From contig JAYFQU010000009.1 in the NCBI GenBank assembly GCA_034926785.1, positions 118-64,117 on the forward strand: 64,000 bases of DNA, in the 5' to 3' direction. The notes under the pieces were generated by a model that was not told the origin of the DNA, did no database searches, and saw only the letters and a list, made by a program, of their open reading frames with translations. The position numbers were made by a program, and so were the translations under genes. Positions within the stretch are counted from its first letter, which is position 1, and each line of letters starts with the position of its first letter. This DNA is from Christensenella sp. Its GTDB lineage: Bacteria > Bacillota > Clostridia > Christensenellales > CAG-138. Shown piece by piece: positions 1 through 64,000 of this stretch.

Positions 1-20
1 GGACTTTGTCGATGGGCTGA
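1..20 (-). repeat. Partial copy of intergenic repeat family B; only the 5' end is present because the window edge cuts it
   Basis: The reverse complement of 1-20 is tcagcccatcgacaaagtcc. This matches the first 20 nt of the family B copies at 8198 and 45641. It starts directly after the stem-loop at 21-44. Confidence 0.5.
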
Positions 21-44
21 ACGGGAAGCATTTTCACTTCCCGT
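21..44. terminator. Stem-loop downstream of the phosphohexomutase gene
   Basis: acgggaag / cttcccgt form an 8-bp stem with a 7-8-nt loop. On the minus strand it lies just after the gene stop and is followed by the family B repeat rather than a U-tract. Confidence 0.45.
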
Positions 45-60
45 TTTCATATCCAGCCGT

Positions 61-1572
61 TTACAGCTTCTTGAGTCCGCTCGTATCCAGCTTGTCATAC
101 GCGCTCAAAAACGCATAGAGCTTAACGGCGATTTGATGCACGCCGCCGGTCGAGTTGCTCTCAATATTCAGCGGCATGAGCGGGTCGTGCAGCGACATGC
201 GCAGCAGGAACCAGCCGTCGCCCTCCCCCGCGCCAAACGAGACGCGAAGGCCCTCATAATTCTCCTTTGCGACATCCCATCCCTGCTTGGCGGCATAGTC
301 GGCGAGGTCCTTGAGCACGCCGCTGCCATAGGGGCCAAACTCCGGCACGGCGATATTCATGCGCACCTCTTCGCTCTCCTTCGGTTCTGCGAGGGAGTCG
401 ATCAGCGAAAACAGCGTGCGGTTTTCCTTTTTGAGCTGCGCCATCTTAATCAGCAGTTTCGTGATGAGATACGCCCCGTCGTCGAGGAAATAGTTTTCTT
501 TGAGTGCGCCGTGCCCGCTCGTCTCAATCGCGAGCTGGCTGTCCCTGCCGCTCTTGTTGATGCGGATGCTCTCGTCGATGACATTCTTATAGCCGCGCTT
601 GAAGCGATGATGCACGCCGCCCTTCGCAGCGATAAACTCCGCCAGCCCGCTGGAGGTGATGGAGTCCGTGACGATGGTTGTGCCCGGGTGTTCCTCCAGC
701 AGCACGGCGGAGATGAGCGCGATCAGACGGTTGCGGTTAATCTCCTTGCCGTCGTTGGCAACCGCGCCCGCGCGGTCCACATCCGTGTCGAAGATGATAC
801 CCATATCCGCCTTGTTGGCCAACACGCACTGCGCGATGGAGTCCATCGCCGCCTTGTCCTCCGGGTTGGGCTGGTGGTTGGGAAAATGCCCGTCGGGCTC
901 CAGAAACTGGCTGCCCGTCGTGTCCGCGCCGAGCGGGTGGAGCACCTTGTCCACAAAAAATCCACCCGCGCCGTTTCCCGCGTCCACCACGATTTTAAAT
1001 CCCCCAAGCGGATGGGCGTAGTCCTCGGCGTGGACGCCGCTGCGGATGCGCTCGACCAGCCCTGCGGCATAAACACTCAGGAAGTCCACCTTCGTCAGCG
1101 CTCCGCGCTCCAGGGCGGGGATGAACGCATCCGCCTCCGCGCTGGCGAGGATGGCGGCGATGTCGCTTTTCTCCAGCCCGCCGTTCTTGGTGAAAAACTT
1201 GATTCCGTTGCGGTTCCACGGCAGGTGGCTCGCCGTGAGCATGATCGCGCCGTCGTATTCATAGCCTTTGGTCACGGTGCTCATAAACATACTCGGCGTA
1301 CTGGCGAGGCCGAAGTCCGCAAGATCGGCGCCCATCGCGAGGATCCCCTCCGCCGCGGCCTTAAGCAGCTTTTCGCCGGAGAGGCGGGAGTCCCGCCCGA
1401 TGGAGAGGCGCAATTCGCTTTTGCTAAACTTCTCCTGCAGATACAGCACGAACGCCTTGGCGATGTTCGTGACCGCCTCGGCGGTCAGCGTCACGGGCTG
1501 ACCCTCGATGCCCTCCATGGCGACGCCGCGGATGTCGCTGCCGTTTTGCAGCTTGCGATACTCGATACCCAT
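61..1572 (-). CDS. Phosphoglucomutase/phosphomannomutase family protein (alpha-D-phosphohexomutase)
   Basis: 503-aa ORF with the active-site serine loop TASHLPWNRNG and the metal loop FDTDVDRAG. A GAGG-like RBS precedes the ATG. Confidence 0.85.
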   Translation of the reverse strand: MGIEYRKLQNGSDIRGVAMEGIEGQPVTLTAEAVTNIAKAFVLYLQEKFSKSELRLSIGRDSRLSGEKLLKAAAEGILAMGADLADFGLASTPSMFMSTVTKGYEYDGAIMLTASHLPWNRNGIKFFTKNGGLEKSDIAAILASAEADAFIPALERGALTKVDFLSVYAAGLVERIRSGVHAEDYAHPLGGFKIVVDAGNGAGGFFVDKVLHPLGADTTGSQFLEPDGHFPNHQPNPEDKAAMDSIAQCVLANKADMGIIFDTDVDRAGAVANDGKEINRNRLIALISAVLLEEHPGTTIVTDSITSSGLAEFIAAKGGVHHRFKRGYKNVIDESIRINKSGRDSQLAIETSGHGALKENYFLDDGAYLITKLLIKMAQLKKENRTLFSLIDSLAEPKESEEVRMNIAVPEFGPYGSGVLKDLADYAAKQGWDVAKENYEGLRVSFGAGEGDGWFLLRMSLHDPLMPLNIESNSTGGVHQIAVKLYAFLSAYDKLDTSGLKKL

Positions 1573-1814
1573 GCAAAAAAACCTCGCTTTCCGACTTGTG
1601 TTTGCTCACGCGCCAGGCGCAGAAAAAACTGCGCATCACACCGGGAGCGTCATTAATATTTATACGGCATCATTGTCGCATCCAACCCGGCGTTTGTCAA
1701 TTCTGCGGGGCGGCGTGCGGTGTTGGAAACGCGCTCTTTCCCACGGGGGAAAAACATGATATTCTAAAGATAACGCAAACGGGCAAAACCAGAGGGGGCA
1801 AACAGACGCTAGCT

Positions 1815-2984
1815 ATGCGCATCGGAATACTCGGCGGTACATTTAACCCCATCCATACCGCGCACGTGCAGATGGCGCGTATCGCGCGGGACGAAGCCGC
1901 GCTGGATCTGGTGCTGCTCATCGTCTCCGCCGACCCGCCGCATAAGCGCGTGGAGGGCGAGGTGCCCGCCGGCGAGCGTTACCGGCTCACACAGCTTGCG
2001 CTCGCTGGCGAAGAGCGGATGATCCCGAGCGATCTGGAGATTCTGCGCGGGGGAAAAAGCTATATGCTGCTGACCTTGCAGGAGCTCGGCCAGCGCTATC
2101 CCGGCGCGGAACTGAGTCTGATTGTCGGGAGCGACATGCTCAGCGACCTGCCGAACTGGTATCATCCCGAAGAGGTGCTGAAGCTGGCGGATGTGCTCTG
2201 CGTGCCGCGTATCGGGCGAAACGACAACGACGGCGAGGCCGCGCGGTTGCTCTCCGAGCGATTCGGCGCAAGGGTTCGCCTGCTGACCGGGCGGGCGGAT
2301 ATCATCTCCTCGACCGAAATCCGCAGCCGCCTGCTGGAAGGGTTGCCCGTGGAGGGGCTGATGCCGGAGCCGGTGGAGCAGGCCGTCTATGAGGGCGGCG
2401 AATACTTTCCCGGCGAGGTGCGCGCCCTGCAGGCAAAATGTCGCGCGGCGCTGACGCAGAAGCGCTACCGCCACGTCTGCGGAACCATGCGCGCGGCGGC
2501 GAAGATTGCCGCGCTCTGGAACCAGGACGCAAAGCGCGCGCGCATCGCGGCGCTGCTGCATGACTGCGCGAAGTGCCTTGATCCGCTACGGCAGGAGGTG
2601 CTCTCCGGCGACGAGACGGGGATTGCCCCGGTGCATCATGCGTTCGCCGGCGCTGTGCTCGCCAAGATGGAATACGGCGTCACGGACGAAGCCATCCTTC
2701 GCGCCATCCGTCTGCACACCACAGGGGATTGGGGCATGACGGATTTTGACGCGCTGATCTACGCAGCGGACCTGATTGAACCCACGCGTACGTTTCCCGG
2801 CGTGGAGGACTATCGAAACCGGCTGACGAAGGATATCGACCGATTTATGCAATATGCGCTTGGGCGCGTCTGCGAAATGATCGGCAAAAAAGGCTGGAAA
2901 ACACACCCCGCGTCTGCGCGGGCCATCGCGTTTTACGACCGGAAGATCAAACAGCAGGAAACCGCTGAGCGATCCGACAAATGA
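1815..2984 (+). CDS. nadD: Nicotinate-nucleotide adenylyltransferase (NadD) fused to a YqeK-type HD-domain hydrolase
   Basis: The N-terminal half has GGTFNPIHTAH (the nucleotidyltransferase HxGH-type motif). The C-terminal half has the YqeK HD signature (RYRHVCG..., LLHDCAK, RLHTTG). The start was moved to ATG 1815 inside the longer track ORF. Confidence 0.8.
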   Translation: MRIGILGGTFNPIHTAHVQMARIARDEAALDLVLLIVSADPPHKRVEGEVPAGERYRLTQLALAGEERMIPSDLEILRGGKSYMLLTLQELGQRYPGAELSLIVGSDMLSDLPNWYHPEEVLKLADVLCVPRIGRNDNDGEAARLLSERFGARVRLLTGRADIISSTEIRSRLLEGLPVEGLMPEPVEQAVYEGGEYFPGEVRALQAKCRAALTQKRYRHVCGTMRAAAKIAALWNQDAKRARIAALLHDCAKCLDPLRQEVLSGDETGIAPVHHAFAGAVLAKMEYGVTDEAILRAIRLHTTGDWGMTDFDALIYAADLIEPTRTFPGVEDYRNRLTKDIDRFMQYALGRVCEMIGKKGWKTHPASARAIAFYDRKIKQQETAERSDK

Positions 2985-3014
2985 TTTTAAAAAAAGACTG
3001 ACGGAGGAATACAA

Positions 3015-3413
3015 TTGAACGAAGCCATCAAACAAAAGGCGCTGGGCGTCTGCGAGATTCTCTATAACAAGAAGGCCATCGACATCGTCGCCATCCATGT
3101 GGCGGACAAGACCATCGTCGCGGATTGGTTCATCATCTGCAGCGGGCGCGCAACCCAGCAGGTGAAGGCGATTGCGGACGAGCTGGATCACAAGGCGCCG
3201 GAACTGGGGCTGACACTCCGGCGCAGCGAGGGATATGGCGAGGGCAAATGGGTCGTGCTGGACTATGCGGATATCCTCGTGCATATCTTCTATCCCGAGG
3301 AGCGCAAATACTATAATATGGAGCGCCTCTGGGACGAGAGCGACAGCGCAATTCGCTATTCCGTGATGAAGGAAGAGGAAGAACGGGAAAAATCCCGTGC
3401 AAAACAGGGCTGA
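3015..3413 (+). CDS. rsfS: Ribosome silencing factor RsfS (Iojap family)
   Basis: 132 aa with a TTG start after GGAGG. The conserved ADWFIICSGRATQQVKAIAD and WVVLDYADILVHIF segments are present. It follows nadD-yqeK, the order seen in Bacillus. Confidence 0.85.
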   Translation: MNEAIKQKALGVCEILYNKKAIDIVAIHVADKTIVADWFIICSGRATQQVKAIADELDHKAPELGLTLRRSEGYGEGKWVVLDYADILVHIFYPEERKYYNMERLWDESDSAIRYSVMKEEEEREKSRAKQG

Positions 3414-3481
3414 ACCGAATCTACGTGAACCACCCCCCAGGCAAACAACCCCAAATTTTGTTGACAGGAGGGCAGAGGAAC

Positions 3482-3694
3482 ATGGAAGAACACGAACTCA
3501 GAACAATCCTCAAACGCTTTGCGGACTCTGGCTGGGAACTGATCTCCGTCCCGTCCGACGCGTATCTTGCGGGAGAGAGCTGTAAAGATGAGCTCATTGC
3601 CGCCGTGGAGCAGGCGAACGAGGAATGCGGGGAGTGCGGCTGTGAATACGACGCGCTCTATCGCCGGTTTCTCGCGCTGCAAAAGGCGCTCTAG
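3482..3694 (+). CDS. Small hypothetical protein (70 aa, acidic, ECGECGC motif)
   Basis: An ORF with an AGGAGGG RBS 8-10 nt upstream of ATG 3482. I recognise no family. Confidence 0.35.
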   Translation: MEEHELRTILKRFADSGWELISVPSDAYLAGESCKDELIAAVEQANEECGECGCEYDALYRRFLALQKAL

Positions 3695-3728
3695 CGCCGT
3701 TTAAACCAAACACCGCCCGCACCTAAAC

Positions 3729-3756
3729 TGCCGGAGAAGGTTCCGGCGGTTTTTTT
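3729..3756 (+). terminator. Intrinsic terminator
   Basis: gccgga gaaggt tccggc stem-loop followed by a run of 7 T. Confidence 0.65.
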
Positions 3757-4029
3757 GTAAAAAATTGAAAGAAAATGAAAACGATCTGCAACGATTTGCC
3801 AATTTGCCGAGTGTTATAGATAGAAGCGGGTTTGGTCGTTTGCAATACAAAAACGATTGTGGCATACTGGTTTTACGAACAGGCTTTCGTTCGTCCATGA
3901 CACTTCTCGGCGATATTTGGCGGATGTCCATCCCGGTCATGCGCCGCAACAAACAACGGCCTCCCGAACCACAGAACCCACGCAACCGACGCGCGGCCCA
4001 TTTTGCCGCATGTACGGAAAGGAGAGCTT

Positions 4030-6963
4030 ATGAACCGAACGATACGACTCAACAGATTGCTCGCACTATGGATCGTGCTTGCGCTTGCGCTGGTGGTTCC
4101 CGCCATCGCGTTGGCGGAGGGTGGACCAACCGCGACGCTGTATTCCCCTTCGACGGGGGCTTCCACCTCCGGCAATCAGAAAATCATCTTTTCGCTGAGC
4201 GAGCAGGTTTCGCTGGTGAGCGGGAGGAACATTACCATTACACCCGCCGGCGGAACGCCTTCTGTTGCCGCTGCTACCAGCGGGACGCGGCTCGGTAACG
4301 CGAGCACGGGGCCCTGGTATGTCAGCTATAAGCTGAGCGACTTTAGCCCCGCGCTGACGCTGACCCCCAATACGACATATAACGTATTGGCCCAGGCAGG
4401 GGCATTTGAGGCCGCCTCGACCCCCAGCGCGGAAGCAACGGGAACGTTCACGACCGGAGACGCAGGCGGCACGCTTGTGATCTACACCAAGACCAACAAC
4501 CAAACGCTCCAAACCGGCGGTGTTGATATCGTCAGCGGGAGCGCAGTTGCCGGCGGCAGCCCAATCACCGCTATCAACACAAGCGATGGAAGCTATGTTC
4601 CGGTGAAGACCGTCTACGTCAACGGCAGCAAGACCGACGGGGTCGCTCTCTCGTCCTATGTGCCTTCCGGGGAACTGGAGGTGTATTACACCCGCACGGA
4701 CGGTACGCTGACCGGCTCTGCCGCGATCTCCGGTCAGGAATACATCGGCGGCGAACTCAGCGGAACGGTTTCCGATCTGAATCAGCCGGACACCAGCGGG
4801 ATTCGTTTTCAATGGGTGCGCGTGGGCGATGGCGGCAATGAGCTCCTTGAATCCGGCGGCATATCCATAAAGCACCCGGTCGTAGCCGCCGACCTGGGAA
4901 AGGTGATCCGACTGGATGTCACGGACACAACGCTCACAAGCGGAACGCTCTCCGACACGACGGGAACCATCGCCAAGGCGCCGTATACCGGCAGCGTTCA
5001 AGATCCTGCTCTGGAAAGCAGCACCGGCACCTCGATCACGCTGGTCTCCGTCTCGGGGTATGAGTATTCGCGCGACGGCGCAACGTGGCGGACCGACCCG
5101 ACCTTCTCCGGCCTGACGGCTGGTACGCCTTATGACTTCTACCAGCGCGTCGCGGAGACGACGACGACCCTTGCCTCCGGCACGAGCAACAAGGTGACGC
5201 TTTCCATCAAGGCGACGCTCACCGGAACAGTCTCCATCAGCGGCACCGCGCAGTCCGGCGTCGCGTTGACAGGTTCCATTACCGGCACCACCAACGCCTC
5301 CGGCACCATCACCTATGCCTGGTCGCGCGGGGGAACGCCGGTTGGCACCAACAGCGCAACCTATACGCCCAACGCGGCGGATGTCAACTCCACATTGACG
5401 CTGACGATTTCAACCAGTGAACAGAACGGGACGATTTCCGCGACCACGGCGGCGGTCAAGAAGGCTGCGAATACCACGGTGCCCGCCGCGCCAACCATGG
5501 CGAGCGCAACGGCGACCACCATCACGCTCAACGCCACAGGCGGATATCAATATTCGCTCGGCGGAACCTACTGGCAGGATACCACGACCTTTAACAATCT
5601 GGTTGCGGGCGCAACCTATACCTTCTATCAGCGCGTTGCAGAGACGAGCGCGGTGCTTGCCTCAGGCGCGAGCACGGGCGCAAACTTCACCACGCTTCCG
5701 ACGCTGTCAGGAACCATTCTGTCCAGCGGAGAGGCAAGGTATGGCATCACAATGACCGTAAACCTCTCCGGCACCAACAACACGGGCACGTTGACCTATA
5801 CCTGGAAGCGCGGGACGATGGTTGTCGGAACGGGCACAAGCTATGCCGTTCAGGCGGCGGATGTGTCTAATACGCTCTCGGTTGAGGTGACAAGCTCCGT
5901 TCAGGGCGGCAGCGTGACGCGCTCCTTTGGAACCGTTGCCAAGGCATATTATGTTGGTAATGCGCCGGATGCGCCGACGCGCTCCAGCCGCACCACCACC
6001 AAGATCGTGCTGAAGGCGGTTGACGGCTATGAGTATTCGCGCGGCGGCACAACCTGGCAGGACAGCACGACCTTCAGCGGACTGAAAGCCGGCACGAGCT
6101 ATACCTTCTACCAGCGTGTGAAGGCGACGGCTACGACCGAGGCTTCCGACAAGAGCGCGGCCTATAAGACCTCCACGGTGGCATCGTCCACATCGGACGG
6201 CGGGGACGCCGACACCCCCAGCAAGACGCCTACGCCGAAGCCGGGAACAACGCCGACGAATGGCGCGAGCGGCACCACGCTGTATAACTACACACTGACA
6301 GACGATAACACGCGCATCCTCTACTCGACGATGAAGAGCCTCGCAGAGGGAAATAAGACGCAGGATGTCACGATCAAACAGAGCAATGTCGAATTCACAT
6401 TCCCCAAAGGAACGATGACGGACACCTATACGCAGCTCTGGTATGACTTCGGCACGACGATCAACAACTCGATTGCGGAACAGACGGCAAAGCAGATCGC
6501 CGGGGATGCGTATGTTGCGACGATTCACTATAACTACAGCGGCGAACTGCCGGGCAAGGCGAATATCCGCTTCTGGCTCGGCGCCGCACAGGCAGGCAAG
6601 ACGCTGTATTATTATCTGCTCAACGCGGATAACACGCTTACCTTCCAGCAGACGTCAACCGTGGACAGCACCGGCTGGGCTTCCGTTACGCAGACGCACT
6701 GCTCGGACTATGTGTTCCTGAGCCGTGATATCGCGAGCGCGAGCGCCTCCCCGTCGGTCTCCCCGTCGGCGGATCCCTCCGTCTCGCCTCTGCCCTCGCC
6801 CAGCGCTTCACCGGAGCAGAACGGCGGTGGATTTACCTCTGACGGATGGTTCATCGCGGCGATTATTCTTATCGCGGTTGCGTTGATCGTCGGCGGCATC
6901 TGGCTCTACACCAAGAGCCGGGATGATCGAATGGACGACGATGACGACGACACTGATTTCTAA
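4030..6963 (+). CDS. Large secreted, membrane-anchored surface protein with three repeated Ig-like/FN3-like modules
   Basis: Signal peptide MNRTIRLNRLLALWIVLALALVVPAIALAEG. The module ...GYEYSRxGxTWxxxxTFSGLxAGTxYxFYQRV... occurs three times. The C-terminus has an S/P-rich linker, a TM helix (WFIAAIILIAVALIVGGIWLY) and an acidic tail. RBS is GGAAAGGAGAG. Confidence 0.75.
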   Translation: MNRTIRLNRLLALWIVLALALVVPAIALAEGGPTATLYSPSTGASTSGNQKIIFSLSEQVSLVSGRNITITPAGGTPSVAAATSGTRLGNASTGPWYVSYKLSDFSPALTLTPNTTYNVLAQAGAFEAASTPSAEATGTFTTGDAGGTLVIYTKTNNQTLQTGGVDIVSGSAVAGGSPITAINTSDGSYVPVKTVYVNGSKTDGVALSSYVPSGELEVYYTRTDGTLTGSAAISGQEYIGGELSGTVSDLNQPDTSGIRFQWVRVGDGGNELLESGGISIKHPVVAADLGKVIRLDVTDTTLTSGTLSDTTGTIAKAPYTGSVQDPALESSTGTSITLVSVSGYEYSRDGATWRTDPTFSGLTAGTPYDFYQRVAETTTTLASGTSNKVTLSIKATLTGTVSISGTAQSGVALTGSITGTTNASGTITYAWSRGGTPVGTNSATYTPNAADVNSTLTLTISTSEQNGTISATTAAVKKAANTTVPAAPTMASATATTITLNATGGYQYSLGGTYWQDTTTFNNLVAGATYTFYQRVAETSAVLASGASTGANFTTLPTLSGTILSSGEARYGITMTVNLSGTNNTGTLTYTWKRGTMVVGTGTSYAVQAADVSNTLSVEVTSSVQGGSVTRSFGTVAKAYYVGNAPDAPTRSSRTTTKIVLKAVDGYEYSRGGTTWQDSTTFSGLKAGTSYTFYQRVKATATTEASDKSAAYKTSTVASSTSDGGDADTPSKTPTPKPGTTPTNGASGTTLYNYTLTDDNTRILYSTMKSLAEGNKTQDVTIKQSNVEFTFPKGTMTDTYTQLWYDFGTTINNSIAEQTAKQIAGDAYVATIHYNYSGELPGKANIRFWLGAAQAGKTLYYYLLNADNTLTFQQTSTVDSTGWASVTQTHCSDYVFLSRDIASASASPSVSPSADPSVSPLPSPSASPEQNGGGFTSDGWFIAAIILIAVALIVGGIWLYTKSRDDRMDDDDDDTDF

Positions 6964-6982
6964 GGTTTGACGCCAGACCGAC

Positions 6983-7020
6983 AGGGCCTCCTCCGTACCA
7001 CCGGGGGAGGCCCTTCTTTG
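6983..7020 (+). terminator. Probable intrinsic terminator
   Basis: agggcctcc / ggaggccct stem followed by tctttg, a weak T-tract. Confidence 0.45.
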
Positions 7021-7108
7021 GGATAACTTTCACTATGCAGGTGGTTTTATCCGGCGGTATAATGAGTCCGCCGCAGGATTTTTCGGCAGAAATGGAGGCG
7101 AAAACGCC

Positions 7109-7993
7109 ATGGCACAGACCATCAGCGCGGCGTTGAAAAGACACCTGCTCCTCATGCAGCGCGATGAGATCACCGGCAGCATACTATATGAAAAAATCGC
7201 TGTCCGGCAGAAGGACGACAAGAATAAACAGGCTTTTTTGGAGATTTCCCGCGCGGAGCGGGGACATTATGAAACCTGGAGGGCGTATACCGGCGAGGAT
7301 GCCGCGCCAAACCGGATCCGGATCGCGCTGTTTTTACTGCTCAGCCGCATCCTTGGCGTAACGTTCACGATCAAGTTTTTTGAAAAAGGGGAGGATATCG
7401 GGATCGGCCTGCTGAGGGATATCGAGCAGGAACTGCCCGAGGCGCGGCGCGTGATCGCCGAAGAGGAAGAGCATGAACGGCGCCTGATGGAGATGATTGA
7501 CGAGGAGCGGCTGCACTACGTCGGTTCCATCGTGCTGGGCCTTAACGACGCGCTCGTGGAGCTCACGGGAACCATTGCCGGCCTGACCTTTGCGCTTGCG
7601 AACAACCGCCTCGTTGCGCTCTCCGGCATCATTACGGGCGTATCGGCAACGCTCTCCATGGCGGCCTCCAACTATCTGGCGCAGCGGGCGGAAGGGAACA
7701 GCAAGGCGCTTAAGTCCAGCGCATATACCGGCGTGGCGTATTTGATTACCGTCGTGCTCATCGTGCTGCCCTACCTGTTGCTTCCGAATGGATGGTATCT
7801 CGCCGCGTTCGGGATCATGATCGCGCTCGTGGTGCTCATCATTCTTTCGTTTAACTACTATATCTCCGTGGCGCAGGATCTGCCGTTCTGGAAACGGTTT
7901 GGCGAGATGGTGCTCATCAGCCTCGGCGTTGCGGCGCTCTCGTTCGTCATCGGTCTTGCGGCAAAACGGCTGCTTGGCATCAATGTCGGGTAA
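7109..7993 (+). CDS. VIT1/CCC1-family iron/manganese transporter with an N-terminal ferritin-like domain
   Basis: 294 aa. The N-terminus is a rubrerythrin/ferritin-like helix pair (EITGSILYEKIA..., ERGHYETW, EEEEHERRL). The C-terminus is the VIT membrane domain (LGLNDALVELTG..., SMAASNYLA). Confidence 0.8.
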   Translation: MAQTISAALKRHLLLMQRDEITGSILYEKIAVRQKDDKNKQAFLEISRAERGHYETWRAYTGEDAAPNRIRIALFLLLSRILGVTFTIKFFEKGEDIGIGLLRDIEQELPEARRVIAEEEEHERRLMEMIDEERLHYVGSIVLGLNDALVELTGTIAGLTFALANNRLVALSGIITGVSATLSMAASNYLAQRAEGNSKALKSSAYTGVAYLITVVLIVLPYLLLPNGWYLAAFGIMIALVVLIILSFNYYISVAQDLPFWKRFGEMVLISLGVAALSFVIGLAAKRLLGINVG

Positions 7994-8160
7994 CGGGACA
8001 ACCGCTCTTTGCCTTTCGCCCTCCGGATTTCGAGCGGCAAAGCGCTGCGAAGAAAGCGCCCGACTCCGGGTGATCCGTCACGGTTGCAAAGCCGCCACAG
8101 CCGGAATCTGCTGGGTAAGGGCGCAGGCCTTTACAATCCCAAGATTTTTTTGACAGACTG
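7994..8160 (-). repeat. Intergenic repeat family A, copy 1 (about 167 nt)
   Basis: The reverse complement starts cagtctgtcaaaaaaatcttgggattg and ends ggcaaagagcggttgtcccg. By eye it aligns along its length with the copies at 29744 and 52646. It abuts the VIT stop codon on one side and the hairpin 8161-8197 on the other. Confidence 0.8.
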
Positions 8161-8197
8161 CGGAGAGCACCCCCGATTATACGGGGGGTGCTCTCCG
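8161..8197. terminator. GC-rich stem-loop between convergent genes, with a repeat element on each side
   Basis: cggagagcacccc cgattatac ggggggtgctctccg gives a stem of about 13 bp. No T-tract is left on either strand because the repeats begin at the stem base. Confidence 0.5.
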
Positions 8198-8367
8198 CTC
8201 AGCGCATCGACCAAGTCCCGCGGGCTTTGCCGATGGGTTTTAGTTTGGGTTAAAATAACGCGATTCGCGCCATTTTTTCACAAATTGGGCGAGTGAATCG
8301 CCGAATTTGATGGAACATGGGGGATTTTCGAAATTCTAACCCCTGGCGGGGGTTGTCGATCCACTGG
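8198..8367 (+). repeat. Intergenic repeat family B, copy 1 (about 170 nt)
   Basis: It starts ctcagcgcatcgaccaagtcc. By eye it is roughly 85 percent identical to 45641-45813. It contains the internal hairpins cgcgattcgcg, ggcgagtgaatcgcc and gggggattttcgaaat. Confidence 0.8.
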
Positions 8368-8399
8368 CTCCTTTGAACTCTTTTATACGTTGGTGCGGG

Positions 8400-9848
8400 T
8401 TAGAGACTGTCCCCAAAATCCTTGCGGAACTTCGCTACCAGCTGTTCCTGCCAGTCTCCGATGGGTTCCAGACGGCCAAAGAAGAAGCGGAGCGTCGCCG
8501 GCTCTTCGACAAAATTCAGTCCGCCGACCAGCGCGCGGTTTTCAAACAGCCAGCTGATGCGGTCTACCGCGTAGAGAATCTGGCTCATGGTAAACACGCG
8601 GCGCGGGAGGGCGAGGCGCAGCAACTCCATGCTTGCGATGGGCTCCGTTCCGTCCGGCTCGCGCTGTTCGGAGAGGGTTCCGCGCTCCATTCCGCGCACG
8701 CCGCCTGCGAGGTAAACCGCGGTTGCGAGCGCAGCCGCAGGGTAGACATGGTCGTCCAGATGCGAGAGAAACTTTCTCGCGTTGATGTGGCAGCCAAGGC
8801 CGCCGGCGGGGGTGACGACGGGTACGCCGCGCTTCTTTAGCTCCGCAGCCATGAACTCGATGAACTGCGGCCCTTGCGAGATCACGGTTTCATCCATCGT
8901 TTCCTCCAGACCGACCGTCATAGCCTCCATCTCGCGTACGCTCATGCCGCCGTAGGTGAGAAAGCCCTCGAAGAGCGGGATGAAATCCTTCATGCGCTCA
9001 TAGTGGCCCTTGTCGTTCATCGCCATACCGCCGCCGCGCGCAAAGCCGAGCTTTCGAGCGGAGAAATAGATGATATCCGCGTTGGCGCAGATGGCGCGCG
9101 TGATTTCGCGAATGCTCCAATCCCTGCAGGCGGCCTCGCGCACCTTGATGAAGTGCAGATTGTCCTGCATCAGGCTCGCGTCCAGCACGACCATGATGCC
9201 GTGTTCATGGGCGATCTTCGCCGTCGCGGTCATGTTTTCCAGTGAGAAGGGCTGACCGCCGATGAGGTTTGTGCCCGCCTCAAGGCGGATGAAGGGGATG
9301 TTCTCCGCGCCGTTGCGCGCGATGCATTCCTTGAGCTTGTCCAGGTCGATGTTGCCCTTGAAAGGAAAGTCGCTCTCGGGGTTGAGACCCTCGTCGATGA
9401 CGATCTCCTCCACGCGCCCGCCGACGCGCGTGATATGCGCCTTTGCAGTGGTGAAGTGGAAGTTCATCGGCACCACGCTGCCGGGCTTGACGAACGACTC
9501 CGCGATGATGCTCTCGCAGGCGCGTCCCTGATGCGCGGGCAGAAAATACTTTGTGCCGAACAGCTCGGCGATCTTTGCCTCCAGACGGTAGAAGGTTGCG
9601 CTTCCCGCATAGCTGTCGTCCGCGGTCATCATTGCGGCGGTCTGCTTGTCGCTCATGGCGTTGACGCCGCTGTCGGTGAGCATATCCAAAAAGACATCCT
9701 CGTTGCGCAGCAGAAACGTATTGTTGCCCGCGGCTGTCATCGCTTTGTACCGTTCCTCAACCGGCAGAAGGTTGAGTTTTTGCACGACGCGAACCTTGTG
9801 CATTTCGAGGGGGAGCTTTTCTCCTGAAAACAGTTTAACTTCGCTCAT
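8400..9848 (-). CDS. Beta-eliminating lyase family enzyme (tyrosine phenol-lyase / tryptophanase family, PLP-dependent)
   Basis: The segments NTFLLRNEDVFLDMLTDSGVNAMSDKQ, YAGSATFY, PAHQGRACE, FKGNIDLDKL and the lysine region FSARK resemble TPL/TnaA along the full length. The start was moved to ATG 9848 (MSEVKLF) with RBS GGAGGAAC. Substrate is not assignable by eye. Confidence 0.85.
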   Translation of the reverse strand: MSEVKLFSGEKLPLEMHKVRVVQKLNLLPVEERYKAMTAAGNNTFLLRNEDVFLDMLTDSGVNAMSDKQTAAMMTADDSYAGSATFYRLEAKIAELFGTKYFLPAHQGRACESIIAESFVKPGSVVPMNFHFTTAKAHITRVGGRVEEIVIDEGLNPESDFPFKGNIDLDKLKECIARNGAENIPFIRLEAGTNLIGGQPFSLENMTATAKIAHEHGIMVVLDASLMQDNLHFIKVREAACRDWSIREITRAICANADIIYFSARKLGFARGGGMAMNDKGHYERMKDFIPLFEGFLTYGGMSVREMEAMTVGLEETMDETVISQGPQFIEFMAAELKKRGVPVVTPAGGLGCHINARKFLSHLDDHVYPAAALATAVYLAGGVRGMERGTLSEQREPDGTEPIASMELLRLALPRRVFTMSQILYAVDRISWLFENRALVGGLNFVEEPATLRFFFGRLEPIGDWQEQLVAKFRKDFGDSL

Positions 9849-9963
9849 AATTCTGGTTCCTCCGATAGATCTTCTCTTTTTTTCAAAATGAGCACCCGCA
9901 TGGCTGACTTGCTTCTGAGCGCTGATTTTTCTGTTTCGACCAAACAGACCCCTGCTGCGGAGC

Positions 9964-10312
9964 ATAAAAAAACGCCCCTTGCAGTGTTGCAAGAGGGCGA
10001 TTGCGCATCGCGGTACCACCTCGGTTTGCCGCGTCCTCACGGGCGGCGGCCTTCACGGGTACGGATTCGCGGAGAAAGCCCCGCTGTTTCGATACCCTTC
10101 CTTTGATAACGGGAGGAAGCCCGGCGAAACCCTACTGAAAACAATCAGGTGACCTTCCTGTTCGTTCAGGCGGCGGCTGGTTGCGCGTATTCGCGGGTGA
10201 ATCCGGCTGCCTTGCACCATCCGGCAGTTCTCTTTCGAATCCTTTGCGGCGCTGGATGAGAGCGCCAACCCGTTACTTCTTCGCAGTCATAGCCTGTATG
10301 CTGTTTGATTTA
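9964..10312 (-). promoter_or_regulatory. T-box leader (tRNA-sensing riboswitch), best-fitting specifier UAC (Tyr), with an intrinsic terminator
   Basis: Read on the minus strand. The T-box sequence is AGGUGGUACCGCG (plus 10009-10020). The terminator is cgcccucuugcaacacugcaaggggcg followed by a U-run (plus 9966-10000). Stem I has the K-turn AUGA, specifier-loop 5' side AAGAAGUAA, the AGAGA bulge and the distal GGUGCAA loop. The 3' loop reads GAA-UAC-G (UAC = plus 10187-10189). Confidence 0.85.
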
Positions 10313-10318
10313 TTATGC

Positions 10319-10348
10319 AGTATAAGATGATAGATAATATATTGTCAA
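10319..10348 (-). promoter_or_regulatory. Sigma-A type promoter for the T-box leader
   Basis: On the minus strand: TTGACA, an 18-nt spacer, then TATACT. Confidence 0.5.
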
Positions 10349-10497
10349 GTAAAAACGAAGTTTTTTTGTACACGGAGAGACCATTCTGGTCAAAACTCGC
10401 GAAAAAAGAGCGTCCATCCGCGGCGATCGGGCGTGGTTATTGAGAACCGATGCGGCGTTTTCGAATTTTATGTGGCGAAAAGTTCACGAAATGTTCT

Positions 10498-10526
10498 TTG
10501 CACTCGCCATACACGAGTTGTATAAT
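10498..10526 (+). promoter_or_regulatory. Sigma-A type promoter for the zinc-ribbon membrane protein gene
   Basis: TTGCAC, a 17-nt spacer, then TATAAT (10521-10526). Confidence 0.55.
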
Positions 10527-10594
10527 GGTTGCGTTATATTGGATGGACTATGCGATAAGAATGATTCTCGCTTCAGAATGGAGGAAGTGGATAG

Positions 10595-12781
10595 ATGGTA
10601 TGCAAAGAATGCGGCTCGTATAACGCGGAGAACCTGAGCGTTTGTAAGGGTTGCGGCGCGAAGCTTCGGGAGGATGATACGACCGCCAGCGGCACGGAAA
10701 CCAGAGGCGCCGCGGAGGACGGAAGACCTTCGCGTGATTTTGTTAAGGCGCCGGCCTGGCCCAAGAGCGCCTATAGCGGCGCGCCGGAAAAGCCGGTTTC
10801 CGATACGCCCGCATCTTCGGGTTCTTTTCGCCCGACTATTCCGCCGCGTCCGGCGGCGAGCGCACCCACCGCGACCTGCCCGCACTGTGGCAAGCCGGTG
10901 GTTTCCGATGCGCCGTTTTGCGCATATTGCGGCCAGCGTATCGCAGGGGAGCCCGCTCCCGCTGCCGTGAGCGCGCGACCCGCGGCAAAACCCGCGCCCG
11001 CGGCCGCGCCTTCCCGCGCGACCTATTCCGCCACCGACTTTGACGACGAAGACGATGACGATTATGAGGACGAGGACGAAGAGGATTACAAGCCGAGCAA
11101 ACCCGCGAAGCGCGGCGGCAAGATGGCCCGCCGCGAAGAGCAGGAGGATCTCGACGAATATGACGACGACGAAGAAGGCTATGACGAGGAGGAATACGAC
11201 GACCTGCCGCCCAAGCGCGCCAAGGGTACGACCATTCTCTTCTGGGGCCTGATCGTACTGCTGCTCGCGCTGATTGCGATCTTCGGCATGTACATTGCCA
11301 AGAAGAACTTTGACGGGGACTTTGGCAAGATGTTCGCCTCCATCGGCAGCGTGTTCAACAAGAGCGGCACCGAGGATGTTGGCGCGGCGGATGCAACCGC
11401 CACTGCCGACCCGGAGAGCCAGATGTACACCGCCTCCATCAGCGAATATACCGATCCGACGACGAGCGAGGTCTATTTTGACATCGACATCTACGCGCCG
11501 ACGGGGAGCGCCATCCGCATTATAACGGATGCGACGCTCAAGCAGGACACCACGACGGTTCCTTCCAACAATCATGTGATCCTGCGCATCTCGCGCGATG
11601 TGTTCATGCCCAATGCGCCGGTGGACAGCGAGGTTGTCACCATTACGCCGAACATTCAGGTGATTGCGGCGGATGGCACGACCACTCAGCTCACGGTTCC
11701 GGAGATTACGGTGAATGTTCCCGCCCTCTCTATGACCATAACGGAGCCGACGACGGACACCGTAAACGCGACCTTTGACAACAGCCCGATCGCCATCATG
11801 GGTCAGGTGAATAACTACGACAGCGAGATCGCCGTATTTGTCAACGACGAACAGGTCTATGTGGACAGCACGGGTCTCTTCACCGCAAGCTACACGCCAA
11901 AGGCCGCGCCGATGATCGCCGCGCCGACCGAGGCTCCGGCTGCGAGCGCAGATCCTTCCGTAACGCCGGATCCCGCCGCTACGCCGGAAGCAAGCACCTC
12001 CCCGAGCACCTCCCCCGAGGGTTCGCTGGAGGAAACCGCGGCAACGGAAGCCCCGGCCGCAACCGACGAAACCGGTACGGCAACCGACGCGCTTACCCCG
12101 GCCGGCGGCACGGAGACCATCACCATTGAAGCGCGCAAGAACAACTGCGTCACCGCGCGCAAGGTCATCACCGTTGAGCCGTATGTCATGCAGACCATGT
12201 CGTTCACGGTAACCAATGACCTCGCGGGGCTTTCCTCCTCCGAGGGCAGCGTAACCCTGACCGGCACGGCAACGCCTGGCGCGGTCATCACTGCCACCTG
12301 CCCGTCCGCGGATGTCACATTCGGCCAGGCGGTCGTTTCCGAAACGGGGACGTTCTCCATGGTTGTCTCCCTCGCAAAGGTTGGCGCCTATGATGTCAGC
12401 CTCGTCGGCAAGCTCACGGGCTACTATGACGGTACGCAAACCGTCACGGTGGAACGTCCGCCGTCGGCCTCCTCCAGCTCGTTTAAGAAGGCTGCGGCCG
12501 ATCTGAGCAAGAGCTATGACAAGATTGCCGGCGGAACGGTCACCAGTGGGGACTTCGTCTTCACCGGAAAGATTACGGAGATTATCTCTGCCGAACCGTA
12601 TACGATCTTCCGTGTAGCGTTGTCCAACGGCACAGAGGTCATCGTTGCAAACCGCAGCGCGAAATCGACGATCAACTCTTCGGACCTGAAGGATAAGAAG
12701 CAGATTGCCGGAACGCTCAAGGGACTCTACACCGATGGCAAGACCCCGTTTATCTGGGGCTGGTTCATCTGGAACAAATAA
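10595..12781 (+). CDS. Zinc-ribbon domain membrane protein with a large extracytoplasmic region
   Basis: There are two CxxC...CxxC ribbons (CKECGSYN...CKGCGAKL and CPHCGKP...CAYCGQ). These are followed by a long D/E-rich stretch, one TM helix (TILFWGLIVLLLALIAIFGMYIA), then beta-rich domains and a P/T/A linker. Confidence 0.7.
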   Translation: MVCKECGSYNAENLSVCKGCGAKLREDDTTASGTETRGAAEDGRPSRDFVKAPAWPKSAYSGAPEKPVSDTPASSGSFRPTIPPRPAASAPTATCPHCGKPVVSDAPFCAYCGQRIAGEPAPAAVSARPAAKPAPAAAPSRATYSATDFDDEDDDDYEDEDEEDYKPSKPAKRGGKMARREEQEDLDEYDDDEEGYDEEEYDDLPPKRAKGTTILFWGLIVLLLALIAIFGMYIAKKNFDGDFGKMFASIGSVFNKSGTEDVGAADATATADPESQMYTASISEYTDPTTSEVYFDIDIYAPTGSAIRIITDATLKQDTTTVPSNNHVILRISRDVFMPNAPVDSEVVTITPNIQVIAADGTTTQLTVPEITVNVPALSMTITEPTTDTVNATFDNSPIAIMGQVNNYDSEIAVFVNDEQVYVDSTGLFTASYTPKAAPMIAAPTEAPAASADPSVTPDPAATPEASTSPSTSPEGSLEETAATEAPAATDETGTATDALTPAGGTETITIEARKNNCVTARKVITVEPYVMQTMSFTVTNDLAGLSSSEGSVTLTGTATPGAVITATCPSADVTFGQAVVSETGTFSMVVSLAKVGAYDVSLVGKLTGYYDGTQTVTVERPPSASSSSFKKAAADLSKSYDKIAGGTVTSGDFVFTGKITEIISAEPYTIFRVALSNGTEVIVANRSAKSTINSSDLKDKKQIAGTLKGLYTDGKTPFIWGWFIWNK

Positions 12782-12784
12782 CGC

Positions 12785-13087
12785 GTGAAGATTTGGGCGA
12801 AGATACTCAAACATCATAAGATCATCAACGAGGCCGTGCGGGAATTCCCCGCGCGGCCTTCGGATGCAGAGGGCTGGAATCGCGTGCTGGCGGAGCTTGC
12901 AAAGCCGCTGGACCTTGCCTGCCCCGTATTGCTGGAGAAACACCTGCTGGAGCTCTCGCGATTTAACAGAACGATATTCACGCAGTCGGATTTCATCGAA
13001 AGCGTTTCGTTTGACAAATTCGAGGTAGAGATCTTTCCGGAGAGGAAAAAGGAAAAGCAGGTTTCGTATCTCTATGGTGAAGACTGA
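12785..13087 (+). CDS. Hypothetical protein (100 aa)
   Basis: An ORF with a GTG start 3 nt after the upstream stop. It has no clear RBS. The composition is coding-like but I recognise no family. Confidence 0.4.
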   Translation: MKIWAKILKHHKIINEAVREFPARPSDAEGWNRVLAELAKPLDLACPVLLEKHLLELSRFNRTIFTQSDFIESVSFDKFEVEIFPERKKEKQVSYLYGED

Positions 13088-13111
13088 GCGAAGCAGAACA
13101 GGAGGGATGTC

Positions 13112-13627
13112 ATGCAGATCAAGGAGATGTTTCAACTGGTGCCGGAGACGGCGGAGCAGCTTCCGCGCGGCGCGTTCCTAACGGCGGGTGGCGGCGTTTG
13201 GAACCCGATGACCATCGGCTGGGCGCAGTTCGGCGTGGTTTGGTCCAAACCCGTTTTAACCGTGCTGGTTCGAAAGAGCCGCTATACCTATGGCCTCATG
13301 GAGCAGGCGGAGGTGTTCACCGTCAGCGTTCCGCGCGAAAAGGCGCTCACAAAGGAGATTGCCTTCTGCGGCAGCCGCTCCGGCAGGGATGTGGATAAGG
13401 AGAAAGACTCCGGCTTATCGCGTATTCAGGCGCGGGCAGGCGGCGCGGATGGCGTTGCGGAGTGCCACATCGTGTTTGAATGCCGCATCGTTCAAAAGCA
13501 ACTGCTCGATTTGAACACGCTGGATCCGGAGATTCGTAAAAGGAACTACGGGAGCAATCAAGCTTTGCCGGATGGCGACCCGCATGTGCTCTATGTCGGA
13601 GAGGTGCTTGCGGCCTACAGACTCTAA
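13112..13627 (+). CDS. Flavin reductase-like (FMN-binding split-barrel) family protein
   Basis: 171 aa. The N-terminal pattern GAFLTAGGG..NPMTIGWAQFGVVWSKPVLTVLVRKSRYTY is typical of the flavin reductase-like domain. RBS is AGGAGGG. Confidence 0.7.
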   Translation: MQIKEMFQLVPETAEQLPRGAFLTAGGGVWNPMTIGWAQFGVVWSKPVLTVLVRKSRYTYGLMEQAEVFTVSVPREKALTKEIAFCGSRSGRDVDKEKDSGLSRIQARAGGADGVAECHIVFECRIVQKQLLDLNTLDPEIRKRNYGSNQALPDGDPHVLYVGEVLAAYRL

Positions 13628-13641
13628 TCGGTTCAAAAACA

Positions 13642-13678
13642 AATCAGCCGTTCGCCTGTGCGAACGGCTGATTTTATT
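13642..13678 (+). terminator. Intrinsic terminator
   Basis: A perfect 14-bp stem aatcagccgttcgc / gcgaacggctgatt with loop ctgt, followed by ttatt. Confidence 0.75.
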
Positions 13679-13864
13679 ACTAGCTGCCTGCTCTGAAGAA
13701 ATAAGGAGCGGGCGGCGGAAGATGCGACCCCCCGCGCGCGAACCCTCCGGGGGGATGGACGGTTCGCGCGCATATCTCGTGGGGGAGGGTCAACCCGGAG
13801 GGGGGGCCCGCCGGGCTGCTATGCCATCGTCCAAACGGATTGATTGGGCGTGATGACCGCGCGG

Positions 13865-15169
13865 TTATTGCTCGGCGGGCTTATACTCGCCGAATGTGAC
13901 GGATACGGTTTGCTCCTTGCCGTCGCGCTGAATGGTCAGCGTTGCGGTATCGCCGGAGTTGTAGCCGCTGATGACGGAGGCAAGAGCCGTGTTGGAGGAA
14001 ATCTCCGTATCATCCACCTTCAGGATCAGGTCTCCTACCTTGAGTCCCGCGCTGTCGGCTGCGCTGCCGGAGACGATTTGCGCGATCTGCACACAGCTGG
14101 CTCCGCTGCCGAAGAAGTTGCCGAAGAGGCCGTTGCCCCAGTCGTTCGTTCCGGAGGAGAGGGTGACATCCTGCGTGTAGACGCCGAGGTACGCTCTGCC
14201 GAGTACATAGCCGTGATCGATCAGGTTTGAAATAATGGTCTTTACGCTGCTTACGGGGATTGCGAAGCCGAGGCCTTCCGCGTTGCTTGCACTTGCTTTG
14301 GCGTTTACGATGCCCACCAGCGAGCCGCTGGCGTTGAAGAGGCCGCCGCCTGAGTTACCCGGGCTGATGGCAGCGTCGGTCTGGATCAGCTTCATCTTTG
14401 CGTTTTCAACCGTGACCTCGCGGCTTAGTGCGCTGATGATGCCGCTGGTCGCCGTTCCGCGCAGTTCGCCGAGCGGGTTGCCGATGGCAATGACGTCCTC
14501 GCCAACCGTCAGCATGTCGGAGTCGCCAAGCGACGCGGGACTGAGATTGGTGGCGTCGATTTTGAGAACGGCAAGGTCGCTGCGCGAGTCGGATCCGACG
14601 AGTTTTGCCTCGTGCTCCGATTCATCGTTGAGAATCACCTTGATCGTCTCGGCGCCGTCAACCACATGCTTGCAGGTGACGATATAGCCGTCGTTTGTCA
14701 AAATGATGCCGCTTCCGCTGCCTGCCTGTACCTGCTGGCTGTTGCCGTCCGCGCCGTTGGTGTTGTTTCCGTTGCCGAAGGGGAAGCCGTAGCCGCTTGC
14801 GGTGTAGTAGGTATCGATGCCGACGACGGAGGGCGCTGTGAGTTCTATGACCTGCGCTTTGCTAAATGTGGTAGCAAAACTGCTGGTTGAGGCGTTGGTC
14901 AGCTTGTCGGACCCGCTGGTTGTGGCGTCGCTGAGCGCGTTTTTTGCCGTTTGAGACTGCTGCGTGTTGAGCGCGGAGAGTTGCTCGCCGACGTATTGGC
15001 GCGTATAGAGGCCGCCCAGAAGGCCGCCAAGCAGAACCGCGACCATCATAAACACGATCAGCGTCGAAAAACGAACGCGCCTCGGCTCGCTGCGCCGCGG
15101 GGAAGATGCGCCGCTCTCCTGTGGATGGCCGGTAGAATACCGTTCATACCAATCGTTATTTTGATCCAT
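13865..15169 (-). CDS. htrA: HtrA/DegP-family serine protease with a C-terminal PDZ domain
   Basis: N-terminal TM anchor, a trypsin-like domain with the catalytic TDAAISPGNSGGGLFN segment, and a PDZ-like C-terminus (GLKVGDLILKVDD). Confidence 0.85.
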   Translation of the reverse strand: MDQNNDWYERYSTGHPQESGASSPRRSEPRRVRFSTLIVFMMVAVLLGGLLGGLYTRQYVGEQLSALNTQQSQTAKNALSDATTSGSDKLTNASTSSFATTFSKAQVIELTAPSVVGIDTYYTASGYGFPFGNGNNTNGADGNSQQVQAGSGSGIILTNDGYIVTCKHVVDGAETIKVILNDESEHEAKLVGSDSRSDLAVLKIDATNLSPASLGDSDMLTVGEDVIAIGNPLGELRGTATSGIISALSREVTVENAKMKLIQTDAAISPGNSGGGLFNASGSLVGIVNAKASASNAEGLGFAIPVSSVKTIISNLIDHGYVLGRAYLGVYTQDVTLSSGTNDWGNGLFGNFFGSGASCVQIAQIVSGSAADSAGLKVGDLILKVDDTEISSNTALASVISGYNSGDTATLTIQRDGKEQTVSVTFGEYKPAEQ

Positions 15170-15417
15170 AATAGTAGGTCGCTCCTTTCTGTTGTGCTAA
15201 CAGTATAGAAAATCAATTTGAACTTTCAATAGTACACATTTGAAGAATGCTTGACGAATTTGGGCAGCATTATGGCACGGGAAGCAGGGAAATCCCGTGC
15301 GGACACGCAAGAGCGGAAGGGGGCCTGATACAGGGGGTACATCATCACGGGAGGAAACACGGAGAAATACTGGGGAATTATGGTATAATGCAGGCAGCAC
15401 AGTATGGGGGATATGGG

Positions 15418-16353
15418 ATGCGACGGGGAATCACTGCTTTTTTTGCGGTTCTATTGGCGTTCCTATTACTCTCTGCCTGCGGTGCGGCGCCGCAAGGGCG
15501 GCAAGTGACGGCGGGCATGCCGGATTCGCCGGAGACTCCGGCGCCAAGTCCCGACCCGACAGCAAGGCCAACCTCCGCACCCAGCCTGTCGCCCGTGCCG
15601 GGCGTGGATGCGCCGTGGTATGACGCGCGCAATACGGAGCTGTTTGAGTTGATCAAGCGGGACGGGCCGGCGCGTTCGGACGCGGAGATTCGAGTTGCGA
15701 TTGATCAGATGTTCATCGATCCGGACAAGCCCATGGTTGCGCTGACCTTTGACGATGGCCCGATGCCCGGCGTAACCGATAAAATTCTGGATATTCTGGA
15801 GCGTTATCATGTGCGCGCGACCTTCTTCGTCTGCGGATGGCGCTTTCAACAGAAGTGCATGCAGGATATCGCGCGGCGTATGGTATCGCTCGGCTGTGAA
15901 ATCGGCAATCATACCATGGATCATGCGGATCTCTCCAAACAGAATATTGTGTAGAAACGGGATGCCATTGAGCAGACGAATAAGATTATCTACGACGCAA
16001 CAGGCTATGTGATGCATTCCCTCCGCCCGCCTGGCGGACACAACGAATGGGATGTGAATCGCATCGCCCGAAGCGATGATATGGCGGCCGTGCTCTGGTC
16101 GCAGAGCGGCAACGTGCATGAGTTCGACCCGGTCAAGGTGGCCGAAAACGTGCAAAAGCAGGCCGTCAACGGGCGGCAACTGCAGGATGGCGATATCGTT
16201 TTGTTGCACGACACCAAACCGCATATGGTAGACGCGGTGGAGATTTTGGTCCCGAAACTGCTGGAACAGGGATATCAGCTCGTCACGGTCTGGGAATTGC
16301 TCCATTGTTCAGAGGACGGTTTTACCCCGGGCGTGACCTACCGGCATCAGTGA
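15418..16353 (+). pseudogene. Polysaccharide deacetylase (NodB domain) lipoprotein gene interrupted by a single in-frame TAG
   Basis: Lipobox signal MRRGITAFFAVLLAFLLLSAC. NodB motifs TFDDGP and NHTMDH lie before TAG 15952-15954. Motifs LRPPGG and LLHD lie after it in the same frame (track ORFs 15247-15954 and 16009-16353 are both frame 1). Confidence 0.7.
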
Positions 16354-16420
16354 AACGCGGCTTGCCTAACATGGGGAAAGCTGCAACATGGTGAACAAGT
16401 TTTTCCTGAATACAATCCGA

Positions 16421-16446
16421 AAAACGCCTGATACGGGGCGTTTTTT
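16421..16446 (+). terminator. Intrinsic terminator
   Basis: aaaacgcc ... ggcgtttt stem-loop running into a T6 tract. Confidence 0.6.
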
Positions 16447-16475
16447 GTTTTAATTATGTTTGTTATCCAAATGAA

Positions 16476-16504
16476 TTGACGAGTTGTTCAACATGTTGTA
16501 TAAT
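16476..16504 (+). promoter_or_regulatory. Sigma-A type promoter of the GntR/DUF62/ECF cluster
   Basis: TTGACG, a 17-nt spacer, then TATAAT (16499-16504). Confidence 0.6.
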
Positions 16505-16532
16505 CCACTCAAATAACAGAGAGGCAGAGGGA

Positions 16533-17252
16533 ATGAAGATAGACCTGCACACGACGGGCGTTCCGGCCTATGTAGAAATCTATAATTCGCTGTATGCCGA
16601 TATTACGGGCGGCGTCTACCCCGCGGGCGAATGCCTGCCCGGCGAGATTGCGCTCGCGCAAAAATATCAGGTCAGCCGCAATACGCTCCGCCAGGCGATG
16701 GCGATTCTCTGCGAGGATGGTCTCTTAATCCGTTCCCGCGGAAAGGGAACGCTGGTTGCGCAGCAGCAGGAACCGAAAAACGACGGTTCGCGAAATCCAC
16801 TCACATCTTTTTCAACGGTAACGATCAAAAACACGGACATCCGATATAACTTCACCCCGCCGACGGATATTGCGCAGGCGAAGCTTGCGCTTGGCAAGAG
16901 TGACATTTTGCTGGCAAGCTATCTTGTCTATCACGGCATCGATGCGGTAATCGGCTATTCGTTTGTGCAGGTGCCGGTCAACCTGCTCTCCCGCATGCAG
17001 GTGGATGTCTCCTCGCCGGACGCGATGCACCTCTTTTTAAACGAGGAGCTCTATCAGGCGGCGAGTTATCAGGAAATCTCCCTGAAGCTCATCTTCGTAA
17101 ACGACACGGAGACGGAATATCTGAAGATTGAAGAAGGTACGCCGATTCATTTACTGGAGTGTATTCTCTTTGGCGCGGATCAAACCCCGCTGGCCAGATG
17201 CAAGCACTATATGCGTCCGGAGTACTATAAAATTCAATATACGATACGCTGA
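16533..17252 (+). CDS. GntR-family transcriptional regulator (HutC subfamily, UTRA effector domain)
   Basis: The N-terminal winged helix is LPGEIALAQKYQVSRNTLRQAMAILCEDGLLIRSRGKGTLV. The C-terminal roughly 150 aa are UTRA-like. The start was moved to ATG 16533. Confidence 0.85.
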   Translation: MKIDLHTTGVPAYVEIYNSLYADITGGVYPAGECLPGEIALAQKYQVSRNTLRQAMAILCEDGLLIRSRGKGTLVAQQQEPKNDGSRNPLTSFSTVTIKNTDIRYNFTPPTDIAQAKLALGKSDILLASYLVYHGIDAVIGYSFVQVPVNLLSRMQVDVSSPDAMHLFLNEELYQAASYQEISLKLIFVNDTETEYLKIEEGTPIHLLECILFGADQTPLARCKHYMRPEYYKIQYTIR

Positions 17253-17315
17253 GCGTAAACATGGGTCAACAGACTGTAATTCGATATTATTTGATAGGAA
17301 GCGGGGATAACGGTA

Positions 17316-18179
17316 ATGAAGCCACTCGTCATCATGTCCGACTTTGGGCTCGCCGACGGCGCGGTCAGCGCCATGTACGGGGTTGCATACTCCGTCTGCG
17401 AACAGCTCAATATCAGCAGCCTCACACACGAAATTCCGCAATACAACGCCTGGGAGGCCAGCTATCGGCTCATCCAGACCGTTGGCTACTGGCCGAAAGG
17501 AACGGTGTTTGTCTCCGTGGTTGATCCGGGCGTTGGCTCCACGCGCCGCAGCATCGCCGTAGAAACCATTGCCGGGCAATACATCATCACGCCGGACAAC
17601 GGCACGCTCACGCATGTCAAGCACATCAGCGGCATCGTCGCCGCGCGCGAGATTGACGAGCGCGTCAACCGCCTGCCCGGCTCCGGCGAGAGCTATACCT
17701 TCCACGGACGGGATATCTACGCGTATACCGGCGCGCGGCTTGCGGCAGGCGTGATCGACTTTGCCGGCGTCGGGCCGGAGGTCGATCCGGAGAGCGTAGT
17801 GGAGCTGCCGATTGCAGTTGCAAAGCTGGAAGGCGACACCATCTATGGGGATATCGACGTGCTGGATGTCCGCTTTGGCAGCCTTTGGACGAGCATTCCG
17901 CGTGAGCTGTTCCTGCAACTTGGCGTCAAGCACGGGGACCGGATCGAAATCATGATTGAAAACGGCGCGCGCCTGGTCTATCGCAACTCCCTGATCTACG
18001 CCCGCTCGTTTGCGGATGCGTTTGTCGGCGAGCCGCTGGTCTATGTCAACAGCCTCGACCGTATGGCGGTTGCGATCAATCAGGGCGACTTTTCCCGCGC
18101 CTATAACATTGGCACCGGCGCGCCCTGGACCATACAGGTGCGCAAGTCCCGCCTGAAGGAGCCGAGATATGGAGACTAG
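17316..18179 (+). CDS. SAM hydroxide adenosyltransferase family protein (DUF62; fluorinase/chlorinase superfamily), paralog 1
   Basis: Family motifs are present: IMSDFGLADGAVSAMYGV, VSVVDPGVGSTRR, ITPDNGTLTH and FHGRDIYAY. Confidence 0.8.
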   Translation: MKPLVIMSDFGLADGAVSAMYGVAYSVCEQLNISSLTHEIPQYNAWEASYRLIQTVGYWPKGTVFVSVVDPGVGSTRRSIAVETIAGQYIITPDNGTLTHVKHISGIVAAREIDERVNRLPGSGESYTFHGRDIYAYTGARLAAGVIDFAGVGPEVDPESVVELPIAVAKLEGDTIYGDIDVLDVRFGSLWTSIPRELFLQLGVKHGDRIEIMIENGARLVYRNSLIYARSFADAFVGEPLVYVNSLDRMAVAINQGDFSRAYNIGTGAPWTIQVRKSRLKEPRYGD

Positions 18180-19881
18180 CCGAAAGCCGGTTGTTACATT
18201 TTCAGACTTTTCCTTTCAATACTTTTCGCAGGCGGAGCCGACCCTGCATGAGATCAACCTGACGATCTATGAGGGGGAAAAGGTGCTCATCGTCGGCCCG
18301 TCCGGCAGCGGAAAGAGCACGCTGGGCAACTGCATCAACGGCCTGATCCCGTTTTCCTATCCCGGCGAAATCAAAGGCAGCCTGAAGGTCTGCGGCCTCG
18401 AAACCAAAAAATCCAGCATTTTTGCGCTGAGTCAGCACGTAGGCACCGTGTTGCAGGATCCGGACGGACAATTCATCGGGCTTTCGGTCGGCGAGGACAT
18501 CGCCTTTGCGCTGGAAAACGAGTGCGTGCGGCAAGAGAAAATGAAGCAGATCGTCTCCGATACCGCCGCGCTGGTGGATATGGACGGGTTGCTCAACGCC
18601 TCTCCGTTTGAACTCTCCGGCGGGCAGAAGCAGCGCGTCTCGTTTGCGGGAGTGATGGTGCACGAGGTGGAGGCGCTGCTCTTTGACGAGCCGCTGGCAA
18701 ATCTTGACCCCGCGACGGGCAAGACCGCGATCGATCTGATCGACCGTATCTCGCAGGACTACCATAAGACGGTCGTGATCATCGAGCACAGGCTCGAGGA
18801 TGTGTTGTATCGCCGTGTGGATCGCGTGATTGTTATGTCCGAAGGGCGGATTGTTGCGGATCTGTCGCCGGACGCGCTCATGGCGGCGGATATCCTCGTC
18901 AATCTCGGGATCCGCGAGCCGCTGTATGTCACAGCGCTGAAATACGCCGGCGTTCCCGTAACGGAACAACTCCGCGCGGGGCGGATCGACACGCTGGATG
19001 TGGACGCCGTGAAGGGCGCGCTATCGGCCTGGGACGCGGCGCAGCCGGAACGCGCGCCCAAGCAACCCGGGGAAGCGATCCTTTCCGCACGGGACTTGAG
19101 CTATCGCTATGTGGAGCAGAGGCCGATTCTGAAGCACCTGAATTTCTCCATCGAGGCGGGCGAGATGGTCAGCCTCGTTGGCACCAACGGCGCGGGCAAG
19201 AGTACGCTTGCCAAGGTGATCACCGGCATCTGCAAGGATCCCGAGGGCAGTCTGCTTTTCCACGGCGGCGTGATGGACAACTGGACGATTCACGAACGCA
19301 GCGGGAAGATTGGCTACGTCATGCAGAATCCCAACCAGATGATCTGCAAGTCCATGATCTATGACGAGGTTGCGCTGGGGCTCAGGCTTCGCGGCATGAA
19401 CGAGGAGGAGATCAAGCCGAAGGTAGAGCATGCCCTCAAGATCTGCGGCCTTTCCCCATTTCGAAAGTGGCCCATCTCCGCGCTCTCATTCGGGCAGAAA
19501 AAGCGCGTTACCATCGCGAGCGTGCTCGTGCTGGAGCCGGAGCTGATCATTCTCGACGAGCCGACGGCGGGGCAGGACTACCGGCACTATACCGAGATCA
19601 TGGAGTTTTTGCGCTCGCTCAACGAGAACGGAACGACGATCCTGCTCATCACGCACGATATGCACCTAATGCTGGAATATACGCCGCATGCCATCGTGCT
19701 GCATGCCGGGGAGATTCTGCTTGACGGCACGGCGGTGCAGGCGCTCACCAACGAGGAGATCGCCGCGCGCGCAAGCCTGAAGGTGACATCGCTTTATCAG
19801 CTGGCCTCCCGCGCGGGACTGCCGGACGGAGAAGCGTTTGTGCAGCATTTTATCGACTATGAGAGGAGTACGGCTCGATGA
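18169..19881 (+). CDS. ECF transporter ATPase, fused EcfA1-EcfA2 (two ABC domains)
   Basis: 570 aa with two Walker A sites (GPSGSGKS and GTNGAGKS), two signature motifs (LSGGQKQR and LSFGQKKR) and two Walker B sites (LLFDEP and IILDEP). It overlaps the upstream gene by 11 nt. Confidence 0.85.
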   Translation: METSRKPVVTFSDFSFQYFSQAEPTLHEINLTIYEGEKVLIVGPSGSGKSTLGNCINGLIPFSYPGEIKGSLKVCGLETKKSSIFALSQHVGTVLQDPDGQFIGLSVGEDIAFALENECVRQEKMKQIVSDTAALVDMDGLLNASPFELSGGQKQRVSFAGVMVHEVEALLFDEPLANLDPATGKTAIDLIDRISQDYHKTVVIIEHRLEDVLYRRVDRVIVMSEGRIVADLSPDALMAADILVNLGIREPLYVTALKYAGVPVTEQLRAGRIDTLDVDAVKGALSAWDAAQPERAPKQPGEAILSARDLSYRYVEQRPILKHLNFSIEAGEMVSLVGTNGAGKSTLAKVITGICKDPEGSLLFHGGVMDNWTIHERSGKIGYVMQNPNQMICKSMIYDEVALGLRLRGMNEEEIKPKVEHALKICGLSPFRKWPISALSFGQKKRVTIASVLVLEPELIILDEPTAGQDYRHYTEIMEFLRSLNENGTTILLITHDMHLMLEYTPHAIVLHAGEILLDGTAVQALTNEEIAARASLKVTSLYQLASRAGLPDGEAFVQHFIDYERSTAR

Positions 19882-20711
19882 AAGCGAAACTCTTTGACTA
19901 TGTTGAGCGGCACAATATCGTCTACGACCTTTCCGGCGTGACGAAACTCTTCTGCTTTCTGCTGCTGACGGCGGCGGTCATGTTTTCCTACGATATCCGC
20001 GCAATTGCGGTCATCATGGTGCTGTCTCTCGTGTTCTTAAAGATGTCCCAGATTCAGTTTCGCCAGATCAAGCTGATGCTTTTATACGTGCTGGTGTTTC
20101 TGGTGTTTAACTTTGTGCTCACGTTTGTCTTCAGCCCGACCTATGGTGTGGATATCTATGGCACGAAGCATGTGCTCTTTACAATCGCAGGCCGCTATGT
20201 GGTGACGAGCGAGCAGATGCTCTATCAGGTGACCAAGACGCTCAAATATGCCTCCGTCGTGCCGCTTGGCATCATCTTTTTCCTCTCAACCAACCCGAGC
20301 GAGCTCGCCGCCTCCATCAATCGCGCGGGGGTCAGCTATAAGGCGGCGTTTGCCTTTTCACTGACGCTGCGCTATTTTCCGGATTTGATTCGGGACTATC
20401 AGGATATCTCCGCTGCGCAGCAATGCCGCGGGTTGGATCTCTCAAAAAAAGAAAAGTTGGGCACCCGCCTCAAGAACATACTAAACATCACGATTCCGCT
20501 GATTTTCTCTACGCTCGACCGCATCGAGACCATCTCCAATACGATGGATCTGCGCGGGTTTGGCAAGGAGAAGAAGCGCACCTGGTACTCCGCTAAGCCG
20601 CTCAAGCGAAACGATATCCTCGCGCTGAGCCTTGCGCTCTGCCTGTTTCTCGGCACCGTCGCACTCAGCGTCTTTATCAATCACAGCAAGTTCTGGAATC
20701 CGTTTGTCTGA
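19878..20711 (+). CDS. ECF transporter transmembrane T component (EcfT/CbiQ family)
   Basis: 277-aa polytopic membrane protein directly coupled (ATGA overlap) to the fused ATPase. It contains a conserved Arg-containing coupling helix region (LTLRYFPDL..., STLDRIETISNTMDLRGF). Confidence 0.8.
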   Translation: MKAKLFDYVERHNIVYDLSGVTKLFCFLLLTAAVMFSYDIRAIAVIMVLSLVFLKMSQIQFRQIKLMLLYVLVFLVFNFVLTFVFSPTYGVDIYGTKHVLFTIAGRYVVTSEQMLYQVTKTLKYASVVPLGIIFFLSTNPSELAASINRAGVSYKAAFAFSLTLRYFPDLIRDYQDISAAQQCRGLDLSKKEKLGTRLKNILNITIPLIFSTLDRIETISNTMDLRGFGKEKKRTWYSAKPLKRNDILALSLALCLFLGTVALSVFINHSKFWNPFV

Positions 20712-20795
20712 TGTGCGTGCGGCTGCCGGATCGCAAAAAAAATGCAATGCCCGGCTGCGAACGCGGCCAACGTGAAAATCAAAAAGGAGAACAAC

Positions 20796-21641
20796 ATGAA
20801 ACCCATTCTGGTCTTTCAAACCGACTTTACCTATAAGGAAGGCGCGGTCAGCTCTATGTACGGCGTGGTCAAGAGCGTGGATCGTGAGCTGGAAATCTTT
20901 GACGGCACGCATGAGCTGCCGCAGTATGACACCTGGAGCGCGAGCTACCGCCTGTATCAGAGCCTGCGGTTTTGGCCCGAGGGCACGATCTATGTCTCCG
21001 TGGTCGATCCCGGTGTCGGCACCGCGCGCAGAGCCTGCGTCGCGAAGGTCAACGGAGGATACTATGTTGTGACGCCCGATAACGGAGCGCTCACGCATAT
21101 CGACCGTGAGATGGGCATCCTTGAGGTGCGCGAGATCGACGAGAGCGTCAACCGCCTCCGCGGCAAGGACACCGAGGGCGTCGCGATTTTTCACGGGCGC
21201 GACCTCTTCGGCTATACCGCCGCGCGCCTTGCCAGCGGCATTATCGACTATGAGGGCGTCGGCCCCGCGTATCCCGTCAGCGAGGTCGTTCGGCACAAAA
21301 TGCACGAGCCGACGGTCGGCGCGGGCAAGGCGGAGGGGATCTTCGAGATCGACGACCCAAACTTTGGCAACCTCTGGACGAATATCCCCACGCGGCTGTT
21401 CTTCGAAAGCGGGTTTGCCTATGGGGACGCCGTCCACGTCACCGTGCAGCACGCGGGCAAGACCGTGTTTGACCAGAATGTGCTTTTCCATCAGAGCTTT
21501 GGTTTTGCCAAGCAGGGCGAACCCATCATCTATAACAATGAGTTGATGAAGATTGCCCTTGCGGTGAGCTGCGGCAGCTTCAAAGAGCGTTATTCCCTTT
21601 CCTTTGGCGCGGACTGGCGCGTCTGCTTCGCAAAGGCCTGA
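20796..21641 (+). CDS. SAM hydroxide adenosyltransferase family protein (DUF62), paralog 2
   Basis: It has the same motifs as paralog 1: FQTDFTYKEGAVSSMYGV, VSVVDPGVGTARR, VTPDNGALTH and FHGRDLFGY. The start was moved to ATG 20796 after AAAGGAGA. Confidence 0.8.
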   Translation: MKPILVFQTDFTYKEGAVSSMYGVVKSVDRELEIFDGTHELPQYDTWSASYRLYQSLRFWPEGTIYVSVVDPGVGTARRACVAKVNGGYYVVTPDNGALTHIDREMGILEVREIDESVNRLRGKDTEGVAIFHGRDLFGYTAARLASGIIDYEGVGPAYPVSEVVRHKMHEPTVGAGKAEGIFEIDDPNFGNLWTNIPTRLFFESGFAYGDAVHVTVQHAGKTVFDQNVLFHQSFGFAKQGEPIIYNNELMKIALAVSCGSFKERYSLSFGADWRVCFAKA

Positions 21642-21696
21642 GCGCGGGGCCGAATTTCGCGCGTTGTGTTGTGTTTGAACAAGCCCGCCTGTTGGC

Positions 21697-21726
21697 TTGA
21701 CAAATCATATACGATATGTATAGTAT
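21697..21726 (+). promoter_or_regulatory. Possible internal sigma-A promoter for the S-component gene
   Basis: TTGACA, an 18-nt spacer, then TAGTAT. Confidence 0.45.
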
Positions 21727-21764
21727 GGAACAGGAATGATAATGATTATGGGAGGTAATGTCTG

Positions 21765-22328
21765 ATGAAGAAAATGTTCAAAGTAACCACAAAAACCATC
21801 GTTGCAACCGGACTCGGCGCCGCTCTATTTGCGCTGCTGTTCATGTATGTGAAGGTTCCCACCGGCATTCCCGAAACCTCCATCCAGACCGCATACGGCC
21901 TCGGCGCGTTCTTTGCGGCGCTGTTTGGTCCTATCGCGGGCGGCCTGATCGCGTTCATCGGCCATGCGATCTCCGACGCTTTGCAGTATGGCTCACCCTG
22001 GTGGAGCTGGGTTATCGCAAGCGGCGTGTCCATGTTCCTCGTCGGTCTGGTCTATACGAAGCTCAAGGCGGATGAAGGCGAGTTTGGCTGGAAGGACGTC
22101 CTTCGCTTTAATATCTATCAGATTCTGGCCAACGTCATTGCCTGGATTGTTGTAGCGCCGGTGCTCGATATCGTCATCTATGCGGAGCCCGTGAACCTCG
22201 TCTTCACGCAGGGCGCGGTCGCCTGCCTTTGGAATGCGATTGCCTGCGGCGTGATCGGCACGCTGCTGCTCTTCGCCTATGCCAAGATCCGCCCGAAGAA
22301 GGGCAGCCTCTCCAAGGAAGAGGAGTAA
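21765..22328 (+). CDS. ECF transporter substrate-specific S component (resembles the UPF0397/HtsT-like group; substrate unknown)
   Basis: 187 aa with about 5-6 TM helices. The N-terminal pattern TKTIVATGLGAALFALLFMYVKVPTGIPETSIQTAYGLGAFFAALFGPIAGGLIAFIGHAISD is typical of ECF S components. RBS is GGGAGG. Confidence 0.7.
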   Translation: MKKMFKVTTKTIVATGLGAALFALLFMYVKVPTGIPETSIQTAYGLGAFFAALFGPIAGGLIAFIGHAISDALQYGSPWWSWVIASGVSMFLVGLVYTKLKADEGEFGWKDVLRFNIYQILANVIAWIVVAPVLDIVIYAEPVNLVFTQGAVACLWNAIACGVIGTLLLFAYAKIRPKKGSLSKEEE

Positions 22329-22415
22329 TTTCCTTCGCGCTAACATGCGGTTCAACGCCAAGTGCGTGAAAATTCAGTAAAATTCAAAAAGCAGCTTTGA
22401 GTTGCTGCGGTTTCA

Positions 22416-22455
22416 AAATCTGTCGCTCGGGTACTGACCCAGGCGGCAGATTTTT
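22416..22455 (+). terminator. Intrinsic terminator after the ECF cluster
   Basis: aaatctgtcgc / gcggcagattt stem (one G:U pair) running into a T5 tract. Confidence 0.55.
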
Positions 22456-22761
22456 CTATTGTCAGGTCTATCACGCGCAGCGCTTTTCATAGAAAAAATC
22501 GAGAGAAACAGGAGATTTCACGCTTGCCGGAGCGTGGGGGGCCGAGGCGCCGTTTACGCGATAGAGCATGCTTCAACATGCAGGAATCAAAACGAAAGAT
22601 TGCAAAATCGCTTCCGGCGAACAAGCAAACAGAATTTTCGGCACATTGACTTTTCATTTGATACCAGATAAACTAACTTGTGTGGAAGCCCACAACACAT
22701 CTTCGTTTTTTCATCGAAACACCCGAAACACTATTTCATGAAAGAGGAGAGGAAATCAAAC

Positions 22762-23889
22762 ATGAAAAAAATCGTAACAATCCTGATGGCGGCACTGCTC
22801 GTGTTTGGCGCTGTTGCGTGCAAACCGGCGACCCCCGCGACGGAGGCGCCCGCCGCAGACGCAGCGGGAAAAAAGGTTTATAACGTCGTCAGCCTGGTCA
22901 ACGGAAACCTGGGCGACAAGTCCTTTTTTGACTCTGCGGAGTCCGGCCTGAAGGCCCTTCAGGACGCAGGACGCATCACCTATAAGACCATCGAGATGGG
23001 CGCAACGGACGCGGACCAGCCGAAGTGGCTGGAAACCCTGTATGAAGTTGCCGAGTCCGGTGAATACGATCTGATCATCTGCGGCACGTGGCAGATGCCC
23101 GACAACCTGAAAGAGGTTGCAACCGCATATCCGGATCAGAAATTCCTGATTTATGACACCGACTCCTATGCCGGTGAAAACGCGAATGTCGTCAACATCA
23201 GCTATAAACAGAACGACATGGGCTATCTCATCGGCGTGTTTGCGGCGGCAATGACCTCCGAAACCTCGGTGAAGAACATCAACCCGGAGAAGGTCGTCGG
23301 CTTCGTCGGCGGCGAGGACAGCCCGGTCATCAACGACTTCCTCTATGGTTTCCTGGAGGGCGTGAAGGCCACCGATCCCGAAGTCAAGGTTGACACCCGT
23401 TATGTGACCAACTATTATGACACGGCCGTTGCCAAGGAACTGGCAAGCTCAATGATCAACGACAACAAAGCGGATATCATCTGGGGCGTAGCGGGTCTGG
23501 CGGGCAATGGCGCGGCGGAAGCGGCCCAGGAATCCGGTAAAGCATGGTTCATCGGCGTGGACAGCGATCAGGAACTGACGCTGCAGGAGCAGCTGGCGGC
23601 GATCACGCTGACCTCCGGCCTTAAAAACGTCGGCCAGTCGATCATCTGGATCTTTGACCAGATGGATGCCGGCAAAACCTATTGGGGCCAGGCGGTCTAT
23701 CTTGGCCTGACCGAAGGCGGCGTAGGCATTGCGACGGAGCACAACTTCGCGACCATCGCGCCGAAGTCCGTTCAGGACAAGGTCATGGCGGCGGAAGCGG
23801 CGGTCAGAGACGGCAGCATCGTGGTTTCCAGCGCGCTGACGGACGAGACCAAGGGCGTAGTTGATCTGCGCACGGCCATGCAGCCATAA
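22762..23889 (+). CDS. BMP-family (PnrA/Med-like) ABC transporter substrate-binding lipoprotein, probably nucleoside-binding
   Basis: Lipobox MKKIVTILMAALLVFGAVAC. BMP-family segments are present: GDKSFFDSA, YDLIICGTW, VGFVGGEDSPVINDF and FIGVDSDQ. Confidence 0.85.
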   Translation: MKKIVTILMAALLVFGAVACKPATPATEAPAADAAGKKVYNVVSLVNGNLGDKSFFDSAESGLKALQDAGRITYKTIEMGATDADQPKWLETLYEVAESGEYDLIICGTWQMPDNLKEVATAYPDQKFLIYDTDSYAGENANVVNISYKQNDMGYLIGVFAAAMTSETSVKNINPEKVVGFVGGEDSPVINDFLYGFLEGVKATDPEVKVDTRYVTNYYDTAVAKELASSMINDNKADIIWGVAGLAGNGAAEAAQESGKAWFIGVDSDQELTLQEQLAAITLTSGLKNVGQSIIWIFDQMDAGKTYWGQAVYLGLTEGGVGIATEHNFATIAPKSVQDKVMAAEAAVRDGSIVVSSALTDETKGVVDLRTAMQP

Positions 23890-24182
23890 CCGGCGCAACA
23901 TAACTAAAACCGTGAAGTGAGCTTATACGGTCAGCCAGGGGGAGTGCGATAAGCGCTCCCCCGGTTTGTTACCGGACGGATAGCCGGCTTAGGCACACGC
24001 GGCTTTGAAAAAACATATCGTCCTGCGGACGGCTTGACATTGCAATTGCGCGGATCATTCTTTAATATGGATTCTAGGTAAAACCGTGGGAATCCGATTG
24101 GCCCAAAGACAAAATGGCGCGAAGATTAGCCGCAAAAACGTGCGGCGGATGATACATATTCCATCAAAGGGGAATCCATTTT

Positions 24183-25763
24183 ATGGAACAGAACAATCTG
24201 GAACAGAACGATTTGGTCGTGCAGATGAAGGGGATCACCAAGGTGTATCCCAACGGTATCGCCGCGAATCAAAGCGTTGATTTCTCCGTGCGGCGCGGGG
24301 AGATCCACGCGCTGATGGGCGAGAACGGCGCAGGCAAGAGCACGCTGATGAAGATGCTCTTCGGTCTCGAACAGCCGACTGAGGGGGAGATTGTCGTCAA
24401 TGGCGAAAGGGTTTCGCTCTCCTCGCCCACGGTTGCAATCGCCCACGGCATCGGCATGGTACACCAGCACTTTATGCTTGTGCCAAGCCTCACCGTTGCC
24501 GAAAACATCGTGCTCGGCATGGTGCCGAAAAAAAGCGGCATGTTCATCGACTTTAAAAAGGCGACGGAGCTCACAAAGGAATATTCCGAGCGCTTTAATC
24601 TCGCGGTGAATCCGGACGCGAAGGTCGTGGATATCCCCGTGGGCATGAAGCAGAAGGTGGAAATTCTCAAGGCGCTCATCCGTGGCGCGAGGATTCTCAT
24701 TCTCGACGAGCCGACCGCTGTGCTCACCACGCAGGAGACGGCCGAGCTCTTTCGCGAACTGGTGCACCTCAAGGAACAAGGATATACCATCATCTTTATC
24801 TCCCATAAGCTCAACGAAATCAAGCAGATTACCGACCGCATCACAATTATGCGCGGCGGAAAATCAATGGGCGTTTACGAAACAGCGGCAATCAGCGAGC
24901 AGGAGATCTCCCGGTTGATGGTTGGACGCGACGTTATACTGGATGTTCAGAAGGACGCGCCGAAGCCGACGGACGTCGTGCTCAAGGTGCGCAATCTGCA
25001 GTATACCAACGAATGGAACAAAAAAATGCTCGACGGCGTATCGTTCGATGTGCGAAAGGGCGAGATTCTAGGCGTTGCGGGCGTTGAAGGAAACGGACAG
25101 CGGGAGCTGGTCGATATGCTTTTCGACCTGAACGAGCCGGACGGAGGGACGGCGACCGTCAACGGGACGGATGTGATCAGCGCTCCGCAGAGCAAGATTC
25201 GCGCTCTCGGCGTCTCTCTCGTGCCGGAGGACCGCATGACCTATGGCATAGCGGAGATCGCCACCATCGAGGAAAACCTGATCTCCGACCGGTTTGAGGA
25301 GAAACGCTTCAACAAAGGCCCGCTCTTTGATATGAAGGCGATTCATGAAGAGAGCGACCGTCTGATACAGGACTATGCGGTGCTATGCAGGTCCCGCAAG
25401 CAAAAGGTTAAGATGCTCTCCGGCGGCAACATTCAAAAGGTCGTGGTCGCAAGGGAGTTTTCCAGCGACCCGACGCTGATCATTGCCGACCAGCCGACGC
25501 GCGGCATAGACGTTGGCGCAACGGAGTTTATCCGCAAGAAGCTGGTCGATCTTTCCCGCGCGGGTTCGGCGGTACTGCTGGTTTCGGCCGATCTCAACGA
25601 GGTTATGGAGCTGAGCGACAGCCTCATCGTGCTCTGCGGTGGTAAGATCGCGGCCTATTTTGAGGATACGAGTCAGCTCAACGACGAGGTGATGGGCGAA
25701 TATATGCTAGGCCTCAAGCGGCAGAGCAACGAGGAGATCGGGAGGGTGTGTCATGAAAGATAG
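24183..25763 (+). CDS. ABC transporter ATP-binding protein (duplicated ATPase, sugar/nucleoside importer type)
   Basis: 526 aa. Walker A is GENGAGKST. The first domain has signature MKQKVEILKAL and Walker B ILILDEP. The second domain has LSGGNIQKV and IIADQPTRGID. Confidence 0.85.
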   Translation: MEQNNLEQNDLVVQMKGITKVYPNGIAANQSVDFSVRRGEIHALMGENGAGKSTLMKMLFGLEQPTEGEIVVNGERVSLSSPTVAIAHGIGMVHQHFMLVPSLTVAENIVLGMVPKKSGMFIDFKKATELTKEYSERFNLAVNPDAKVVDIPVGMKQKVEILKALIRGARILILDEPTAVLTTQETAELFRELVHLKEQGYTIIFISHKLNEIKQITDRITIMRGGKSMGVYETAAISEQEISRLMVGRDVILDVQKDAPKPTDVVLKVRNLQYTNEWNKKMLDGVSFDVRKGEILGVAGVEGNGQRELVDMLFDLNEPDGGTATVNGTDVISAPQSKIRALGVSLVPEDRMTYGIAEIATIEENLISDRFEEKRFNKGPLFDMKAIHEESDRLIQDYAVLCRSRKQKVKMLSGGNIQKVVVAREFSSDPTLIIADQPTRGIDVGATEFIRKKLVDLSRAGSAVLLVSADLNEVMELSDSLIVLCGGKIAAYFEDTSQLNDEVMGEYMLGLKRQSNEEIGRVCHER

Positions 25764-26874
25764 GCGAATGCTGTGGTTTGAACTCATCCGCGGCGCGGCG
25801 GCCATCCTGCTCGCGCTCGGCGTTGGAACCATCTTCATATTTCTCAGTTCGGACGAACCGTTTACCGCGCTTCGATATCTGCTCATCGGGCCGCTCGTCT
25901 CCATCAAAGCGGGGGTAGCAAGCTTCAATACCCAGGGGTTTTATACCATCCTCGCGGCGATGATTCCGACGATCTTCACGGGCCTTGCGGTCTGCGTGAT
26001 GTTTTCGAGCAACCAGTTTAATCTTGCCGGCGAGGGTGTGGTCATGGTCGGCGGCTTTGTCGCGGCGCTTGCGGGCATTTATATCCATATGAACACAGGC
26101 TGGCACGCGGTGCTCTGCGTGCTCATTGCGGCTGTGCTCGGCGGAGCGATCATGCTCATACCCGCGCTGCTTAAGGTGAAGATCGGCGCAAGCGAGATGG
26201 TCACAAGCCTTATGCTGAACTATGTCTGCATGTTCCTGGTGCTGCATTTTCTGAATTATATTTTTGCCGACCGCAGCAAGGGTTCCACGCAGACATTTCC
26301 GTTTGCGGACACGGCGAAGATTGGCTCGCTCGTGCCCGGCGGAAGCAAGCTTACCTGGGGTTTCGTGGCCGCGCTGGTATTTGTGGCGATCATCGCGCTG
26401 TTCATGTATCGCACGCGCTGGGGATATGCCATCCGCATGATCGGCATCAATCAGGCGTTTTCCAAATACTCCGGCATGAAGGTAGGCTCCACCATCGTGC
26501 TCTCCCAGGTGATCGGCGGTGCGCTGAGCGGGCTTGGCGGCGGAATCGAGGTTCTGGGACGATATTCCACCTTCCTTTGGAAGGAACTGCCCGGCTATGG
26601 TTGGACGGGAATCACCATCGCGATCCTCGCAAAAAACAATCCTCTCCTCGTGCCTCTCGCGGCGTTCTTTATCGCCTATCTCGACAAGGGCTGCCAACTC
26701 ATGGCGACCTATTGCGATGTGCCGAGCGAAATGATAGACATCATTCAGGCGGCGATCTTCCTCTTCTTTGCTGCGGAACAGTTCCTGAGCGGCTATCGCC
26801 AGAAGATTGTTGTTAAAAATGTCAACGCCGATCTTGCCAAGGCGATCACCGCCGTGGAAAGGGGTGACGAATAA
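25753..26874 (+). CDS. ABC transporter permease (BMP-type nucleoside/sugar importer)
   Basis: 373-aa polytopic membrane protein. It is overlap-coupled to the ATPase gene. Confidence 0.8.
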   Translation: MKDRRMLWFELIRGAAAILLALGVGTIFIFLSSDEPFTALRYLLIGPLVSIKAGVASFNTQGFYTILAAMIPTIFTGLAVCVMFSSNQFNLAGEGVVMVGGFVAALAGIYIHMNTGWHAVLCVLIAAVLGGAIMLIPALLKVKIGASEMVTSLMLNYVCMFLVLHFLNYIFADRSKGSTQTFPFADTAKIGSLVPGGSKLTWGFVAALVFVAIIALFMYRTRWGYAIRMIGINQAFSKYSGMKVGSTIVLSQVIGGALSGLGGGIEVLGRYSTFLWKELPGYGWTGITIAILAKNNPLLVPLAAFFIAYLDKGCQLMATYCDVPSEMIDIIQAAIFLFFAAEQFLSGYRQKIVVKNVNADLAKAITAVERGDE

Positions 26875-27830
26875 TGTGGAATCAGCTGCTGGATACCATT
26901 CTGAAATCGGAGTTTCTGTTTTCTGTCATTCGCATTACCGCCCCGATTCTTTTTGCCGCGCTTGGCGCGGTCATCGCGGAAAAGGCGGGCGTCACCAACA
27001 TCGGTCTTGAGGGCATCATGCTCATCTCGGCGCTGTTTGGCGTGCTGTTCAGCTACTGGACGCAGAGCTGGCTTATCGGCGTGCTCGGCGCGATGATGGT
27101 CGGCGTTCTGCTGGGGCTCATGATGGGGTTCTTCGCGCTGAAGCTCAAGACGGATATCATCTTGGCCGGGATCGCGGTAAACATGATGGGCGCGGGCGGA
27201 ACGATCTTCCTACTCTATATGTTTACCGGTATGCGCGGCAACACCGGCGCGCTGGTCAGCCCCAATATCCTGATTCCGACGGTGAACATCCCGCTGATCA
27301 AGGATATCCCGATTCTGGGTGACGTTCTCTCCGGGCACGCGGTGCTGACCTATCTGGCGTTTCTGCTGGTGTGGCTCATCTGGCTGTTGCTGTATAAAAC
27401 CCCGCTGGGACTCAATATTCGGGCGGTTGGCGAAAACGCAAACGCTGCCTCCAGCGTTGGCGTCAGCGTGCTGAAGATCAAATATATCGCAATCGCCATC
27501 TCCGGCGCACTCGCCGGGTTTGGCGGTGCGTTTATGAGCATGTATTACTCGCAGGGGTGGAACAGCGGCATGGTCGCCGGGCGCGGGTTCATCGCACTTG
27601 CGGCGCAGGCGATGGGCCGCGGCGAACCCGTAGGCGCGATGTTCAGCTCCCTGCTCTTCGGCTTGGCGCAGGCTTTGCGTACTAAGGTCAGCGGCCTGCA
27701 GGGGGTTTCGAGCTATCTGGTTTCGCTCATTCCCTATGTGGTGACCATCCTCGGCCTCGTCATCTATGCGGCGAGCACCATTAAGCGCGTGAAGAAGATC
27801 CGCGCATCCAAACCTGAGGTGAAAGCATGA
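26874..27830 (+). CDS. ABC transporter permease (second permease of the BMP-type importer)
   Basis: 318-aa polytopic membrane protein. Its start overlaps the upstream stop. Confidence 0.8.
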   Translation: MWNQLLDTILKSEFLFSVIRITAPILFAALGAVIAEKAGVTNIGLEGIMLISALFGVLFSYWTQSWLIGVLGAMMVGVLLGLMMGFFALKLKTDIILAGIAVNMMGAGGTIFLLYMFTGMRGNTGALVSPNILIPTVNIPLIKDIPILGDVLSGHAVLTYLAFLLVWLIWLLLYKTPLGLNIRAVGENANAASSVGVSVLKIKYIAIAISGALAGFGGAFMSMYYSQGWNSGMVAGRGFIALAAQAMGRGEPVGAMFSSLLFGLAQALRTKVSGLQGVSSYLVSLIPYVVTILGLVIYAASTIKRVKKIRASKPEVKA

Positions 27831-28768
27831 ATAAAAAGATACCGGTGATTCTGGACGGCGATCCGGGGCACGACGACGCAATCGCGTGGGTACTGGCAAA
27901 CGCGAGTCCCATGCTCGACATCAAGGCCGTAACATCCGTTTGCGGCAACCAGACCATCGAGAAAACGACCTATAACGCGGGACGCATCATGACGCTCATC
28001 GGGCTGGATGTCCCGCTCGCGATGGGCCGGGTGAAGCCGCTCGTCGCGGACGCGATCATCGCGCCGACGGTGCACGGCAACTCCGGCCTCGACGGTCCCG
28101 CCCTGCCGGAGCCGAAGAATCAGCCGGTCGCGCAGGACGCCTGCGTGCTGATGGCGCAGATTCTGGAGCAGAGCGAAGAGCCCGTTGTGCTGATTCCAAC
28201 CGGGCCGCTGACCAACATCGCGGCGCTGATGCTGCTCTACCCGCATTTGAAGCCCAAGATCCGGCATATTTATCTCATGGGCGGCGGCATCCAATTTGGC
28301 AACTGGACGCCGGCGGCGGAGTTTAACATCCTGGTTGATCCCGAGGCGGCGGATGTCGTGTTTCGCAGCGGGGTGCCGATTACAATGGCTGGGTTGGACG
28401 TTACCGAGCGCGCGCTGGTGTTCCCGGAGGATTTCGAACGTATCCGCGCGCTGGGGAATCCCGTTGCCAAGGTGGTTGCCGAATGGTTGGATTTTTTCTA
28501 TGGGTTCCATCGCAGCATCGGCTATCCCGGCGCGCCGATTCACGACGCGGTCGCGGTTGCGGCCCTGGTCCGGCCGGAACTGATGACGGTGCAGGAGATG
28601 TATGTGGAGATCGAAACCACGGGCGACTATTGCCGCGGCGCAACGGTCGGGGACCGGCTCCATGTATTAAACAAGCCCGCCAACGCGCGCGTCATCATGG
28701 AGATCGACCGGCAGGGATTTGTGGATCTGCTTGCCGAGGCAGCGGAATACTACGGAAAGGAGGCGTAA
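27827..28768 (+). CDS. Nucleoside hydrolase (inosine/uridine-preferring family), paralog 1
   Basis: The N-terminal calcium/ribose motif is ILDGDPGHDDAIA. TGPLTNIA and EFNILVDPEAA are also present. Confidence 0.85.
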   Translation: MNKKIPVILDGDPGHDDAIAWVLANASPMLDIKAVTSVCGNQTIEKTTYNAGRIMTLIGLDVPLAMGRVKPLVADAIIAPTVHGNSGLDGPALPEPKNQPVAQDACVLMAQILEQSEEPVVLIPTGPLTNIAALMLLYPHLKPKIRHIYLMGGGIQFGNWTPAAEFNILVDPEAADVVFRSGVPITMAGLDVTERALVFPEDFERIRALGNPVAKVVAEWLDFFYGFHRSIGYPGAPIHDAVAVAALVRPELMTVQEMYVEIETTGDYCRGATVGDRLHVLNKPANARVIMEIDRQGFVDLLAEAAEYYGKEA

Positions 28769-28772
28769 GCAT

Positions 28773-29708
28773 ATGAAGAAACTGCCGATGCTGCTGGACT
28801 GCGACACGGGCGTGGACGACGCGGTCGCCATCCTGCTTTGCAAATATCTCAACAACCTGGAGCTCGTCGCCGCAACCTGCGTCGCGGGCAATGTGGAGGT
28901 AGAGAAAACCACGCTCAACACCTTGCGCGTGCTGGAACTCGCGGGCATGACCCAGATTCCCGTCTATGCCGGGGCAAAACAGCCGCTCATGGGCGTGCAG
29001 GTTATCGCCTCGCATATCCACGGGGAAAACGGACTGAATGACATGGAACTCCCCCTGCCCAAGCGCAAGCCGGAGCAGATGCCCGCCTGGGACGCGATCT
29101 ATGAATATGCGAAGAAATACGCCGGCGAGCTTGTAATCGTTGCCATCGGTCCGCTGACCAACCTCGCGCTCGCAATTGCGAAATATAAGGAACTGCCCAA
29201 ACTCGTCAAGCGCATCGTCATCATGGGCGGCGCGGCGACGGGCGGAAACATCACCCCCAGCGCGGAATTCAACGTATATGCCGACCCGGAGGCGGCGGAT
29301 ATGGTGCTCACCTGCGGCGCGGATGTGTATCTGTGCGGCCTGGACGTGACGATGGCCTCCTATTTTACGCCGGAGGAATTGGATGAACTGGCCGCGCTTG
29401 GCTCCAGACAGGCCGTGTTTGCGCGGGATGTCATGCAGGGGATCTTGCAGTTCTACCGCGCGTATTCTCTAAGCGGCGTGGCGTTTCACGACCCAGTGAC
29501 GGTGCTCTATGCAGACGACGACTCCTATTTTCAGACGGATCGCGCTGGCGTCCGCGTTGAGACGAAGGGGAGGATTACGCGCGGAAAGACCGTCACCGAC
29601 CTGTACAGCGACAAGCAGATGGAACACAACGCCTATCTTGTCACCAAGGTGGATCGCGAAGCGTTCAAGCGCCGCATGTTCGAGATCCTGGCACAATACG
29701 GGGAATAA
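28773..29708 (+). CDS. Nucleoside hydrolase (inosine/uridine-preferring family), paralog 2
   Basis: LLDCDTGVDDAVAI, IGPLTNLA and EFNVYADPEAA are present. The start was moved to ATG 28773 after AAGGAGG. Confidence 0.85.
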   Translation: MKKLPMLLDCDTGVDDAVAILLCKYLNNLELVAATCVAGNVEVEKTTLNTLRVLELAGMTQIPVYAGAKQPLMGVQVIASHIHGENGLNDMELPLPKRKPEQMPAWDAIYEYAKKYAGELVIVAIGPLTNLALAIAKYKELPKLVKRIVIMGGAATGGNITPSAEFNVYADPEAADMVLTCGADVYLCGLDVTMASYFTPEELDELAALGSRQAVFARDVMQGILQFYRAYSLSGVAFHDPVTVLYADDDSYFQTDRAGVRVETKGRITRGKTVTDLYSDKQMEHNAYLVTKVDREAFKRRMFEILAQYGE

Positions 29709-29743
29709 AACAGCACGGCCTTTGCCAATCAGGCAAAGGCCGC

Positions 29744-29898
29744 CAGTCTGTTAAAAAAGTCCTGGGATTGCTAAAGGTCGCAGCCCTTGACCCATCGGTT
29801 CCGCTTGCGGTGGCTTTGCCACCGTGACGGATCGCCCGGAATCGGGCGGTTTCTTCGCCGCTCTTTGCCGTTTGAGGCCCGGAGGACGAGAGGCAAAG
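29744..29898 (+). repeat. Intergenic repeat family A, copy 2 (the 3' end diverges or is truncated)
   Basis: It starts cagtctgttaaaaaagtcctgggattg directly after the hairpin ggcctttgcc aatca ggcaaaggcc. It aligns with copies 1 and 3 up to ...gagaggcaaag. Confidence 0.75.
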
Positions 29899-29936
29899 GC
29901 CGCTTAGGGAAGCCGATTCGGGGCATTACCGCGCGG

Positions 29937-30680
29937 CTAAGCCTGCCGCAGAATCCTTTGGAAGGCATCCAGCGCAACGAAGATCTCGTGTTCCTCGCCC
30001 AGCATGGCTGCGCTTTCGCCGTCCACATAGCTGCTGATGGCCTCGAGCGTGTCCGTTTCGTAGGCGACGACGTTGTTGAGGATGCTCATGGTGCGAATGC
30101 CGCGCAGATGTCCGATGGTGTAGAGCGCCGCGGTCTCCATATCCGCGCCAAGCACGCCCCTCTTCGACCAATAAGCGTCGATTTCCTCTTCACGGTCGGT
30201 ATAGAAGCTGTCGTGGCTTCTCGCTATGCCTGTGTGATAGGAGAATCCGCGCGCTTTTGCGGCCTCGACACAGGCGAAGAGCAGTTCGCTGTTCGGCACG
30301 GCAGGAAAAATCGGGTCGAGATAGGTTTTGCTCGCGCCGTCGTCGCGAACAGCGCCGCTGACCAGCACGAGGTCGCCAATCTTCACCGTGGGCTGCAGCG
30401 CACCGCAGCTGCCGATGCGGATCATGTTTTTGACGCCGAGGTTTTTGAGCTCCTCGACGGCGATGCCGGCGGAGGCGCCGCCGATGCCCGTGGAGACGGC
30501 GAGCACGCGGATGCCCTGATAGTTACCGACGAGGCTGCGGTATTCGCGATTGTAGGCGAGTTCGCTAACCTCGCTCAAAAACGGCTTGATACGATCGAGC
30601 CGCGCAGGATCACCGGGCAGCAGCGCCGAGACGGCGCCGTGGTTTTGGTCGAGGCGGATATGCGGCTGCAGTTGCGGCAT
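29937..30680 (-). CDS. udp: Uridine phosphorylase-like nucleoside phosphorylase (PNP/UDP family 1)
   Basis: LLPGDPARLDRI, VSTGIGGASAGIAVEEL, RIGSCGALQ and GADMETAAL resemble E. coli Udp more than DeoD. The start was chosen at ATG 30680 (MPQLQ) because GGAAGGAG lies upstream of it. Confidence 0.7.
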   Translation of the reverse strand: MPQLQPHIRLDQNHGAVSALLPGDPARLDRIKPFLSEVSELAYNREYRSLVGNYQGIRVLAVSTGIGGASAGIAVEELKNLGVKNMIRIGSCGALQPTVKIGDLVLVSGAVRDDGASKTYLDPIFPAVPNSELLFACVEAAKARGFSYHTGIARSHDSFYTDREEEIDAYWSKRGVLGADMETAALYTIGHLRGIRTMSILNNVVAYETDTLEAISSYVDGESAAMLGEEHEIFVALDAFQRILRQA

Positions 30681-30762
30681 GGATTCTTTCGCTCCTTCCA
30701 TCCATCGTCATGGTATCATTTTAGCATAGAAAACAAGAATCATCATACGGAGGCAAACGAAC

Positions 30763-31692
30763 TTGGCTAACATTCTCAACTTCGGTTCCCTGAATCTGGA
30801 CCAGGTGTATCGCGTGGACGCGTTTGTGCAGCCCGGCGAGACCAAGTCCAGCCTGTCCCTCGAAACCCATTGCGGCGGCAAGGGGCTTAACCAGTCCGTC
30901 GCGGCGGCGCGCGCAGGCGCGAAGATCTGGCACGCGGGGCTGATCGGTTGCGACGGGGATATGCTCTATGACAAGCTGAATGAAAACGGGGTGAATCTCT
31001 CTTTGACGGAGCGTTCCTCCGGCGTCTCCGGCCACGCCATTATTCAGGTGGACAACAACGGTCAAAACTGCATTCTCCTCTATGGCGGCACAAACCAGCA
31101 ACTGACGGAGGACTATGTGGATCGCGCGCTGGAGGCCTTTGGCAGCGAGGGGCTGGTGCTTGTGCAAAACGAGACAAACCTTGTGGGCTATATCATGCGC
31201 CGCGCGCACGAAAAGGGGCTCCAGGTTGCCATCAATGCGGCGCCGATGGACGAAAAGGTCTTTACCTATCCGTTGGAATTTGTGGATTGGCTCATCGTCA
31301 ACGAGATCGAGGGGGCAAGCATCGCCAACTGTGAATTTGAGGTAGATATTCTGCCGACGCTCGCAAGAAAATATCCGGACATGAGCGTGCTGCTCACCCT
31401 CGGCAAGCGCGGGGCAATCTGCGTGCGCGGCGGCGAAAGCGCGAAAAGTGGCATCTATCCTGTCAAGGTCGTGGATACCACGGCGGCCGGCGATACCTTT
31501 CTGGGCTACTTTCTCGCGGAGGTGCTGGACGGCAGGAGCCTGCAGGATGCGCTCGCGCTCGCGACCGTCGCCTCCTCCATGTGTGTGCAGGTGATGGGCG
31601 CGGCGGATTCCGTTCCGCTGCGCAGGGATGCGCTCGCGGCAAAGGAGAACGGCTCGCTTGGCAAACTCGGCGAGTGGGGCGGCTGGCGATGA
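30763..31692 (+). CDS. rbsK: Ribokinase (PfkB family)
   Basis: GSLNLDQVY, GGKGLNQSVAAARAG and the C-terminal DTTAAGDTFLGYF motif are present. It has a TTG start after GGAGG. Confidence 0.8.
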   Translation: MANILNFGSLNLDQVYRVDAFVQPGETKSSLSLETHCGGKGLNQSVAAARAGAKIWHAGLIGCDGDMLYDKLNENGVNLSLTERSSGVSGHAIIQVDNNGQNCILLYGGTNQQLTEDYVDRALEAFGSEGLVLVQNETNLVGYIMRRAHEKGLQVAINAAPMDEKVFTYPLEFVDWLIVNEIEGASIANCEFEVDILPTLARKYPDMSVLLTLGKRGAICVRGGESAKSGIYPVKVVDTTAAGDTFLGYFLAEVLDGRSLQDALALATVASSMCVQVMGAADSVPLRRDALAAKENGSLGKLGEWGGWR

Positions 31693-32282
31693 CGGACGTA
31701 CTCTACATCGACTGCTGTATCCGCGGCGAGCAGAGCCGGACGCGGAAACTCGCTGAGGCGTTTTTGTCGGAACTGGACAAACGCGAAGAGTTCTCCATCG
31801 AACGGCTGACGCTCATGGACGAGCCGCTCCTCCCGTTTGCGAACGGTTTTTTCTGGCAACGCGAGCGACTGCTGGAGTCCGGCGCGCTGGATCACCCGCG
31901 GTTTCGCTATGCGCATAGGTTTCAGCGGGCGGAGAGAATCGTAATCGCCGCGCCGTTCTGGGACCTGAGCTTTCCCGCGCTGCTCAAGGTCTATATCGAG
32001 AATCTCTGCGTGCAGGGCATCACCTTCGACTGCGACGAGAAGAACGGCTGTTTCGGCGTCTGCCGGGCGGAGAAGATGCTGTTTTTGACCACGCGCGGCG
32101 GTGCGCTGGAGGGCAGCGCGATGGACAACGGAACAAAATATCTGGGCGACATGGCAAGGTTCTTCGGCATTCCGTCGTTTAGTTGGATCGCGGCGGATGC
32201 CCTGGATGCCGGGCTGGAACCTGTGGAGACGATCTTAACCCGTGCGATTGCGCGCGCGCAGGAAACGGCGCGGACGTTTTAG
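31689..32282 (+). CDS. Flavodoxin-like fold NAD(P)H-dependent oxidoreductase (azoreductase/quinone reductase-like)
   Basis: 197 aa. Its start overlaps the ribokinase stop (ATGA). The pattern ADRIVIAAPFWDLSFPALLKVYIE is typical of the Flavodoxin_2 family. Confidence 0.6.
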   Translation: MTDVLYIDCCIRGEQSRTRKLAEAFLSELDKREEFSIERLTLMDEPLLPFANGFFWQRERLLESGALDHPRFRYAHRFQRAERIVIAAPFWDLSFPALLKVYIENLCVQGITFDCDEKNGCFGVCRAEKMLFLTTRGGALEGSAMDNGTKYLGDMARFFGIPSFSWIAADALDAGLEPVETILTRAIARAQETARTF

Positions 32283-32300
32283 GGTTAGAAAGGCAGCGAC

Positions 32301-33371
32301 ATGAAGGCGGTAGTTTACGAGAGAAAAGGTATGGTGCGTCTGACCGATGTGCCTATGCCGACGATACGGGAGCCGAGGGATGCGATCGTGCGCGTTACGC
32401 GCGCGTCCATCTGTTCAAGCGATTTGCATATTCGAAACGGCGGCGTTCCGCGCGCAAAAGAGGGCGTCGTACTGGGACACGAATTTGTCGGCGAGATCGT
32501 TGAGACGGGCGCGGGCGTGAAAAGGTTTCAAAAGGGTGATCGGGTCGCGGTGAATGTTGAGAGCTTCTGCGGTGAATGCTTCTATTGCCGCAGGGGATTC
32601 GTCAACAACTGTGTGGAGGGCGGCTGGGAGCTCGGCTGCCGGATCGACGGCGGCCAGGCGGAGTTTGCCCGCGTGCCGACGGCGGATATGAGCTGCACGC
32701 GCATACCGGATTCCATCTCCGACGAGCAGGCGCTGTTTGTGGGCGATGTGCTTGCAACCGGCTATTGGGCGGCGGGCATCGGCGAGATTCAGCCCGCGGA
32801 TGTGGTGCTCGTGCTTGGCGCGGGGCCGACGGGGCTGACCACCATGATGTCTGCGCGGCTCTTCGGGCCGGCGGTCATTGTCGCGGCGGACGTCAACGAA
32901 TCCCGCCTTGCGCTGGCAAAGGCGCACGGGCTTTGCGACATCACCGTCAACCCGAAGGAGCAGGATGTGGTCGAGATCGTTCGCTCGTTGACCGAGGGGC
33001 GCGGCGCGGATGTGGTGTTTGAGGTGGCAGGTGCGAAAGACACCTTTTCGCTTGCCTGGCAGGCCGCGCGGCCAAACGCGGTTGTGGTCGTTGTCGCGCT
33101 CTATGAAAGCGCGCAGTTCCTTCCGCTGCACCAGATGTACGGCAAGAACCTGACGTTTAAGACCGGCGGCGTGGACGCGGGCAAATGCGCAGAGATCATG
33201 CGCCTCATCGAGGCGGGGCGGCTTGACACAAGCCTGATGATGACCCACCGTGCGCCGTTAAACGAAATCATATGCGGTTACGAGATCTTTTCCGGCCAAA
33301 AGGACGGCTGCATCAAATGGGTTGTTACGCCGTTTGAGCCGGAAAAACCCATACCGGCGGTTGTTTTTTGA
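32301..33371 (+). CDS. Zinc-dependent alcohol dehydrogenase family protein (MDR superfamily)
   Basis: The catalytic Zn motif is ICSSDLH...GHEFVG. The structural Zn site is CGECFYCRRGFVNNC. The Rossmann motif is VLGAGPTG. Confidence 0.8.
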   Translation: MKAVVYERKGMVRLTDVPMPTIREPRDAIVRVTRASICSSDLHIRNGGVPRAKEGVVLGHEFVGEIVETGAGVKRFQKGDRVAVNVESFCGECFYCRRGFVNNCVEGGWELGCRIDGGQAEFARVPTADMSCTRIPDSISDEQALFVGDVLATGYWAAGIGEIQPADVVLVLGAGPTGLTTMMSARLFGPAVIVAADVNESRLALAKAHGLCDITVNPKEQDVVEIVRSLTEGRGADVVFEVAGAKDTFSLAWQAARPNAVVVVVALYESAQFLPLHQMYGKNLTFKTGGVDAGKCAEIMRLIEAGRLDTSLMMTHRAPLNEIICGYEIFSGQKDGCIKWVVTPFEPEKPIPAVVF

Positions 33372-33402
33372 GTGGCAACAGGGGAGAGTATGTGGCATTT
33401 GA

Positions 33403-33843
33403 ACCAGCGGTGCGGGCGCTGGAGCCAAGACGGATCGAATGGCGCAGGCGCGCTGGAGGGCGCGGCTGATAGCGGGGCGCGTTGCCGAGGCGCACGGGTG
33501 TACGGCGGGGATGGAGTGGACGGAAGGGTATCCGAGTGTGGCGAATGATCCTGCGCTGACGAAGCGTGCGGAGGATATCATTGTCGCACGGTTTGGCACG
33601 GAGCGCATTCAGTCCATCGGCGCCATCATGCCGGGCGAGGATTCCTCCTATTTTAAGGAGGGCAGGCCGGGCTTTTTCGTGGAACTTAGCGCCCGAAATC
33701 CCGCGCTTGGGTGCGATCTGCCGCATCATAACCCGCGCCGTCGTATGGACGAGGGCGCGCTGATCTTTGGATTGCAGTATCAATTTAATCTGGTACGCGC
33801 GCTGCTGGAAGGCACGCGGGATTTTGAGGGGACGGTACGATGA
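33403..33843 (+). pseudogene. 3' remnant of an M20D-family amidohydrolase (N-acyl-amino-acid amidohydrolase/hippuricase type)
   Basis: Only the C-terminal third is present (...EGYPSVANDPALT..., MPGEDSSYF, FFVELSARNP..., LPHHNPRRRMDE). The open frame starts right after the ADH stop, and no N-terminal catalytic domain is found in any frame. Confidence 0.55.
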
Positions 33844-34694
33844 AGCTCACTGTGCTCGTGGATAACCACACCTATATCGACCGATATTATCTCGGCGAGC
33901 CTGCGGTCAGCTATCTGATTGAGGATGGCGAGCATCTGATTTTGTTCGATATGGGATATTCGGATGTTTTTCTTGAAAATGCCAAGCGGATGGGGATTGA
34001 TTTGGGTCGCGTGACGGACATCGTTCTCTCCCACGGGCACAACGACCACACAGGCGGACTGCCCGCGTTTTTCGCGCGGTTTACGCAGCCGGTCCGTCTC
34101 TTTGCGCACCTGAGCGCGTTTTTACCGAAGCGCCATCAGGGCGCGGACGCAGGTTCGCCGATGCCGCTCTATGAATTGCCCCGATGGGTTTCGCTCCAGC
34201 TGGGCGCAAAGCCGCGGCGGGTCAGCGAGCACATTTGGTGCCTCGGCGAGGTTCCGCGCATCTTTCCCTTTGAGCTTGATCGCGCGGTTGGCGAAACGCT
34301 CTCCTCCTGCGGCTGCTGTTGGGAGAGCGACACGCTCAGGGACGACACCGCGCTTGTGCTGGCGCTGCCGGAGGGGGCATTCGTGGTTACGGGCTGCGCG
34401 CACGCGGGCGTTTGCAACACGGTCGCCTATGCAAAACAGGTGTCGGGCGCTTCGCGCACGCTTGGTTTGCTTGGCGGGTTTCATCTGTTTGAGACGGGTG
34501 AAGCGCTGGATCGAACGCTGGCGGAACTCCGAAATCTTGGGGTCGAGCGGGTTTATCCCGCGCACTGCACCTCGCTTCCGGTCAAGGCCGCGTTCGTTGG
34601 CGCGTTTGATACGGTTGAGGTCGGCGTTGGGCTGCAGATCGACTGGCAGCTAGGCGGGACGCCGCCCGCGCGGAGCGGGATGATGCCGGATTGA
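33840..34694 (+). CDS. MBL-fold metallo-hydrolase
   Basis: The N-terminus MKLTVLVDN... is followed by the metal motif LSHGHNDHTGG and a C-terminal AHCTS. Its start overlaps the remnant ORF stop (ATGA). Confidence 0.7.
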   Translation: MKLTVLVDNHTYIDRYYLGEPAVSYLIEDGEHLILFDMGYSDVFLENAKRMGIDLGRVTDIVLSHGHNDHTGGLPAFFARFTQPVRLFAHLSAFLPKRHQGADAGSPMPLYELPRWVSLQLGAKPRRVSEHIWCLGEVPRIFPFELDRAVGETLSSCGCCWESDTLRDDTALVLALPEGAFVVTGCAHAGVCNTVAYAKQVSGASRTLGLLGGFHLFETGEALDRTLAELRNLGVERVYPAHCTSLPVKAAFVGAFDTVEVGVGLQIDWQLGGTPPARSGMMPD

Positions 34695-34858
34695 CGAAAG
34701 TTTGATATAATAAAGTGTGCGGAGTGTGACGCGGCGCGCAGGGGAACAACACGGTTTCCTGAAATCATGCTAACAGGCATGGCTTTGGCTGCGCGTATGG
34801 ATCAGCGCGGGTTGTTTGATCGCGGCAGAGAACAGACCATACTGAGGGAGGGCCCAAA

Positions 34859-36616
34859 ATGGATTTGATAACCGATTCCCGTGCGCTGATGATCGTAGGT
34901 CAGCTGCTGGATACAAAGAGTTCCGTCAAGCCAATTCTAGAGCGGACGGCGCAGAAGCCGAAGTTCGTCTCCGCCCCGATGCAGAAGCTTTTCCCCCGCG
35001 CGACGCCGGAGTCCCAGGGCGTATCGTCGCAGAAAATTGCGGACTTTCTCAACGCCCTTCGAGACGACGCCACACTGGACATGCACGGTGTGTTCGTCAT
35101 CAAAAACGGAAAGATGATCGCCGAGGCGACCTTTGGCGCCTATGATCAGAGCTATTGGCACATCACGCACTCCGAATGCAAATCCATCACGGGGCTTGCC
35201 GTCGGGATGCTCATCGCCGAAGGGAAGATGAGCCTTGAAGACCGCATTGTGGATCTCTTCGCCGGACGTGTGAACAAGATCAATCAGCTCACGCACCGCA
35301 ACATGACGATTCGCCACCTCTTGACCATGACGAGCGGGGTGACCTTCAACGAGGCGGGCTCGGTAACGGAAAAGGATTGGGTGAAGTGCTTTCTGGAATC
35401 GGCGGTGCTCAAGGAACCGGGTTCCACCTTTAACTATAACAGCATGAATACCTATATGCTCGGCGCCGCGATTCGGCAGGTCACTGGCCAGGGGCTGGTG
35501 GACTACCTCAGGCCGCGGCTGTTTGAACCGCTCGGAATCACCAACTTCTTCTGGGAGACCTGCCCGATGGGGAATGAGAAGGGCGGCTGGGGGCTCTATA
35601 TTCTGCCGGAGGACATCGCAAAGATCGGTTGGATGGTGATGCAGGGCGGCAGCTTTGACGGGCGGCAGATCATAGCGGAAGACTGGATCAAGGAGCAGAC
35701 CGGTGCGCACGCCGAGCCGCCTAAAACCCTTGGCAACTATGACTATGGTTACCAGACCTGGGTCGGGCGAAACGAGAAAGCATTCCTCTTCAACGGTATG
35801 TTTGGACAAAATGTACTCGGCTTTTTAGACAGCGGTTATCTGCTTGTCTCCAACGCGGGCAACAACGAACTCTTTCAGCAGAGCGCATATTATGAGATCG
35901 CCACGCACTTCTTCGCAAAACCGGACGAGGGGCGCATCAGCATCTCGCTCTCCGGCGTTAACGCGCTGGCAAGCGCAAAGAAACGGCTCAAGATGGACCT
36001 CTACCAACCGCAGATCGCGCTCTTTGGCGATCTGTTCAGCCAGAAGGCGAAGCTCGATTCTCGCGAGATCATCAAGCGGCTTGACGGCAAGGTATATTTT
36101 GCCACGGAGGATAAGCGCGCCTCCTCTGTCGGTCTGTTCCCGCTCTATGCGCAGACGCTGCAAAACAACTTTACACGCGGGCTTCGCTCCGTGTCATTCC
36201 ATAATCGCGGGGGAATGCTCGAACTCATGATCGATGAGATCGACGAGCGGCATACTCTCCCGGTTGGGCTCGACGCGCCGGAATATGCGGACGTTACCGT
36301 CCATGGCGAATGCCATCGAGTCGGCGTCAGCGGCCGGTTTTCGCTGGATGAAGCGGGGATGGCGACGCTTCTTGTCCGCGTTTCGTTTCTGGAGATTGCA
36401 AACGCGCGGCTCATTCGCTTTCGGTTTTTTGACGATCGAATCGAAACCCTCTGGAAGGAGTATCCGGGCAAGGGATATATCGCCGACGCCTACAACGAAA
36501 TCAAGGGGCAGAGCGCGTTTTTGGAGTCGATTCTGGCGCGATCGGATGAGGATATGCTTATGTTCCGCATGGGACGCGTCCTGGAGCCCCGCGTGATTCT
36601 GCAGATGCAGAAATAG
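34859..36616 (+). CDS. Serine hydrolase of the beta-lactamase (class C/PBP-like) family with a C-terminal extension
   Basis: 585 aa. The SxxK motif is HSECKSITG, with a downstream YNSMN (YxN-like) motif. Confidence 0.75.
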   Translation: MDLITDSRALMIVGQLLDTKSSVKPILERTAQKPKFVSAPMQKLFPRATPESQGVSSQKIADFLNALRDDATLDMHGVFVIKNGKMIAEATFGAYDQSYWHITHSECKSITGLAVGMLIAEGKMSLEDRIVDLFAGRVNKINQLTHRNMTIRHLLTMTSGVTFNEAGSVTEKDWVKCFLESAVLKEPGSTFNYNSMNTYMLGAAIRQVTGQGLVDYLRPRLFEPLGITNFFWETCPMGNEKGGWGLYILPEDIAKIGWMVMQGGSFDGRQIIAEDWIKEQTGAHAEPPKTLGNYDYGYQTWVGRNEKAFLFNGMFGQNVLGFLDSGYLLVSNAGNNELFQQSAYYEIATHFFAKPDEGRISISLSGVNALASAKKRLKMDLYQPQIALFGDLFSQKAKLDSREIIKRLDGKVYFATEDKRASSVGLFPLYAQTLQNNFTRGLRSVSFHNRGGMLELMIDEIDERHTLPVGLDAPEYADVTVHGECHRVGVSGRFSLDEAGMATLLVRVSFLEIANARLIRFRFFDDRIETLWKEYPGKGYIADAYNEIKGQSAFLESILARSDEDMLMFRMGRVLEPRVILQMQK

Positions 36617-36816
36617 CCGGCAAGATTTTGACGACGGAGCGGAGCGCGCCGATCAAAATAAAAAGTGAACACTTTTGAAAAAGGTTGCAACACTTTCGTC
36701 TTTTTGGGGGAAACCTCTTGAAAAGACGGCTAAAATCAATATACTGTCCATAGACATAAAATCCTAGTTTCGTTACGTTGTAACAAAACGGCGCGTCTAT
36801 GTATGGGGGAGGAACC

Positions 36817-37617
36817 ATGAGCAGAAGAAGAACCGTTCGCATTACACCACTCGGATATATTGTGCTGAGCATCATCATTTTGGTGATGCTGGTTGGAATT
36901 TACTTCATCATTTGGTCGATGCGCGGCACCAGCGGCGAACAGCCCGAAGGCAACCTGAACAGCGCTTCCGTACAGTTGACGCCGACGCCGCCGCTCGTTC
37001 CAACAAACGCGCCGACGCAGGCGCCGACAGCGGCGCCAACGGCGCAGCCGACCAATACGCCCCCGCAGACGCCAACGATGACGCCCAAGCAGGACGACAC
37101 GCCCGAACCGGCGGTGAAGACGCCGAGCGCCGCGCAGGTTTCCGCTGCTGTGGATGGAACGCTCAACGCCAGCGGTGTTGCCCTCCGCGGCGGCCCGGCA
37201 AAGACATATGCGCTACTTGGAACCTATTCAGCCGGCACGCAGCTGAAGGTCTACGAAGTTTCGGGCGACTATTTCTTTGTGAAGATCGTCAAAGAGAATA
37301 AGTATGGCTATATCGCGACGAAGTTCGTCGACAAGGCGGGACTGCTGCCCGGTGAAAACGCAACGCCCACCCCGAAATCGATCGCAGGGACCATTCCCGG
37401 AACAGTTTCCGCGAGCGCGGTGGCGCTGCGTACCATGCCTACCACGGAGGGCAACACACCCATTGGCGAGGCAAAGAAGGGCGACTCCGTACTGATCTTT
37501 TTCAAGACGGGAGATTTTTACTATATTCAAGTGGCCGCCTCCGGTGTAAAGTGCTATGCCGCGGCAAAGTTTATCACCGCAAGTACGGCGGTTCCCACGG
37601 GGACGCCGGTACCCTAA
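36817..37617 (+). CDS. Membrane-anchored protein with two SH3b-like domains
   Basis: N-terminal TM helix (LGYIVLSIIILVMLVGIYFIIW), a P/T/A-rich linker, then two SH3_3-like segments (ALRGGPAKTYALLGTYSAGTQLKVYEVSGDYFFV and ALRTMPTTEGNTPIGEAKKGDSVLIFFKTGDFYYI). Confidence 0.65.
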   Translation: MSRRRTVRITPLGYIVLSIIILVMLVGIYFIIWSMRGTSGEQPEGNLNSASVQLTPTPPLVPTNAPTQAPTAAPTAQPTNTPPQTPTMTPKQDDTPEPAVKTPSAAQVSAAVDGTLNASGVALRGGPAKTYALLGTYSAGTQLKVYEVSGDYFFVKIVKENKYGYIATKFVDKAGLLPGENATPTPKSIAGTIPGTVSASAVALRTMPTTEGNTPIGEAKKGDSVLIFFKTGDFYYIQVAASGVKCYAAAKFITASTAVPTGTPVP

Positions 37618-37637
37618 ACCAACCCAATCCAAATGAC

Positions 37638-37684
37638 AATCACCCCACGCATGATCTGCATGATCTGCGGCGGGGTGATTTTTC
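37638..37684 (+). terminator. Probable intrinsic terminator
   Basis: aatcacccc / ggggtgatt stem with a long loop, followed by tttt. Confidence 0.5.
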
Positions 37685-37736
37685 TGATTCGGACTTTATT
37701 GGGCGCGTGAAATGAGGAAGGTGCTTTGATCTTGAT

Positions 37737-39245
37737 CTATTGTGGCTGCGGCGCGTCCCTGCAGACGAGCACGCCGAGCAGCACAAATAGCAGAGGCGTG
37801 CTTGCCGGCTGGGCAATGTTTACCGTTGCCTGCGCGGCATAGGCAATGACGGCGATGCTAACCCCGCGGAACAACGGTTTGGATACGCCCTTTTTTAGCC
37901 CCGTGCGAATGGCGAAAACGAGCGCGGCAAGATAGCTCAACAAGCCCAGAATACCGTTGGTGACCAGATATTGCAGATATTCGTTATGCGCCGTGTCCAA
38001 TGCGGCATCGGAGAAGATCGGCTTGATCGCATCCGCATGAAACAGCGCGCCCGAGCTGGCGCCAAAGAACTTCTGCAGGGGCGAAAGAGAGCCGAAGAAA
38101 CGGAGCACAAAGGCCCAGATCTGCCCCCGGTCGGTGCCCCAGCCCGCGTCAAAACGCAGATAGCGCGCGAAAGTGCCGAGCGGGGCATGGGCAAACGCCG
38201 TATTGAGCAGCACAAGCGCAAGAACCCCAAGAGCAGCCGCGCTGACGAGAACAATCCAATATGGCCGCCTGAGACGCAGGAGCCGATCCTGCCCCACGCG
38301 GCGAAGCAACAGCCAGAACGCAAACATCAGCGCGGCCACCGGAAGGGAGAGACCCGCGCGACTGGCCGCCACGGTGAAGAAGGAGAGGTACGTCTTGGAG
38401 GGCAAAAAGCCGGAGAGCAAGCCAAATACAAACGCCGCGAGGAAGAAGACGCCCCAGCCGAGCGCAAGCCGGCGCATGGCTGAACGATCGCGAAACAACA
38501 CGAGCGGAAACACAATTGCGGCGGCCAGCAGGCCAAGCGCAGTGCTGTCGCTCCCCGCGACCAGAGCGCCAAAGGTGACGCAGACCAGCGAGGCGGCGCT
38601 CAGCGCGAGATGGCATTTACCATCTGCCTGTAAAAAGGCGTTGAGCGCGAGAGGAAACGCCAGAACCAGATAACTGCCGTAAAAGTCCGCGTTTCCAAGC
38701 GTGGAGAGAAAACGGCCCTGATCTGCCTTGCGCAGATTGTGATAAAAGCCGAAGGGGTCGATGCCGAAGTGGTTGATGAGTCCCAATATGCTTGCGAGCG
38801 AGGCGGCGACCAGGAATAACCGGAGGGGCCAGCGCAAATCGATCTCCCGCCGGGAAAGGACAAGAACGATCATGGCGTAGGCAGAGAGCGTGAGGAGCCC
38901 CTGATATCGGTTATTCTGGCCCCAGAAGACATCGCCCGGATACGTACTCAAGAGCGCACCGACAACGCCGAACACAAAGAGCGCGCAGAGTAAGACCGCC
39001 GCCGGGTGCAGGGGCAGGCGCGGCGCAGGGACGCCGTAGTCCGGTGGAAACGCAATACGCGCAAAGAGAAGCAAAAGCAGATAGCTTCCGCTGGCGATCA
39101 GAAAGAGCGCTTGCTTGGTTTCGGTGATATTGAAATAGAGATTGCTGAAGACCAGCGGGACACCGAGAAATACCGTGCAAAGGTAGAGCGTGGTCAGGGC
39201 GCTTGCCGCGCACAGAAATCTTCTTTGGTTGCTGGTTGGTTTCAT
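37737..39245 (-). CDS. O-antigen ligase-like (Wzy_C domain) polytopic membrane protein
   Basis: 502 aa with more than 10 TM helices. The conserved TAHNEYLQYLVTNGILGL segment is typical of O-antigen ligase/polymerase family proteins. Confidence 0.7.
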   Translation of the reverse strand: MKPTSNQRRFLCAASALTTLYLCTVFLGVPLVFSNLYFNITETKQALFLIASGSYLLLLLFARIAFPPDYGVPAPRLPLHPAAVLLCALFVFGVVGALLSTYPGDVFWGQNNRYQGLLTLSAYAMIVLVLSRREIDLRWPLRLFLVAASLASILGLINHFGIDPFGFYHNLRKADQGRFLSTLGNADFYGSYLVLAFPLALNAFLQADGKCHLALSAASLVCVTFGALVAGSDSTALGLLAAAIVFPLVLFRDRSAMRRLALGWGVFFLAAFVFGLLSGFLPSKTYLSFFTVAASRAGLSLPVAALMFAFWLLLRRVGQDRLLRLRRPYWIVLVSAAALGVLALVLLNTAFAHAPLGTFARYLRFDAGWGTDRGQIWAFVLRFFGSLSPLQKFFGASSGALFHADAIKPIFSDAALDTAHNEYLQYLVTNGILGLLSYLAALVFAIRTGLKKGVSKPLFRGVSIAVIAYAAQATVNIAQPASTPLLFVLLGVLVCRDAPQPQ

Positions 39246-39504
39246 GGATAGATCCTCATTATTCTCTTCGCCTCACTGCGCGCTGATTGCGGTGGATGCT
39301 CTCTTTAATCTTATTCGAATTCCGGACAAAATAGCAAAAATCGGGGGCGCCAAACTGTGAAGATATTTTGAATTTTCCCATTTGTTATCCGTATTTGTTT
39401 GACAACCGACCGAATTCGATGTATCATTCATGCGTACTAACACATATAGTACACTTAGTAAAAGAAAATGACAAGCGAAATCAGATCATTTGGAGGTACT
39501 TCTC

Positions 39505-39675
39505 ATGAAAAAAAGTCTCATTCTTCTGGCGATGGTCGTCTTTAGCGTTTTCTTCTTTACCGCATGCGGTCCGAAGGGCGTTGCGTCCGGCGGCAATGCG
39601 CTTGCAACCTATGGAAATGGCATGGTTTCCGGCGGCAACGTCGCGCCAATCGCCACTGCCGGCAACGCCGGCTGA
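39505..39675 (+). CDS. Small putative lipoprotein (56 aa; mature part G/N/A-rich)
   Basis: Lipobox MKKSLILLAMVVFSVFFFTAC. RBS is GGAGG 8 nt upstream. A stem-loop with a T-tract follows at about 39738-39765. Confidence 0.45.
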   Translation: MKKSLILLAMVVFSVFFFTACGPKGVASGGNALATYGNGMVSGGNVAPIATAGNAG

Positions 39676-39810
39676 CGACCATTTTGGTTTCATGGACGAA
39701 TCAAAACCATGCTCGGGAGGCGTGGTTTCGGAACAAAAAAGCGGCGCGAGCCGTTTTTTTGTTTGCTGAAGTTTTGGTTTATGCGTATGTTATTTTTGTA
39801 GAGGCAGGCT

Positions 39811-40500
39811 CTAGCCGTTTGTCAGGTTTCCGTCGCCCGATATGGGGATTTCGGCTCCGAGGTAGGTAGGCAGCGGCATAAAGAGCGTATAGAAAAAATC
39901 CTTTACCCTTGCAAGAATCTCTCGCGCCTCAAAATATGGCATGCCGGAATAGGTGTGCCGATCGGCGGGAATGCCATAAGCGGTAAGACCCATTCGCTCG
40001 GCAACATAGAGCGCGCGGTAGAGATGATACCGCTGGGTGACGATGATGACGGTCTTGACCTGAAAGATATCCCGCGCGCGATACAGGCTTTCATAGGTGG
40101 AAAACCCCGCGTGATCCATAAATATGTTTTGCGAGGGGACGCCCTGCTCTATGGCATATGTCTTCATGGCGTTGACCTCGTCATATTCATTCTGACCGTG
40201 GTCGCCGCTCATGAGCAGGCGGTCGGAGCCGCCTGCCTCATAGGCGGAGATACCGGTGATAATACGATCTTCCAATATGCCGCTTGGCTTTCCGCTGTCC
40301 CAGACGCGCGCGCCAAGTACGAGAATTGCATCCGCTTTGAAAGGCGCGGCCTCGTCCGGCTCTAGGATGCGCTCCTGCGCCGAAACGCAGACAAAGGCGC
40401 TGATGCCGAGCGGCAGGAGGAGCGCCAGCAGCAGCGCCGCGGCAAACGTAAGCAGCATGCGCTTTTTCCGAGGCGAAAAATTCTTTTGTACATCATTCAT
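39811..40500 (-). CDS. SanA/YdcF (DUF218) family envelope protein
   Basis: N-terminal TM helix, then ADAILVLGARVW...SGDHG...NEYDEVNAMK...IVTQRYHLYRA, which is typical of SanA. Confidence 0.75.
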   Translation of the reverse strand: MNDVQKNFSPRKKRMLLTFAAALLLALLLPLGISAFVCVSAQERILEPDEAAPFKADAILVLGARVWDSGKPSGILEDRIITGISAYEAGGSDRLLMSGDHGQNEYDEVNAMKTYAIEQGVPSQNIFMDHAGFSTYESLYRARDIFQVKTVIIVTQRYHLYRALYVAERMGLTAYGIPADRHTYSGMPYFEAREILARVKDFFYTLFMPLPTYLGAEIPISGDGNLTNG

Positions 40501-40704
40501 GGCGACATGATACGATACGCTTGTGGAACAAATGCGAAGAAACGCGGAAGTTGCTGTTAATCGTTTGCAACCATTCTATGAATGCGGCCTGTCACTCAAC
40601 CGGTCAATCTTGCGTCACGGCAGAATCCGCATTTGTCGTTGACAGAAATTTGTCAGGTTTTCTCTGGTATACTGTCGTTTGAACGGGAATAGGAGGACGC
40701 TGGT

Positions 40705-41574
40705 TTGCACTATGCCGACTATAAAACCATACTTTCCCCGCAGAACGGTATGAACCTCTACCGCGGTTGCACGCATGGCTGCATCTATTGCGACAGCCGG
40801 AGTAAATGCTATCAATTTGACCATGCGTTTGAGGACATTGAGGTTAAGCGTGACGCGGTGAATTTATTAGAGCGGCAACTGCGTAAGAAACGCCAGCCCT
40901 GCATGATCGGCACCGGGTCGATGTGCGATCCCTATATTCCGCTGGAGTCGGAGCTGCAGGTCACGCGGCAGAGCATCGAGGTCATCGAGCGCTACGGATT
41001 CGGCCTCGCGATTTTGACCAAATCCACACGGCTCCTGCGCGACCTCGACCTCCTGAAACAGATCAACCGCCGCACCAAATGCGTGGTGCAGACCACGTTG
41101 ACCACCTATGACGAAGCGCTCTGTAAAAAGATTGAGCCGCATGTCTCCGGCACACGGGAACGCTTTGAGATGCTCCTGACGCTGAAGGAGGCGGGGATTC
41201 CAACCGTGGTTTGGCTCTGCCCGATTCTGCCGTTTATCAATGATACCGAGGAGAACCTGCTTGGGCTATTGGACTACTGCATACAGGCGGGGGTTAAGGG
41301 AATCCTGTGCTTTGGATTTGGCGTAACCCTGCGGGAGGGAGACCGGGAGTTTTTTTACGAGGCGCTGGATCGGGACTTTCCCGGCGTCAAGCAGCGGTAT
41401 ATCAGGACATTTGGCAACGCCTATAGCTGCAACAGCCCGAACAACGATAAACTCATGCAACGCTTTACGAGCATTTGCAGGCAGAACGATATCCTCTGCA
41501 GAACCGACGATGTATTTCGTTATCTTGGTACGTTTGAATCCAAACAAGGGCAGCTTAGGCTCTTTGAGACATAG
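40705..41574 (+). CDS. Radical SAM protein (SPL/DNA-photolyase-like COG1533 group)
   Basis: The CxxxCxxC cluster is YRGCTHGCIYCDSR near the N-terminus. 289 aa with a TTG start. Confidence 0.75.
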   Translation: MHYADYKTILSPQNGMNLYRGCTHGCIYCDSRSKCYQFDHAFEDIEVKRDAVNLLERQLRKKRQPCMIGTGSMCDPYIPLESELQVTRQSIEVIERYGFGLAILTKSTRLLRDLDLLKQINRRTKCVVQTTLTTYDEALCKKIEPHVSGTRERFEMLLTLKEAGIPTVVWLCPILPFINDTEENLLGLLDYCIQAGVKGILCFGFGVTLREGDREFFYEALDRDFPGVKQRYIRTFGNAYSCNSPNNDKLMQRFTSICRQNDILCRTDDVFRYLGTFESKQGQLRLFET

Positions 41575-41687
41575 CGGCGCGCCGACGCGGGGTATCCGGC
41601 GCAAGCGGCTGGAAATAGAAAACCCCATCCGTTGAGAGCGGATGGGGCGACAGCAACAGCCGCTTTTTTCATGAAAAGAATTCTGCG

Positions 41688-42830
41688 TTAGACGTTTTTA
41701 TAAAAATCGTATACGGCGTTGATCACGCGGTCGGTCTGCTCCTTGGTCAGGCCGTAGAACATCGGCAGGCGAAGCAGGCGCTCGCTCTCCTTCGTCGTGT
41801 AGACGTCCGCGCCGTCGAACCGGCCAAACTTCAGCCCCGCGGGTGCGGAGTGAAGCGGGATATAGTGAAACACGGCGCCGACGTTCGCCTTCTCGCTCAG
41901 ATAGCGGATCAGCTCTGTGCGCTCGCGGAGATCCCTTGCCTTGAGGTAATACATGTGGGCGTTCTGCTTGCAGTCGGCGGGAATCGTAGGCCGGATGACC
42001 TGCTCGCGCTGTTCCAGCGCCGCAAATCCCTCGTGATAGCGATTCCAGCTATTCATGCGGTCGTCGTAGATTTTGTCCGCGTGCTCCAACTGCGCGAGCA
42101 GATAGGCGGCGTTCAGCTCGCTGGGCAAAAAGGAGGAGCCAATGTCCGTCCAGGTGTATTTATCCACCTGCCCGCGCAGAAAGCGGGAGCGGTCGGTCCC
42201 CTTTTCGCGGACGATCTCCGCGCGCTCGATATAGGAAGCATCCGAGAAAAGCAGCGCGCCGCCCTCGCCCATGCTGTAGTTCTTGGTTTCATGGAAGCTG
42301 AAGCACCCCATCTGGCCGATGGAGCCGAGCGCGCGGCCCTTGTAGGCGCTCATGACGCCCTGCGCCGCATCCTCCACGACGAGCAGACGATGCCGCCGCG
42401 CGATCTCCAAAATGGCGTCCATCTCGCAGGAAACACCCGCGTAGTGCATCGGAACAATCACGCGCGTCGCGGGGGTAATCGCACGTTCGATCTTCGTTTC
42501 ATCAATATTCATCGTATCCGGCCGGATATCGACAAACACGATCGTCGCCCCCCGCAGCGCAAATGCGTTTGCTGTGGAGGAAAATGTAAACGAGGGCATG
42601 ATGACCTCGTCCCCCGGCCCAACCGCGGAGAGGATCGCCGCCATGTCCAGCGCGGAGGAGCCTGAGGTGGTCAAAAGCGAGCGCTTGACGCCGGTCATCT
42701 CCTCAATTCTCTTATCGCAGGCCTTGGTCATGCAGCCATCGCCGCAGAGTTTGCGCGAGTCAATGACCTGGGAAAGATACGTTTGTTCAATGCCAAGATA
42801 CGGCGGAATATTAAAGGGTACGCGCTCCAC
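41688..42830 (-). CDS. DegT/DnrJ/EryC1/StrS-family aminotransferase (WecE-like dTDP-4-amino-4,6-dideoxy-sugar transaminase)
   Basis: 380 aa. It has TTSGSSALDMAA, VEDAAQG and the lysine region FSFHETKN. GTG start after GAGGTGG. Confidence 0.85.
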   Translation of the reverse strand: MERVPFNIPPYLGIEQTYLSQVIDSRKLCGDGCMTKACDKRIEEMTGVKRSLLTTSGSSALDMAAILSAVGPGDEVIMPSFTFSSTANAFALRGATIVFVDIRPDTMNIDETKIERAITPATRVIVPMHYAGVSCEMDAILEIARRHRLLVVEDAAQGVMSAYKGRALGSIGQMGCFSFHETKNYSMGEGGALLFSDASYIERAEIVREKGTDRSRFLRGQVDKYTWTDIGSSFLPSELNAAYLLAQLEHADKIYDDRMNSWNRYHEGFAALEQREQVIRPTIPADCKQNAHMYYLKARDLRERTELIRYLSEKANVGAVFHYIPLHSAPAGLKFGRFDGADVYTTKESERLLRLPMFYGLTKEQTDRVINAVYDFYKNV

Positions 42831-43109
42831 AAAGCCACCTCGAGAATTAGATTTTTTTCACCGTTTCCGCGCCGTAAAAATGGCGGGAAGCGAGCGTATT
42901 ATATCACACACCCAAAGACCTGGACAAGCGCGCATGCGCTCGCTGAAAAAAGGAATCCAAGTTCACGTTGTGTTAACACCAGATTCACCATACCGTGTTG
43001 ATTTATGATCAGTGTTCGTATATATTGAATAAAGTTGCTACACGCTTGCGCGCTGTTGCGCGCCATCGATCGGAATGGGACGGAGGCGAATTCTTTGGAG
43101 AGTAAAAAG

Positions 43110-43661
43110 ATGGATCGACGCGTGCGGAAGACCCGCATGCAGCTGCGCGCGGGGCTCACCCAGCTTATGCGCGAAAAGCCGATTAAGGACATCACCGTGC
43201 GCGAGCTAGCGCAGTTGGTGGATATCAATCGCTGCACGTTTTATCTGCATTACCGGGATATCTACGATATGGTCGAGCAGGTGGAGCAGGAGGTGTTTGA
43301 AGAGTTTGAGGAGATTGTCCGCGCGCATCCGCCGCAGGAGTTGCAGGACAAGCCGATTTTGCTGATGAACGATCTGTTTGAGTTTTTTTCCGCCAACGCG
43401 GATCTCTGCGCTGCGTTTTTAGGCGGGAATGGCGACATGGCGTTTTTTAACAAACTTATCTCGCTGATTCGCGGCTGCGTGGTGGAGTCCTGGATGCAGG
43501 AGCAGAAAAAGGATCCGGCCCATTTCGATTATTATTTTGCGTTTCTTGCGGCGGGTTTTATCGGCATCATTCGCGAATGGTTTGCGCAAGACATGCGCGA
43601 GAAGCCTTCTGAAATGGCGGAGATGACCGAACACCTGGTTTTGCATGGCTTTGGGCACTGA
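43110..43661 (+). CDS. TetR/AcrR-family transcriptional regulator
   Basis: The N-terminal HTH is RKTRMQLRAGLTQLMREKPIKDITVRELAQLVDINRCTFYLHY. The start was moved to ATG 43110. Confidence 0.75.
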   Translation: MDRRVRKTRMQLRAGLTQLMREKPIKDITVRELAQLVDINRCTFYLHYRDIYDMVEQVEQEVFEEFEEIVRAHPPQELQDKPILLMNDLFEFFSANADLCAAFLGGNGDMAFFNKLISLIRGCVVESWMQEQKKDPAHFDYYFAFLAAGFIGIIREWFAQDMREKPSEMAEMTEHLVLHGFGH

Positions 43662-43750
43662 GCGGCCGGTTTATGTTTGGTTCACAAGGTTGTGATACTC
43701 TGCTCCCTGCCTGATCGGAGAAGAATGAGAAAGTGTAAGTAAAAAACGAG

Positions 43751-45607
43751 ATGAAAGAGCATACGCCATCGAAAAAACCAATTTATTACTATGCCATTCT
43801 CGCGATGATAGCGCTCCTGCTGCTCAACGCGTTTGTGTTTCCCGGGCTGCTCCAAAACGAGGTAAAAGAGGTCGGCTATAACGAATTTTTGAGTATGGTT
43901 GACAACGGAAAGGTCAAGGAGGTTTCGCGCGACGAGGCAACGCAAACCATCGCCTTTACCAGCGAGCAGGCGGGCAAAACCCTGTATTACAAAACGGGCA
44001 TCTGGCCGGACGACACCCTCGTCTCCCGCCTGAATACGGCGGGTATCGAATTCAGCGCAAGCATCCCGACGCAAACTTCGCCGCTGATGACCTTCCTCGT
44101 GAGCTGGATGCTGCCGATCCTGATCTTTGTCGGCCTCGGCCAGTTCCTGATGAAACGCATGCAAAACGGTATGCCCGGCGGTATCGGCAACGCCCTCGCC
44201 TTCGGCAAGGCCAACGCAAAGATCTATGTTGAGGCGCAGACCGGAAAGACCTTTGGCGACGTTGCGGGGCAGGACGAGGCGAAGGAAGCCCTGCTCGAAA
44301 TCGTAGACTTTTTACATAATCCCGACCGTTATGCCCAGATCGGCGCAAAGCTGCCCAAGGGCGCGCTTTTGGTCGGCCCTCCGGGCACGGGCAAAACGCT
44401 GATGGCAAAAGCCGTCGCCGGCGAGGCGAATGTTCCGTTTTTCAGCATCTCCGGTTCGGCGTTTGTGGAGATGTTTGTCGGTATGGGCGCGGCCAAGGTG
44501 CGCGACCTCTTTTCCCAGGCGGAGCAGAAGGCGCCCTGTATCGTGTTTATCGACGAGATCGACACCATCGGCAAAAAACGCGACAGTGGCCTCGGTAGCA
44601 ATGACGAGCGGGAGCAGACCCTGAACCAGCTGCTCACGGAGATGGATGGGTTTGACGCGCGAAAGGGCGTCGTCATCCTCGCCGCGACCAACCGCCCGGA
44701 TTCCCTCGACCCCGCGCTGCTGCGCCCCGGCCGGTTTGACCGGCGCATTCATGTGGAGCTTCCCGACCTCAAGGGCCGCACGGATATCCTCAAGGTGCAC
44801 GCCAGAGGAGTAAAGATTGCGGACAATGTGGATTTTGAGGCGATCGCGCGCGCAACCAGCGGCGCTTCCGGCGCGGATCTTGCCAACATCATCAATGAGG
44901 CCGCCCTCCGGGCCGTACGCATGAAGCGGGACACCGTGGAGCAGGCGGATCTGGAGGAGAGCGTAGAGGTGGTCATCGCGGGATACGCGCGAAAGAACGC
45001 CGTCATCTCACCTAAGGAAAAGCGAATCGTCGCCTACCATGAGATTGGCCATGCGCTGGTCGCCGCCAAACAGACGGAGTCCGCGCCCGTACACAAGATC
45101 ACGATTGTCCCGCGCACGAGCGGCGCGCTGGGGTACACCATGCAGGTGGACGAGAGCGAGCACTACCTCATGACCAAGGAAGAGGCGGAGAACAAGATCG
45201 CAACCCTCACCGGCGGCAGAGCCGCGGAGGAGGTTGTCTTTGGCACGATTACGACGGGCGCGAGCAACGACATCGAGCAGGCGACGCGCATGGCGCGGGC
45301 GATGGTCGTCCGTTATGGTATGAGCGACGCGTTTGGCATGGTCGCGCTGGAATGCCAGAGTAATCCGTATTTAAGCACGGACAGCGCCATGACCTGCTCT
45401 TCGGATACGGCAGCCCGCGTAGACGGGGAGGTGATCGCGATCGTGGAGCGCGCGCATAATCGGGCGCGTCAGATTCTCAGGGACAACGAGCCCGCGCTGC
45501 ATAAGCTCGCGGCGCATCTGCTCGAGCGCGAAACCATCACGGGTGAGGAGTTTATGCAGTTGCTGAAGGATGTTTCCACCGAAGCGCCGGAGCCGCAAAA
45601 CGCATAA
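43751..45607 (+). CDS. ftsH: ATP-dependent zinc metalloprotease FtsH
   Basis: Two TM helices, AAA+ Walker A GPPGTGKT, Walker B IVFIDEID, the SRH region, and the zinc motif HEIGHAL. Confidence 0.92.
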
Positions 45608-45640
45608 CGATTCCGCTGACAAGGGCGGGGGATCCCCCCG

Positions 45641-45813
45641 CTCAGCCCATCGACAAAGTCCTGCGGACTCTGCCGATGGGTTTTACTTTGGGTAAAAATG
45701 ACGCGAATCGCGCCATTTTTTCACAAATTCGGCGAATGAATCGCCAAATTTGAAGGAACATGGGGGATTTTCGAAATCCCCCAAACCCCCTACTGGGTTT
45801 GTTGATGCTCTGG
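45641..45813 (+). repeat. Intergenic repeat family B, copy 2 (about 173 nt)
   Basis: It starts ctcagcccatcgacaaagtcc directly after the hairpin gcgggggatccccccgc. It ends ...gtttgttgatgctctgg and is followed by a near-duplicate hairpin gcggggaatcccccccgc plus T7. Confidence 0.8.
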
Positions 45814-45881
45814 GCGGGGAATCCCCCCCGCTTTTTTTGCGCGGAAAATTGTGAAAATATTGTAGAAGCCAGCCTTCCTGC

Positions 45882-45910
45882 TTGAAAACAGCGGAAAAGC
45901 GTAGTATTCT
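45882..45910 (+). promoter_or_regulatory. Sigma-A type promoter of htpG
   Basis: TTGAAA, a 17-nt spacer, then TATTCT. The CIRCE element starts 4 nt downstream. Confidence 0.55.
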
Positions 45911-45913
45911 GAA

Positions 45914-45940
45914 TTAGCACTCGTTGATTTTGAGTGCTAA
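45914..45940 (+). promoter_or_regulatory. CIRCE operator (HrcA binding site)
   Basis: TTAGCACTC-gttgatttt-GAGTGCTAA is an exact match to the CIRCE consensus TTAGCACTC-N9-GAGTGCTAA. Confidence 0.88.
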
Positions 45941-45979
45941 CAACAAATGGATTATTCATATACGGAGGCGCAAATCTTC

Positions 45980-47860
45980 ATGGCAAAAAAACAGTTTAAG
46001 GCAGAATCGCGGCGCATTCTCGATCTGATGATCGACTCCATTTATACGCATAAGGAAATTTTCCTCCGCGAACTCATCAGCAACGCGAGCGACGCGATTG
46101 ACAAGCTCTATTTCCTCTCGCTGACGGACGACAAGGTCGGGAAAAATCGTGAGGACTTCGAGATTCGCATTACGGCGGATAAGGAAAAGCGCATCCTGAC
46201 CATATCCGATAACGGCATCGGCATGACGAAGGAGGAGCTGGACGAGAACCTTGGCACCATCGCCAAAAGCGGCACGCTGGCGTTTAAAAAGGAGCATGAC
46301 ACGGGCGATGCGGTGGATATCATCGGTCAGTTCGGCGTGGGTTTCTACTCCTCATTTATGGTTGCGGAAGATGTCAAGGTGCTTTCCCGCGCCTATGGCA
46401 GCGAGGAGGCCTGGCTCTGGGAAAGCGCGGGGCGTGAGGGCTATACCATCACCGCGGCGGAAAAGCCGGAGTGCGGCACCGTCATTACCCTTGTGATCAA
46501 GGCCAACACCGAGGATGAGAATTACGACCGCTTCCTGAGCCAGCATACGATCTCCTCGCTCATCAGGCAATATTCGGACTATATTCGCTACCCGATCCGC
46601 ATGGCGACCGAGCACACCCGCGCGAAAAACGGCGACCCGGGCGACACGGAGACCGTCACCGAGGACGAAACGCTCAACAGCATGGTTCCGATCTGGAAAA
46701 AGAGCAAGAGCGAGCTCAAGGATGCGGACTATAACGAGTTTTACAAGAGCAAGTTCCACGATTACGAGGATCCGCTTCTGACGATCCACTTCAGCGGCGA
46801 GGGCGCAGTGAGCTATGACGCGCTGCTCTTTATTCCGAAGAACCCACCGTATGATTTCTATGCCAAGGAGTATCAGCGCGGGTTGCAGCTCTATTCCAGC
46901 GGCGTGATGATTATGGAAAAATGCGCCGACCTGCTGCCGGACTACTTTGGTTTTGTGAGCGGTCTGGTGGATTCCAGCGATCTTTCGCTGAATATCTCCC
47001 GCGAGCTGCTGCAGCACGACCGCCAGCTCAAAACCATTGCCGTCACGCTTAAAAAGCGGATCAAGACCGAGCTCAAGAAGCTCCTGGATAACGACCGCGA
47101 GAAGTATGAGCAGTTTTACAAGAGCTTCCGGCTCCCGATTAAATACGGCCTCTACAGCGACTACGGCATGAATAAGGACTTCCTCTCCGACCTCGTGCTC
47201 TATCACAGCGCGGCGGAAAACAAGCTCGTCTCGCTCAAGGAGTATGTGGACGGGATGAAAGAGGATCAGAAGCACATCTACTATGCCTGTGCCGAGACGG
47301 TGGAGCGTGCGATGAAGCTTCCGCAGACCGAGCGCGTGCGCGACCAGGGATATGACATTCTTTGCATGACGGACGATGTGGATGAGTTTGCCATTCGCAT
47401 GCTCGGCACCTATCTGGAGAAGACCTTCAAGTCGGTTTCCGACGCGGATCTCAACCTCGTTTCCGATGAGGAGAAGCGCGCGCAGGAACGCGCGGAGGAA
47501 GAGCACAAGGATCTGCTCGCCGCGCTGAAGGATGCGCTGAACGGCAAGGTCAAGGGCGTCCGCCTCAGCGACCGGCTTAAGAGCTCGCCCGTGTGCCTGA
47601 CCAGCGACGGCCCGCTCTCCATCGAGATGGAGAAGGTGCTCGCGAGCATGCCGGTTTCCGACGGCAGTGTCAAGGCGGAGCGCGTACTGGAGATCAATCC
47701 CGCGCACCCGGTGTTCGGCGTGCTCTCCACGCTGAGCGCGAGTGACCTGCGCGTGACAAAATACGCCAACCTGCTTTACGATCAGGCACTGCTGATCGAG
47801 GGGTTGGCAATCGAGGACCCGGTTGCATTTTCCAACGCGATCTGTGAACTGATGGTCTAA
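45980..47860 (+). CDS. htpG: Molecular chaperone HtpG (Hsp90)
   Basis: The N-terminal GHKL ATPase motifs are IFLRELISNASDA, DNGIGMT and GQFGVGFYS. Length and architecture are full-size. The start was moved to ATG 45980 after GGAGG. Confidence 0.92.
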   Translation: MAKKQFKAESRRILDLMIDSIYTHKEIFLRELISNASDAIDKLYFLSLTDDKVGKNREDFEIRITADKEKRILTISDNGIGMTKEELDENLGTIAKSGTLAFKKEHDTGDAVDIIGQFGVGFYSSFMVAEDVKVLSRAYGSEEAWLWESAGREGYTITAAEKPECGTVITLVIKANTEDENYDRFLSQHTISSLIRQYSDYIRYPIRMATEHTRAKNGDPGDTETVTEDETLNSMVPIWKKSKSELKDADYNEFYKSKFHDYEDPLLTIHFSGEGAVSYDALLFIPKNPPYDFYAKEYQRGLQLYSSGVMIMEKCADLLPDYFGFVSGLVDSSDLSLNISRELLQHDRQLKTIAVTLKKRIKTELKKLLDNDREKYEQFYKSFRLPIKYGLYSDYGMNKDFLSDLVLYHSAAENKLVSLKEYVDGMKEDQKHIYYACAETVERAMKLPQTERVRDQGYDILCMTDDVDEFAIRMLGTYLEKTFKSVSDADLNLVSDEEKRAQERAEEEHKDLLAALKDALNGKVKGVRLSDRLKSSPVCLTSDGPLSIEMEKVLASMPVSDGSVKAERVLEINPAHPVFGVLSTLSASDLRVTKYANLLYDQALLIEGLAIEDPVAFSNAICELMV

Positions 47861-47924
47861 CGATTCAAAGACGGTTAAGGGGAATCGCGAGGGGCGCCGC
47901 CCTTTGCCCCGTGCCCTTATGCAT

Positions 47925-47953
47925 AGCGGCAGGTCCAAAGGCCTGCCGCTTTT
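47925..47953. terminator. Bidirectional terminator between htpG and leuA
   Basis: agcggcagg tccaaag cctgccgct stem-loop followed by ttt. Confidence 0.6.
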
Positions 47954-47977
47954 GCGTGTTAATGCGGGTTTGCTTGA

Positions 47978-49666
47978 TCAGAGGCCGAGTTTCTTTGCGC
48001 GGTTGATGGCGGAGAGGATGCCGCGCAGCGGAGCCAGGCTGATATTGGGCGAAATACCGACGCCGAAGACATCCTTGCCCTCGTGGGTGCGCAGGTGGAT
48101 ATAGGCTACCGCCATGGAGTCCGAACCGCTGCGAATCGCGTGCTCCTTATAGTCCACAAATGAGAAGCGATCCATCCGCTGCCCCTTGATCGCGTTGAAG
48201 AACGCGTCGATGGGCCCGTTGCCCTCGCCGGAGACTTCGAAGACGGTGTCCTTATGGGAAAGCGTGCCGGAAAACGACACCTGCGAGTTGCCCGACGCAT
48301 CCGTAGTCTCGCTGAACGCATGGCGCAGCAGGCGATATGGCGCGTTAATCTCCACATACTCTACCTGAAACAGTTCGTAGATGCGATCTGGTTTGAGCTC
48401 TTTGCCCATGCGGTCGGTCTCCTTCTGTACCACCGCGCCGAACTCCGGCTGCATGACCTTCGGCAGGTCGTAGCCGAAGTTTTGCTGCAGAATGAACGCG
48501 GAACCGCCCTTGCCGCTTTGGCTGTTGATTCGAATGATCGGCTCATACTGCCGCCCGACATCCGCCGGATCAATCGGCAGATAGGGAACCTCCCACATAT
48601 CGCTGCCGGACTCCTTCATGTATTGGAACCCCTTGTTGATGGCATCCTGATGGGAGCCGGAGAACGCGGTGAACACCAGTTCGCCCGCATAGGGCTGCCG
48701 CTCGCCAACCCGCATCTTGGTGACCCGCTCGTATACCTCGCGGATTGTGTTGATATCCGAAAAATCCAGCTTCGGATCGACCTGCTGGGTATAGAGATTC
48801 ATCGCAAGCGTGATGAGATCGACATTGCCCGTTCGCTCCCCATTGCCAAAGAGCGTACCCTCGATGCGTTCCGCTCCGGCGAGCAGCCCCAACTCTGCGG
48901 TTGCCACGCCTGAGCCGCGGTCGTTGTGCGGATGCAGGGAGATGATCGCGCTCTCGCGGTTGGGCAGGGCGCGGATGAAGTATTCGATCTCGTCCGCAAA
49001 ATAGTTGGGCATGCAGTTTTCCACCGTGGAGGGGAGATTGAGGATCACGGGCTTCTCCTGAGAGGCGTGCAGCGTTTCCATCACGCGGCGGCAGATTTCA
49101 ACCGCGTTGTCCACCTCGGTTCCCATGAAGGACTCCGGCGAATATTCAAAGCGCAGGTTTGTTCCGGCGGCGCGGAGGGGCTGCGCAAGGTTGTAGATGA
49201 GCGCCGCCGCATCCACGGCGATGCCCACAATGCCGTCCATCTCCATACGGAACACAACCTTGCGCTGCAGGGCGGAGGTGGAATTGTAGAAGTGCAGGAT
49301 GACGTTTTTCGCGCCGGAGATCGCCTCAAAGGTACGTTGGATGAGATGCGCGCGCGCCTGCACGAGCACCTGGATGGTTACGTCATCCGGGATATGGCCG
49401 CCATCAATGAGGGTGCGGATGAATTCAAACTCCGTTTCGGAGGCGGAGGGAAACCCCACCTCAATCTCCTTGAGCCCGATGTTGACCAGCGTATGAAACA
49501 ACTCCAGCTTTTCGGAGACGTTCATGGGGTCGACCAGCGCCTGATTTCCGTCCCGCAGATCGACCGAGCACCAGCTCGGCGCGTGCAGAATCTGCTTGTC
49601 CGGCCAGGTACGGGTTGGCAGATTGATCGGTTCAAAGGATACATACTTTTCGAATTTGCTTTTCAC
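47978..49666 (-). CDS. leuA: 2-isopropylmalate synthase (long form)
   Basis: The WCSVDLRDGNQ catalytic motif, HPHNDRGSGVA and the C-terminal LeuA dimerisation/regulatory domain are present. GTG start at 49666 after GGAGGAG. Confidence 0.9.
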   Translation of the reverse strand: MKSKFEKYVSFEPINLPTRTWPDKQILHAPSWCSVDLRDGNQALVDPMNVSEKLELFHTLVNIGLKEIEVGFPSASETEFEFIRTLIDGGHIPDDVTIQVLVQARAHLIQRTFEAISGAKNVILHFYNSTSALQRKVVFRMEMDGIVGIAVDAAALIYNLAQPLRAAGTNLRFEYSPESFMGTEVDNAVEICRRVMETLHASQEKPVILNLPSTVENCMPNYFADEIEYFIRALPNRESAIISLHPHNDRGSGVATAELGLLAGAERIEGTLFGNGERTGNVDLITLAMNLYTQQVDPKLDFSDINTIREVYERVTKMRVGERQPYAGELVFTAFSGSHQDAINKGFQYMKESGSDMWEVPYLPIDPADVGRQYEPIIRINSQSGKGGSAFILQQNFGYDLPKVMQPEFGAVVQKETDRMGKELKPDRIYELFQVEYVEINAPYRLLRHAFSETTDASGNSQVSFSGTLSHKDTVFEVSGEGNGPIDAFFNAIKGQRMDRFSFVDYKEHAIRSGSDSMAVAYIHLRTHEGKDVFGVGISPNISLAPLRGILSAINRAKKLGL

Positions 49667-49699
49667 GGGATACTCCTCCTTTTGCTTGGCGGTCAGGAG

Positions 49700-49988
49700 C
49701 AAACAAAAACCCCCGACCAAATCGATTTGGTCAGGGGCGTAAATTCGATACGCGGTACCACCCTGGTTTGACTGCCGGTTCCCCGAACAATCCTCATTAA
49801 CCTCCAACAAGGCCGTAACCGGTAACGAGGTCAGTCGTCTCGCCCTAACCCAACGGGTTCAGGCGAACAGCTCCGGGATGAGTCATACACACGGTTCGCA
49901 GCACCGGCTCGCACCAACCGCCGGTTCTCTTAAGCTGTAGAGGCCGCGTCTTGTTCCCTTCAGCGCCTTTCAATAAATAATATATGAT
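49700..49988 (-). promoter_or_regulatory. T-box leader, specifier CUC (Leu), with an intrinsic terminator
   Basis: Read on the minus strand. The AGAGA bulge, the distal UGGUGCG loop and the specifier loop UGA-CUC-A (CUC = plus 49880-49882) are present. The T-box sequence is CAGGGUGGUACCGCG (plus 49751-49763). The terminator is ccccugaccaaaucgauuuggucggggg followed by a U-run. Confidence 0.88.
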
Positions 49989-49995
49989 TGTTGCA

Positions 49996-50024
49996 ATTTT
50001 ATGCGATGGGGCCGCATCTGTCAA
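49996..50024 (-). promoter_or_regulatory. Sigma-A type promoter for the leuA leader
   Basis: On the minus strand: TTGACA, a 17-nt spacer, then TAAAAT. Confidence 0.55.
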
Positions 50025-50164
50025 GAGAAAGTTTCCGTTTTTTTACCGTTTGTCTGGGGGGATAAACGAATCACGGCAGGTTTCTTTGCAATCTGCCGCG
50101 TTCAAATGCGCACCGGTACGATATTCCTTGCTTTACATTTTACAAACGGATAAAATAATTACGT

Positions 50165-50599
50165 ATGGCCATGATTGATGAAATTCGTCGCGCAACACAG
50201 TCCAACGCCTGCGCAAACCCGCGGCAACTCTCGCCGCTGGCGCTTGCGCAAATTGGCGATACCGTTTGCGATCTTTACGCACGCGTTTACCTGAATGACC
50301 AGTTCGCCCGTTCGCCGCACGAGTTGCACATCGCCGCGAGCAAATACGTTTGCGCGGCAGGGCAGGCGGCGGCTTACCGCAGGATGGAGCCCCACCTGAC
50401 CGAGGATGAAAACGCCGTCTTTCGCCGCGGGCGCAACGCCCACAGCGGCACTATGCCAAAGAACGCCACCGCCGCGGACTACCACACGGCAACGGGGCTT
50501 GAGGCATTGTTCGGCTGGTTGTTTTTGAGCGGCGAGGACGCAAGGCTCAACGAGTTGATGACGATCTATTTTCAGCCGGAGACGAAACAGATCCCTTAA
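50165..50599 (+). CDS. mrnC: Mini-ribonuclease 3 (Mini-III, MrnC)
   Basis: 144 aa. LALAQIGDTVCDLYAR and TATGLEALFGWLFLSG are typical of Mini-III. It lies upstream of rlmB-sigH, as in Bacillus. Confidence 0.8.
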   Translation: MAMIDEIRRATQSNACANPRQLSPLALAQIGDTVCDLYARVYLNDQFARSPHELHIAASKYVCAAGQAAAYRRMEPHLTEDENAVFRRGRNAHSGTMPKNATAADYHTATGLEALFGWLFLSGEDARLNELMTIYFQPETKQIP

Positions 50600-50659
50600 A
50601 GCCATCAAAACAAAACGGATTTCGAACACTATTTTAGATTGAAATGAGGAAACAGATTC

Positions 50660-51982
50660 ATGCCGCAGGATAAATACGGCTCCGGCCAGGGTGGCCAAAA
50701 CAAAGGTTCCTACAACCGCTCCGGCGATAAGCCGCAGGGTGGTTATAAAAAGACATACGGCGACAAGTCACAGGGTGGTTATAAAAAGACATATGGCGAC
50801 AAGCCGCAGGGCGAGGGCTATCAAGGCAAGCGCTCCTATGGCGACAAGCCGCAGGGAGGCTATGGCAAGCCTTATGGCGAACGCTCCTATGACAAAAAGC
50901 CGTATGGCGACAAGCCACAGGGCGAAGGCTATCAGGGCAAGCGCTCCTATGGCGACAAGCCGCAGGGAGGCTATGGCAAGCCCTCTGGCGAACGTTCCTA
51001 TGACAAAAAGCCGTATGGCGACAAGCCGCAGGGCGAGGGCTATCAAGGAAAGCGTTCTTACGATAAGAAACCGTACGGTGAGAAGTCCTTCGAGAAGAAA
51101 CCCTATGGCAACAAGCCGTATGAGAAGAAGCCGTACGATAAAAAGGCGTCCTATGACGACCGCCGCGCGGAGGAGATGAAGCTGCGCGACCGCCTGCTGG
51201 AGGATGAAGCCCCCGTCGATCAGGACGAGCTTCCATTCCTCATCCTCGGGCGTAACGCCGTCAAAGAGGCCATCAAGAGCGAGCGCAGCATCGACCGCAT
51301 CGAAGTCGTCGGCGACCCGGATGGCTCGCTGCGCGAAATCCTCGCCCTCGCGCGGGAACGCAAGCTCATCGTCCGTGAGGTGGACAAACGCCATCTGGAC
51401 GAGATCTGCCTGCCATTCGGTCACGGCGGCAAGCCGGGCAACCACCAGGGCATCGTGGCTTACGCCGCGGGCGTGGAATATTGCACGGTGCAGGAGATCC
51501 TCGCACTCGCCAGAGAAAAGAAGGAAGATCCGTTCGTGATCGTTCTCGACGGCATCACGGATCCGCATAATCTCGGTTCCATCATCCGCAGCGCGGAGTG
51601 CGCGGGCGCGCATGGCGTCGTCATCGGTAAGCGCAGGAGCGCCTCCGTCACCGCCGCAACGGTCAAGGCCAGCGCTGGTGCGACGGAGCATGTGCTCATC
51701 GCGCGCGTGGTCAACATCCCAGCCGCAATCGACGAACTCAAGCGTGCGAAGCTCTGGGTTGCGGGCGCGGATATGAAGGGGCAGCCGATGGATAAGCAGG
51801 GGCTGAATGGCCCGCTCGCGCTGGTAATCGGCGGCGAGGGAGATGGGCTGAGCAAGCTCGTTGCGGAAAAGTGTGACTTTCTGGTTGCTATCCCGCAGTA
51901 TGGCAAGATCGGCTCACTCAACGCCGGCGTTGCCGCGGGCGTGTTGATGTTTGAAAAGAAAAGACAGGATAAGGCTGAATGA
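50660..51982 (+). CDS. rlmB: 23S rRNA (guanosine-2'-O)-methyltransferase RlmB/YacO (SpoU/TrmH family) with a roughly 185-aa repetitive K/G/Y/P-rich N-terminal extension
   Basis: The C-terminal 250 aa hold the SpoU substrate-binding and methylase domains (LDGITDPHNLGSIIRSAECAGAHGV, LVIGGEGDGLS, IPQYGKIGSLNAGVAAGV). The N-terminus consists of GDKPQG.GY..K.YG repeats. Confidence 0.8.
   Translation: MPQDKYGSGQGGQNKGSYNRSGDKPQGGYKKTYGDKSQGGYKKTYGDKPQGEGYQGKRSYGDKPQGGYGKPYGERSYDKKPYGDKPQGEGYQGKRSYGDKPQGGYGKPSGERSYDKKPYGDKPQGEGYQGKRSYDKKPYGEKSFEKKPYGNKPYEKKPYDKKASYDDRRAEEMKLRDRLLEDEAPVDQDELPFLILGRNAVKEAIKSERSIDRIEVVGDPDGSLREILALARERKLIVREVDKRHLDEICLPFGHGGKPGNHQGIVAYAAGVEYCTVQEILALAREKKEDPFVIVLDGITDPHNLGSIIRSAECAGAHGVVIGKRRSASVTAATVKASAGATEHVLIARVVNIPAAIDELKRAKLWVAGADMKGQPMDKQGLNGPLALVIGGEGDGLSKLVAEKCDFLVAIPQYGKIGSLNAGVAAGVLMFEKKRQDKAE
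50795..51075 (+). repeat. In-frame tandem repeat, 111-nt (37-codon) unit, about 2.5 copies, inside rlmB
   Basis: The unit encodes GDKPQGEGYQGKRSYGDKPQGGYGKPYGERSYDKKPY. It is repeated at 50795 and 50906 with few substitutions, and a third partial unit follows. Confidence 0.7.
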
Positions 51983-52593
51983 AATCATATGATTCCCTGA
52001 CCGACGAGGAACTGCTTCGCCTGCATCGCGCGGGCGACGAGCGCGCGGAGGAGACGCTCTATGCGCGCTACAAGCAGATTGTGCGCAGCAAGGCGCGCAC
52101 CTATTTTCTCGTTGGTGCGGATCATGAGGACATCATTCAGGAGGGCATGATCGGGCTGTATAAGGCCGTGATGGACTATCAGTTCGACAGACCCGCTTCG
52201 TTTCGCGGCTTTGCGGAGCTCTGCATCACGCGGCAGATCATCACCGCGATCAAGAGCGCAACGCGCAAAAAGCATCTGCCGCTGAACACCTATATCTCCT
52301 TCAATCGCCCCACCTACGAGGGGGAAAACGAGCGTCCGCTGATCGACGTGCTCACCAGCACGCGCATCAGCGACCCGGAGGAGGTGCTCATCGGGCGCGA
52401 GAACTATGCGGCGGTTGCGGATAGCATTGAGCACTCGCTGAGCAAGCTGGAGCATAACGCGCTGGGGCTCTATCTCTACGGATACAGCTATCAACAGATT
52501 GCGGATATGCTGCAAATCACCACCAAAAGTGTGGATAACGCGATTCAGCGAGTGAAAAAAAAGCTGGAGACAAGGCTGAAAGAGCTGGAGTAA
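51979..52593 (+). CDS. sigH: RNA polymerase sigma factor SigH (sporulation/stationary-phase sigma-70 family)
   Basis: EDIIQEGMIGLYKAVMDYQFDRPASFRGFAELCITRQIITAIKSATRKKHLPLN closely resembles Bacillus SigH region 2-3. The gene order mrnC-rlmB-sigH supports the call. Confidence 0.8.
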   Translation: MKSYDSLTDEELLRLHRAGDERAEETLYARYKQIVRSKARTYFLVGADHEDIIQEGMIGLYKAVMDYQFDRPASFRGFAELCITRQIITAIKSATRKKHLPLNTYISFNRPTYEGENERPLIDVLTSTRISDPEEVLIGRENYAAVADSIEHSLSKLEHNALGLYLYGYSYQQIADMLQITTKSVDNAIQRVKKKLETRLKELE

Positions 52594-52622
52594 GACCAGG
52601 CGGCAACCCTTAAAGCATAGAA

Positions 52623-52645
52623 AAAAGGATGGCGGCCCATCCTTT
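52623..52645. terminator. Terminator hairpin after sigH, copy 1 of a 23-nt direct duplication
   Basis: aaaaggatggcggcccatccttt (stem ggatgg / ccatcc). An identical 23-mer recurs at 52840-52862, where it runs into a longer T-tract. Confidence 0.6.
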
Positions 52646-52839
52646 CAGTCTGTCAAAAAAGTCCCGGGATTGTTAAGGGCCGTAGTCCTTAACCCATCGA
52701 TTCCGGCTGCGGTGGCTTAGCCGCCGCGACGGATCGCCCGGAGTCGGGCGATTTCTTCACAGCTCTTTGCCGTTCGGAGTCCGGAGAACGAGAGGCAAAG
52801 AACGGTTGTCCCGTCAAAAAACTCGTTTTTTGACGGCCT
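52646..52839 (+). repeat. Intergenic repeat family A, copy 3 (about 168-nt core plus a 3' hairpin)
   Basis: It starts cagtctgtcaaaaaagtcccgggattg. The core ends ggcaaagaacggttgtcccg at 52813, followed by the perfect hairpin ccgtcaaaaaa ctcg ttttttgacgg. It is bracketed by the 23-nt duplication. Confidence 0.8.
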
Positions 52840-52880
52840 AAAAGGATGGCGGCCCATCCTTTTTTTGTATCGCAAAATTA

Positions 52881-53984
52881 TCAGTCGATGTAATATAGCG
52901 GGTTGTAGGGGATGCCGTCCACGATGACCTCATAATGAAACGTTGCTTTGTCTCCGTCTTCATCCTCGGCCAGGGTGCCGATCTTATCTCCCTGAAATAC
53001 GCGCTGGTTGAGTTCCACCTGTACATCCTTCAGGTGCGTCAGCCGCGAGACAAACCCGTTGCCGTGGTCAATATCCACCACGTAGCCGTATGCCCCGCGC
53101 TCTTTGCTGTATATCACAACACCCTCGCCAGGTGCGACGATATTCGTGCCCGGCACGTTCATGATGTTTAGCCCGTAGTTCATCTTCCCATTGGTGTAAC
53201 CAAAGTATCCGGTCAGCTGTCCGCGCATCGGGTAGCCGAGCTTCAGCGTGCCCTTGCTCTTTCCCTCCGGCCCTTCGAGCCGATCCGGCGCGCCGGATGG
53301 ATCCTTTTTCGCATAGGTGCCCGTGCGCAGAATGGTCGCGCGCGCCTCGCGCAGGGTCGTTGTCAATGGTGCGCCCGTCTCCAGCAGAACGCCGGCGCGA
53401 TAGACCGCCCTTACGCTGGTCTCGGTTTCCGCGCCCGTGCCGAGCTGGGTGATAATGCGCTCGCCCTTGGGCAGTGCGCCCTCCTCGGAGGAGGAGATTT
53501 GCGGGCTTTCCCTGCTGACCTGTGTGCGCAGCGTTGTGACCCGAATTGGCACCAGCGTCGGATTTGTGGAGAGCATCTCCAGCGCTTCGCTCGCGTCCAG
53601 CGGCTTGATATAGGGATCGCCGGGAGTGAGAATCAACTCGCAGTCAAACCGCGCGGAGAGAAATTTCTCCCCTTCCGGCGCGGTTGTACTGCTCAAATAC
53701 TCCCATAACATCTGCTTGGCGGCGAGCTCGGAGCTAAGCGTCATCAAAGGGACCCGGTCAACCAGAAGCGTGACGGTGTTTTGGTAGGAAACCGGTTCCA
53801 GCGTTGGCGCGGGGGTGGGTTGAATTGTATCGACGCTGACCATTTCGGCCGGCGCCTCCTCCAGCATCACCGGGCCAGTCTGCGGGCTGGGTCTGGCGGC
53901 GCGGAGTGCGCCGATCACGCCGAGCGAGAGCAGAACGCCCGCCGCTACAAAGAGAAAGATGCGGTTCAGGAACTTTTTATCCAC
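52881..53984 (-). CDS. M23/LytM-domain protein with apparently degenerate zinc-binding motifs, membrane-anchored
   Basis: N-terminal TM helix. The C-terminal LytM fold is recognisable (VAPGEGVVIYS..., YGYVVDIDHGNGFVSRLTHL, GDKIGTL). The HxxxD position reads YGLNIM, and HLHFE reads TFHYE. Confidence 0.7.
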   Translation of the reverse strand: MDKKFLNRIFLFVAAGVLLSLGVIGALRAARPSPQTGPVMLEEAPAEMVSVDTIQPTPAPTLEPVSYQNTVTLLVDRVPLMTLSSELAAKQMLWEYLSSTTAPEGEKFLSARFDCELILTPGDPYIKPLDASEALEMLSTNPTLVPIRVTTLRTQVSRESPQISSSEEGALPKGERIITQLGTGAETETSVRAVYRAGVLLETGAPLTTTLREARATILRTGTYAKKDPSGAPDRLEGPEGKSKGTLKLGYPMRGQLTGYFGYTNGKMNYGLNIMNVPGTNIVAPGEGVVIYSKERGAYGYVVDIDHGNGFVSRLTHLKDVQVELNQRVFQGDKIGTLAEDEDGDKATFHYEVIVDGIPYNPLYYID

Positions 53985-54011
53985 GAGACTGTAGAATCCC
54001 TTTCCTGCGCC

Positions 54012-56885
54012 TTAGCCAACCTTGACATAGGAGGCGTAGCAGTAGCCCTTGGTACCGTTATAGTCCACATAACACCAGCCGTTGGCGGTGCTGTAGATCG
54101 TCACGGTGACGCCGCGATCCATCGTGAGCAGAATCTTCGAGCTGGTGCTTGTGGAGGGCTGCGCGCGGAGATTGAGCCGCGCGATAACGACGCCTGTGGT
54201 TTCACTCGTCTTCACCGTCTCGGCGAGAGTGACGTATTTTGCAAATACATAGCCCTTGAGCTTGGCGGAAGGCACTTCAATTTGATACCAACTGCCCGAG
54301 GAACCCACGACTTTTACGCTCGTGTTCCGCGCGAGCTTGCCAATGCTGTTGTAGCGCGTGTCCGCACCCGTGCGCAGGTTCACGCCGGAGGCGTTGATAT
54401 AGCCCGCGCTGGAAGAGGTGCCGCTGGAACCCGAAGAGCCGGATGATGTCTGCGTAATCGAAACATACTTGGCATAGACATAGCCTTCCAACCCGGTGGA
54501 GAGCACGCGTACGCGATACCATGAGCCGATCTTTTCATAGAGCCCAAGCCGGGTGTTTTTCAGCAGCCGCCCATAGCTCCGGGTTGTCGTACTTACCCCT
54601 GCGCGAATGTTGACGCCGTCTGCGTTGATGACGCCGCCTGCGGCGTAATTAGGCGCGAGTGTTGGCGTTGGCGCCGGGGTCGGCGTTGGCTGCTGCGTCG
54701 GGGTTGCCGCAGCTGTCGGCGTTGGGGTCGCGCCCGGATTAACCGCTGTCGGTACGGGGCTTGGAGTCGCGCCCGGATCAACCGCCGTGGGAACGGCAGT
54801 TGGCGCGGGCGTTGCGCCCGCTTGGGTCGGCGCGGGTGTTGCACCGGGATTTTGCGCGGTGCTTTGGGTGATAACGACATAATCCTTGCTGATGAAGCCG
54901 TCCTGCCCCGTGGACATCGCCTTCACCTTATACCAGCCGCTTACCATGCCATAGATGCCGAGCTGCGTGTCCTGCGAGAGCTGACCCACCGCGGAATAGC
55001 TCGTGGCCGGGCCGCTGCGGTAGTTGACCGCGCTGGCGGAAACCTTGCCCTGAGCAATCAGGCCACTGCCTGTGAGCATGATGTAGTCATAGCGGATAAA
55101 GCCATTGTTTCCGCCCGGGGTAAGGACGCTATACCATTCGCCCGTCATACCGAGCAGCGTCACCTGCGTGCCCGCGGAGAGGGTTTCCAATACGCTGCCG
55201 GTTGTAGATGCCTTCGAGCGCACGTTGACCGTGCCGCCCTGCACCTTTCCGGTGGAGGTGGTCGTCTGCGCGGTCGAGGGCTGAGATGCGCCCACCGTTT
55301 CGGGGAAGACATAGCTAAGGGTGCCGAGCGTCGCGCCCGGATAGTAATAGCTCAGGATTTCGCGGTAGTTCATGCCGCTGTTTGCCATGAACTGCGCGCC
55401 GCGTTGGCTCATGCCAACGCCGTGGCCGTACCTGGCATGGTAGAGATACCATCCGCCGTTAGCCGGCGCGGCATAAAAGATCTTAAGGACGGTGGAGGGG
55501 AACAGCCCTGCGGCCACCAAATCGCTGAAGCGGAAACTGACGCTCACCGGGCTTGTTCTCTGCGTCTCAATGGCGGGCGTCGGCGACGGGGTCGGGTCAA
55601 ACGCCGGCGTAGGGGAAGGCGTTGGCGCAAAGGTCGGCGTCGGGGACGGGGATGCCGTCTCCTCCGGTGTCGGCGTTGGGGTTTCTCCCTCGGGCAAAGG
55701 GGTCAACGTGAAATCCGACGGAACCTCCGTCGGCTCCGGCGTCGGCGCAAAGGTCGGCGTCGGGCTCGGTGTTGGCGCGAAGGTCGGCGTCGGACTCGGC
55801 GTCGGCGCGAAGGTCGGCGTCGGGCTCGGAATCAGCGACTCCAGCAGGTTTGCCTGAACGGTTGCCGTGATGGCGATGGTCGTATGGTTCAGGTCGTCCG
55901 CATAGCCAGCCGTTCCGGAGGACACAACGCTGTCAATCGACTGAATGCCGCCGAAATAAAAGTTTTTCGGGATCAGTCCGCGCTCGGCGATGGCTGCCAT
56001 GAGGCGCGCATCCAAAAAGGCGAACGCCGCCGTGCCCATATCCCTTTCACTGTAGTTTGCCGGCACAAAGATCTTTTCCACCGGCGTGGAGGGATTCTGC
56101 AGATCGTAGGGATCCGCGCCATAGTTATATGCGCCGTCATAGATGGGGCTTGTCCAGCGGTCGGAGGGTAAAATCATCCAGCCGCCGTTGCTCGCCGCAT
56201 AGTAGCAGAGTAGGGGGACGTTGTTGTAGTAGAGCACGTCGCCCATGGTCTGGTCTACGGCGTTGATAACGTTTTGATAGCTGGGGTCATAGCCCTTATA
56301 AACCTGATCATCGGCGGTATCGAGAATATCATACGTTCCGCTTTGTCTGATCTTGAGCAGACCATATCCCTTTGCCGCGAGGGCCTGCGCCTTGAGCGCC
56401 TCCAGCGGGAAGGTGTTGCTCATCTCATAACCGACTACGCCGTAGAGATAATGCGACAGCGGCACGCGGTTGACGGCGACCACCGTTCCGTTGCTCGCGG
56501 AGAAGGCGAAATTGCCGAGGTAGTTGCGCGTACCGGCCGCGGTCTTGACCGTGAGATAGCCCGCGTCGCGCGAAAGGTTGACGCGCTCTATGGTTGCGCC
56601 GCTGCCGGAGTAAAGCTGCCCCTCGCTGGAGTGCTTGACCGTGACGGTACTTCCGCTGGCGGAGATGGTCAGTGTTCCGCCCGTAAAGGTTCGCTGCGTT
56701 TGGGCGAGAGTGTAGGTTCCCTTAACCGGGACGGACAACGACTGCGCCGACTGCGTGGAAAGCAGAACGCGGATAAACGACACGCCGGAATCCGCGGGTG
56801 CGGAAGAAACCGGAGCGACCAACAGAAGCAGCGCCAGCGCGAGAGCGGCGGCGATCCCTCTGCGGACCCGGAAGAATCGTATCAT
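54012..56885 (-). CDS. SpoIID/LytB-domain cell-wall protein with a Pro/Thr-rich linker and five C-terminal SH3b domains
   Basis: Signal peptide [29 protein letters not shown]. The SpoIID domain is split by a P/T linker (...[12 protein letters not shown]..., [15 protein letters not shown]). It is followed by five repeats of the GxVNVR/YRSGPxTSY...WYxV SH3_3 type. Confidence 0.8.
55570..55830 (-). repeat. In-frame 33-nt tandem repeats encoding the [11 protein letters not shown] linker
   Basis: The translated linker reads [35 protein letters not shown], plus a second PT block. The DNA shows aggtcggcgtcgg... units with 33-nt periodicity. Confidence 0.6.
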
Positions 56886-57112
56886 GATTGCCCCCCGAAC
56901 ATGAATTTTTAACAACGGGCATGTAACAACATGCCGTGATGTGATTGTATCGAATCTGATGCAGCAATTGCATCTGTTTTTCTGATTTTTCTTAGTTTGT
57001 TCACTTTAGTGAAACAGGTCTTATACACCGGCGCCGCTACCTGCTGGATTTCCCATCGTTATCCTTTGGCGGGGGAAACACATCGACAGGGAACGCGGCG
57101 CGTAACCCAGGG

Positions 57113-57934
57113 TTAAATACTCTTGCAAACCTGTGCAAACGGGAGATTCGCAAAGGCGGGCAGCGCGGCCGTTGCCGCCTCCTGGTTCGCGAACACGCCG
57201 AATACGGCGCTCCCGCTGCCGCTCATGCAGGCGGCCTTTGCACCCGCCGCCAGCAGGCGCTGCTTGATTTGCCCGATTTCGGGCACCAGTTCGATGGCCG
57301 GTTCCTCCAGCGCGTTGAACAGCAGCGGACAGAGCGCGTCCAGATCGCCCAGAGACAGCGCCTTGAGCGCAGCCGCCGTTTCCGGCATCCTGCGCGGAAG
57401 TTTTAAGAGCGAGAAGAGCTTTTTTGTCGAAACACCTTCGGCAGGCTTTGCAACGATGAGGTGCAGATCCATGCCGCGCACGGGCGTGAGAATCTCGCCG
57501 ATGCCCTCGGCGCGCTGTGTGCCGCCGCGTAGGCAGAAGGGAACGTCCGCGCCGACCTTCGCGCTGATCTCAAGCAGGGTTCGCTCGTCCAGCTCGTCAT
57601 AGAGCTGCTGCAGGCCGCGAAACGCCGCCGCCGCGTCCGCGCTGCCGCCGCCGAGCCCCGCCTCCGCTGGGATGCGTTTGGTCACGCGGATCTGCGCCCC
57701 GCGCCCGGTGAGCGCACGGTATTGTTCCGCAGCGCGGCGGATGGTGTTGTCATAAGGCAGCGCCATGCCTGTGCTGGTGACCACGATATCCCGCGCGCGC
57801 TCTACGGTAACGGTATCGTGCAGGTCGATGGTCTGCATGATGGAGTCAAGCGCGTGGTAGCCGTCCATGCGCTGATAGAGCACACCGAGGGTGAGGTTGA
57901 GCTTTGCGTATGCGCGTTGCGTCGTTCGTTCCAT
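57113..57934 (-). CDS. ispE: 4-(cytidine 5'-diphospho)-2-C-methyl-D-erythritol kinase
   Basis: GHMP kinase. It has the N-terminal AYAKLNLTLGV motif and the phosphate loop IPAEAGLGGGSADAAA. Confidence 0.85.
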   Translation of the reverse strand: MERTTQRAYAKLNLTLGVLYQRMDGYHALDSIMQTIDLHDTVTVERARDIVVTSTGMALPYDNTIRRAAEQYRALTGRGAQIRVTKRIPAEAGLGGGSADAAAAFRGLQQLYDELDERTLLEISAKVGADVPFCLRGGTQRAEGIGEILTPVRGMDLHLIVAKPAEGVSTKKLFSLLKLPRRMPETAAALKALSLGDLDALCPLLFNALEEPAIELVPEIGQIKQRLLAAGAKAACMSGSGSAVFGVFANQEAATAALPAFANLPFAQVCKSI

Positions 57935-58066
57935 GCTTTAGAGTATACCAAAAACGGCAGTCTTCCGCCAGAGCGTACCATGGCGGCTGCGCGGGTTTGT
58001 CACTGTCGCATTGTTTCGCCTTGTGGTATACTAGATGTTGTTTGATTTTAAAGGAGCCTACCCGAT

Positions 58067-58849
58067 ATGCTGTTTTCACCGTTGTGCAGCGGTTCTTCCG
58101 GCAACACGTCTTACCTCGAGGCAGGCGGCGTGCGCCTGATTGTTGACGCGGGCGTAACCGCCAAGCGCCTGCGTGAGCTTATGGCGATGATCGACGTATC
58201 CCCGGAGGGGATGGATGCGATTCTGGTGACCCATGAGCACTCCGACCATGTCAGCGGAATCGGCGTGCTGTCGCGCAAATACGACATCCCCGTCTATGCC
58301 GCCGCCGAGTGCTGGGAGCATATGCCTGCCGGCATCGGCGAGATTGCCGCGAAGAACATCCGCGTCTTCGAGCCAGATCGGGATTTTTACCTCAAGCAAC
58401 TCTGCGTGCATCCGTTCTCTACGCCGCACGATGCGGCGCATGCGGTTGGCTATAGCTTTGTGCATGAAGGGAAGAAGCTCTCGATCATGACCGATATCGG
58501 CCATGTTTCCAGCCGCATGATCGACGCGGTCGCCAACTCCGACCTGATTTTGCTGGAGGCCAATCACGATGTGGACATGCTCAAGGCGGGCAGCTACCCT
58601 TATTCACTTAAGATGCGTATTCTCTCCTCCCATGGGCACCTTTGCAATGAGGACGCCGGGCTCGTGCTGCAAAAGCTGCATGACCGCGGCGTACGCAACG
58701 CGATCCTGGGGCATCTTTCGCAGGATAACAACACCCCGGAGCTCGCGCTGGTCACCGTGCAGTCTATGCTGGAGCAGGCGGGTCTGCTCGAAAGCATGTT
58801 TGTCACCGTCGCGAGCCGCTATGAGCCCTGCGGATTATTTGAGTTATAG
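58067..58849 (+). CDS. MBL-fold metallo-hydrolase (YycJ/WalJ-like)
   Basis: It has LCSGSSGN...LIVDAG and the metal motif VTHEHSDHVSG. 260 aa. Confidence 0.75.
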   Translation: MLFSPLCSGSSGNTSYLEAGGVRLIVDAGVTAKRLRELMAMIDVSPEGMDAILVTHEHSDHVSGIGVLSRKYDIPVYAAAECWEHMPAGIGEIAAKNIRVFEPDRDFYLKQLCVHPFSTPHDAAHAVGYSFVHEGKKLSIMTDIGHVSSRMIDAVANSDLILLEANHDVDMLKAGSYPYSLKMRILSSHGHLCNEDAGLVLQKLHDRGVRNAILGHLSQDNNTPELALVTVQSMLEQAGLLESMFVTVASRYEPCGLFEL

Positions 58850-58891
58850 TGCTTTGAAGATCTATCAATTTGCCCGCGTCGTCACAATCTT

Positions 58892-59371
58892 ATGAAAATC
58901 AAGATCGCTTGCGTGGGAAAACTGAAGGACGGATTTTTTCGCGAGGCTGCTGCGGAATACGCAAAGCGGCTTTCGCGCTTTTGCGCGTTGGAAATCTGCG
59001 AGGTTGCGGACGAAAAAGCGCCGGAGACGCTCTCCGCCGCGGAGGAGGCGCAGGTGGTCGCGAAGGAAGGCGAGCGATTGCTGGGGCGTATCGCGCCGGG
59101 CGAATTCGTCGTCTGCCTTGCTATCGGCGGAAAACGGCTCAACTCGGAGCAGTTTGCGGAGCTGCTCCAATCCGTCTTCGACCGGCAGGCTCCCACCATT
59201 ACGCTCGTCATCGGCGGCTCGCTGGGGCTCAGCCCCGCCGTGCTCGCCCGCGCGGACTATCAACTCTCCGTCTCGGACATGACGCTGCCGCACGGGCTCT
59301 GCCGCGTGGTGCTGCTTGAACAGGTCTACCGCGCGTTTAAGATCAACGCGCATGAGCCGTATCATAAGTAA
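58892..59371 (+). CDS. rlmH: 23S rRNA (pseudouridine1915-N3)-methyltransferase RlmH
   Basis: 159-aa SPOUT fold. It has MKIKIACVGKLKD..., IGGSLGLS and the C-terminal LLEQVYRAFKI...PYHK. Confidence 0.85.
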   Translation: MKIKIACVGKLKDGFFREAAAEYAKRLSRFCALEICEVADEKAPETLSAAEEAQVVAKEGERLLGRIAPGEFVVCLAIGGKRLNSEQFAELLQSVFDRQAPTITLVIGGSLGLSPAVLARADYQLSVSDMTLPHGLCRVVLLEQVYRAFKINAHEPYHK

Positions 59372-59438
59372 CCCACATTCCTTAACACAGCAGAGCCGCG
59401 TTCTAACATCATAATTAAAAGTATTACAGTTATAATGT

Positions 59439-59467
59439 TTGACAAAGCCGTTCTTGCAATATATAGT
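59439..59467 (+). promoter_or_regulatory. Sigma-A type promoter of the riboswitch-dapB unit
   Basis: TTGACA, a 17-nt spacer, then TATAGT. Confidence 0.55.
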
Positions 59468-59473
59468 GGGAAT

Positions 59474-59697
59474 ACAACCAAATAGCTGAATCCTTCGCGT
59501 TGCGGCGCGGGGGAGCGGGAGAACCAATTTATTGGGGTGAATCCGGTGGGCACCATCGGTAGGACAGCTTTTCGTCCGAACCCGTCAGCTAATCTCGTAA
59601 GCGTAGAAAGCAGAGTTTTTCAACGTCTATTTCGCATCTGAAAAACCGATGATGTCCTTTTTGCGCTTGCAGTCTCTGCGGGCGCATGTTTTTTTGC
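59474..59697 (+). promoter_or_regulatory. ydaO-type (c-di-AMP) riboswitch with a terminator expression platform
   Basis: Pseudo-symmetric conserved blocks are present: GAAUCC...GCGGGGGAGC...ACCAA...GGGGUGAAUCC...CCGAACCCGUCAGCUAAUCUCGUAAGCGU. They match the ydaO motif as I recall it from B. subtilis. An 11-bp terminator follows (tgcgcttgcag tct ctgcgggcgca, 59662-59686) plus a T-run. Confidence 0.78.
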
Positions 59698-59777
59698 CGG
59701 ATCCAAACCAGGATCGCAATCGTCCCTCGCGCCTGCCGGAACATATACACATTCGTCTCAAGAAAGGAGCGTTGCAT

Positions 59778-60566
59778 ATGATAAGAGCAGCCGTCTGCGG
59801 CGTTGGCCGCACGGGGAGCGAGGTGCTCCGCGCCATACAGGACAGCGATCGTTTCTTACTTACCGCCGCGTTTTGCCGTCCCGGCAGCGAAAAGGCCGGG
59901 AAGGATGTCGGCGATCTATTGGGCAAACAAAGAACCGGCGTTCTCATTCGGGACGCTGCGCAATTGGAGCAAACCATGCGGGACACCCCAACCGACGTTG
60001 TGATCGATTTTTCCAACCCGGCCGCGTCCCGCTCGCTTCTGCGCGCTTGCAAGGGGCACCGCACCAACATCGTGTTTTGCACGACGGGCTATAGCGAGGC
60101 GGATATCCTCTGGATGAAGGACTTTGCGCAGCATCACAAGATCGGCGTGGTGTTTGCGCCGAATGTGACGCTGGGGATCAATGTTTTGCTTGCGGCGCTG
60201 CGCCTTGTCGCACATGCGCTGCCGTCGTTTGACTACCAGATAACCGAGACGCACCACAACAAGAAATACGACATCCCGTCCGGCACGGCAAAAAAGCTCG
60301 CCGCCGCGATTGGCGAAGAGCTGCCCAAGGGCGCCGAGGTGCCGATTCTCTCCATCCGCGCGGGCGGATATGTCGGGCTGCACACCGTCATGCTCGCAAG
60401 CGACTATGAGCGGATTTCGCTGACCCATGAGTCGTTCAGCCGCCGCGCGTTTGTCGAGGGCGCGCTGGTTGCGGCGGAGTTCATCTACGGCCGGACGGGC
60501 TGGTATGAAATGGAGGATGTGCTTGGCATGCGCGCGGTGCAGAAGGCCGCGGCCTATGTCGGCTGA
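59778..60566 (+). CDS. dapB: 4-hydroxy-tetrahydrodipicolinate reductase family protein
   Basis: The N-terminal Rossmann motif is AAVCGVGRTGSEV. The DapB catalytic signature is ETHHNKKYDIPSGTAKKLA, followed by the SIRAGGYVGLHTVM region. The start was moved to ATG 59778 after AAAGGAG. Confidence 0.8.
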   Translation: MIRAAVCGVGRTGSEVLRAIQDSDRFLLTAAFCRPGSEKAGKDVGDLLGKQRTGVLIRDAAQLEQTMRDTPTDVVIDFSNPAASRSLLRACKGHRTNIVFCTTGYSEADILWMKDFAQHHKIGVVFAPNVTLGINVLLAALRLVAHALPSFDYQITETHHNKKYDIPSGTAKKLAAAIGEELPKGAEVPILSIRAGGYVGLHTVMLASDYERISLTHESFSRRAFVEGALVAAEFIYGRTGWYEMEDVLGMRAVQKAAAYVG

Positions 60567-60615
60567 TACGAAAAAAGGGCCGTGATAGCCCTTCGTTCAT
60601 CGACTATGACAATCT

Positions 60616-61455
60616 TTAAAACTCTTCGTACACAGCGGGATCTTGATCGTGCAAGCGGCCATCCGCTCTGGCAAGCAGGTTTATTTGCTCTTCGTCCGCC
60701 GCATCCAGCGCAAAGTCGAATACGGACAGGTTTTGCAGCAGGTGGGATTCCCCCGTGCTTTTCGGGATGGGGAGGGCGCCCAGCTGGATATGCCAGCGCA
60801 GCACAATCTGCGACGGGGTTTTATCATACTTCTTTGCAAGTTCGACAATTTTATTATTTTGCAGCAGGTCGGACCCCCGTCCCAGCGGGCTCCAGGACTC
60901 TGTTTGGATTTTGTTTTTTTTGTGATACTCCCGCAACTCCGCCTGGTTGAAATAGGGATGCAGTTCGATTTGATTCACCTCCGGGAGTTCGCCGGTTTCG
61001 GCCCACAGCCGCTCCAAATGCTCCGGCAGAAAATTGCACACGCCCGCCACGCGGACAAGGCCGCGCTTTTTGGCCTCCAGTATTGCCTGCCATGCTTCCA
61101 CATAGAGATCGACACGCGGATTTGGCCAATGGATCAGATACATGTCATAATAGGACAGCCCCGCGCGGAACAGGGATTCCTCAATTGTTTGAATCGCCAG
61201 ATTGTATGCGTGGTGCCGTCCCGGGAGTTTGGATGTTACCAGCAGTTCTTCGCGGGGGATGCCGCTGCTGCGGATCGCCGCGCCGAGAGTGCCTTCGTTT
61301 TCATAGTTAAACGCGCTGTCAAGCAGCCGATAGCCCAGCCGGATGCCATTGGCGATCGCGTTTGCGCCCGCCTGTCCTTTGAGCGAATAGGTGCCCAGCC
61401 CGATGTGCGGAAGTGTGATTCCGCTGCGCAGCGTCAATTCCGGAATGGATTGCAT
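60616..61455 (-). CDS. Aldo/keto reductase (2,5-diketo-D-gluconate reductase-like)
   Basis: It has LGLGTY, LLDSAFNYENE, LVTSKLP and LIHWP, with the C-terminal IPKS. 279 aa. Confidence 0.85.
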   Translation of the reverse strand: MQSIPELTLRSGITLPHIGLGTYSLKGQAGANAIANGIRLGYRLLDSAFNYENEGTLGAAIRSSGIPREELLVTSKLPGRHHAYNLAIQTIEESLFRAGLSYYDMYLIHWPNPRVDLYVEAWQAILEAKKRGLVRVAGVCNFLPEHLERLWAETGELPEVNQIELHPYFNQAELREYHKKNKIQTESWSPLGRGSDLLQNNKIVELAKKYDKTPSQIVLRWHIQLGALPIPKSTGESHLLQNLSVFDFALDAADEEQINLLARADGRLHDQDPAVYEEF

Positions 61456-61640
61456 GTTGTTGCCTCGCTATTCTGATCTCTTGGTTTGATCTACAACTTT
61501 GCCTTTGATTTTGACTCGACGATCCGACCGGTATCATGCCAGATAAGGCCGCCGCCCAATCATACCCTGCGCTCATTATATCGGAAATCGGTTGGGGTGT
61601 ATAGGGCAATATGCCGGATGCCGGCAGCGGGATGTATGGG

Positions 61641-61697
61641 CAGCAAACAGTTGGCAACAAACAGTTGAAAACAAGCAGTGTCAACAAACAGTCGCAA
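61641..61697 (+). repeat. Four to five degenerate tandem copies of a 13-14-nt unit (consensus about CAACAAACAGTYG) abutting the thrS promoter -35
   Basis: The sequence reads cagcaaacagttgg caacaaacagttga aaacaagcagtgt caacaaacagtcg caattgaca. The last unit overlaps TTGACA. Confidence 0.55.
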
Positions 61698-61726
61698 TTG
61701 ACAAGGCGATTGCACGGGCGTATACT
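61698..61726 (+). promoter_or_regulatory. Sigma-A type promoter of the thrS leader
   Basis: TTGACA, a 17-nt spacer, then TATACT. Confidence 0.6.
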
Positions 61727-61732
61727 TAAAGC

Positions 61733-61982
61733 TACTTTCGGAGAGACCCGGGAAGCAGTAACGCATCAGAAAGAGCGCATCCACCCCCAGAGAGCCGCGC
61801 AGAGGCTGCAAGCGCGGCGATGGATGACAGCGTGAAGACCACCCGGCGACCGAACAGCGGACGCCGCCCGATACAGCGGAGCAAAGCGCGCGTATGCAGC
61901 GGCATGCGCGAACACGGGTGGAACCGCGGTAGAGCGTCTATCGTCCCGAAGCCAAACAACAGGCTTCGGGGCGTTTTATTTT
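61733..61982 (+). promoter_or_regulatory. T-box leader, specifier ACC (Thr), with an intrinsic terminator
   Basis: The specifier-loop 5' side has AGUAA and the AGAGA box is present. The 3' loop reads GAAG-ACC-A (ACC = 61838-61840). The T-box sequence is ACGGGUGGAACCGCGG (61913-61929). The terminator is cccgaagcc aaacaaca ggcttcggg followed by a T-run. Confidence 0.88.
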
Positions 61983-62032
61983 GGCAAAAAAGCCAGACGA
62001 TCGTGCGGCAGAGAAACAGGAGGAGAAAAAAC

Positions 62033-63982
62033 ATGAAGATTACATTTCCGGACGGGAATCAGCGCGAGTTTGCGGACGGCCTGACAGGGCTTGAAATCGC
62101 GAACGAAATCAGCCCGGGTCTTGCGCGGGCAACGCTTTCCTGCTCCATCGACGGCGCGCATAGCGACGCCTTCCGCCCGATCACGGGCGACCATAACCTT
62201 ACCTTCTACACATTTAAGGACGAGAACGGCCGCTGGGCCTATCGCCACACCGCGAGCCATGTCCTCGCGCAGGCGGTCAAGCGTCTCTGGCCGGAGACCA
62301 AGCTCGCCATCGGCCCCGCGATTGAGAACGGGTTCTATTACGATTTTGACACGCCGGAGACCTTCTCGCCGGAGGATCTCGTCAAGATCGAGGCCGAGAT
62401 GGCGAAGATTGAGAAGGAAGACCAGAAGATAGAGCGCTTTGAGCTGCCGCGTGAAGAGGCGATTGCCTACATGGACAAGCTCGGCGAACCGTATAAGGTA
62501 GAGCTCATTCGCGATCTGCCGGCGGACGCTATCATCAGCTTCTATCGTCAGGGAGACTTTGTTGATCTCTGCGCCGGCCCTCACGTCAAGAGCACGGGCG
62601 TGGTAAAGAACATCAAGCTTCTCAACGTTGCGGGCGCTTACTGGCGCGGCAGTGAAAAGAACAAGATGCTCCAGCGCATCTATGGTACGGCTTTCGAGAA
62701 GAAGGCCGACCTGGATGCCTATGTTACCGCGCTGGAAGAGGCGAAGAAGCGGGACCACAATAAGCTCGGCCGCGAGCTGGAGCTCTTCACCACCGTGGAT
62801 ATTATCGGCCAGGGCCTGCCGATCCTGCTGCCGAAGGGCGCGCGCGTGATCCAACTGCTGCAGCGGTTTGTTGAGGACGAGGAGCAGAAGCGCGGCTATA
62901 TGCTCACCAAGACGCCGTTTATGGCCAAGCGTGAGCTGTATAAGATCTCCGGCCACTGGGATCACTACCGCGACGGCATGTTCATCATGAGCGATTCGCC
63001 GGACGTGGAGGACGAAAACGCGGAGGTATTCGCTCTGCGCCCGATGACCTGCCCGTTCCAGTTTATGGCATATCTCAACCGTTCGCGTTCCTATCGTGAC
63101 CTGCCGCTGCGGTATAACGAGACGAGCACGCTCTTTCGCAATGAGAGCAGCGGCGAGATGCATGGCCTGATCCGCCTGAGGCAGTTCACCATCTCGGAAG
63201 GACACCTTGCCTGCCGGCCGGATCAGGTGGCGGAGGAGTTCAAGGGCTGCCTCGATCTCGCGAAGTTCATGATCGACACCCTGGGCTTTACGGATGACGT
63301 GAGCTATCGCTTCAGCAAATGGGACGAGAACGACAAGGATAAATACATTGGCGACAAAGAGGATTGGGAATGCACGCAGAATATGATGCGTGTGATCCTT
63401 AACGACCTTAATGTTCCGTTCCATGAGGCGGATGGCGAGGCTGCCTTCTACGGGCCGAAGCTGGATATCCAGATTCGCAACGTCTACGGCAAGGAGGATA
63501 CGCTGATCACGATCCAGATCGACTTCCAGCTTGCCGAACGCTTTGGCATGCAGTATATGGATAGCGACGGGTTAAAGAAGTATCCGGTCGTCATCCATCG
63601 TACATCAATTGGCTGCTACGAGCGCACGCTCGCGCTGCTGATTGAGAAATACGCGGGCGCACTGCCCACCTGGATTGCGCCGGTACAGGTGAAAGTACTG
63701 CCGATTACGGATCGCACGGCGGAGGCTTCCGTTGAGATTCAGAAATCGCTGGAGCAGTATGGCATCCGCGTAGAGACCGACCTGAGAAGCGAAAAGATCG
63801 GCTTTAAGATTCGCGAAGCGCAGATGCAGAAGATTCCGTATATGCTCGTCATCGGCGACAAGGAGGTTGAGCAGGGGCTGGTTGCGGTTCGTTCCCGCAA
63901 GGAGGGCGACCTCGGCACCATGACCCTTGCGGATTTCCGCGCAAAGCTCCTCGAAGAAATCGCAACCAAGGCGAAGAACTAA
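62033..63982 (+). CDS. thrS: Threonine--tRNA ligase
   Basis: 649 aa with the N-terminal TGS domain (MKITFPDG...), the editing domain (HTASHVLAQAVK), the class II core (RDHNKLGRELELF, FRNESSGEMHGLIRLRQFT) and the anticodon-binding domain. The start was moved to ATG 62033 after AGGAGGAG. Confidence 0.92.
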   Translation: MKITFPDGNQREFADGLTGLEIANEISPGLARATLSCSIDGAHSDAFRPITGDHNLTFYTFKDENGRWAYRHTASHVLAQAVKRLWPETKLAIGPAIENGFYYDFDTPETFSPEDLVKIEAEMAKIEKEDQKIERFELPREEAIAYMDKLGEPYKVELIRDLPADAIISFYRQGDFVDLCAGPHVKSTGVVKNIKLLNVAGAYWRGSEKNKMLQRIYGTAFEKKADLDAYVTALEEAKKRDHNKLGRELELFTTVDIIGQGLPILLPKGARVIQLLQRFVEDEEQKRGYMLTKTPFMAKRELYKISGHWDHYRDGMFIMSDSPDVEDENAEVFALRPMTCPFQFMAYLNRSRSYRDLPLRYNETSTLFRNESSGEMHGLIRLRQFTISEGHLACRPDQVAEEFKGCLDLAKFMIDTLGFTDDVSYRFSKWDENDKDKYIGDKEDWECTQNMMRVILNDLNVPFHEADGEAAFYGPKLDIQIRNVYGKEDTLITIQIDFQLAERFGMQYMDSDGLKKYPVVIHRTSIGCYERTLALLIEKYAGALPTWIAPVQVKVLPITDRTAEASVEIQKSLEQYGIRVETDLRSEKIGFKIREAQMQKIPYMLVIGDKEVEQGLVAVRSRKEGDLGTMTLADFRAKLLEEIATKAKN

Positions 63983-64000
63983 ACAAACGGCTTGATGAAG

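Follow-up and report, generated by a model that had tools for sequence, protein, structure and literature searches.

The convergent genes for a VIT-family protein (7109-7993, plus strand) and a beta-eliminating lyase (8400-10040, minus strand) are separated by a 406-nt spacer made up of three parts: a copy of one repeat family, A, on the minus strand, a GC-rich hairpin, and a copy of a second family, B, on the plus strand (Table 1). The window, meaning the whole stretch of 64,000 nucleotides analysed here, corresponds to C50:118-64117 of a 2.47-Mb, 94%-complete assembly in 64 contigs. The hairpin (arms and loop GCGGAGAGCACCCCC-GATTATACG-GGGGGTGCTCTCCGC) folds as DNA with -21.2 kcal/mol (z = -6.1; none of 200 shuffles was as stable), and the reading of a first-pass annotation, in which a single hairpin carries family A off its minus strand and family B off its plus strand, holds to within 1-2 nt. 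The A copy, A1, starts with CAGTCTGTCAAAAAAATC at 8160, its 5' CAG being the complement of 8158-8160, and is truncated at its 3' end at model position 170 of 183, where it adjoins the VIT stop codon (7991-7993); the B copy, B2, has its CAG start at 8200-8202, ends in ...CACTG at 8366, and has no hairpin copy 3' of it. Both are old: A1 is ~83% and B2 ~90% identical to its own family, B2 belonging to an older subfamily that is ~90% identical to young B copies. The sole ORF across the locus (8009-8296) spans A, hairpin and B and is mechanical.

Neither strand of this locus has a T-tract, and a search of the spacer for terminator-like sites left none remaining. Outer hairpin copies are absent on both sides, so that no target-site duplication is seen there, and the 12 of 16 positions at which the sequence following B2 (8367-8399) agrees with the loop and 3' arm of the hairpin are not a significant match. 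The VIT and lyase genes are likewise convergent neighbors in six congeners, where a short spacer (under ~100 nt in the three spacers read closely) contains one hairpin and neither A nor B. Hairpin sequences differ from species to species, and the one at this locus was not found in the six spacers, the terminators of these different species having diverged.

All the copies that the first-pass annotation had named elsewhere in the window are present, and each adjoins a hairpin of a different sequence. They had been described as beginning directly 3' of a stem-loop: every copy in the window does adjoin one, but the complete copies sit between two copies of it. The second A copy, A2, is fused at its 3' end, at the word GGCAAAG, to the apparent right arm of a downstream copy of its hairpin (...GAGAGGCAAAGGCCGC), an arrangement that points to a microhomology deletion. 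The complete B copy, B3, is 98-99% identical to dozens of other B copies.

Table 1. Coordinates of the A and B elements, their hairpins and a decayed transposase gene (window positions unless a contig is named)
Feature	Position	Strand	Remarks
Family B 5' end, cut by the window and contig start	1..21	-	within the unit 1..43
Hairpin CGGGAAG-TGAAAATG-CTTCCCG adjoining the B copy at the window start	23..43		
Family A MITE copy A1	7991..8160	-	nhmmer match C50:8108-8276 = window 7991-8159
GC-rich hairpin, 15-bp stem, 9-nt loop	8160..8198	none	from fold and congener spacers
Family B MITE copy B2	8199..8366	+	5' (T)CAGCGCATCGACCAAGTCC to 3' ...GTTGTCGATCCACTG
Hairpin GGCCTTTGCC-AATCA-GGCAAAGGCC	29717..29743	none	directly 5' of A2
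Family A copy A2, model positions 1-160	29744..29903	+	
Left hairpin copy of B3, GGGCGGGGGATCCCCCCGC	45623..45641	none	downstream of gene ending at ~45607
Complete family B copy B3, CAGCCCATCGACAAAGTCC...GGGTTTGTTGATGCTCTG	45643..45812	+	
Right hairpin copy of B3 (GGCGGGGAATCCCCCCCGC), ~45813-45832, then TTTTTTT	45813..45839	none	
Left target-site duplication copy of A3, AAAAGGATGGCGGCCCATCCTTT	52623..52645	none	23-bp terminator hairpin
Complete family A copy A3, CAGTCTGTCAAAAAAGTCC...TTTTTTGACGGCCT	52646..52839	+	
Right copy of the 23-bp hairpin of A3, then TTTT	52840..52862	none	
Decayed B-type IS1182 element	G000 C16:23300-23750 (L009 1240-1680)	-	57 codons and a piece of A

Copies were located across the genome by iterated nhmmer and counted if they were at least 60 nt long. 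This survey yielded 110 copies or fragments of A and 142 of B, that is, ~250 in 2.5 Mb, which together constitute 1.6% of the genome. Both families are non-coding (A ~190 bp, B ~170 bp), with neither a protein family nor a conserved frame found in either. A copies are 80-94% alike, and most B copies 97-99%. Within the genus, represented by Christensenellaceae-labelled MAGs, A is present in 23 of 40 genomes and B in 17 of 40. The expectation that a genome-wide tabulation of the 40 nt upstream would reveal stem-loops is borne out for family A: the median fold is -18.5 kcal/mol compared with -8.1 at random positions, and 88% of the A flanks fold at -10 kcal/mol or below versus 31% at random. Equally well founded is the proposal of structure-directed insertion at terminators, since, for 94% of the 133 insertion units, a gene 3' end lies no more than 130 nt away (30% of random windows), and 54% of the units fall between convergent ORFs (3% of random windows). 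The elements show no orientation bias relative to the T-tract and are inserted both ways round.

Complete copies have the same locus-specific hairpin on both sides, in other words a target-site duplication of the whole palindrome. By a threshold on flank-to-flank alignment, the flanks match in 48 of 67 complete A copies and 39 of 56 complete B copies, versus 8 of 2000 random positions; in the least-diverged halves of the families the counts are 30/33 for A and 23/28 for B, so the copies without a duplication are mostly old ones. The duplicated segment measures 16-31 bp in the MITEs (median 22.5-24) and 17-35 bp in full IS copies (overall median 24) and is exactly the palindrome, mostly with no unpaired bases at its ends. 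Duplications often begin with A and end with T, from the flanking A- and T-tracts, and the T-tract itself is kept by the downstream hairpin copy and absent from the upstream one. The hairpins are thus host targets and not parts of the elements, as had been proposed from the window: they differ between loci, match within a locus, and occur alone in the congener spacers. Two A copies (C15:49372 and C10:4103) have swapped hairpins, which would be the signature of recombination between copies after insertion, as expected of duplications.

The ends of both families form terminal inverted repeats. Judged by eye on the consensus ends, CAGYCTGTCAAAAAAG of A agrees with the reverse complement of its 3' end, GAGGCCGTCAAAAAAC, at 12 of 16 positions, and CAGCCCATCGACAAAG of B agrees with CAGAGCATCAACAAAC at 13 of 18; the consensus termini are CAG...CTC in A and CAG...CTG in B. 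The AAGTCC motif that had been noticed in both families (end sequences CAGTCTGTCAAAAAAG in A and CAGCCCATCGACAAAG in B) is real and represents the inner part of the terminal inverted repeat, kept across the whole IS clade described below.

Twenty-three hairpins are common to two adjacent elements, 10 of them in tandem, 7 head-to-head (as at 8160) and 6 tail-to-tail; such pairs would arise because each insertion doubles the hairpin and a later insertion enters one of the copies. An array at G000 C8:38135-38700, in the order A, hairpin, reverse B, hairpin, A, with the hairpin CGCCGCGCTAGGCGGCG occurring at least three times, shows repeated insertion into duplicated targets. The elements also have a bearing on assembly and annotation. 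Of the 128 contig ends, 68 fall within a copy (62 in B and 6 in A), both ends of C50 among them, and family B is chiefly responsible for the fragmented assembly. Overlaps of ~139 nt between contig ends suggest a k-mer-limited short-read assembly. In the genome of another species of the genus (G014), in which an IS1182 transposase was not found, B copies reach 96% identity with the ones described here, and the VIT protein, a housekeeping protein, only ~80%; this discrepancy suggests that B or its master element has spread horizontally, and recently.

Searching the relatives with the IS1182 model led to full-length elements in the same genus, with A-type (CAGTCTGTCAAAAAAGTCC) or B-type (CAGCCCATCGACAAA) ends and, in each case, a duplicated hairpin as flank. 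The A-type element (L005) reads GAGCGGGGGTTCCCGCTC-T, CAGTCTGTCAAAAAAGTCC ... 475-aa ORF ... TTTGACGGACTG-A, GAGCGGGGTTCCCGCTC-TTTTTT, with the same hairpin on both sides; its left hairpin is common to a reverse-oriented A-like MITE, which is the layout of the 8160 locus. The B-type element (L003, with a twin, L002) reads AATCCCCCGTTAATACGGGGGATT, CAGCCCATCGACAAAC ... 471-aa ORF ... GACGATGGGCTG, AATCCCCCGTTAATACGGGGGATT, the hairpin being 24 bp long. The 5' end of family A is identical to that of L005 over 19 of 19 nt, and that of family B to L003 and L002 over 15 of 15. Against NF033551, the IS1182 equivalog (cut-off 270), the transposases of L005 and L003 score 373 bits (372.6) and 443 bits (442.7), respectively, and both have domain-level matches to Pfam DUF772, DDE_Tnp_1_6 and DDE_Tnp_1. 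The genus thus holds intact IS1182-family relatives that match A and B in their ends and in their duplications, and it is DDE transposases of this family that they encode, where the first-pass annotation had proposed to look for same-end genes among Y1/TnpB, RAYT and reverse transcriptase systems. Its suggestion of one common machinery is right in that the machinery is related, and too strong in that the A-type transposase shares only 36% identity with the B-type one, so that the two MITE families have separate, related partners.

The genome's own assembly, 94% complete, contains no intact IS1182 transposase. It also gave no match to the IS30 transposase model (NF033563; controls were detected), to PF01609, or to the models for Y1/RAYT (PF01797), TnpB (PF07282) and reverse transcriptase (PF00078). 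The enzyme behind the recent burst of B, whose copies are 97-99% identical, was thus not found in this assembly. A single rve match falls in an IS3-family element (G000 C34:1-1300, L001) that has two overlapping ORFs and whose ends (TGAACTGAACCCCG) bear no relation to those of A and B. On C16 there is a 57-codon remnant of a B-type transposase, 82% identical and with an in-frame stop, near a B-like 3' end. The codons are fused at CCATCGATTCCGG to A positions 53-183, which are followed by the IS 3' region and by the B-like end (GTTGTCGATACTCTG) beside a hairpin and T-tract; the 5' inverted repeat is missing. We considered this remnant as a sign that the internal sequence of A derives from a transposase gene; the fusion to A position 53 at CCATCGATTCCGG looks more like a microhomology junction than evidence of origin.

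Families A and B are short, non-coding and multicopy, with terminal inverted repeats, target-site duplications and autonomous elements that have the same ends. By these inverted repeats and hairpin duplications, by their location at terminators and by the intact IS1182 relatives, they are very probably MITEs that were cut down from two IS1182-family lineages and are moved in trans by DDE transposases of that family. A DDE transposase produces a duplication when the two 3'-OH ends of the transposon attack both target strands with a 5' stagger. We hypothesize that the enzymes acting on A and B would read no sequence, and that a perfect palindrome would serve as their target, which in practice means the stem-loop formed by a Rho-independent terminator. 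On each strand one transposon 3' end would attach at the 5' foot of the stem, with the joints bracketing the whole palindrome; gap repair would then leave one full hairpin copy on each side of the element, and the length of the duplication would be the length of the hairpin. If the target were an extruded cruciform, both feet of the stem would meet at one four-way junction, whatever the length of the stem. Since the stagger always equals the palindrome, over a range of 16-35 bp, this is the simplest geometry, and it is solely from the geometry of the duplications that we infer a cruciform target, with attack at the 5' feet as its probable chemistry. Each insertion would turn one target into two, and later insertions would build arrays of elements with the same hairpin between them.

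Applied to the window, this scheme suggests that the hairpin at 8160-8198 is the surviving middle copy of a former bidirectional terminator of the VIT and lyase genes. A single such terminator would have received one A and one B element; the middle hairpin copy would have been kept, and the outer two copies, together with the 3' end of A (its last 13 model positions), would have been lost later. Because neither element there has a second hairpin copy, this history is modelled on what other loci show, and the sequence of steps is put forward as the probable one.

The same elements and the same enzyme family could also act on a target that is not a cruciform, an alternative we consider possible, though unlikely: the transposase may recognize hairpins where DNA becomes single-stranded for a short time, at replication forks or inside transcription bubbles, or a flexible dimer may bind half-sites of the palindrome in B-form DNA and cut at variable spacing. 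Sequence data do not separate these geometries, terminators are often transcribed and unwound, and the biochemistry of the IS1182 family is uncharacterised, PMC4923244 and PMC5678879 giving models only. A dimer on B-form DNA would, however, have to accommodate staggers of 16-35 bp, which is hard for a single transpososome, and an attack on single-stranded DNA does not alone account for symmetric joints on both strands and leaves the lack of orientation bias unexplained.

Explanations that dispense with the IS1182 family fare much worse. That A and B are RNA modules selected by the host (3'-UTR elements or small RNAs), their association with hairpins being functional, is very improbable. In favor of this reading, A and B would be transcribed as part of 3' UTRs, several hairpins lie within A, and both families are kept across the genus; yet covariation, analyzed in 64 copies of A and 56 of B, gives no support for a conserved fold, with only one double-compensated pair per family, and the inverted repeats, locus-specific duplications and autonomous ISs fully account for the pattern. 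Nor does Rfam match either family: at gathering thresholds the whole window has only a T-box leader (49730-49972, minus strand, 118 bits) and a c-di-AMP riboswitch (59474-59618, plus strand, 95 bits), both above the gathering score and located elsewhere, and at E values up to 10 the region has only chance miRNA and snoRNA matches. The systems that the first-pass annotation had brought up, namely insertion 3' of hairpins by an HUH/Y1 system (IS200/IS605 or REP/RAYT) or a class C group II intron, do use hairpins, and A and B do begin right after a stem-loop. IS200/IS605 elements, REP/RAYT systems and class C group II introns have neither terminal inverted repeats nor target-site duplications, and A and B have both; moreover, the genome has no Y1, TnpB or reverse transcriptase gene, no Rfam family, intron models included, matches the region, and insertion occurs in both orientations, so that these systems have next to no chance of being responsible.

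A transposase of the IS30 family, such as IS1630 encodes, is also extremely improbable as the mover of A and B, in spite of a close resemblance in behavior. IS1630 was reportedly described by Calcutt, Lavrrar and Wise in 1999 (J Bacteriol 181:7597). According to the title of that paper, as given in PMC3317919, this IS30-family element of Mycoplasma fermentans duplicates the inverted repeats of terminators, and duplications of 16-26 bp are mentioned in PMC3317919; by these accounts its duplications, like those of A and B, are of variable length and made of terminator palindromes. IS1630 differs in being autonomous, 1.4 kb long and present in few copies, whereas A and B are non-coding, 170-190 bp long and present in more than 100 copies each. 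Its transposase belongs to the IS30 family, of which the genome studied here has none, and the ends of A (19 nt) and B (15 nt) are identical to those of ISs that encode IS1182-family transposases.

Classical bacterial MITEs (Correia/NEMIS, RUP, MITEAba12) make short, fixed duplications of 2-9 bp at sequence-defined sites. A and B resemble them in being short, non-coding, multicopy and intergenic, with terminal inverted repeats and movement in trans by a related IS, and differ from them in duplicating an entire stem-loop, whose length varies, at sites defined by structure. To our knowledge, hairpin duplication has never been shown systematically for the IS1182 family or for MITEs. A and B represent MITE families that are new within a known IS family, and their style of insertion is documented and little studied.

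Within the IS1182 family, IS1272 and the TnSha1/TnSha2 elements of staphylococci target terminator hairpins (PMC4923244, PMC5678879). They share with the partners of A and B the transposase family (a likeness at the family level), the use of hairpins as targets regardless of primary sequence (many of these hairpins are confirmed terminators), and insertion in both orientations, and the element ends can fold into stem-loops. The outcome of insertion is different: IS1272 and TnSha1 delete the hairpin partly or wholly and make no duplication, a mode called 'IR-replacing' (PMC4923244, PMC5678879), whereas A and B duplicate it exactly, most of their copies having the hairpin duplicated intact. In the model of PMC5678879, attack on the 3' feet or on the 5' feet of a cruciform separates deletion from duplication, and path b of its Fig. 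13, attack on the 5' feet, predicts duplication of the hairpin. Siguier et al. 2015, as quoted in PMC4923244 and PMC5678879, state that 'some members target palindromic sequences', with no data given in the quotation; in the literature on IS1182 and palindromes, hairpin duplication in annotated IS1182 ISs was found only as an allusion. ISEfa7 of Enterococcus faecium, an IS1182-family element by annotation, has a transposase 46% identical to the A-type one, and the copy examined is interrupted by IS256.

Beyond the genus, we sampled 47 full-length relatives of the L003 transposase from public genomes. Perfect hairpin duplications of 17-35 bp flank 37 of them, found in many Paenibacillus species, several Enterococcus species and one Erysipelotrichaceae MAG. 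The duplications typically have an A-run on one side and a T-run on the other, and the ends follow CAGRCTGT.GA.AAAGTC...CTG; the unnamed Enterococcus and Paenibacillus relatives are autonomous and share with A and B both the CAG...AAAGTC ends and the hairpin duplications. To judge from these 37 relatives in other genera, hairpin duplication is a property of a wide IS1182 clade, not confined to this genome. Some Enterococcus copies (L042, L045, L047 and L052) are without a hairpin duplication; they have an extra internal end sequence, TGTCTACAGTCT, ~50 nt upstream of the ATG, which recalls the tandem left-end duplications described for IS1272.

More tentatively, and with the balance tipping slightly against it, we put forward a wider generalization: a large IS1182 clade across the Bacillota (Christensenellales, Paenibacillus, Enterococcus and Erysipelotrichaceae) may read the shape of DNA rather than its sequence and integrate at the four-way junction of an extruded cruciform, with a duplication that is always exactly the palindrome, long or short, such that terminators serve as self-renewing safe havens. 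If this were true, each insertion would preserve termination for both neighbors and double the number of targets, which would account for MITE blooms exceeding 200 copies in a genome of 2.5 Mb. Little is understood of how a DDE transposase recognizes DNA by structure instead of sequence, a question that can now be tested directly: the ~90 MITE and 37 full-IS insertions in which the duplication is the target stem-loop form a natural data set for a structure-reading transposase. More than 200 copies are tolerated; the insertions avoid genes, and each leaves a hairpin and a T-tract for its neighbors. For the host, each element lengthens the 3' UTRs of the flanking genes by ~200 nt, and between convergent genes, where the 54% of sites noted above lie, an element should give overlapping antisense transcripts.

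The window also contains repeats within coding sequence. A 986-aa secreted, membrane-anchored repeat protein with an acidic C-terminal tail is encoded at 4003-6963 on the plus strand and includes three units of ~485 nt, at 5017, 5503 and 5986. Tandem coding repeats occupy 50722-51115 (three 111-nt units, and 36-nt units), and GC-rich 30-nt coding repeat units of the GGCGTCGG type lie at 54664-55829, on the strand opposite to that of the repeats at 50722-51115.

Follow-up and report, generated by a model that had tools for sequence, protein, structure and literature searches.

Tyrosine phenol-lyase (TPL) is reversible and has been used preparatively to make tyrosine from phenol. The indole-salvaging tryptophan synthase β-subunit (TrpB/TrpB2) is found under Trp-specific T-boxes in some Firmicutes. 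The published targets of Tyr-specific T-boxes, as given in PMC2494555 and in the supplement of PMC3766115, all supply or use tyrosine: tyrS, a transporter, tyrA and aro genes, and phenylalanine hydroxylase. In the Bacillus cereus group, a Tyr T-box has been placed upstream of phenylalanine-4-hydroxylase (pah/phhA) and of the tyrosine biosynthesis operon (PMC2494555).

Here we describe a Tyr-specific T-box upstream of a TPL-like lyase gene in the window, a 64,000-nucleotide stretch of a Christensenella sp. contig. We lean slightly towards reading the locus as a Tyr T-box that drives a stand-alone TPL-like enzyme, which would provide an accessory route to tyrosine from exogenous phenol. The pairing had been called undescribed in a preliminary description of this DNA, and its being new is consistent with the literature searched, including two T-box regulon compilations from which it is absent (main text of PMC2494555; main text and regulon tables of PMC3766115). 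Nothing in that literature links a T-box with TPL or tryptophanase, an earlier mention elsewhere being possible, and nothing in it concerns physiological tyrosine synthesis from phenol.

The T-box leader

The leader and the single lyase gene that follows it are read from the reverse strand (Table 1). A search of a 641-nt stretch with the Rfam model RF00230 matched the leader with 60.2 bits (local E value 1.3e-12) over model positions 1–219, and a whole-genome scan recovered it as match 9 of 11 (E value 1.2e-12), bearing out the T-box named in the preliminary description. Owing to insertions in the Stem II/III region, the score does not reach the Rfam gathering score of 93 bits, and the leader is for this reason missing from the default Rfam scan of the whole window. 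Homologous leaders of the same gene score 73.6, 84.5, 93.2 and 122.4 bits against RF00230; the leaders of relatives also keep the promoter boxes and the terminator/antiterminator arrangement. Two weak Rfam matches from the search of the 641-nt stretch, ClpQY_promoter (E value 0.11) and HOXB13-AS1 (E value 0.41), were dismissed as chance.

Each element of the canonical Stem I fold proposed earlier is readable in the sequence: a GGCU/AGCC base helix, the AUGA K-turn, a UGCG/CGCA helix, AAGAAGUAA and a CGGG/CCCG upper helix. Stem I has its GA/K-turn, a purine directly after the codon in the specifier loop and, distally, AGAGA/GGUGNRA motifs. At the other end of the leader, upstream of the lyase open reading frame, the 5′ arm of the terminator is the 3′ arm of the antiterminator and the two structures are mutually exclusive, the terminator being the stronger fold (−18.1 versus −11.2 kcal/mol).

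Table 1 Features of the T-box leader and the lyase gene, in order of transcription (window positions)
Feature	Position	Strand	Basis
Sigma-70-type promoter of the leader transcript, TTGACA-18 nt-TATACT	10319..10348	-	11/12 consensus matches
T-box leader (Stem I, Stem II/IIA-B region, Stem III, antiterminator)	9990..10299	-	RF00230 match
Stem I	10175..10294	-	Covariance-model alignment; covariation over 44 leaders
GA/K-turn motif AUGA in Stem I	10290-10287	-	
AGUA of specifier loop	10277-10274	-	
Distal AGAGA in Stem I, tRNA-elbow platform motif	10233-10229	-	
Distal GGUGCAAG in Stem I, tRNA-elbow platform motif	10218-10211	-	
Specifier codon UAC (Tyr), after GAA and before purine G10186	10187..10189	-	Covariance-model alignment; invariant AAUAC
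T-box sequence and antiterminator, AACCGAGGUGGUACCGCG...CCCUC	9991..10027	-	Covariance-model alignment; fold −11.2 kcal/mol
T-box core GGUGGUACCGCG	10020-10009	-	
Intrinsic terminator, CGCCCUCUUGCA / UGCAAGGGGCG plus U7; stem 9999-9973	9966..9999	-	Terminator scan, −18.1 kcal/mol
Shine-Dalgarno GGAGG, 10 nt before ATG	9859..9863	-	
Single gene, 482-aa PLP-dependent β-eliminating lyase; ATG at 9848, stop at 8400-8402	8400..9848	-	

The sub-threshold Rfam score and the large insertions in the Stem II/III region could fit a decayed or non-functional T-box, with the gene expressed constitutively or under other control; as the functional elements are all intact and conserved with compensatory changes, and the leaders of relatives reach 122 bits, we consider such decay very improbable. 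Judged from its sequence, the leader is a conventional transcription-attenuating T-box, for which uncharged tRNA-Tyr is the predicted effector.

Specifier codon and tRNA match

In the covariance-model alignment the 3′ side of the specifier loop reads GAA-UAC-G, with UAC in the specifier columns and a purine after it. Among 44 aligned homologous leaders AAUAC is invariant, and the flanking helices covary. In the aligned register 94% of cells are paired, compared with 30–48% when the partners are slid, and 13 of the 16 Stem I pairs show compensatory changes. No more than 1 in 500 shuffles matched the observed covariation on any of five measures, and none did on four of them. The register supported in this way leaves AAUAC unpaired. 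Both the alignment to RF00230 and the 44-leader covariation therefore uphold the Tyr (UAC) specifier first read by eye from the Stem I fold. UAC can pair with the GUA anticodon of the only tRNA-Tyr in the genome, and the UGGU bulge of the T-box sequence with the ACCA 3′ end of the same tRNA (discriminator A73).

A third clade of lyases

The encoded protein is assigned to the β-eliminating lyase family (Pfam PF01212, Beta_elim_lyase; 167.7 bits against a cut-off of 27) and to the NCBIfam ‘tryptophanase’ subfamily NF009709 (581 bits; cut-off 285), and falls far short of the equivalog cut-offs for both TPL (TIGR02618; 426.4 bits, cut-off 720.7) and tryptophanase (TIGR02617; 332.5 bits, cut-off 825.8). 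Its best matches among solved structures are TPLs, at E values of about 1e-108 to 1e-110 and approximately 45% identity, and together with the Pfam match these uphold its earlier placement in the TPL/tryptophanase family. Relatives align with it over residues 1–482. In the phylogenetic tree it lies in a separate third clade, outside TPL and tryptophanase (TnaA), on a long branch with 100/100 support. No characterized member of this clade was found in the literature searched.

Within 78 members of the clade, the catalytic residues Lys257, Tyr71, Asp214, Asn185, Arg404, Arg100 and Phe123 are invariant, as is the specificity set Thr124, Arg381, Phe448, Phe449, Met379 and Phe36. The residues that define indole specificity in TnaA (Asp137, His463 and Ile396) are replaced by Thr, Phe and Arg, which are the TPL states. 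With these residues replaced, the TIGR02617 cut-off missed and no tnaC leader present, the name ‘tryptophanase’ most likely misdescribes the third clade. The comparison of the substrate pocket with those of TPL and tryptophanase, which the preliminary description had proposed, thus gave a TPL-type pocket, accompanied by altered residues on the cofactor side. The cofactor- and cation-site residues common to TPL and TnaA (Arg217, Lys256, His343 and Glu69) are not retained in the clade, in which R217L, K256R, H343L and E69D are invariant across the 78 members at positions conserved in both of the known enzymes. Further invariant differences from TPL are D258L/F, P289L, M288F and T450F, and position 61 of the pocket is variable. 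On phylogeny and residues, then, the lyase is no orthologue of TPL, and the third clade to which it belongs stands apart, with changed residues on the cofactor side.

The invariant loss of R217 and H343, together with K256R, affects residues that are catalytically important in TPL and TnaA, and the enzyme could perform different chemistry as a result. It might carry out another PLP-dependent reaction that raises the tyrosine pool without phenol as a substrate, such as a different β-replacement or the cleavage of a tyrosine-containing or tyrosine-derived conjugate. The invariance of the four cofactor-side changes, the long branch that parts the clade from TPL and TnaA, and the lack of an encoded phenol source (see below) would all be in keeping with this. 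However, the full phenol/tyrosine pocket is invariant, as is the general acid Tyr71, which acts in cleavage and formation of the C–C bond to the ring, and no partner gene hints at another substrate; we consider a different reaction unlikely. Because the TPL catalytic set and the TPL-specific 4-hydroxyphenyl pocket (Thr124, Arg381, Phe448 and Met379) are both kept, the enzyme probably handles tyrosine and phenol.

Recurrence of the T-box/lyase pairing

A T-box containing GAA(A)UAC[A/G] is present in at least 61 of the 78 homologous loci that have upstream DNA. Three further loci in the same order also carry a Tyr T-box (bit scores 73–122), and the pairing occurs in approximately 60 other anaerobic Firmicutes. 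The leaders form two divergent classes, UGGUACC and UGGUAAC, so the pairing is not a single recent copy. In the same order, no T-box was found upstream of the canonical genes (one TPL-type and 12 TnaA-type), nor upstream of a third-clade member with an altered pocket (G124, N448). Firmicutes loci in which the lyase lacks a T-box showed no other known RNA element in Rfam. The third clade as a whole occurs in gut and digester members of the Bacillota, Lentisphaerota, Kiritimatiellota and Bacteroidota, at 68–90% identity, and the lyase gene is a patchily distributed accessory unit that has apparently been transferred between phyla.

These distributions bear on whether the enzyme is an ordinary degradative TPL, converting tyrosine to phenol, pyruvate and ammonium, with a T-box that serves some other rationale, such as expression in nutrient-poor phases only. 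Its characterized relatives are all catabolic, TPLs are its best matches in the PDB, and it retains the residues of catalysis and of the pocket. Yet inducing the destruction of tyrosine upon accumulation of uncharged tRNA-Tyr would be self-defeating, and yet at least 61 loci, with leaders of two divergent classes, preserve this wiring, whereas the order's canonical TPL-type gene lacks a T-box. With a score so far under the TPL equivalog cut-off (426 versus 720.7 bits) and a branch of its own at 100/100 support also standing against it, a degradative role appears quite improbable.

Genome context

The host genome is 94% complete and contains 11 T-boxes in the whole-genome scan, among which the lyase leader is the only Tyr T-box found. 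No T-box was found at tyrS, and trpB lies behind a Trp (UGG) T-box. A complete shikimate (aro) operon with tyrA is present on contig C8. The preliminary description had suggested checking for an incomplete prephenate route to tyrosine; that idea is wrong for this organism. With the operon complete, the lyase is not needed for prototrophy.

Across genomes, tyrA is encoded by 22 of 28 T-box holders, 35 of 50 holders of the lyase and 157 of 201 members of the order. Holders account for 3 of 30 tyrA-minus/aroC-plus genomes and 6 of 157 tyrA-plus genomes (p = 0.16), and the tyrA-minus/aroC-plus state is common in the order even without the lyase. A role as a tyrA replacement across genomes is accordingly not supported, holders without tyrA being no commoner than background. 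An endogenous supply of phenol by way of chorismate, 4-hydroxybenzoate and a UbiD-type decarboxylase was likewise ruled out: the UbiD family (PF01977) is absent from all 34 holder genomes searched, and control genomes gave matches.

No conserved operon partner or transporter was found beside the homologous lyases, the neighbours of which are varied (PP-loop ATPase, radical SAM, CNNM, DUF554 and condensation-domain genes, among others). In one genome (G085), the T-box/lyase unit immediately precedes, in the same orientation, a DAHPS-aroB-aroA-aroC-pheA operon from which tyrA has been lost, and genes for DAHP synthase and a prephenate-dehydratase-like protein come after the lyase at two Lentisphaeraceae loci. 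This synteny is suggestive, and amounts to two independent contexts out of several dozen.

The lyase might alternatively defend against an antimetabolite by degrading an analogue of tyrosine, such as one substituted on the ring or some other amino acid with a 4-hydroxyphenyl group, that acts as a competitor at TyrRS; the lowered charging of tRNA-Tyr would then induce the gene through the T-box. Such a function could accommodate a pocket that is TPL-like without being identical (M288F, T450F and a variable position 61), cofactor-side residues unlike those of TPL, a genome that already makes tyrosine, and the patchy occurrence and apparent inter-phylum transfer of the gene (68–90% identity), which are often features of resistance-like functions. 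It is set against the invariance, exactly as in TPL, of T124, R381 and F448, which grip the ring and its para-hydroxyl, and against neighbourhoods that contain no candidate analogue or producer gene; moreover, we know of no T-box over an analogue-degrading enzyme, and there is none in the main text of PMC2494555 or in the main text and regulon tables of PMC3766115. Defence of this kind seems rather unlikely to us.

Proposed role in tyrosine supply

The anatomy and covariation of the leader show the switch logic predicted for it. Transcription would start at the promoter near 10319–10348, and Stem I would read the GUA anticodon of tRNA-Tyr through the UAC specifier. An uncharged tRNA would pair through its ACCA end with the UGGU bulge and stabilize the antiterminator, allowing read-through into the lyase gene; with a charged tRNA the stronger terminator (9966–9999) would form instead.

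An enzyme switched on by tyrosine shortage would be expected to work physiologically in the tyrosine-forming direction, and the wiring suggests tyrosine supply as the most economical reading, in which catalytic direction and substrate are predicted. This reading is strengthened by the recurrence of the pairing (at least 61 of 78 loci) and by its absence from canonical genes for TPL and TnaA within the order. The enzyme would then join exogenous phenol, through a new C–C bond, to a three-carbon amino-acid donor, which may be pyruvate plus NH4+ (reverse α,β-elimination) or serine or cysteine (β-substitution). On general thermodynamic grounds, synthesis from pyruvate plus NH4+ needs fairly high phenol and ammonium. 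As tyrA is present, holders are not poor in tyrA and UbiD is absent, the enzyme is best read as acting on exogenous phenol, as an accessory salvage route beside the prephenate pathway of the genome. We speculate that the clade-wide changes R217L, K256R, H343L and E69D bias it towards a synthetic role.

Extended to the whole third clade, which automatic annotation now labels ‘tryptophanase’, the proposal would be of a dedicated physiological ‘tyrosine synthase’ that takes the phenol excreted by neighbouring tyrosine fermenters, joins it to serine or cysteine or to pyruvate and ammonium, and is controlled by tRNA-Tyr in Firmicutes. We hold this broader proposal tentatively, at a little less than even chances. 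Were it true, the clade would do for tyrosine what tryptophan synthase β does for tryptophan in indole salvage, and would constitute a previously unrecognized phenol sink and cross-feeding link in anaerobic communities.

Should the tyrosine-supplying direction be right, a family known only for the destruction of tyrosine and tryptophan would have a widespread anabolic branch, and many ‘tryptophanase’ annotations, counted as indole or phenol producers in surveys of gut toxins, would carry the wrong sign. Gut and digester communities would contain a salvage link from phenol to tyrosine, of relevance to the phenol/phenyl-sulfate axis of uraemic toxins, and production of tyrosine or L-DOPA analogues could draw on a TPL scaffold naturally tuned for synthesis. 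As a regulatory argument for which way a reversible enzyme runs, the T-box wiring is unusually clean.

Comparison with known systems

The founding Tyr-specific T-box, that of Bacillus subtilis tyrS (RF00230), shares with the lyase leader a K-turn in Stem I, UAC and a following purine in the specifier loop, a distal AGAGA/GGUG platform, a T-box sequence with a UGGN bulge, competing antiterminator and terminator structures, and uncharged tRNA-Tyr as the predicted effector. The present leader differs in its long Stem II/III insertions and sub-cut-off score, in a host whose tyrS has no T-box, and in its target, which is a relative of a tyrosine-degrading lyase and not a synthetase, a biosynthetic gene or a transporter.

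A precedent for the target is the pah T-box of the B. cereus group, where, according to PMC2494555, a Tyr T-box switches on an alternative, one-step enzyme of tyrosine formation that acts on a preformed aromatic compound. The reaction there is phenylalanine hydroxylation, in contrast to the presumed condensation of phenol here, the enzyme families differ, and for both T-boxes the function was predicted by comparative genomics.

Among enzymes, the TPLs of Citrobacter freundii and Erwinia herbicola (TIGR02618; PDB 1TPL, 2TPL and 1C7G) share the fold family and the catalytic and specificity residues of the lyase, which nevertheless forms a separate clade and, as its T-box predicts, would be switched on when tyrosine runs short, whereas the order's TPL-type gene lacks a T-box. 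TnaA of Escherichia coli (TIGR02617) belongs to the same superfamily, and the NF009709 name ‘tryptophanase’ would apply to the lyase, which differs in having no tnaC leader and in the replacement of the indole-specific residues.

The parallel with TrpB is one of analogy and not homology, as TrpB has fold II and the lyase fold I, and the experimentally established TrpB stands beside a phenol counterpart that is hypothetical. The proposed logic would nonetheless be the same in both cases: an uncharged cognate tRNA would induce a PLP enzyme that joins a free ring, indole or phenol, to a three-carbon unit.

Tyrosine-specific T-box leader of the lyase gene

At default settings, Rfam scanning of the window listed only a T-box at 49730–49972 and a c-di-AMP riboswitch, without the leader of the lyase gene. 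A sensitive scan of 9780–10420 gave a full-length match there to the T-box model RF00230 (60.2 bits, E 1.3e-12), which was match 9 of 11 among the T-boxes of a whole-genome scan. Long insertions around Stems II and III keep its score below the gathering score of 93. The diagnostic parts are nevertheless complete, and on reading them in the leader sequence the Stem I fold of the preliminary description proved right in every detail. Its identity as a T-box is virtually certain, as firm as sequence analysis can make it. The antiterminator (-11.2 kcal/mol) is weaker than the terminator, whose 5' arm is common to both. The single tRNA-Tyr of the genome has anticodon GUA and discriminator A73, and therefore pairs with both the UAC specifier and the UGGU bulge.

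Features of the T-box/lyase unit (window coordinates, except the last row)
Feature	Position	Strand	Remark
Sigma-70 promoter TTGACA-18-TATACT	10348-10319	-	11/12 matches
T-box leader	9990-10299	-	
GA/K-turn (AUGA)	Stem I of leader	-	
AGUA	leader	-	
Distal AGAGA and GGUGCAAG motifs	leader	-	
GAA-UAC-G	3' side of specifier loop	-	
T-box sequence GGUGGUACCGCG	leader	-	
Intrinsic terminator stem (plus U7)	9999-9973	-	-18.1 kcal/mol
SD GGAGG	10 nt upstream of lyase ATG	-	
Lyase ORF, 482 aa	ATG 9848, stop 8400-8402	-	reading frame
G085 T-box/lyase and aro unit	L116 (G085:C9:38000-54000), 6282-14135	-	

In the RF00230 covariance-model alignment the specifier columns are occupied by UAC. The register was checked independently with a Stem I alignment of 44 homologous leaders, in which AAUAC stays invariant between variable helices, and for which RNAalifold leaves GAAUAC(R) unpaired immediately above the lower helix. 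Paired cells amount to 94% in this structure, against 30–48% when partners are slid by 1–3 columns; at most 1 of 500 shuffles reached the observed value on any of five covariation measures, and none did on four. Because covariance model and covariation both place UAC in the slot, the leader withstands the check for a different codon, and the tyrosine specifier proposed earlier holds. A rival reading has the leader dead (non-functional); compensatory changes were found in 13 of the 16 pairs.

A third clade of the TPL/tryptophanase family

The lyase belongs to the Pfam family Beta_elim_lyase and matches NF009709, the broad NCBIfam subfamily 'tryptophanase', with 581 bits, which agrees with its earlier placement in the tyrosine phenol-lyase (TPL)/tryptophanase (TnaA) family. 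It fails the equivalog models of both TPL (426 versus a cut-off of 720.7 bits) and TnaA (332 versus 825.8 bits); its closest solved structures are TPLs (about 1e-110). In a maximum-likelihood protein tree it falls in a clade on a long branch outside TPL and TnaA, with 100/100 support. A library clustered at the 50% identity level gave one close match only, a full-length representative (64% identity), in agreement with the 68–90% identity among clade members across four phyla; these values suggest strong constraint and lateral spread.

The proposed pocket comparison was run on 78 clade members aligned with Erwinia herbicola TPL and Escherichia coli TnaA (TPL numbering). Catalytic K257, Y71, D214, N185, R404, R100 and F123 are invariant. 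So are T124, R381, F448 and M379, which make the contacts to ring and hydroxyl that are specific to TPL and whose TnaA counterparts are D137, I396, H463 and V394; the pocket is thus TPL-type. The clade also invariably carries E69D, R217L, K256R, H343L, P289L and D258L/F, changes at sites where TPL and TnaA are both conserved. Speculatively, R217L, K256R, H343L and E69D may tune reaction direction or cation dependence; catalysis of another chemistry is a rival explanation for the enzyme as a whole.

A divergent clade member at L109 (G132:C68:685-2815; 57% identity) keeps L217/R256/L343, has an altered pocket (T124G, F448N, F450Y) and lacks a T-box; it may represent a sister subfamily with another substrate. 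Separately, some proteins in the representative library (P0017–P0022 and others; about 850–930 aa) contain two tandem TPL/TnaA-like stretches, 32–37% identical to the lyase.

Distribution of the pairing

Homologous loci (80, from one-genome-per-species contigs) included upstream DNA in 78 cases, at least 61 of which have an appropriately spaced T-box containing GAA(A)UAC[A/G]. By their T-box core, UGGUACC or UGGUAAC, the leaders fall into two divergent classes, and the genes bearing them cluster on the protein tree, requiring a minimum of two gains or losses. Loci lacking a T-box belong mostly to Lentisphaerota, Kiritimatiellota and Bacteroidota, phyla that do not use T-boxes, with a few Firmicutes. 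Within a sample of the window's order, 9 of 201 genomes carry the clade gene; of the copies that this added to the homologous loci, three have a Tyr T-box (73–122 bits). No T-box was found in this order upstream of one TPL-type and 12 TnaA-type genes, nor at a member of the clade whose pocket differs (G124, N448), so the T-box tracks clade and pocket rather than the whole family. Absences throughout this analysis are soft, since most genomes are metagenome-assembled (MAGs).

Three Firmicutes copies without a T-box (L114 and L115, from G066 and G190; L072, Desulfitispora) have, about 150 nt before the start of the lyase gene, a repeated motif, AGGATGG(T/A)AG(C/T)ACGG, with a T-run after it. This motif, which imitates the true SD/start region AGGAGGGTAG(C/T)ACGGATG, has no Rfam match and may be a different attenuator. 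L056, L068 (Pseudoflavonifractor) and L061 share TTTAAACTGTAAAAGCGCA...TTTAAAG 60–120 nt upstream of the start, without a full T-box; L061 retains only a T-box-like antiterminator/terminator (AAAGGTGGTAATACGGG).

Tyr regulon and genomic context

Besides the leader of the lyase, the genome contains ten T-boxes (11 in all), which sequence or covariance-model alignment assigns to Leu, Val, Trp, Cys, His, Ile (two), Met, Thr and one Leu-or-Pro; tyrS, on contig C33, has a short promoter region and no T-box. In this 94% complete assembly, the detectable Tyr T-box regulon thus consists of the lyase alone.

Within the window, the T-box at 49730–49972 (minus strand) has CUC (Leu) as its specifier, scores a strong 118 bits and precedes an ORF of 580 aa, which we take, from its first residues alone, to be 2-isopropylmalate synthase. 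Another T-box (61734–61951, plus strand) is weak, at 44 bits in the whole-genome scan; its specifier appears to be ACC (Thr), and it lies upstream of a 659-aa ORF, presumably ThrRS, judged likewise by its first residues alone. The c-di-AMP (ydaO/yuaA) riboswitch lies at 59474–59618 (plus strand; 95 bits).

On one side of the lyase lies a divergently oriented gene for a zinc-ribbon protein, on the other a convergent gene of the VIT family; no conserved neighbours were found across the clade loci. Upstream of the leader, two long ORFs overlap in opposite orientation. Pfam matches and conserved relatives were found only for the one on the plus strand (10595–12781; 728 aa with zinc-ribbon domains), and the 883-aa minus-strand one (10484–13135) is probably spurious.

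In G085, a 98% complete genome of the same family without a PF02153 (tyrA) hit, the T-box/lyase unit immediately precedes co-directional DAHPS-aroB-aroA-aroC-pheA, with a gap of about 450 nt. By tblastn, two Lentisphaeraceae loci without a T-box (L090, 5338–7198; L091, 3294–5154) have DAHP synthase and a prephenate-dehydratase-like gene downstream of the lyase, all on one strand. This synteny hints at aromatic amino-acid biosynthesis; the contexts are only two independent ones and could be chance.

A proposed tyrosine-forming role

The conserved tyrosine/phenol pocket and predicted induction by uncharged tRNA-Tyr make a tyrosine-forming role the most economical reading, set against rivals in which the lyase is truly degradative or detoxifies a tyrosine analogue. 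The suggestion that the genome might lack a prephenate/arogenate route was not borne out: contig C8 carries DAHP synthase, tyrA, aroB, aroA, aroC, pheA, aroE/K and aroQ, and the organism is not a predicted tyrosine auxotroph. Complementarity between lyase and tyrA was not supported either: across the order 157 of 201 genomes have tyrA, as do 22 of 28 T-box holders and 35 of 50 holders of the clade gene overall. The clade gene occurs in 3 of 30 tyrA-minus/aroC-plus and 6 of 157 tyrA-plus genomes (p = 0.16). No encoded phenol source was found: UbiD-family decarboxylases were absent from all 34 holder genomes searched.

Together, the full aro/tyrA set, lack of tyrA complementarity and lack of UbiD narrow the tyrosine-forming role: the lyase would be an accessory salvage route from exogenous phenol and does not substitute for the prephenate pathway. 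By their record titles, the clade MAGs come from guts and digesters, where phenol is common. The three-carbon donor would be pyruvate with NH4+, or serine or cysteine, both known TPL chemistries; TPL has been put to preparative use (PMC6061101).

As a separate observation, 30 of the 201 genomes have chorismate synthase but no prephenate/arogenate dehydrogenase of PF02153, reflecting either common tyrosine auxotrophy with the shikimate pathway otherwise kept or an unrecognised TyrA analogue.

Comparison with known systems

In the literature searched, to which key T-box reviews did not belong, no T-box before a TPL or tryptophanase gene and no physiological tyrosine synthesis from phenol were described, consistent with the preliminary view that the pairing is new. 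Published Tyr T-box targets (PMC2494555; PMC3766115 supplement) are tyrS, an NhaC-type transporter (tyrT), tyrA/aro genes and phenylalanine hydroxylase, all of which supply or use tyrosine; the target here is a lyase, a type not among them. A T-box precedes the clade lyase, unlike the canonical TPL and TnaA genes found in its order. Where the aro operon on C8 has tyrA between DAHPS and aroB, that of G085 lacks tyrA and has the T-box/lyase unit upstream. As judged from sequence, the leader is an ordinary T-box whose target is of a new class, and the lyase belongs to a third branch, within a known family of enzymes, that probably has a reversed physiological role.

Follow-up and report, generated by a model that had tools for sequence, protein, structure and literature searches.

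Several salvage modules combine a high-affinity importer with a cytoplasmic enzyme that makes the cargo usable: YkoEDC is found with TenA, the queuosine-precursor transporters QueT/QrtT with salvage hydrolases, and MtaTUV or MtsTUV serve methylthioadenosine or methionine precursors. Transporters of SAM itself, namely, the DMT-type proteins of Rickettsia and Chlamydia, yeast Sam3 and mitochondrial SAMC, are secondary carriers which deliver SAM as a cofactor. The HtsTUV family was reportedly defined by Rodionov et al. in 2009. It corresponds to the TCDB family 3.A.1.31, 'Unknown-ABC1 (U-ABC1)', of dedicated ECF transporters, listed together with families including MtaTUV/MtsTUV and other dedicated ECF/ABC salvage modules (PMC3654945). 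Enzymes of the DUF62 family belong to the same superfamily as SAM-dependent halogenases, and the Asp-Arg-His triad that marks DUF62 hydrolases is missing in the halogenases (PMC10491745). For triad-bearing DUF62 proteins, SAM hydrolysis is the sole demonstrated activity (PMC10491745; bioRxiv 10.1101/2025.08.29.672840), although one study doubts that this reaction is what at least some members of the family do in the cell (PMC12120602). The genomic context of the archaeal DUF62 hydrolases includes a triphosphate tunnel metalloenzyme and NMN adenylyltransferase (bioRxiv 10.1101/2025.08.29.672840). Here we describe a locus in which DUF62 proteins and an ECF transporter are found together. It occupies positions 16476–22454 of the window, i.e. 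the whole stretch of 64,000 nucleotides from Christensenella sp. that was analysed, and comprises six genes, all on the plus strand, with the following features:

16418–16447, plus strand: intrinsic terminator that closes the upstream gene and delimits the module on its left (12-bp stem, then a run of T)
16476–16504, plus strand: putative promoter P1, TTGACG-17-TATAAT (11/12 consensus match)
16533–17252, plus strand: GntR-family regulator with a UTRA effector domain (HutC-like), 239 aa (PF00392, 60 bits)
17316–18179, plus strand: DUF62-a, SAM hydroxide adenosyltransferase family, 287 aa (PF01887, 162 bits; PF20257, 72 bits)
18169–19881, plus strand: fused EcfA1-EcfA2 ATPase (EcfAA') with a DUF3744 linker, 570 aa (TIGR04520, 401 bits; TIGR04521, 354 bits; PF12558, 67 bits)
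19878–20711, plus strand: EcfT (CbiQ-family) transmembrane coupling subunit, 277 aa (PF02361, 95 bits)
20796–21641, plus strand: DUF62-b, SAM hydroxide adenosyltransferase family, 281 aa (PF01887, 145 bits; PF20257, 63 bits)
21697–21724, plus strand: putative internal promoter P2 for the S gene, TTGACA-16-TATAGT (11/12 consensus match)
21765–22328, plus strand: ECF S component, UPF0397/PRK13661 family, 187 aa, six helices (PF07155, 153 bits)
22415–22454, plus strand: intrinsic terminator, right boundary of the module (hairpin followed by a U-rich tail)

The gene order proposed in the first-pass annotation, GntR(UTRA), DUF62-a, fused EcfA1A2, EcfT, DUF62-b and S component, was recovered in full, and profile searches assigned GntR, DUF62 (PF01887) and the ECF S, T and A families. 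The overlaps that it described from DUF62-a through EcfT are also present, with DUF62-a and EcfAA' sharing 11 nt and EcfAA' and EcfT sharing 4 nt. The single terminator placed at about 22416 is a genuine hairpin (ΔG −27.4 kcal/mol, z −5.7; equal folding in 0 of 200 shuffles), and a hairpin 3' of DUF62-b folds no better than shuffled sequence (z −0.6). On the upstream side, the cluster is isolated by the strong terminator at 16418–16447 (ΔG −16.4 kcal/mol, z −5.0; equal folding in 0 of 200 shuffles). A promoter-like site does exist at 16476, where one good promoter had been noted, but this position is the −35 hexamer of P1, and the GntR coding sequence starts at ATG 16533, in agreement with the alignment of seven relatives. 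The spacer of P1 (~16485–16498) contains an operator-like palindrome, TGTTcAACA / CAACATGTTG, and the −35 hexamer, the palindrome (consensus ATGTTgAACAT) and the −10 hexamer are kept in 7 relatives, while the DNA upstream of them diverges. The picture of one promoter and one operon was inaccurate or overstated, since the S gene has its own conserved promoter-like site, P2, within the 123-nt gap that precedes it. The P2 palindrome, ATCATATACGAT, is located at 21704–21715 and matches the consensus ATCGTATACGAT with one mismatch; the −35 hexamer, the spacer palindrome and the −10 hexamer are kept in nine relatives, the remaining spacer being variable.

The regulator matches NF008491 at 82 bits. 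Its UTRA domain is weak (21.5 bits versus a cut-off of 23.8) and scores 30.1 bits in a close ortholog (L013). A GntR/UTRA gene also adjoins the module in Christensenellaceae-like, Lachnospiraceae and Tissierellia/Peptostreptococcaceae loci, and in Lachnospiraceae the regulator is fused to a GNAT. P1 would drive the genes from the regulator through DUF62-b and P2 separately the S gene, each promoter having its own palindrome, and the HutC-type GntR/UTRA protein is likely a repressor that would be released by the cargo or its product.

The S component belongs, as the first-pass annotation suggested, to the UPF0397/PRK13661 group (NF010182, 224 bits versus a cut-off of 99), and UniRef labels the Faecalicatena ortholog 'UPF0397 protein'. 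NCBIfam and Pfam class it under 'ECF-type riboflavin transporter', but despite the NCBI name neither sequence, nor fold, nor riboswitch searches provided evidence for a riboflavin-transporter identity. Its AF2 model (pLDDT 95.8) has a generic S-component fold, equally similar to RibU, FolT, BioY and ThiT (TM ~0.6), with RibU as the top match by a small margin only. RibU-type S components (PDB 3p5n, 5kbw) share PF07155 and the six-helix fold with it, yet the identity over the structural alignment is 16–17%, and there is no significant sequence match to solved RibU (E 0.23). Furthermore, none of the FMN, TPP, B12, preQ1, THF and SAM riboswitches was detected in the window and 14 related loci. 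The lack of these riboswitches and of any specific likeness to RibU implies that this is not a classical vitamin system. The module differs from RibU systems not only by the missing FMN riboswitch but also by its dedicated rather than shared ECF module and by its constant DUF62 partners. It resembles, by description only, HtsTUV, another group I ECF system to which no substrate has been assigned and which likewise combines T and ATPase genes of its own with a small S component of six helices; no description of a DUF62 linkage was found in the searchable literature. The invariant or near-invariant residues of the S component include D71, D135, W79, W82, Y139, H67 and Q149. According to the helix map of the AF2 model, the conserved residues fall in the outer half, the region where S components bind their cargo, and a ligand that is both cationic and aromatic would be well matched by the two carboxylates together with the aromatic residues.

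The two DUF62 paralogs are 43% identical to each other. DUF62-a is a halogenase-like subtype bearing the hydrolase triad, and its closest solved structure is SalL (E 9e-38), whereas that of DUF62-b is 2zbu (E 2e-34). For DUF62-b, an alternative start at 20742 was rejected, as an AAGGAG ribosome-binding site precedes ATG 20796. In 31 a-type sequences, conservation reaches at least 95% at D9, D70, R77 and H130; in 51 b-type sequences it is equally high for the ribose-binding Asp and for the Asp-Arg-His triad. The types differ at conserved positions of the C-terminal nucleoside-binding motif, FGS in a and FGN in b. Like the (R)-SAM hydrolases StDUF62, PH0463, SaciSAMH and HvSAMH, both paralogs combine PF01887 and PF20257 with the ribose-binding Asp and the triad, and the predicted chemistry is common to all of them: hydroxide attack at C5', yielding adenosine and methionine. 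They differ from these hydrolases in forming distinct subfamilies, in occurring as a conserved a/b pair and in being set within a transporter operon. With the SAM-dependent halogenases (fluorinase FlA, chlorinase SalL) they share the fold and the superfamily but, unlike them (PMC10491745), both keep the triad. Consistent with this, the halogenase model TIGR04507 scores them at 97 and 71 bits versus a cut-off of 400. The NCBIfam equivalogs for (R)-SAM hydrolases have cut-offs of 350 and 470, and the paralogs score 114–132 bits (132 and 114 where the cut-off is 350); since these scores are far below the cut-offs, the substrate of DUF62-a and DUF62-b could differ from that of the characterised enzymes. 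Judged by their sequences, both copies look like competent hydroxide adenosyltransferases.

The linkage of DUF62 to this transporter is conserved in related genomes. We analysed 49 full-flank loci, defined by an S ortholog of at least 68% identity and at least 5.5 kb on either side, which span Clostridia, Tissierellia, Anaerolineae and Spirochaetales and have unrelated flanks. EcfAA' and EcfT adjoin S in 47 of them. An a- or b-type DUF62 lies within 7 kb of S in 46 loci (both types in 27/49), and in a 47th, L038, a more canonical DUF62 is found directly 5' of S (NF058624, 180 bits), so that 47 of the 49 have at least one DUF62. Such recurrence of the arrangement is far beyond chance. Of the two paralogs, DUF62-b shows the more constant linkage to the transporter, and it adjoins EcfT in most loci. 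By label, the 80 loci comprise 53 of Bacillota, 24 of Chloroflexota (Anaerolineae) and 3 of Spirochaetales. The genes follow two orders, reg-a-AA'-T-b-S and S-AA'-T-b-(GNAT)-a. In the flanks of S orthologs only the four families of the module recur, and a Pfam census of 93 neighbouring genes found nothing else frequent except GntR. A homologous GNAT acetyltransferase is present inside the cluster or fused to the regulator in 11 loci. In L038, L062 and L094, more canonical DUF62 types replace the a/b types beside the same transporter. Even distant S components (~39–46% identity) are DUF62-linked in 3 of 5 loci, namely, L086 (46%) and two of the ~39% group, L094, in which the SAM synthetase gene metK is directly 3' of EcfT, and L095, in which the DUF62 gene is convergent. 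The exceptions are L047 and L049, in which the S gene is solitary, L084 and L093, which have S-AA'-T without DUF62, and L065 and L075, in which DUF1684 pairs follow EcfT in place of DUF62. Thus, the view of the cluster as a functional unit is well supported by a linkage kept across three phyla, two gene orders, different flanks and different DUF62 subtypes. The module is best read as self-contained and horizontally mobile.

The nucleoside import and hydrolysis locus directly downstream was given weight in the first-pass annotation. Its content is as described (Bmp/PnrA binding protein, ABC ATPase, two permeases, two IU-nucleoside hydrolases and PfkB kinase), but its weight was overstated, because the adjacency is lineage-specific, being kept solely in the closest relatives (L004–L006).

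Part of the SAM in the environment is expected to have turned into the inactive (R,S) epimer. There is, in our view, about an even chance that the module takes up an adenosyl-sulfonium compound, the likeliest being S-adenosylmethionine scavenged from outside the cell, and splits it in the cytoplasm. The importer, a dedicated (group I) ECF system consisting of the UPF0397-type S component, EcfT and the fused EcfA1A2, would carry the compound inward, and the DUF62 hydroxide adenosyltransferases, DUF62-b being almost always present and DUF62-a a frequent second copy, would cleave it at C5' to adenosine and L-methionine. The products would enter general metabolism, and in this lineage adenosine could supply the adjoining nucleoside hydrolase and ribokinase genes. 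We infer a SAM- or adenosine-type cargo from guilt by association together with the one known DUF62 activity, and likewise infer which way the flux runs, what the regulator responds to and whether DUF62-a and DUF62-b divide the work. The reverse process, synthesis or export, which had also been considered possible, has no support, because ECF systems are importers and both DUF62 copies retain the hydrolytic triad. Several observations speak against the uptake-and-cleavage reading. Import of a costly cofactor merely for hydrolysis looks wasteful. Moreover, methionine and SAM supply genes of Firmicutes are often controlled by S-box/SAM riboswitches, but neither an S-box nor another SAM riboswitch was present at the loci searched, and the recurrent GNAT (11 loci) is left unexplained.

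The GNAT would find a role if the same architecture served a different adenosine carrying a good leaving group as its 5' substituent, a reading that we consider unlikely. The candidates are decarboxylated SAM, other SAM-derived sulfoniums, 5'-halo-5'-deoxyadenosines and 5'-O-sulfamoyl or aminoacyl-adenylate-mimicking nucleoside antibiotics; DUF62 would swap the 5' substituent for water, and the GNAT, if present, would acetylate the freed amine or amino-acid moiety. Such a cargo would also agree with paralogs that fall outside the equivalog groups of the characterised (R)-SAM hydrolases, with SalL as the nearest solved relative of DUF62-a, with the FGS/FGN difference and with catabolic-type GntR control instead of a riboswitch. 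However, the replacement of a/b by canonical DUF62 types (L038, L062, L094) points to generic SAM hydrolysis, an importer would be an odd partner for antibiotic detoxification, and such adenosine analogues are much rarer than SAM in the habitats concerned, namely, gut, rumen, sludge and groundwater.

If the cargo had nothing to do with adenosyl chemistry and were a vitamin (e.g. flavin), methionine or its precursor, for instance, with DUF62 merely co-expressed for intracellular clearance of (R,S)-SAM, there would be no substrate or pathway in common that readily accounts for linkage in 47/49 loci across phyla, orders and DUF62 subtypes, and a housekeeping repair enzyme is unlikely to co-travel with a transporter by apparent horizontal transfer. 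The database name, the narrow lead of RibU among fold matches, the S orthologs that lack DUF62 and the action of characterised DUF62 enzymes on endogenous (R,S)-SAM (bioRxiv 10.1101/2025.08.29.672840) favour this reading, but FolT and BioY are equally near by fold, the sequence match to RibU is insignificant, and FMN or other vitamin riboswitches are missing from all 15 loci. We regard it as quite improbable. Finally, the DUF62 proteins could mainly bind or trap the imported ligand in the cytoplasm, or gate transport by regulating the ECF ATPase, rather than act as catabolic enzymes. The overlap of the DUF62-a stop with the EcfAA' start and the position of DUF62-b close after EcfT suggest co-translation and matched stoichiometry, and StDUF62 is slow and easily inhibited, its trimerisation being promoted by adenosine (PMC12120602). 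Nevertheless, this appears highly improbable, given that a triad needless for binding alone is at least 95% conserved in both clades, that DUF62 genes located upstream, downstream or convergently do not require tight translational coupling, and that no DUF62-S or DUF62-ATPase fusions were found among 150 representative S homologs.

Compared with the YkoEDC/TenA, QueT/QrtT and MtaTUV/MtsTUV types, the module likewise would join a high-affinity importer to an enzyme making the cargo usable, but it is distinguished by the DUF62 enzyme, a different implied cargo and GntR/UTRA control in place of the typical riboswitches. If SAM is indeed imported, the cargo would be common with that of DMT-type carriers, Sam3 and SAMC, although those proteins are unrelated to the ECF importer. 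The module suggests what an orphan family of transporters might carry and what DUF62, whose role is debated, might do; if SAM is indeed taken up and cleaved, a primary-active importer of the ECF type would here be coupled to the breakdown of SAM.

All six genes that the first-pass annotation had assigned to the module were found on the + strand by ORF listing and profile searches, and strong hairpin terminators on both sides delimit the cluster.

Features of the module and its surroundings in the window
16418-16447: left-hand terminator hairpin (z -5.0)
16533-17252, + strand: GntR regulator with a putative UTRA domain; start agrees with seven relatives
17316-18179, + strand: DUF62-a, 287 aa (PF01887 162 bits, PF20257 72 bits)
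18169-19881, + strand: EcfAA', fused EcfA1A2 ATPase with a DUF3744 linker, 570 aa (TIGR04520 and TIGR04521)
19878-20711, + strand: EcfT (PF02361)
20796-21641, + strand: DUF62-b, 281 aa (PF01887 145 bits, PF20257 63 bits)
21765-22328, + strand: ECF S component, 187 aa (PF07155, NF010182)
22415-22454: right-hand terminator hairpin (dG -27.4, z -5.7)
22759-31692, + strand: nucleoside utilisation locus with a Bmp/PnrA binding protein, ABC ATPase, two BPD_transp_2 permeases, two IU-nucleoside hydrolases and a PfkB kinase

The genes overlap by 11 nt at the DUF62-a/EcfAA' junction and by 4 nt at the EcfAA'/EcfT junction, and an AAGGAG ribosome-binding site precedes the DUF62-b start at 20796. S, T and two ATPase domains are all encoded within 16.5-22.3 kb, as is characteristic of group I (dedicated) ECF systems. 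A sigma-70-type site with an 11/12 match, P1 (16476-16504), lies before the regulator gene. The earlier description of a single promoter has to be amended, since a second 11/12 site, P2 (21697-21724), is located within the 123-nt gap before the S gene. A hairpin after DUF62-b was rejected as a terminator because it is no better than shuffled sequence (z -0.6), and for this reason transcription from P1 may possibly read through into S. The spacers of both promoters contain palindromes. That of P2 is ATCATATACGAT (21704-21715), and in nine close relatives the -35, this 12-bp palindrome (consensus ATCGTATACGAT) and the -10 are kept, the remaining spacer being variable. That of P1 is TGTTcAACA / CAACATGTTG (about 16485-16498), with the conserved form ATGTTgAACAT. 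Both are candidate operators. A single regulator site common to P1 and P2 was rejected: each promoter has its own palindrome, and the motif of P2 does not occur at P1. The GntR domain of the regulator is clear (60 bits); a putative UTRA domain scores 21.5 bits, slightly below the cut-off of 23.8, and that of a 75%-identical ortholog, in the related locus L013, reaches 30.1 bits. The sequence of the organism was present only in DNA metagenome runs, from groundwater, sludge and wastewater.

Related loci (L numbers) were collected by using an alignment of S components to scan a single genome from each species, which gave 80 loci whose S is at least 68% identical. By label, 53 belong to Bacillota, 24 to Anaerolineae or other Chloroflexota and 3 to Spirochaetales, the Bacillota loci being Christensenellaceae-like (the closest, 90-96%), Lachnospiraceae, Oscillospiraceae, Clostridiaceae, Tissierellia and Peptostreptococcaceae. 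The six window proteins were mapped onto these loci, and counts were restricted to the 49 in which S is flanked by 5.5 kb or more on either side. EcfAA' and EcfT adjoin S in 47 of the 49, and 46 have one or more DUF62 genes of a or b type within 7 kb (both types in 27, exactly one in 19). In one further locus, L038, the gene immediately preceding S encodes a more canonical DUF62 (NF058624, 180 bits), and a solitary S gene is found only in L047 and L049. The first-pass annotation had staked its DUF62-ECF unit on gene-neighbourhood conservation, and the linkage is indeed retained in related genomes. Two gene orders occur, (regulator)-a-AA'-T-b-S and S-AA'-T-b-(GNAT)-a, and their flanks are unrelated. 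More distant S components are found in similar company: L086 (S 46% identical) has the order S-AA'-T-DUF62, and in L094 and L095, whose S group is ~39% identical, DUF62 either precedes S or lies convergent beyond EcfT, the module of L094, on a Spirochaetales-like contig, reading DUF62-S-AA'-T. L084 and L093, also with more distant S components, are without DUF62. As the linkage is conserved across loci, the proposal that the DUF62 and ECF genes form a functional unit is well supported, and we consider it very probably correct. Between Clostridia and the Anaerolineae or Spirochaetales MAGs (L028, L038-L083), S is ~70% and DUF62-b 65-72% identical; such unusually high cross-phylum identity suggests that the whole module moves horizontally, with binning errors possible in part.

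The search for further conserved pathway partners returned little. Clustering of all ORFs of the loci gave only four widely shared families, and among 93 flanking genes surveyed with Pfam, GntR alone was recurrent. Taken together, the two analyses revealed nothing recurring beyond GntR/UTRA and a GNAT. GntR/UTRA regulators recur by the module in three arrangements. The GNAT, of PF12746 type, stands alone between DUF62-b and DUF62-a in L044, L053 (12920-13747), L060 and L072, and in seven loci of Lachnospiraceae (L002, 4828-6405; L022-L025, L027 and L029) it makes up the N-terminal part of a fusion with the regulator. The stand-alone and fused versions are homologs of each other (30% identity, E 8e-45) and may act as enzyme or sensor; no GNAT of this kind is present in the window. 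Two side observations concern the region after EcfT. In the Anaerolineales loci L065 (3449-5182, - strand) and L075 (10158-11735, - strand), a tandem DUF1684 pair is convergent after EcfT, in the usual place of DUF62-b, and in L094 metK, encoding SAM synthetase (11135-12268, - strand), is convergent directly after EcfT, a single case that fits the SAM theme.

The nucleoside locus downstream of the module, which also holds a 327-aa ORF without a Pfam match (29787-30770), was rejected as part of the unit: L004-L006 are the only loci that have it next to S, in L013 it lies at another place or is inverted, and other families lack it. Just upstream of the module, a NodB-type polysaccharide deacetylase gene (15247-16353, + strand) contains a single in-frame TAG at 15952-15954, beyond which the reading frame stays open for another 133 codons that include the RPPGG and LLHD motifs. 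In L004, L005 and L006 the syntenic ortholog is uninterrupted and has D, G or S at this position, and the TAG is either a nonsense mutation, making the gene a pseudogene, or a sequencing error. Elsewhere in the window, and unrelated to the cluster, are a T-box leader (49730-49972, - strand, 118 bits) and a c-di-AMP (ydaO-type) riboswitch (59474-59618, + strand, 95 bits).

Judged by its sequence, the S component clearly falls in the PRK13661/NF010182 family: it scores 224 bits against the NF010182 (UPF0397/PRK13661) cut-off of 99, with residues 4-185 covering profile positions 2-183 of 183, and a 77%-identical Faecalicatena ortholog carries the UniRef name 'UPF0397 protein'. The orphan HtsTUV/U-ABC1 group (TCDB 3.A.1.31), which is listed in PMC3654945, is probably the same family. 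The NCBI label, by contrast, is 'ECF-type riboflavin transporter substrate-binding protein'. By sequence, similarity to characterised RibU is not significant (phmmer against 3p5n, E 0.23, 14.7 bits). The AF2 model (pLDDT 95.8) matches RibU, FolT, BioY, ThiT and PanT about equally (TM 0.56-0.66, 13-21% identity; TM 0.56-0.63 for the first four), and structural alignment with RibU gives 16-17% identity. In Firmicutes, ribU is typically under FMN-riboswitch control; an Rfam search of the window and 14 related loci found no FMN or other riboswitch by the cluster. Thus, given the weak similarity to RibU, a fold that does not discriminate and the absence of a riboswitch, the riboflavin-transporter name has no specific support here. 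The conserved residues D71, D135, H67, W79, W82, Y139 and Q149 map to the outer half of the protein in the AF2 helix map, which is the half in which S components hold their cargo. We infer that a pair of carboxylates combined with aromatic side chains would be a good match for a ligand that is cationic and aromatic. Five long S homologs (P0210, P0267, P0170, P0171 and P0203) are fused to PBP_dimer, CitMHS, ABC ATPase, guanylate cyclase or HD domains, and none of the five to DUF62; the PBP_dimer and CitMHS fusions look like assembly or gene-calling chimeras. P0170 (820 aa) is a natural S-EcfAA' fusion, a single polypeptide with a double ABC ATPase, and supports a dedicated partnership of S and ATPase in this family.

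Both DUF62 copies carry the N- and C-terminal SAM_HAT domains (PF01887 and PF20257), in agreement with their earlier assignment, and are 43% identical to each other. The ribose-binding Asp and an Asp-Arg-His triad are at least 95% conserved among 31 a-type and 51 b-type sequences, and the triad residues (D70/R77/H130 in DUF62-a, D71/R78/H133 in DUF62-b) align with VIDPGVGTERR and FHGRD of PH0463. This triad activates water and marks hydrolases, being absent from the fluorinase and chlorinase (PMC10491745). Its presence, together with TIGR04507 scores of 97 bits (a) and 71 bits (b) against a cut-off of 400, led us to reject a halogenase identity. The equivalog level of (R)-SAM hydrolases is likewise missed: NF058624, with a cut-off of 350 bits, gives 131.6 and 113.9, and NF053629, with a cut-off of 470, gives 99.5 and 88.6. 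By these profile scores both paralogs belong to the DUF62 family without being equivalogs of its characterised (R)-SAM-hydrolysing members. The nearest solved structure is SalL for DUF62-a and the hydrolase-type 2zbu for DUF62-b, and fixed differences separate the two clades, e.g. the C-terminal motif FGS versus FGN. An obligate a/b heteromer is unlikely, because 19 of the loci with full flanks have a single DUF62, mostly b-type and in a few cases a-type; loci with b alone or a alone thus indicate that the paralogs are independent of each other. The sole known activity of triad-bearing DUF62 proteins is hydrolysis of SAM, in which water attacks C5' and adenosine and methionine are formed, and the characterised hydrolases favour the (R,S) epimer (PMC10491745; bioRxiv 10.1101/2025.08.29.672840). 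The physiological role of the bacterial enzymes is disputed, (R,S)-SAM repair being one proposal among others (PMC12120602).

The component families are ordinary, and their combination is like other importer-plus-salvage-enzyme modules. The simplest model is one of import and cleavage, in which the ECF system would scavenge SAM or a closely related adenosyl-sulfonium compound, to be cleaved in the cytoplasm to adenosine and methionine by the DUF62 enzymes. The genes next door, for a nucleoside ABC importer, two nucleoside hydrolases and a PfkB kinase, could process the adenosine onward, though only in this lineage. Control by a probable HutC-type repressor instead of an S-box fits substrate-induced scavenging better than biosynthetic supply. 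Moreover, different DUF62 subtypes are placed beside the same transporter, so that generic SAM-hydrolysis activity appears to be what matters. Several points count against the import-and-cleave model: the paralogs are not equivalogs of characterised enzymes, the relevance of SAM hydrolysis itself has been doubted (PMC12120602), the model does not account for the recurrent GNAT, and a few loci are without DUF62. On balance, we see an even chance that the cargo is SAM or another adenosyl-sulfonium compound. It may be speculated that part of the extracellular SAM is epimerised, a possible reason for a hydrolase to accompany the importer, and, equally speculatively, that DUF62-a and DUF62-b divide the two SAM epimers between them. 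The fullest version, that UPF0397-type ECF is the first primary-active bacterial SAM importer, with the halogenase-like a-type enzyme taking (S,S)-SAM and the canonical-like b-type (R,S)-SAM from the imported pool so that environmental SAM would be fully converted to methionine and adenosine, is tentative and rather unlikely to hold in its entirety. Within the literature open to searching, no paper was found that links DUF62 to an ECF transporter or describes an ECF SAM importer, although the linkage may have been mentioned elsewhere.

Two problems meet in this module, a widespread orphan S family, UPF0397/PRK13661, whose members genome pipelines call 'riboflavin transporter' without specific evidence, and the disputed role of bacterial DUF62. 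The cross-phylum linkage merges both into one testable hypothesis with few candidate ligands. If SAM is the cargo, it would represent a new substrate class for ECF transporters and the propagated annotation would be corrected; furthermore, anaerobic communities, e.g. of gut, rumen, digesters and groundwater, would be exchanging SAM as a nutrient. Finally, if SAM import and the splitting of epimers between the paralogs both prove true, the role of bacterial DUF62 would be nutritional, instead of or besides repair.

Follow-up and report, generated by a model that had tools for sequence, protein, structure and literature searches.

In staphylococci, IS1272 and TnSha1, two members of the IS1182 family, insert into hairpins, several of which were confirmed as terminators by RNA-seq, and they do so with no specificity for primary sequence (PMC4923244). 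A review cited in the same paper is quoted there for the targeting of palindromes by some IS1182 members. IS1272 has been reported to delete part of the stem-loop and to leave no duplication (PMC4923244, PMC5678879). The duplication of inverted repeats is named in the title of the description of IS1630, an IS30-family element of Mycoplasma fermentans (Calcutt, Lavrrar & Wise 1999, J Bacteriol 181:7597), and the passage on this element in PMC3317919 recounts it and gives duplications of 16, 23, 25, and 26 bp in strain M64.

Our data concern a short repeat, family A, in the window, that is, the whole stretch of 64,000 nucleotides that was analyzed (C50:118-64117), which belongs to a 2.47-Mb MAG that is 94% complete and consists of 64 contigs. 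One copy lies between sigH and a convergent gene and is bordered on both sides by the same terminator hairpin. The locus comprises the following features:

51979-52593, + strand: sigH (sporulation sigma factor SigH), a 204-aa ORF (NF006148, 282.6 bits, cut-off 208)
52623-52645: left copy of the duplicated terminator hairpin, stem-loop AAAGGATGG-CGGC-CCATCCTTT
52646-52839, + strand: family A element, a 194-nt non-coding putative MITE (possibly 195 nt if 52840 is included)
52646-52661, + strand: left terminal inverted repeat CAGTCTGTCAAAAAAG
52811-52839, + strand: right terminal hairpin CCGTCAAAAAA-CTCG-TTTTTTGACGG (perfect, 52811-52836), then CCT
52840-52862: right hairpin copy, continuous with the T-tract T7 at 52860-52866
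52881-53984, - strand: gene with a C-terminal M23-type peptidase domain, convergent with sigH

An earlier note on this DNA had described an identical 23-mer at both hairpin positions, and the sequence bears this out: AAAAGGATGGCGGCCCATCCTTT has two exact + strand copies in the window and no more even when up to 3 mismatches are allowed, and such a pair arose in 0 of 100 shuffles. The 194 nt and the perfect terminal hairpin between the 23-mers are also as described there. The terminal inverted repeats, which the note called short, are real and longer than claimed, with CAGTCTGTCAAAAAAG on the left matched by the right-end reverse complement AGGCCGTCAAAAAAC; the right repeat is made of the 3' arm of the terminal hairpin plus CCT (reverse complement AGGCCGTCAAAAAA). 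As to the exact border, most other copies of family A have the element end GGCCTC, with the duplication beginning one base further on. Because in most of these copies the end has the form GGCCTN, with one base, usually C, between GGCCT and the right repeat, the element at sigH/M23 probably ends in GGCCTA at 52840, and the true duplication here is probably the 22-nt perfect palindrome AAAGGATGG-CGGC-CCATCCTTT at 52624-52645 and 52841-52862. The element carries no transposase gene, its only overlap with coding content is a spurious 52-aa reverse-strand ORF, and no promoter-like site was predicted inside it.

With respect to termination, the flanks joined without the element read GAAAAAAGGATGGCGGCCCATCCTTTTTTTG, that is, A6, the stem-loop, and T7 between the two convergent genes. 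This junction, together with the single hairpin found in the sister species described below, agrees with the proposal of the earlier note that removal of the element and one hairpin copy restores a bidirectional terminator. In the occupied locus, the left copy has kept its upstream A-tract (52621-52626) and lost its T-tract; read on the - strand, it is a hairpin followed by TTTTTT, which is a complete terminator for the M23 gene beyond read-through of the element. On the + strand, a terminator-like site lies at 52840-52863; of the two copies, the distal one alone is scored as a terminator on this strand, and the right hairpin copy is thus the sole complete + strand terminator remaining for sigH. 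The M23 gene itself has weak DipM, MepM, SpoIIQ, and NlpD matches over residues ~245-366, all far under the curated cut-offs.

Elsewhere in the window we noted an RlmB-type 23S rRNA methyltransferase gene at 50660-51982 (TIGR00186, 208 bits), with a ~190-aa low-complexity N-terminal extension of tandem GYGKPYGDKPQGE-like repeats that is unusual for this enzyme. Two regulatory RNAs reach the Rfam gathering threshold, namely, a T-box leader at 49730-49972 on the - strand (118 bits) and a c-di-AMP (ydaO-type) riboswitch at 59474-59618 on the + strand (95 bits).

The earlier note had proposed that the empty site be sought in relatives, and we compared the joined flanks with 40 same-genus genomes. 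The sigH-M23 locus is present in 36 of them, with 68-91% DNA identity to the window, and in the eight sister-species loci listed the spacer measures 39-90 nt and holds one terminator-like hairpin with a T-tract. An orthologous stem of the GGATGGC type is found in 6 of these 8 loci (e.g., caggatggcaaacgccatcctgttttt and acaggatggcacgcgccatcctgttttt), and the family A element is absent from the spacer in all eight. We read the single hairpin in the sister spacers as the ancestral, unoccupied state at the species level. Exact-pattern scans of metagenome contigs, among which this species is not represented, gave neither the empty junction (0) nor the occupied junction (0).

A blastn search of the whole assembly with the family A element gave about 120 matches, of which 72 are nearly full-length copies. 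For each full copy, the 50 nt on its left were aligned to the 50 nt on its right, and a score of at least 24 was taken as a strong direct repeat. In 51 of the 72 full copies, such a direct repeat adjoins both element ends and folds as a GC-rich hairpin, a score reached by only 1 of 500 random positions with equal spacing. These duplications have a different sequence at each locus; they span 16-34 nt, most often 23 nt, which supplies the catalogue of duplication lengths that the earlier note had called for. The targeted hairpins have perfect stems with a median of 9 bp, mostly closed by 4-nt loops, compared with a median stem of 6 bp in a crude genome-wide scan of terminator-like hairpins. With respect to A- and T-tracts, orientation shows no bias: an A-run stands on the left in 21 of 51 copies, and in 18 of 51 there is a T-run on the right. 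What is duplicated is the palindrome itself; the duplication is symmetric, its length follows that of the target, and the element inserts in either orientation.

Some copies depart from this pattern. No recognizable duplication was found around 21 of the 72 copies, which are mostly more diverged or carry two different hairpins at their ends. In two copies, C10:4102 and C15:49373, the flanking hairpins are reciprocally exchanged, a pattern that homologous recombination between two elements, each once with its own duplication, would leave. Two further family A copies in the window belong here:

29745-29898, + strand: 3'-truncated family A copy, directly after the hairpin cggcctttgcc-aatcag-gcaaaggccg
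7993-8160, - strand: family A copy without the terminal hairpin

In the first of these, the break falls at the junction of the internal GAGAGGCAAAG with the 3' arm (gcaaaggccg) of the flanking hairpin, which points to a microhomology deletion that took the element end and most of the distal hairpin copy; the lost segment appears to have lain between the internal GGCAAAG and the 3' arm of that distal copy. The second shares the hairpin at 8161-8197 with a + strand family B copy that starts at 8198, and we interpret the arrangement at 7993-8367 as nested or successive insertions at one terminator. At three other loci (C36:2677, C6:10849, and C32:355), the hairpins flanking family A have the same stems and reverse-complemented loops, e.g., GGCCAATACC versus GGTATTGGCC. 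Such loops are not predicted by simple gap filling; inversion of the loop via recombination or template switching between the stem arms is possible.

A second family with the same habit, family B, was found through a recurring flank motif and has about 68 right ends in the genome. Its representative in the window is as follows:

45643-45812, + strand: family B element, 170 nt, CAGCCCATCGACAAAG...TTGTTGATGCTCTG, with terminator hairpin copies at ~45624-45642 and 45813-45832

Hairpin duplications flank 37 of the 47 full family B copies, and the earlier note's claim that insertion duplicates an entire stem-loop therefore holds for both families, while the possibility it had raised that the duplication is unique to the sigH/M23 locus does not. 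Because family B copies have a median identity of 97%, compared with ~85-94% for family A copies, we take family B to be the younger family. The ends of both families follow one pattern, CAGnCnnTCrAnAAAG, and a hairpin duplication also borders a chimera that combines a family B 5' end with a family A 3' end; the ends appear interchangeable. When the genome was scanned for exact direct repeats that form hairpins and lie 60-6000 bp apart, peaks appeared only at ~170 and ~194 nt, in addition to A+B composites. A pair of family B copies on C58, separated by 3.3 kb, was considered as a composite element and rejected, the sequence between them consisting of ordinary genes. Many contigs stop ~118-124 nt into a family B copy, as does the contig of the window at its right end (C50:64165), and near-identical family B copies are a main cause of assembly breaks in this MAG.

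Since IS1272 and TnSha1 are reported to insert into terminator hairpins, we searched the genus with PF13751 for a transposase of the IS1182 family that could serve these repeats. Full-length ISs with matching tips were found in sister genomes: the L031 IS starts with CAGTCTGTCAAAAAAGTCCC, and family A agrees with this left end at every one of its first 20 nt, while the ISs at L033, L034, and L040 start and end with CAGCCCATCGWCAAAC, as family B does. The right end of a MITE subfamily in the sister genome G004, CGACAGCCTG, matches the IS-type right end as well. The ISs also share the target habit, since L034 has an exact hairpin duplication on both sides (AATCCCCCGTATTAACGGGGGATT) and the copies of GAGCGGGAACCCCGCTC on the two sides of L032 are alike except for one 1-nt indel. 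Their transposases score 442.7 and 379 bits against NF033551 (IS1182 family; cut-off 270) and match PF05598, PF13751, and PF01609 (DUF772, DDE_Tnp_1_6, and DDE_Tnp_1).

The association is also found across Clostridia. With the L031 transposase as query and one genome per species, 80 related loci were obtained from Oscillospiraceae, Caproiciproducens, Butyricicoccus porcorum, Pseudoflavonifractor, Syntrophomonadaceae, and others, and at 37 of the 70 loci whose flanks were usable, a direct repeat that forms a hairpin lies beside CAGCCTGTCGAAAAAG...TTCGACAGGCTG ends. Where the flanks of related ISs differ, both are usually still hairpins. The strictest definition of the ends leaves 18 ISs of 1472-1573 bp with CAG...CTG inverted repeats and exact duplications of 21-36 nt, all 18 of them symmetric about a dyad; in 15 the stem spans the duplication from its first to its last base, and in the other 3 one base at each end is unpaired. 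Members of the IS1182 family measure ~1.3-1.95 kb and have terminal inverted repeats, a description that these elements fit, and the ISfinder duplication range for the family is 0-60 bp. Our literature search found no review that gives such a range. The earlier note had called the duplication unusually long for classical transposition, which is true, but it has precedents in IS1630 (16-26 bp) and in these related IS1182-family ISs.

The assembly that carries the repeat contains no intact IS1182-family transposase. A PF13751 search gave 0 matches, a self-megablast found no repeats above 544 bp, and a strict inverted-repeat regex for a long autonomous element found nothing in this genome. The sole trace detected by tblastn is a 57-aa N-terminal remnant (C16:23578-23748, - strand) within C16:23438-23748, which holds the first 57 transposase codons of a family-B-type IS, with 82% identity to L034, fused at CCATCGAT to a 3' segment (~145 nt) of a family A element, after which the 3' end of the IS follows. 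The MITEs may be stranded in this genome, or the IS may be unassembled, as could happen in a 94%-complete MAG of 64 contigs that often end inside family B. Across the genus, too, MITE-rich genomes are mostly without an assembled transposase.

Of the features by which MITEs are recognized, family A has inverted repeats shared with the ISs, a short length without a transposase, many copies with locus-specific duplications, and the target habit of the ISs. An autonomous partner was not found in the same genome, whose incomplete assembly leaves its absence unproven. Only the outer ~12-20 nt match the ISs, and the interior is no obvious IS deletion derivative. Because its tips match IS1182-family ISs that also carry symmetric whole-hairpin duplications, family A is very probably a non-autonomous MITE of a hairpin-targeting IS1182 subgroup that is mobilized in trans, and in which the target palindrome sets the length of the duplication. 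The view of the earlier note that these repeats are, or once were, mobile is supported by their copy number, their locus-specific duplications, and their IS1182-type tips.

These data suggest a model for the insertion of family A. First, a DDE transposase of the IS1182 family, supplied in trans, would move the element to a DNA palindrome or hairpin, in practice mostly an intrinsic terminator, without recognizing any target sequence. The palindrome would be captured as an extruded cruciform, which is a four-way junction, or as a hairpin of single-stranded DNA. In a cruciform, the phosphates at the 5' bases of both hairpins would be close to each other and two-fold related, as they are in an ordinary short stagger. 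Both element ends would then be joined to both strands at the two stem bases, and gap repair would copy the whole stem-loop, leaving a target-site duplication that is the hairpin itself, 16-36 nt in length. Speculatively, IS1272 could attack the same structure from its other side, with the reported deletion of the stem-loop as the outcome. With terminator copies on both sides, each insertion could create a safe harbor of its own, which could allow ~170 insertions in a 2.5-Mb genome. We put forward only tentatively, and without considering it the probable outcome, the full version of this model, in which a structure-specific integrase recognizes a four-way junction or folded single strand, the target sets the stagger, the element makes its own terminator safe harbor, and the folded element strand has a role in transposition or as a 3'-UTR module.

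The interior of the element bears on which of the two target forms is used. Family A folds far better than its shuffles, the z-score being -5.6 for the + strand and -3.8 for the - strand. We aligned 16 copies from seven species-level genomes, including the diverged G004 subfamily, which is also flanked by hairpin duplications. In this alignment, 94% of cells pair, helix 6 (the right terminal hairpin) is 96% paired, and five interior stem-loops are kept with compensatory changes across species. Both sides have changed in 15 of 47 pairs; shuffles gave 8.7 +/- 1.9 such pairs, with none of 500 reaching this number, and slid controls gave 4-10. As a signal of a fold, these changes are only suggestive, since mutation templated by the palindrome can mimic them. 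Because G-U cells outnumber A-C cells (43 versus 16, counted from the pair types), the + strand as written is hinted to be the strand that folds. The conserved fold could mean that a folded single strand is needed in transposition, that the element acts as a 3'-UTR RNA module, or that palindrome-templated mutation has been at work.

The interior stem-loops and the pairing bias, which suggests that one strand folds, are what an IS1182-type element that reads its hairpin on single-stranded DNA might leave, on the lagging-strand template or on the non-template strand of the transcription bubble at terminators. One strand would be joined first, and the duplication would come from replication or repair. 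In ISs and MITEs alike, the termini fold into hairpins of which the inverted repeat is a part, and terminators are frequent sites of strand opening, as this scenario would have it. We nevertheless consider it rather unlikely. In the IS4/IS5 superfamily, DDE transposases normally work on duplex DNA, and the simplest explanation for the strict symmetry of the duplications, and for insertion in either orientation, is a two-fold symmetric attack on a duplex junction.

Mobilization by an IS30-family transposase of the IS1630 type is far less probable, even though the behavior reported for IS1630 in the relevant passage of PMC3317919, with duplications of 16-26 bp, is identical and a few sister genomes contain IS30-family transposases. 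This reading calls for an IS30-family element with CAGnCnGTCAAA ends and is disfavored, since the MITE tips match IS1182-family ISs instead. The candidate partner, L043 in G014, which is the sole full-length IS30-family copy among the 40 genus genomes, was rejected for its unrelated inverted repeats (GTGAATTGTCAAACTAAGTGCAAC); its flanks have a short repeat of ~6 bp and no hairpin duplication. The genome that carries family A has no match to the IS30 family (NF033563).

RNA-mediated insertion is more improbable still. Group IIC introns use terminator hairpins as part of their target, and the element is highly structured, as would be a small retroelement or group IIC intron derivative homing to the 3' side of terminator stem-loops. 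However, a group II ribozyme is far larger than 194 nt, introns do not produce a duplication when they home, the ends of the element match the inverted repeats of a DDE transposon, and family A inserts in both orientations relative to the T-tract. Rfam gave no match on family A at the gathering threshold in the window or at E<=1 in the segment 52560-52920. Finally, the origin of the paired hairpins without any transposition, by local duplication or replication slippage or as part of the repeat unit, has next to no probability and is already refuted by the locus-specific duplications, with different hairpins around the same element at every locus, one hairpin at sigH-M23 in relatives, and the same structure around 1.5-kb transposase-encoding ISs in many genera, even if palindromes are prone to replication errors and a few loci have loop-inverted hairpin copies.

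Returning to insertion of a MITE by an IS1182-type transposase at a terminator hairpin, the consequences at sigH/M23 can be outlined. Transcripts of sigH would encounter, in this order, a hairpin that lacks a U-tract, the element, and a complete terminator, and transcripts of the M23 gene would meet the mirror image. Termination is probably kept at this locus, with the complete terminator of each gene moved to the far side of the element, and both 3' UTRs would gain the element in opposite senses. Insertions may be tolerated at ~170 sites because termination is preserved by duplication of the terminator. The combination of a duplicated terminator with a structured 3'-UTR module of ~190 nt suggests that this manner of insertion costs little and that it may be a source of variation among 3' UTRs.

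Families A and B together occupy roughly 170 intergenic sites, mostly terminator-like hairpins, in this 2.47-Mb genome, which is of a gut or anaerobe Clostridia type. As they fill so many sites and break the assembly at many contig ends, these repeats will keep turning up in annotation, terminator prediction, and MAG assembly. A duplication length that is set by the secondary structure of the target implies structure-guided target capture by a DDE transposase, and we know of no biochemical study of such capture by an IS1182-family transposase.

Among known systems, the bacterial MITEs (MITEAba12, Correia, RUP, and Nezha) resemble family A in being short, non-coding, high-copy, and intergenic, with inverted-repeat ends and a transposase supplied in trans. 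In classical MITEs, however, the duplication is short, fixed, and set by the enzyme, whereas here it measures 16-34 nt and equals the target palindrome, and the family A interior, unlike theirs, keeps stem-loops with compensatory changes. A whole-repeat duplication also arises in CRISPR adaptation, where the Cas1-Cas2 integrase attacks both ends of a (semi-)palindromic CRISPR repeat, so that the whole ~30-bp repeat is duplicated. The likeness of family A to Cas1-Cas2 spacer integration and to casposons, the subject of PMC5137440, is by analogy only: the Cas1-Cas2 enzyme is unrelated, its target is sequence specific, its duplication length is fixed, and there are no cas genes here.

IS1630 shares with family A the duplication of inverted repeats, which here spans 16-34 nt, going by the title and the passage cited above. 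In the same sources it is an autonomous element of 1.2-1.4 kb with an IS30 transposase, and its ends are not known from them to resemble the MITE ends. With IS1272 and TnSha1, family A shares the hairpin target and, through the full-length ISs with the same tips, the IS1182-family transposase. Unlike with IS1272, the whole hairpin is symmetrically duplicated and stands intact and twice at sigH/M23 and at most other loci, and the element in the window is a 194-nt derivative without a transposase, whose interior is unrelated to the IS. Rather than a new principle or a new kind of element, family A is a good example of a habit that has precedents in the duplication by IS1630 and the terminator targeting by IS1272.
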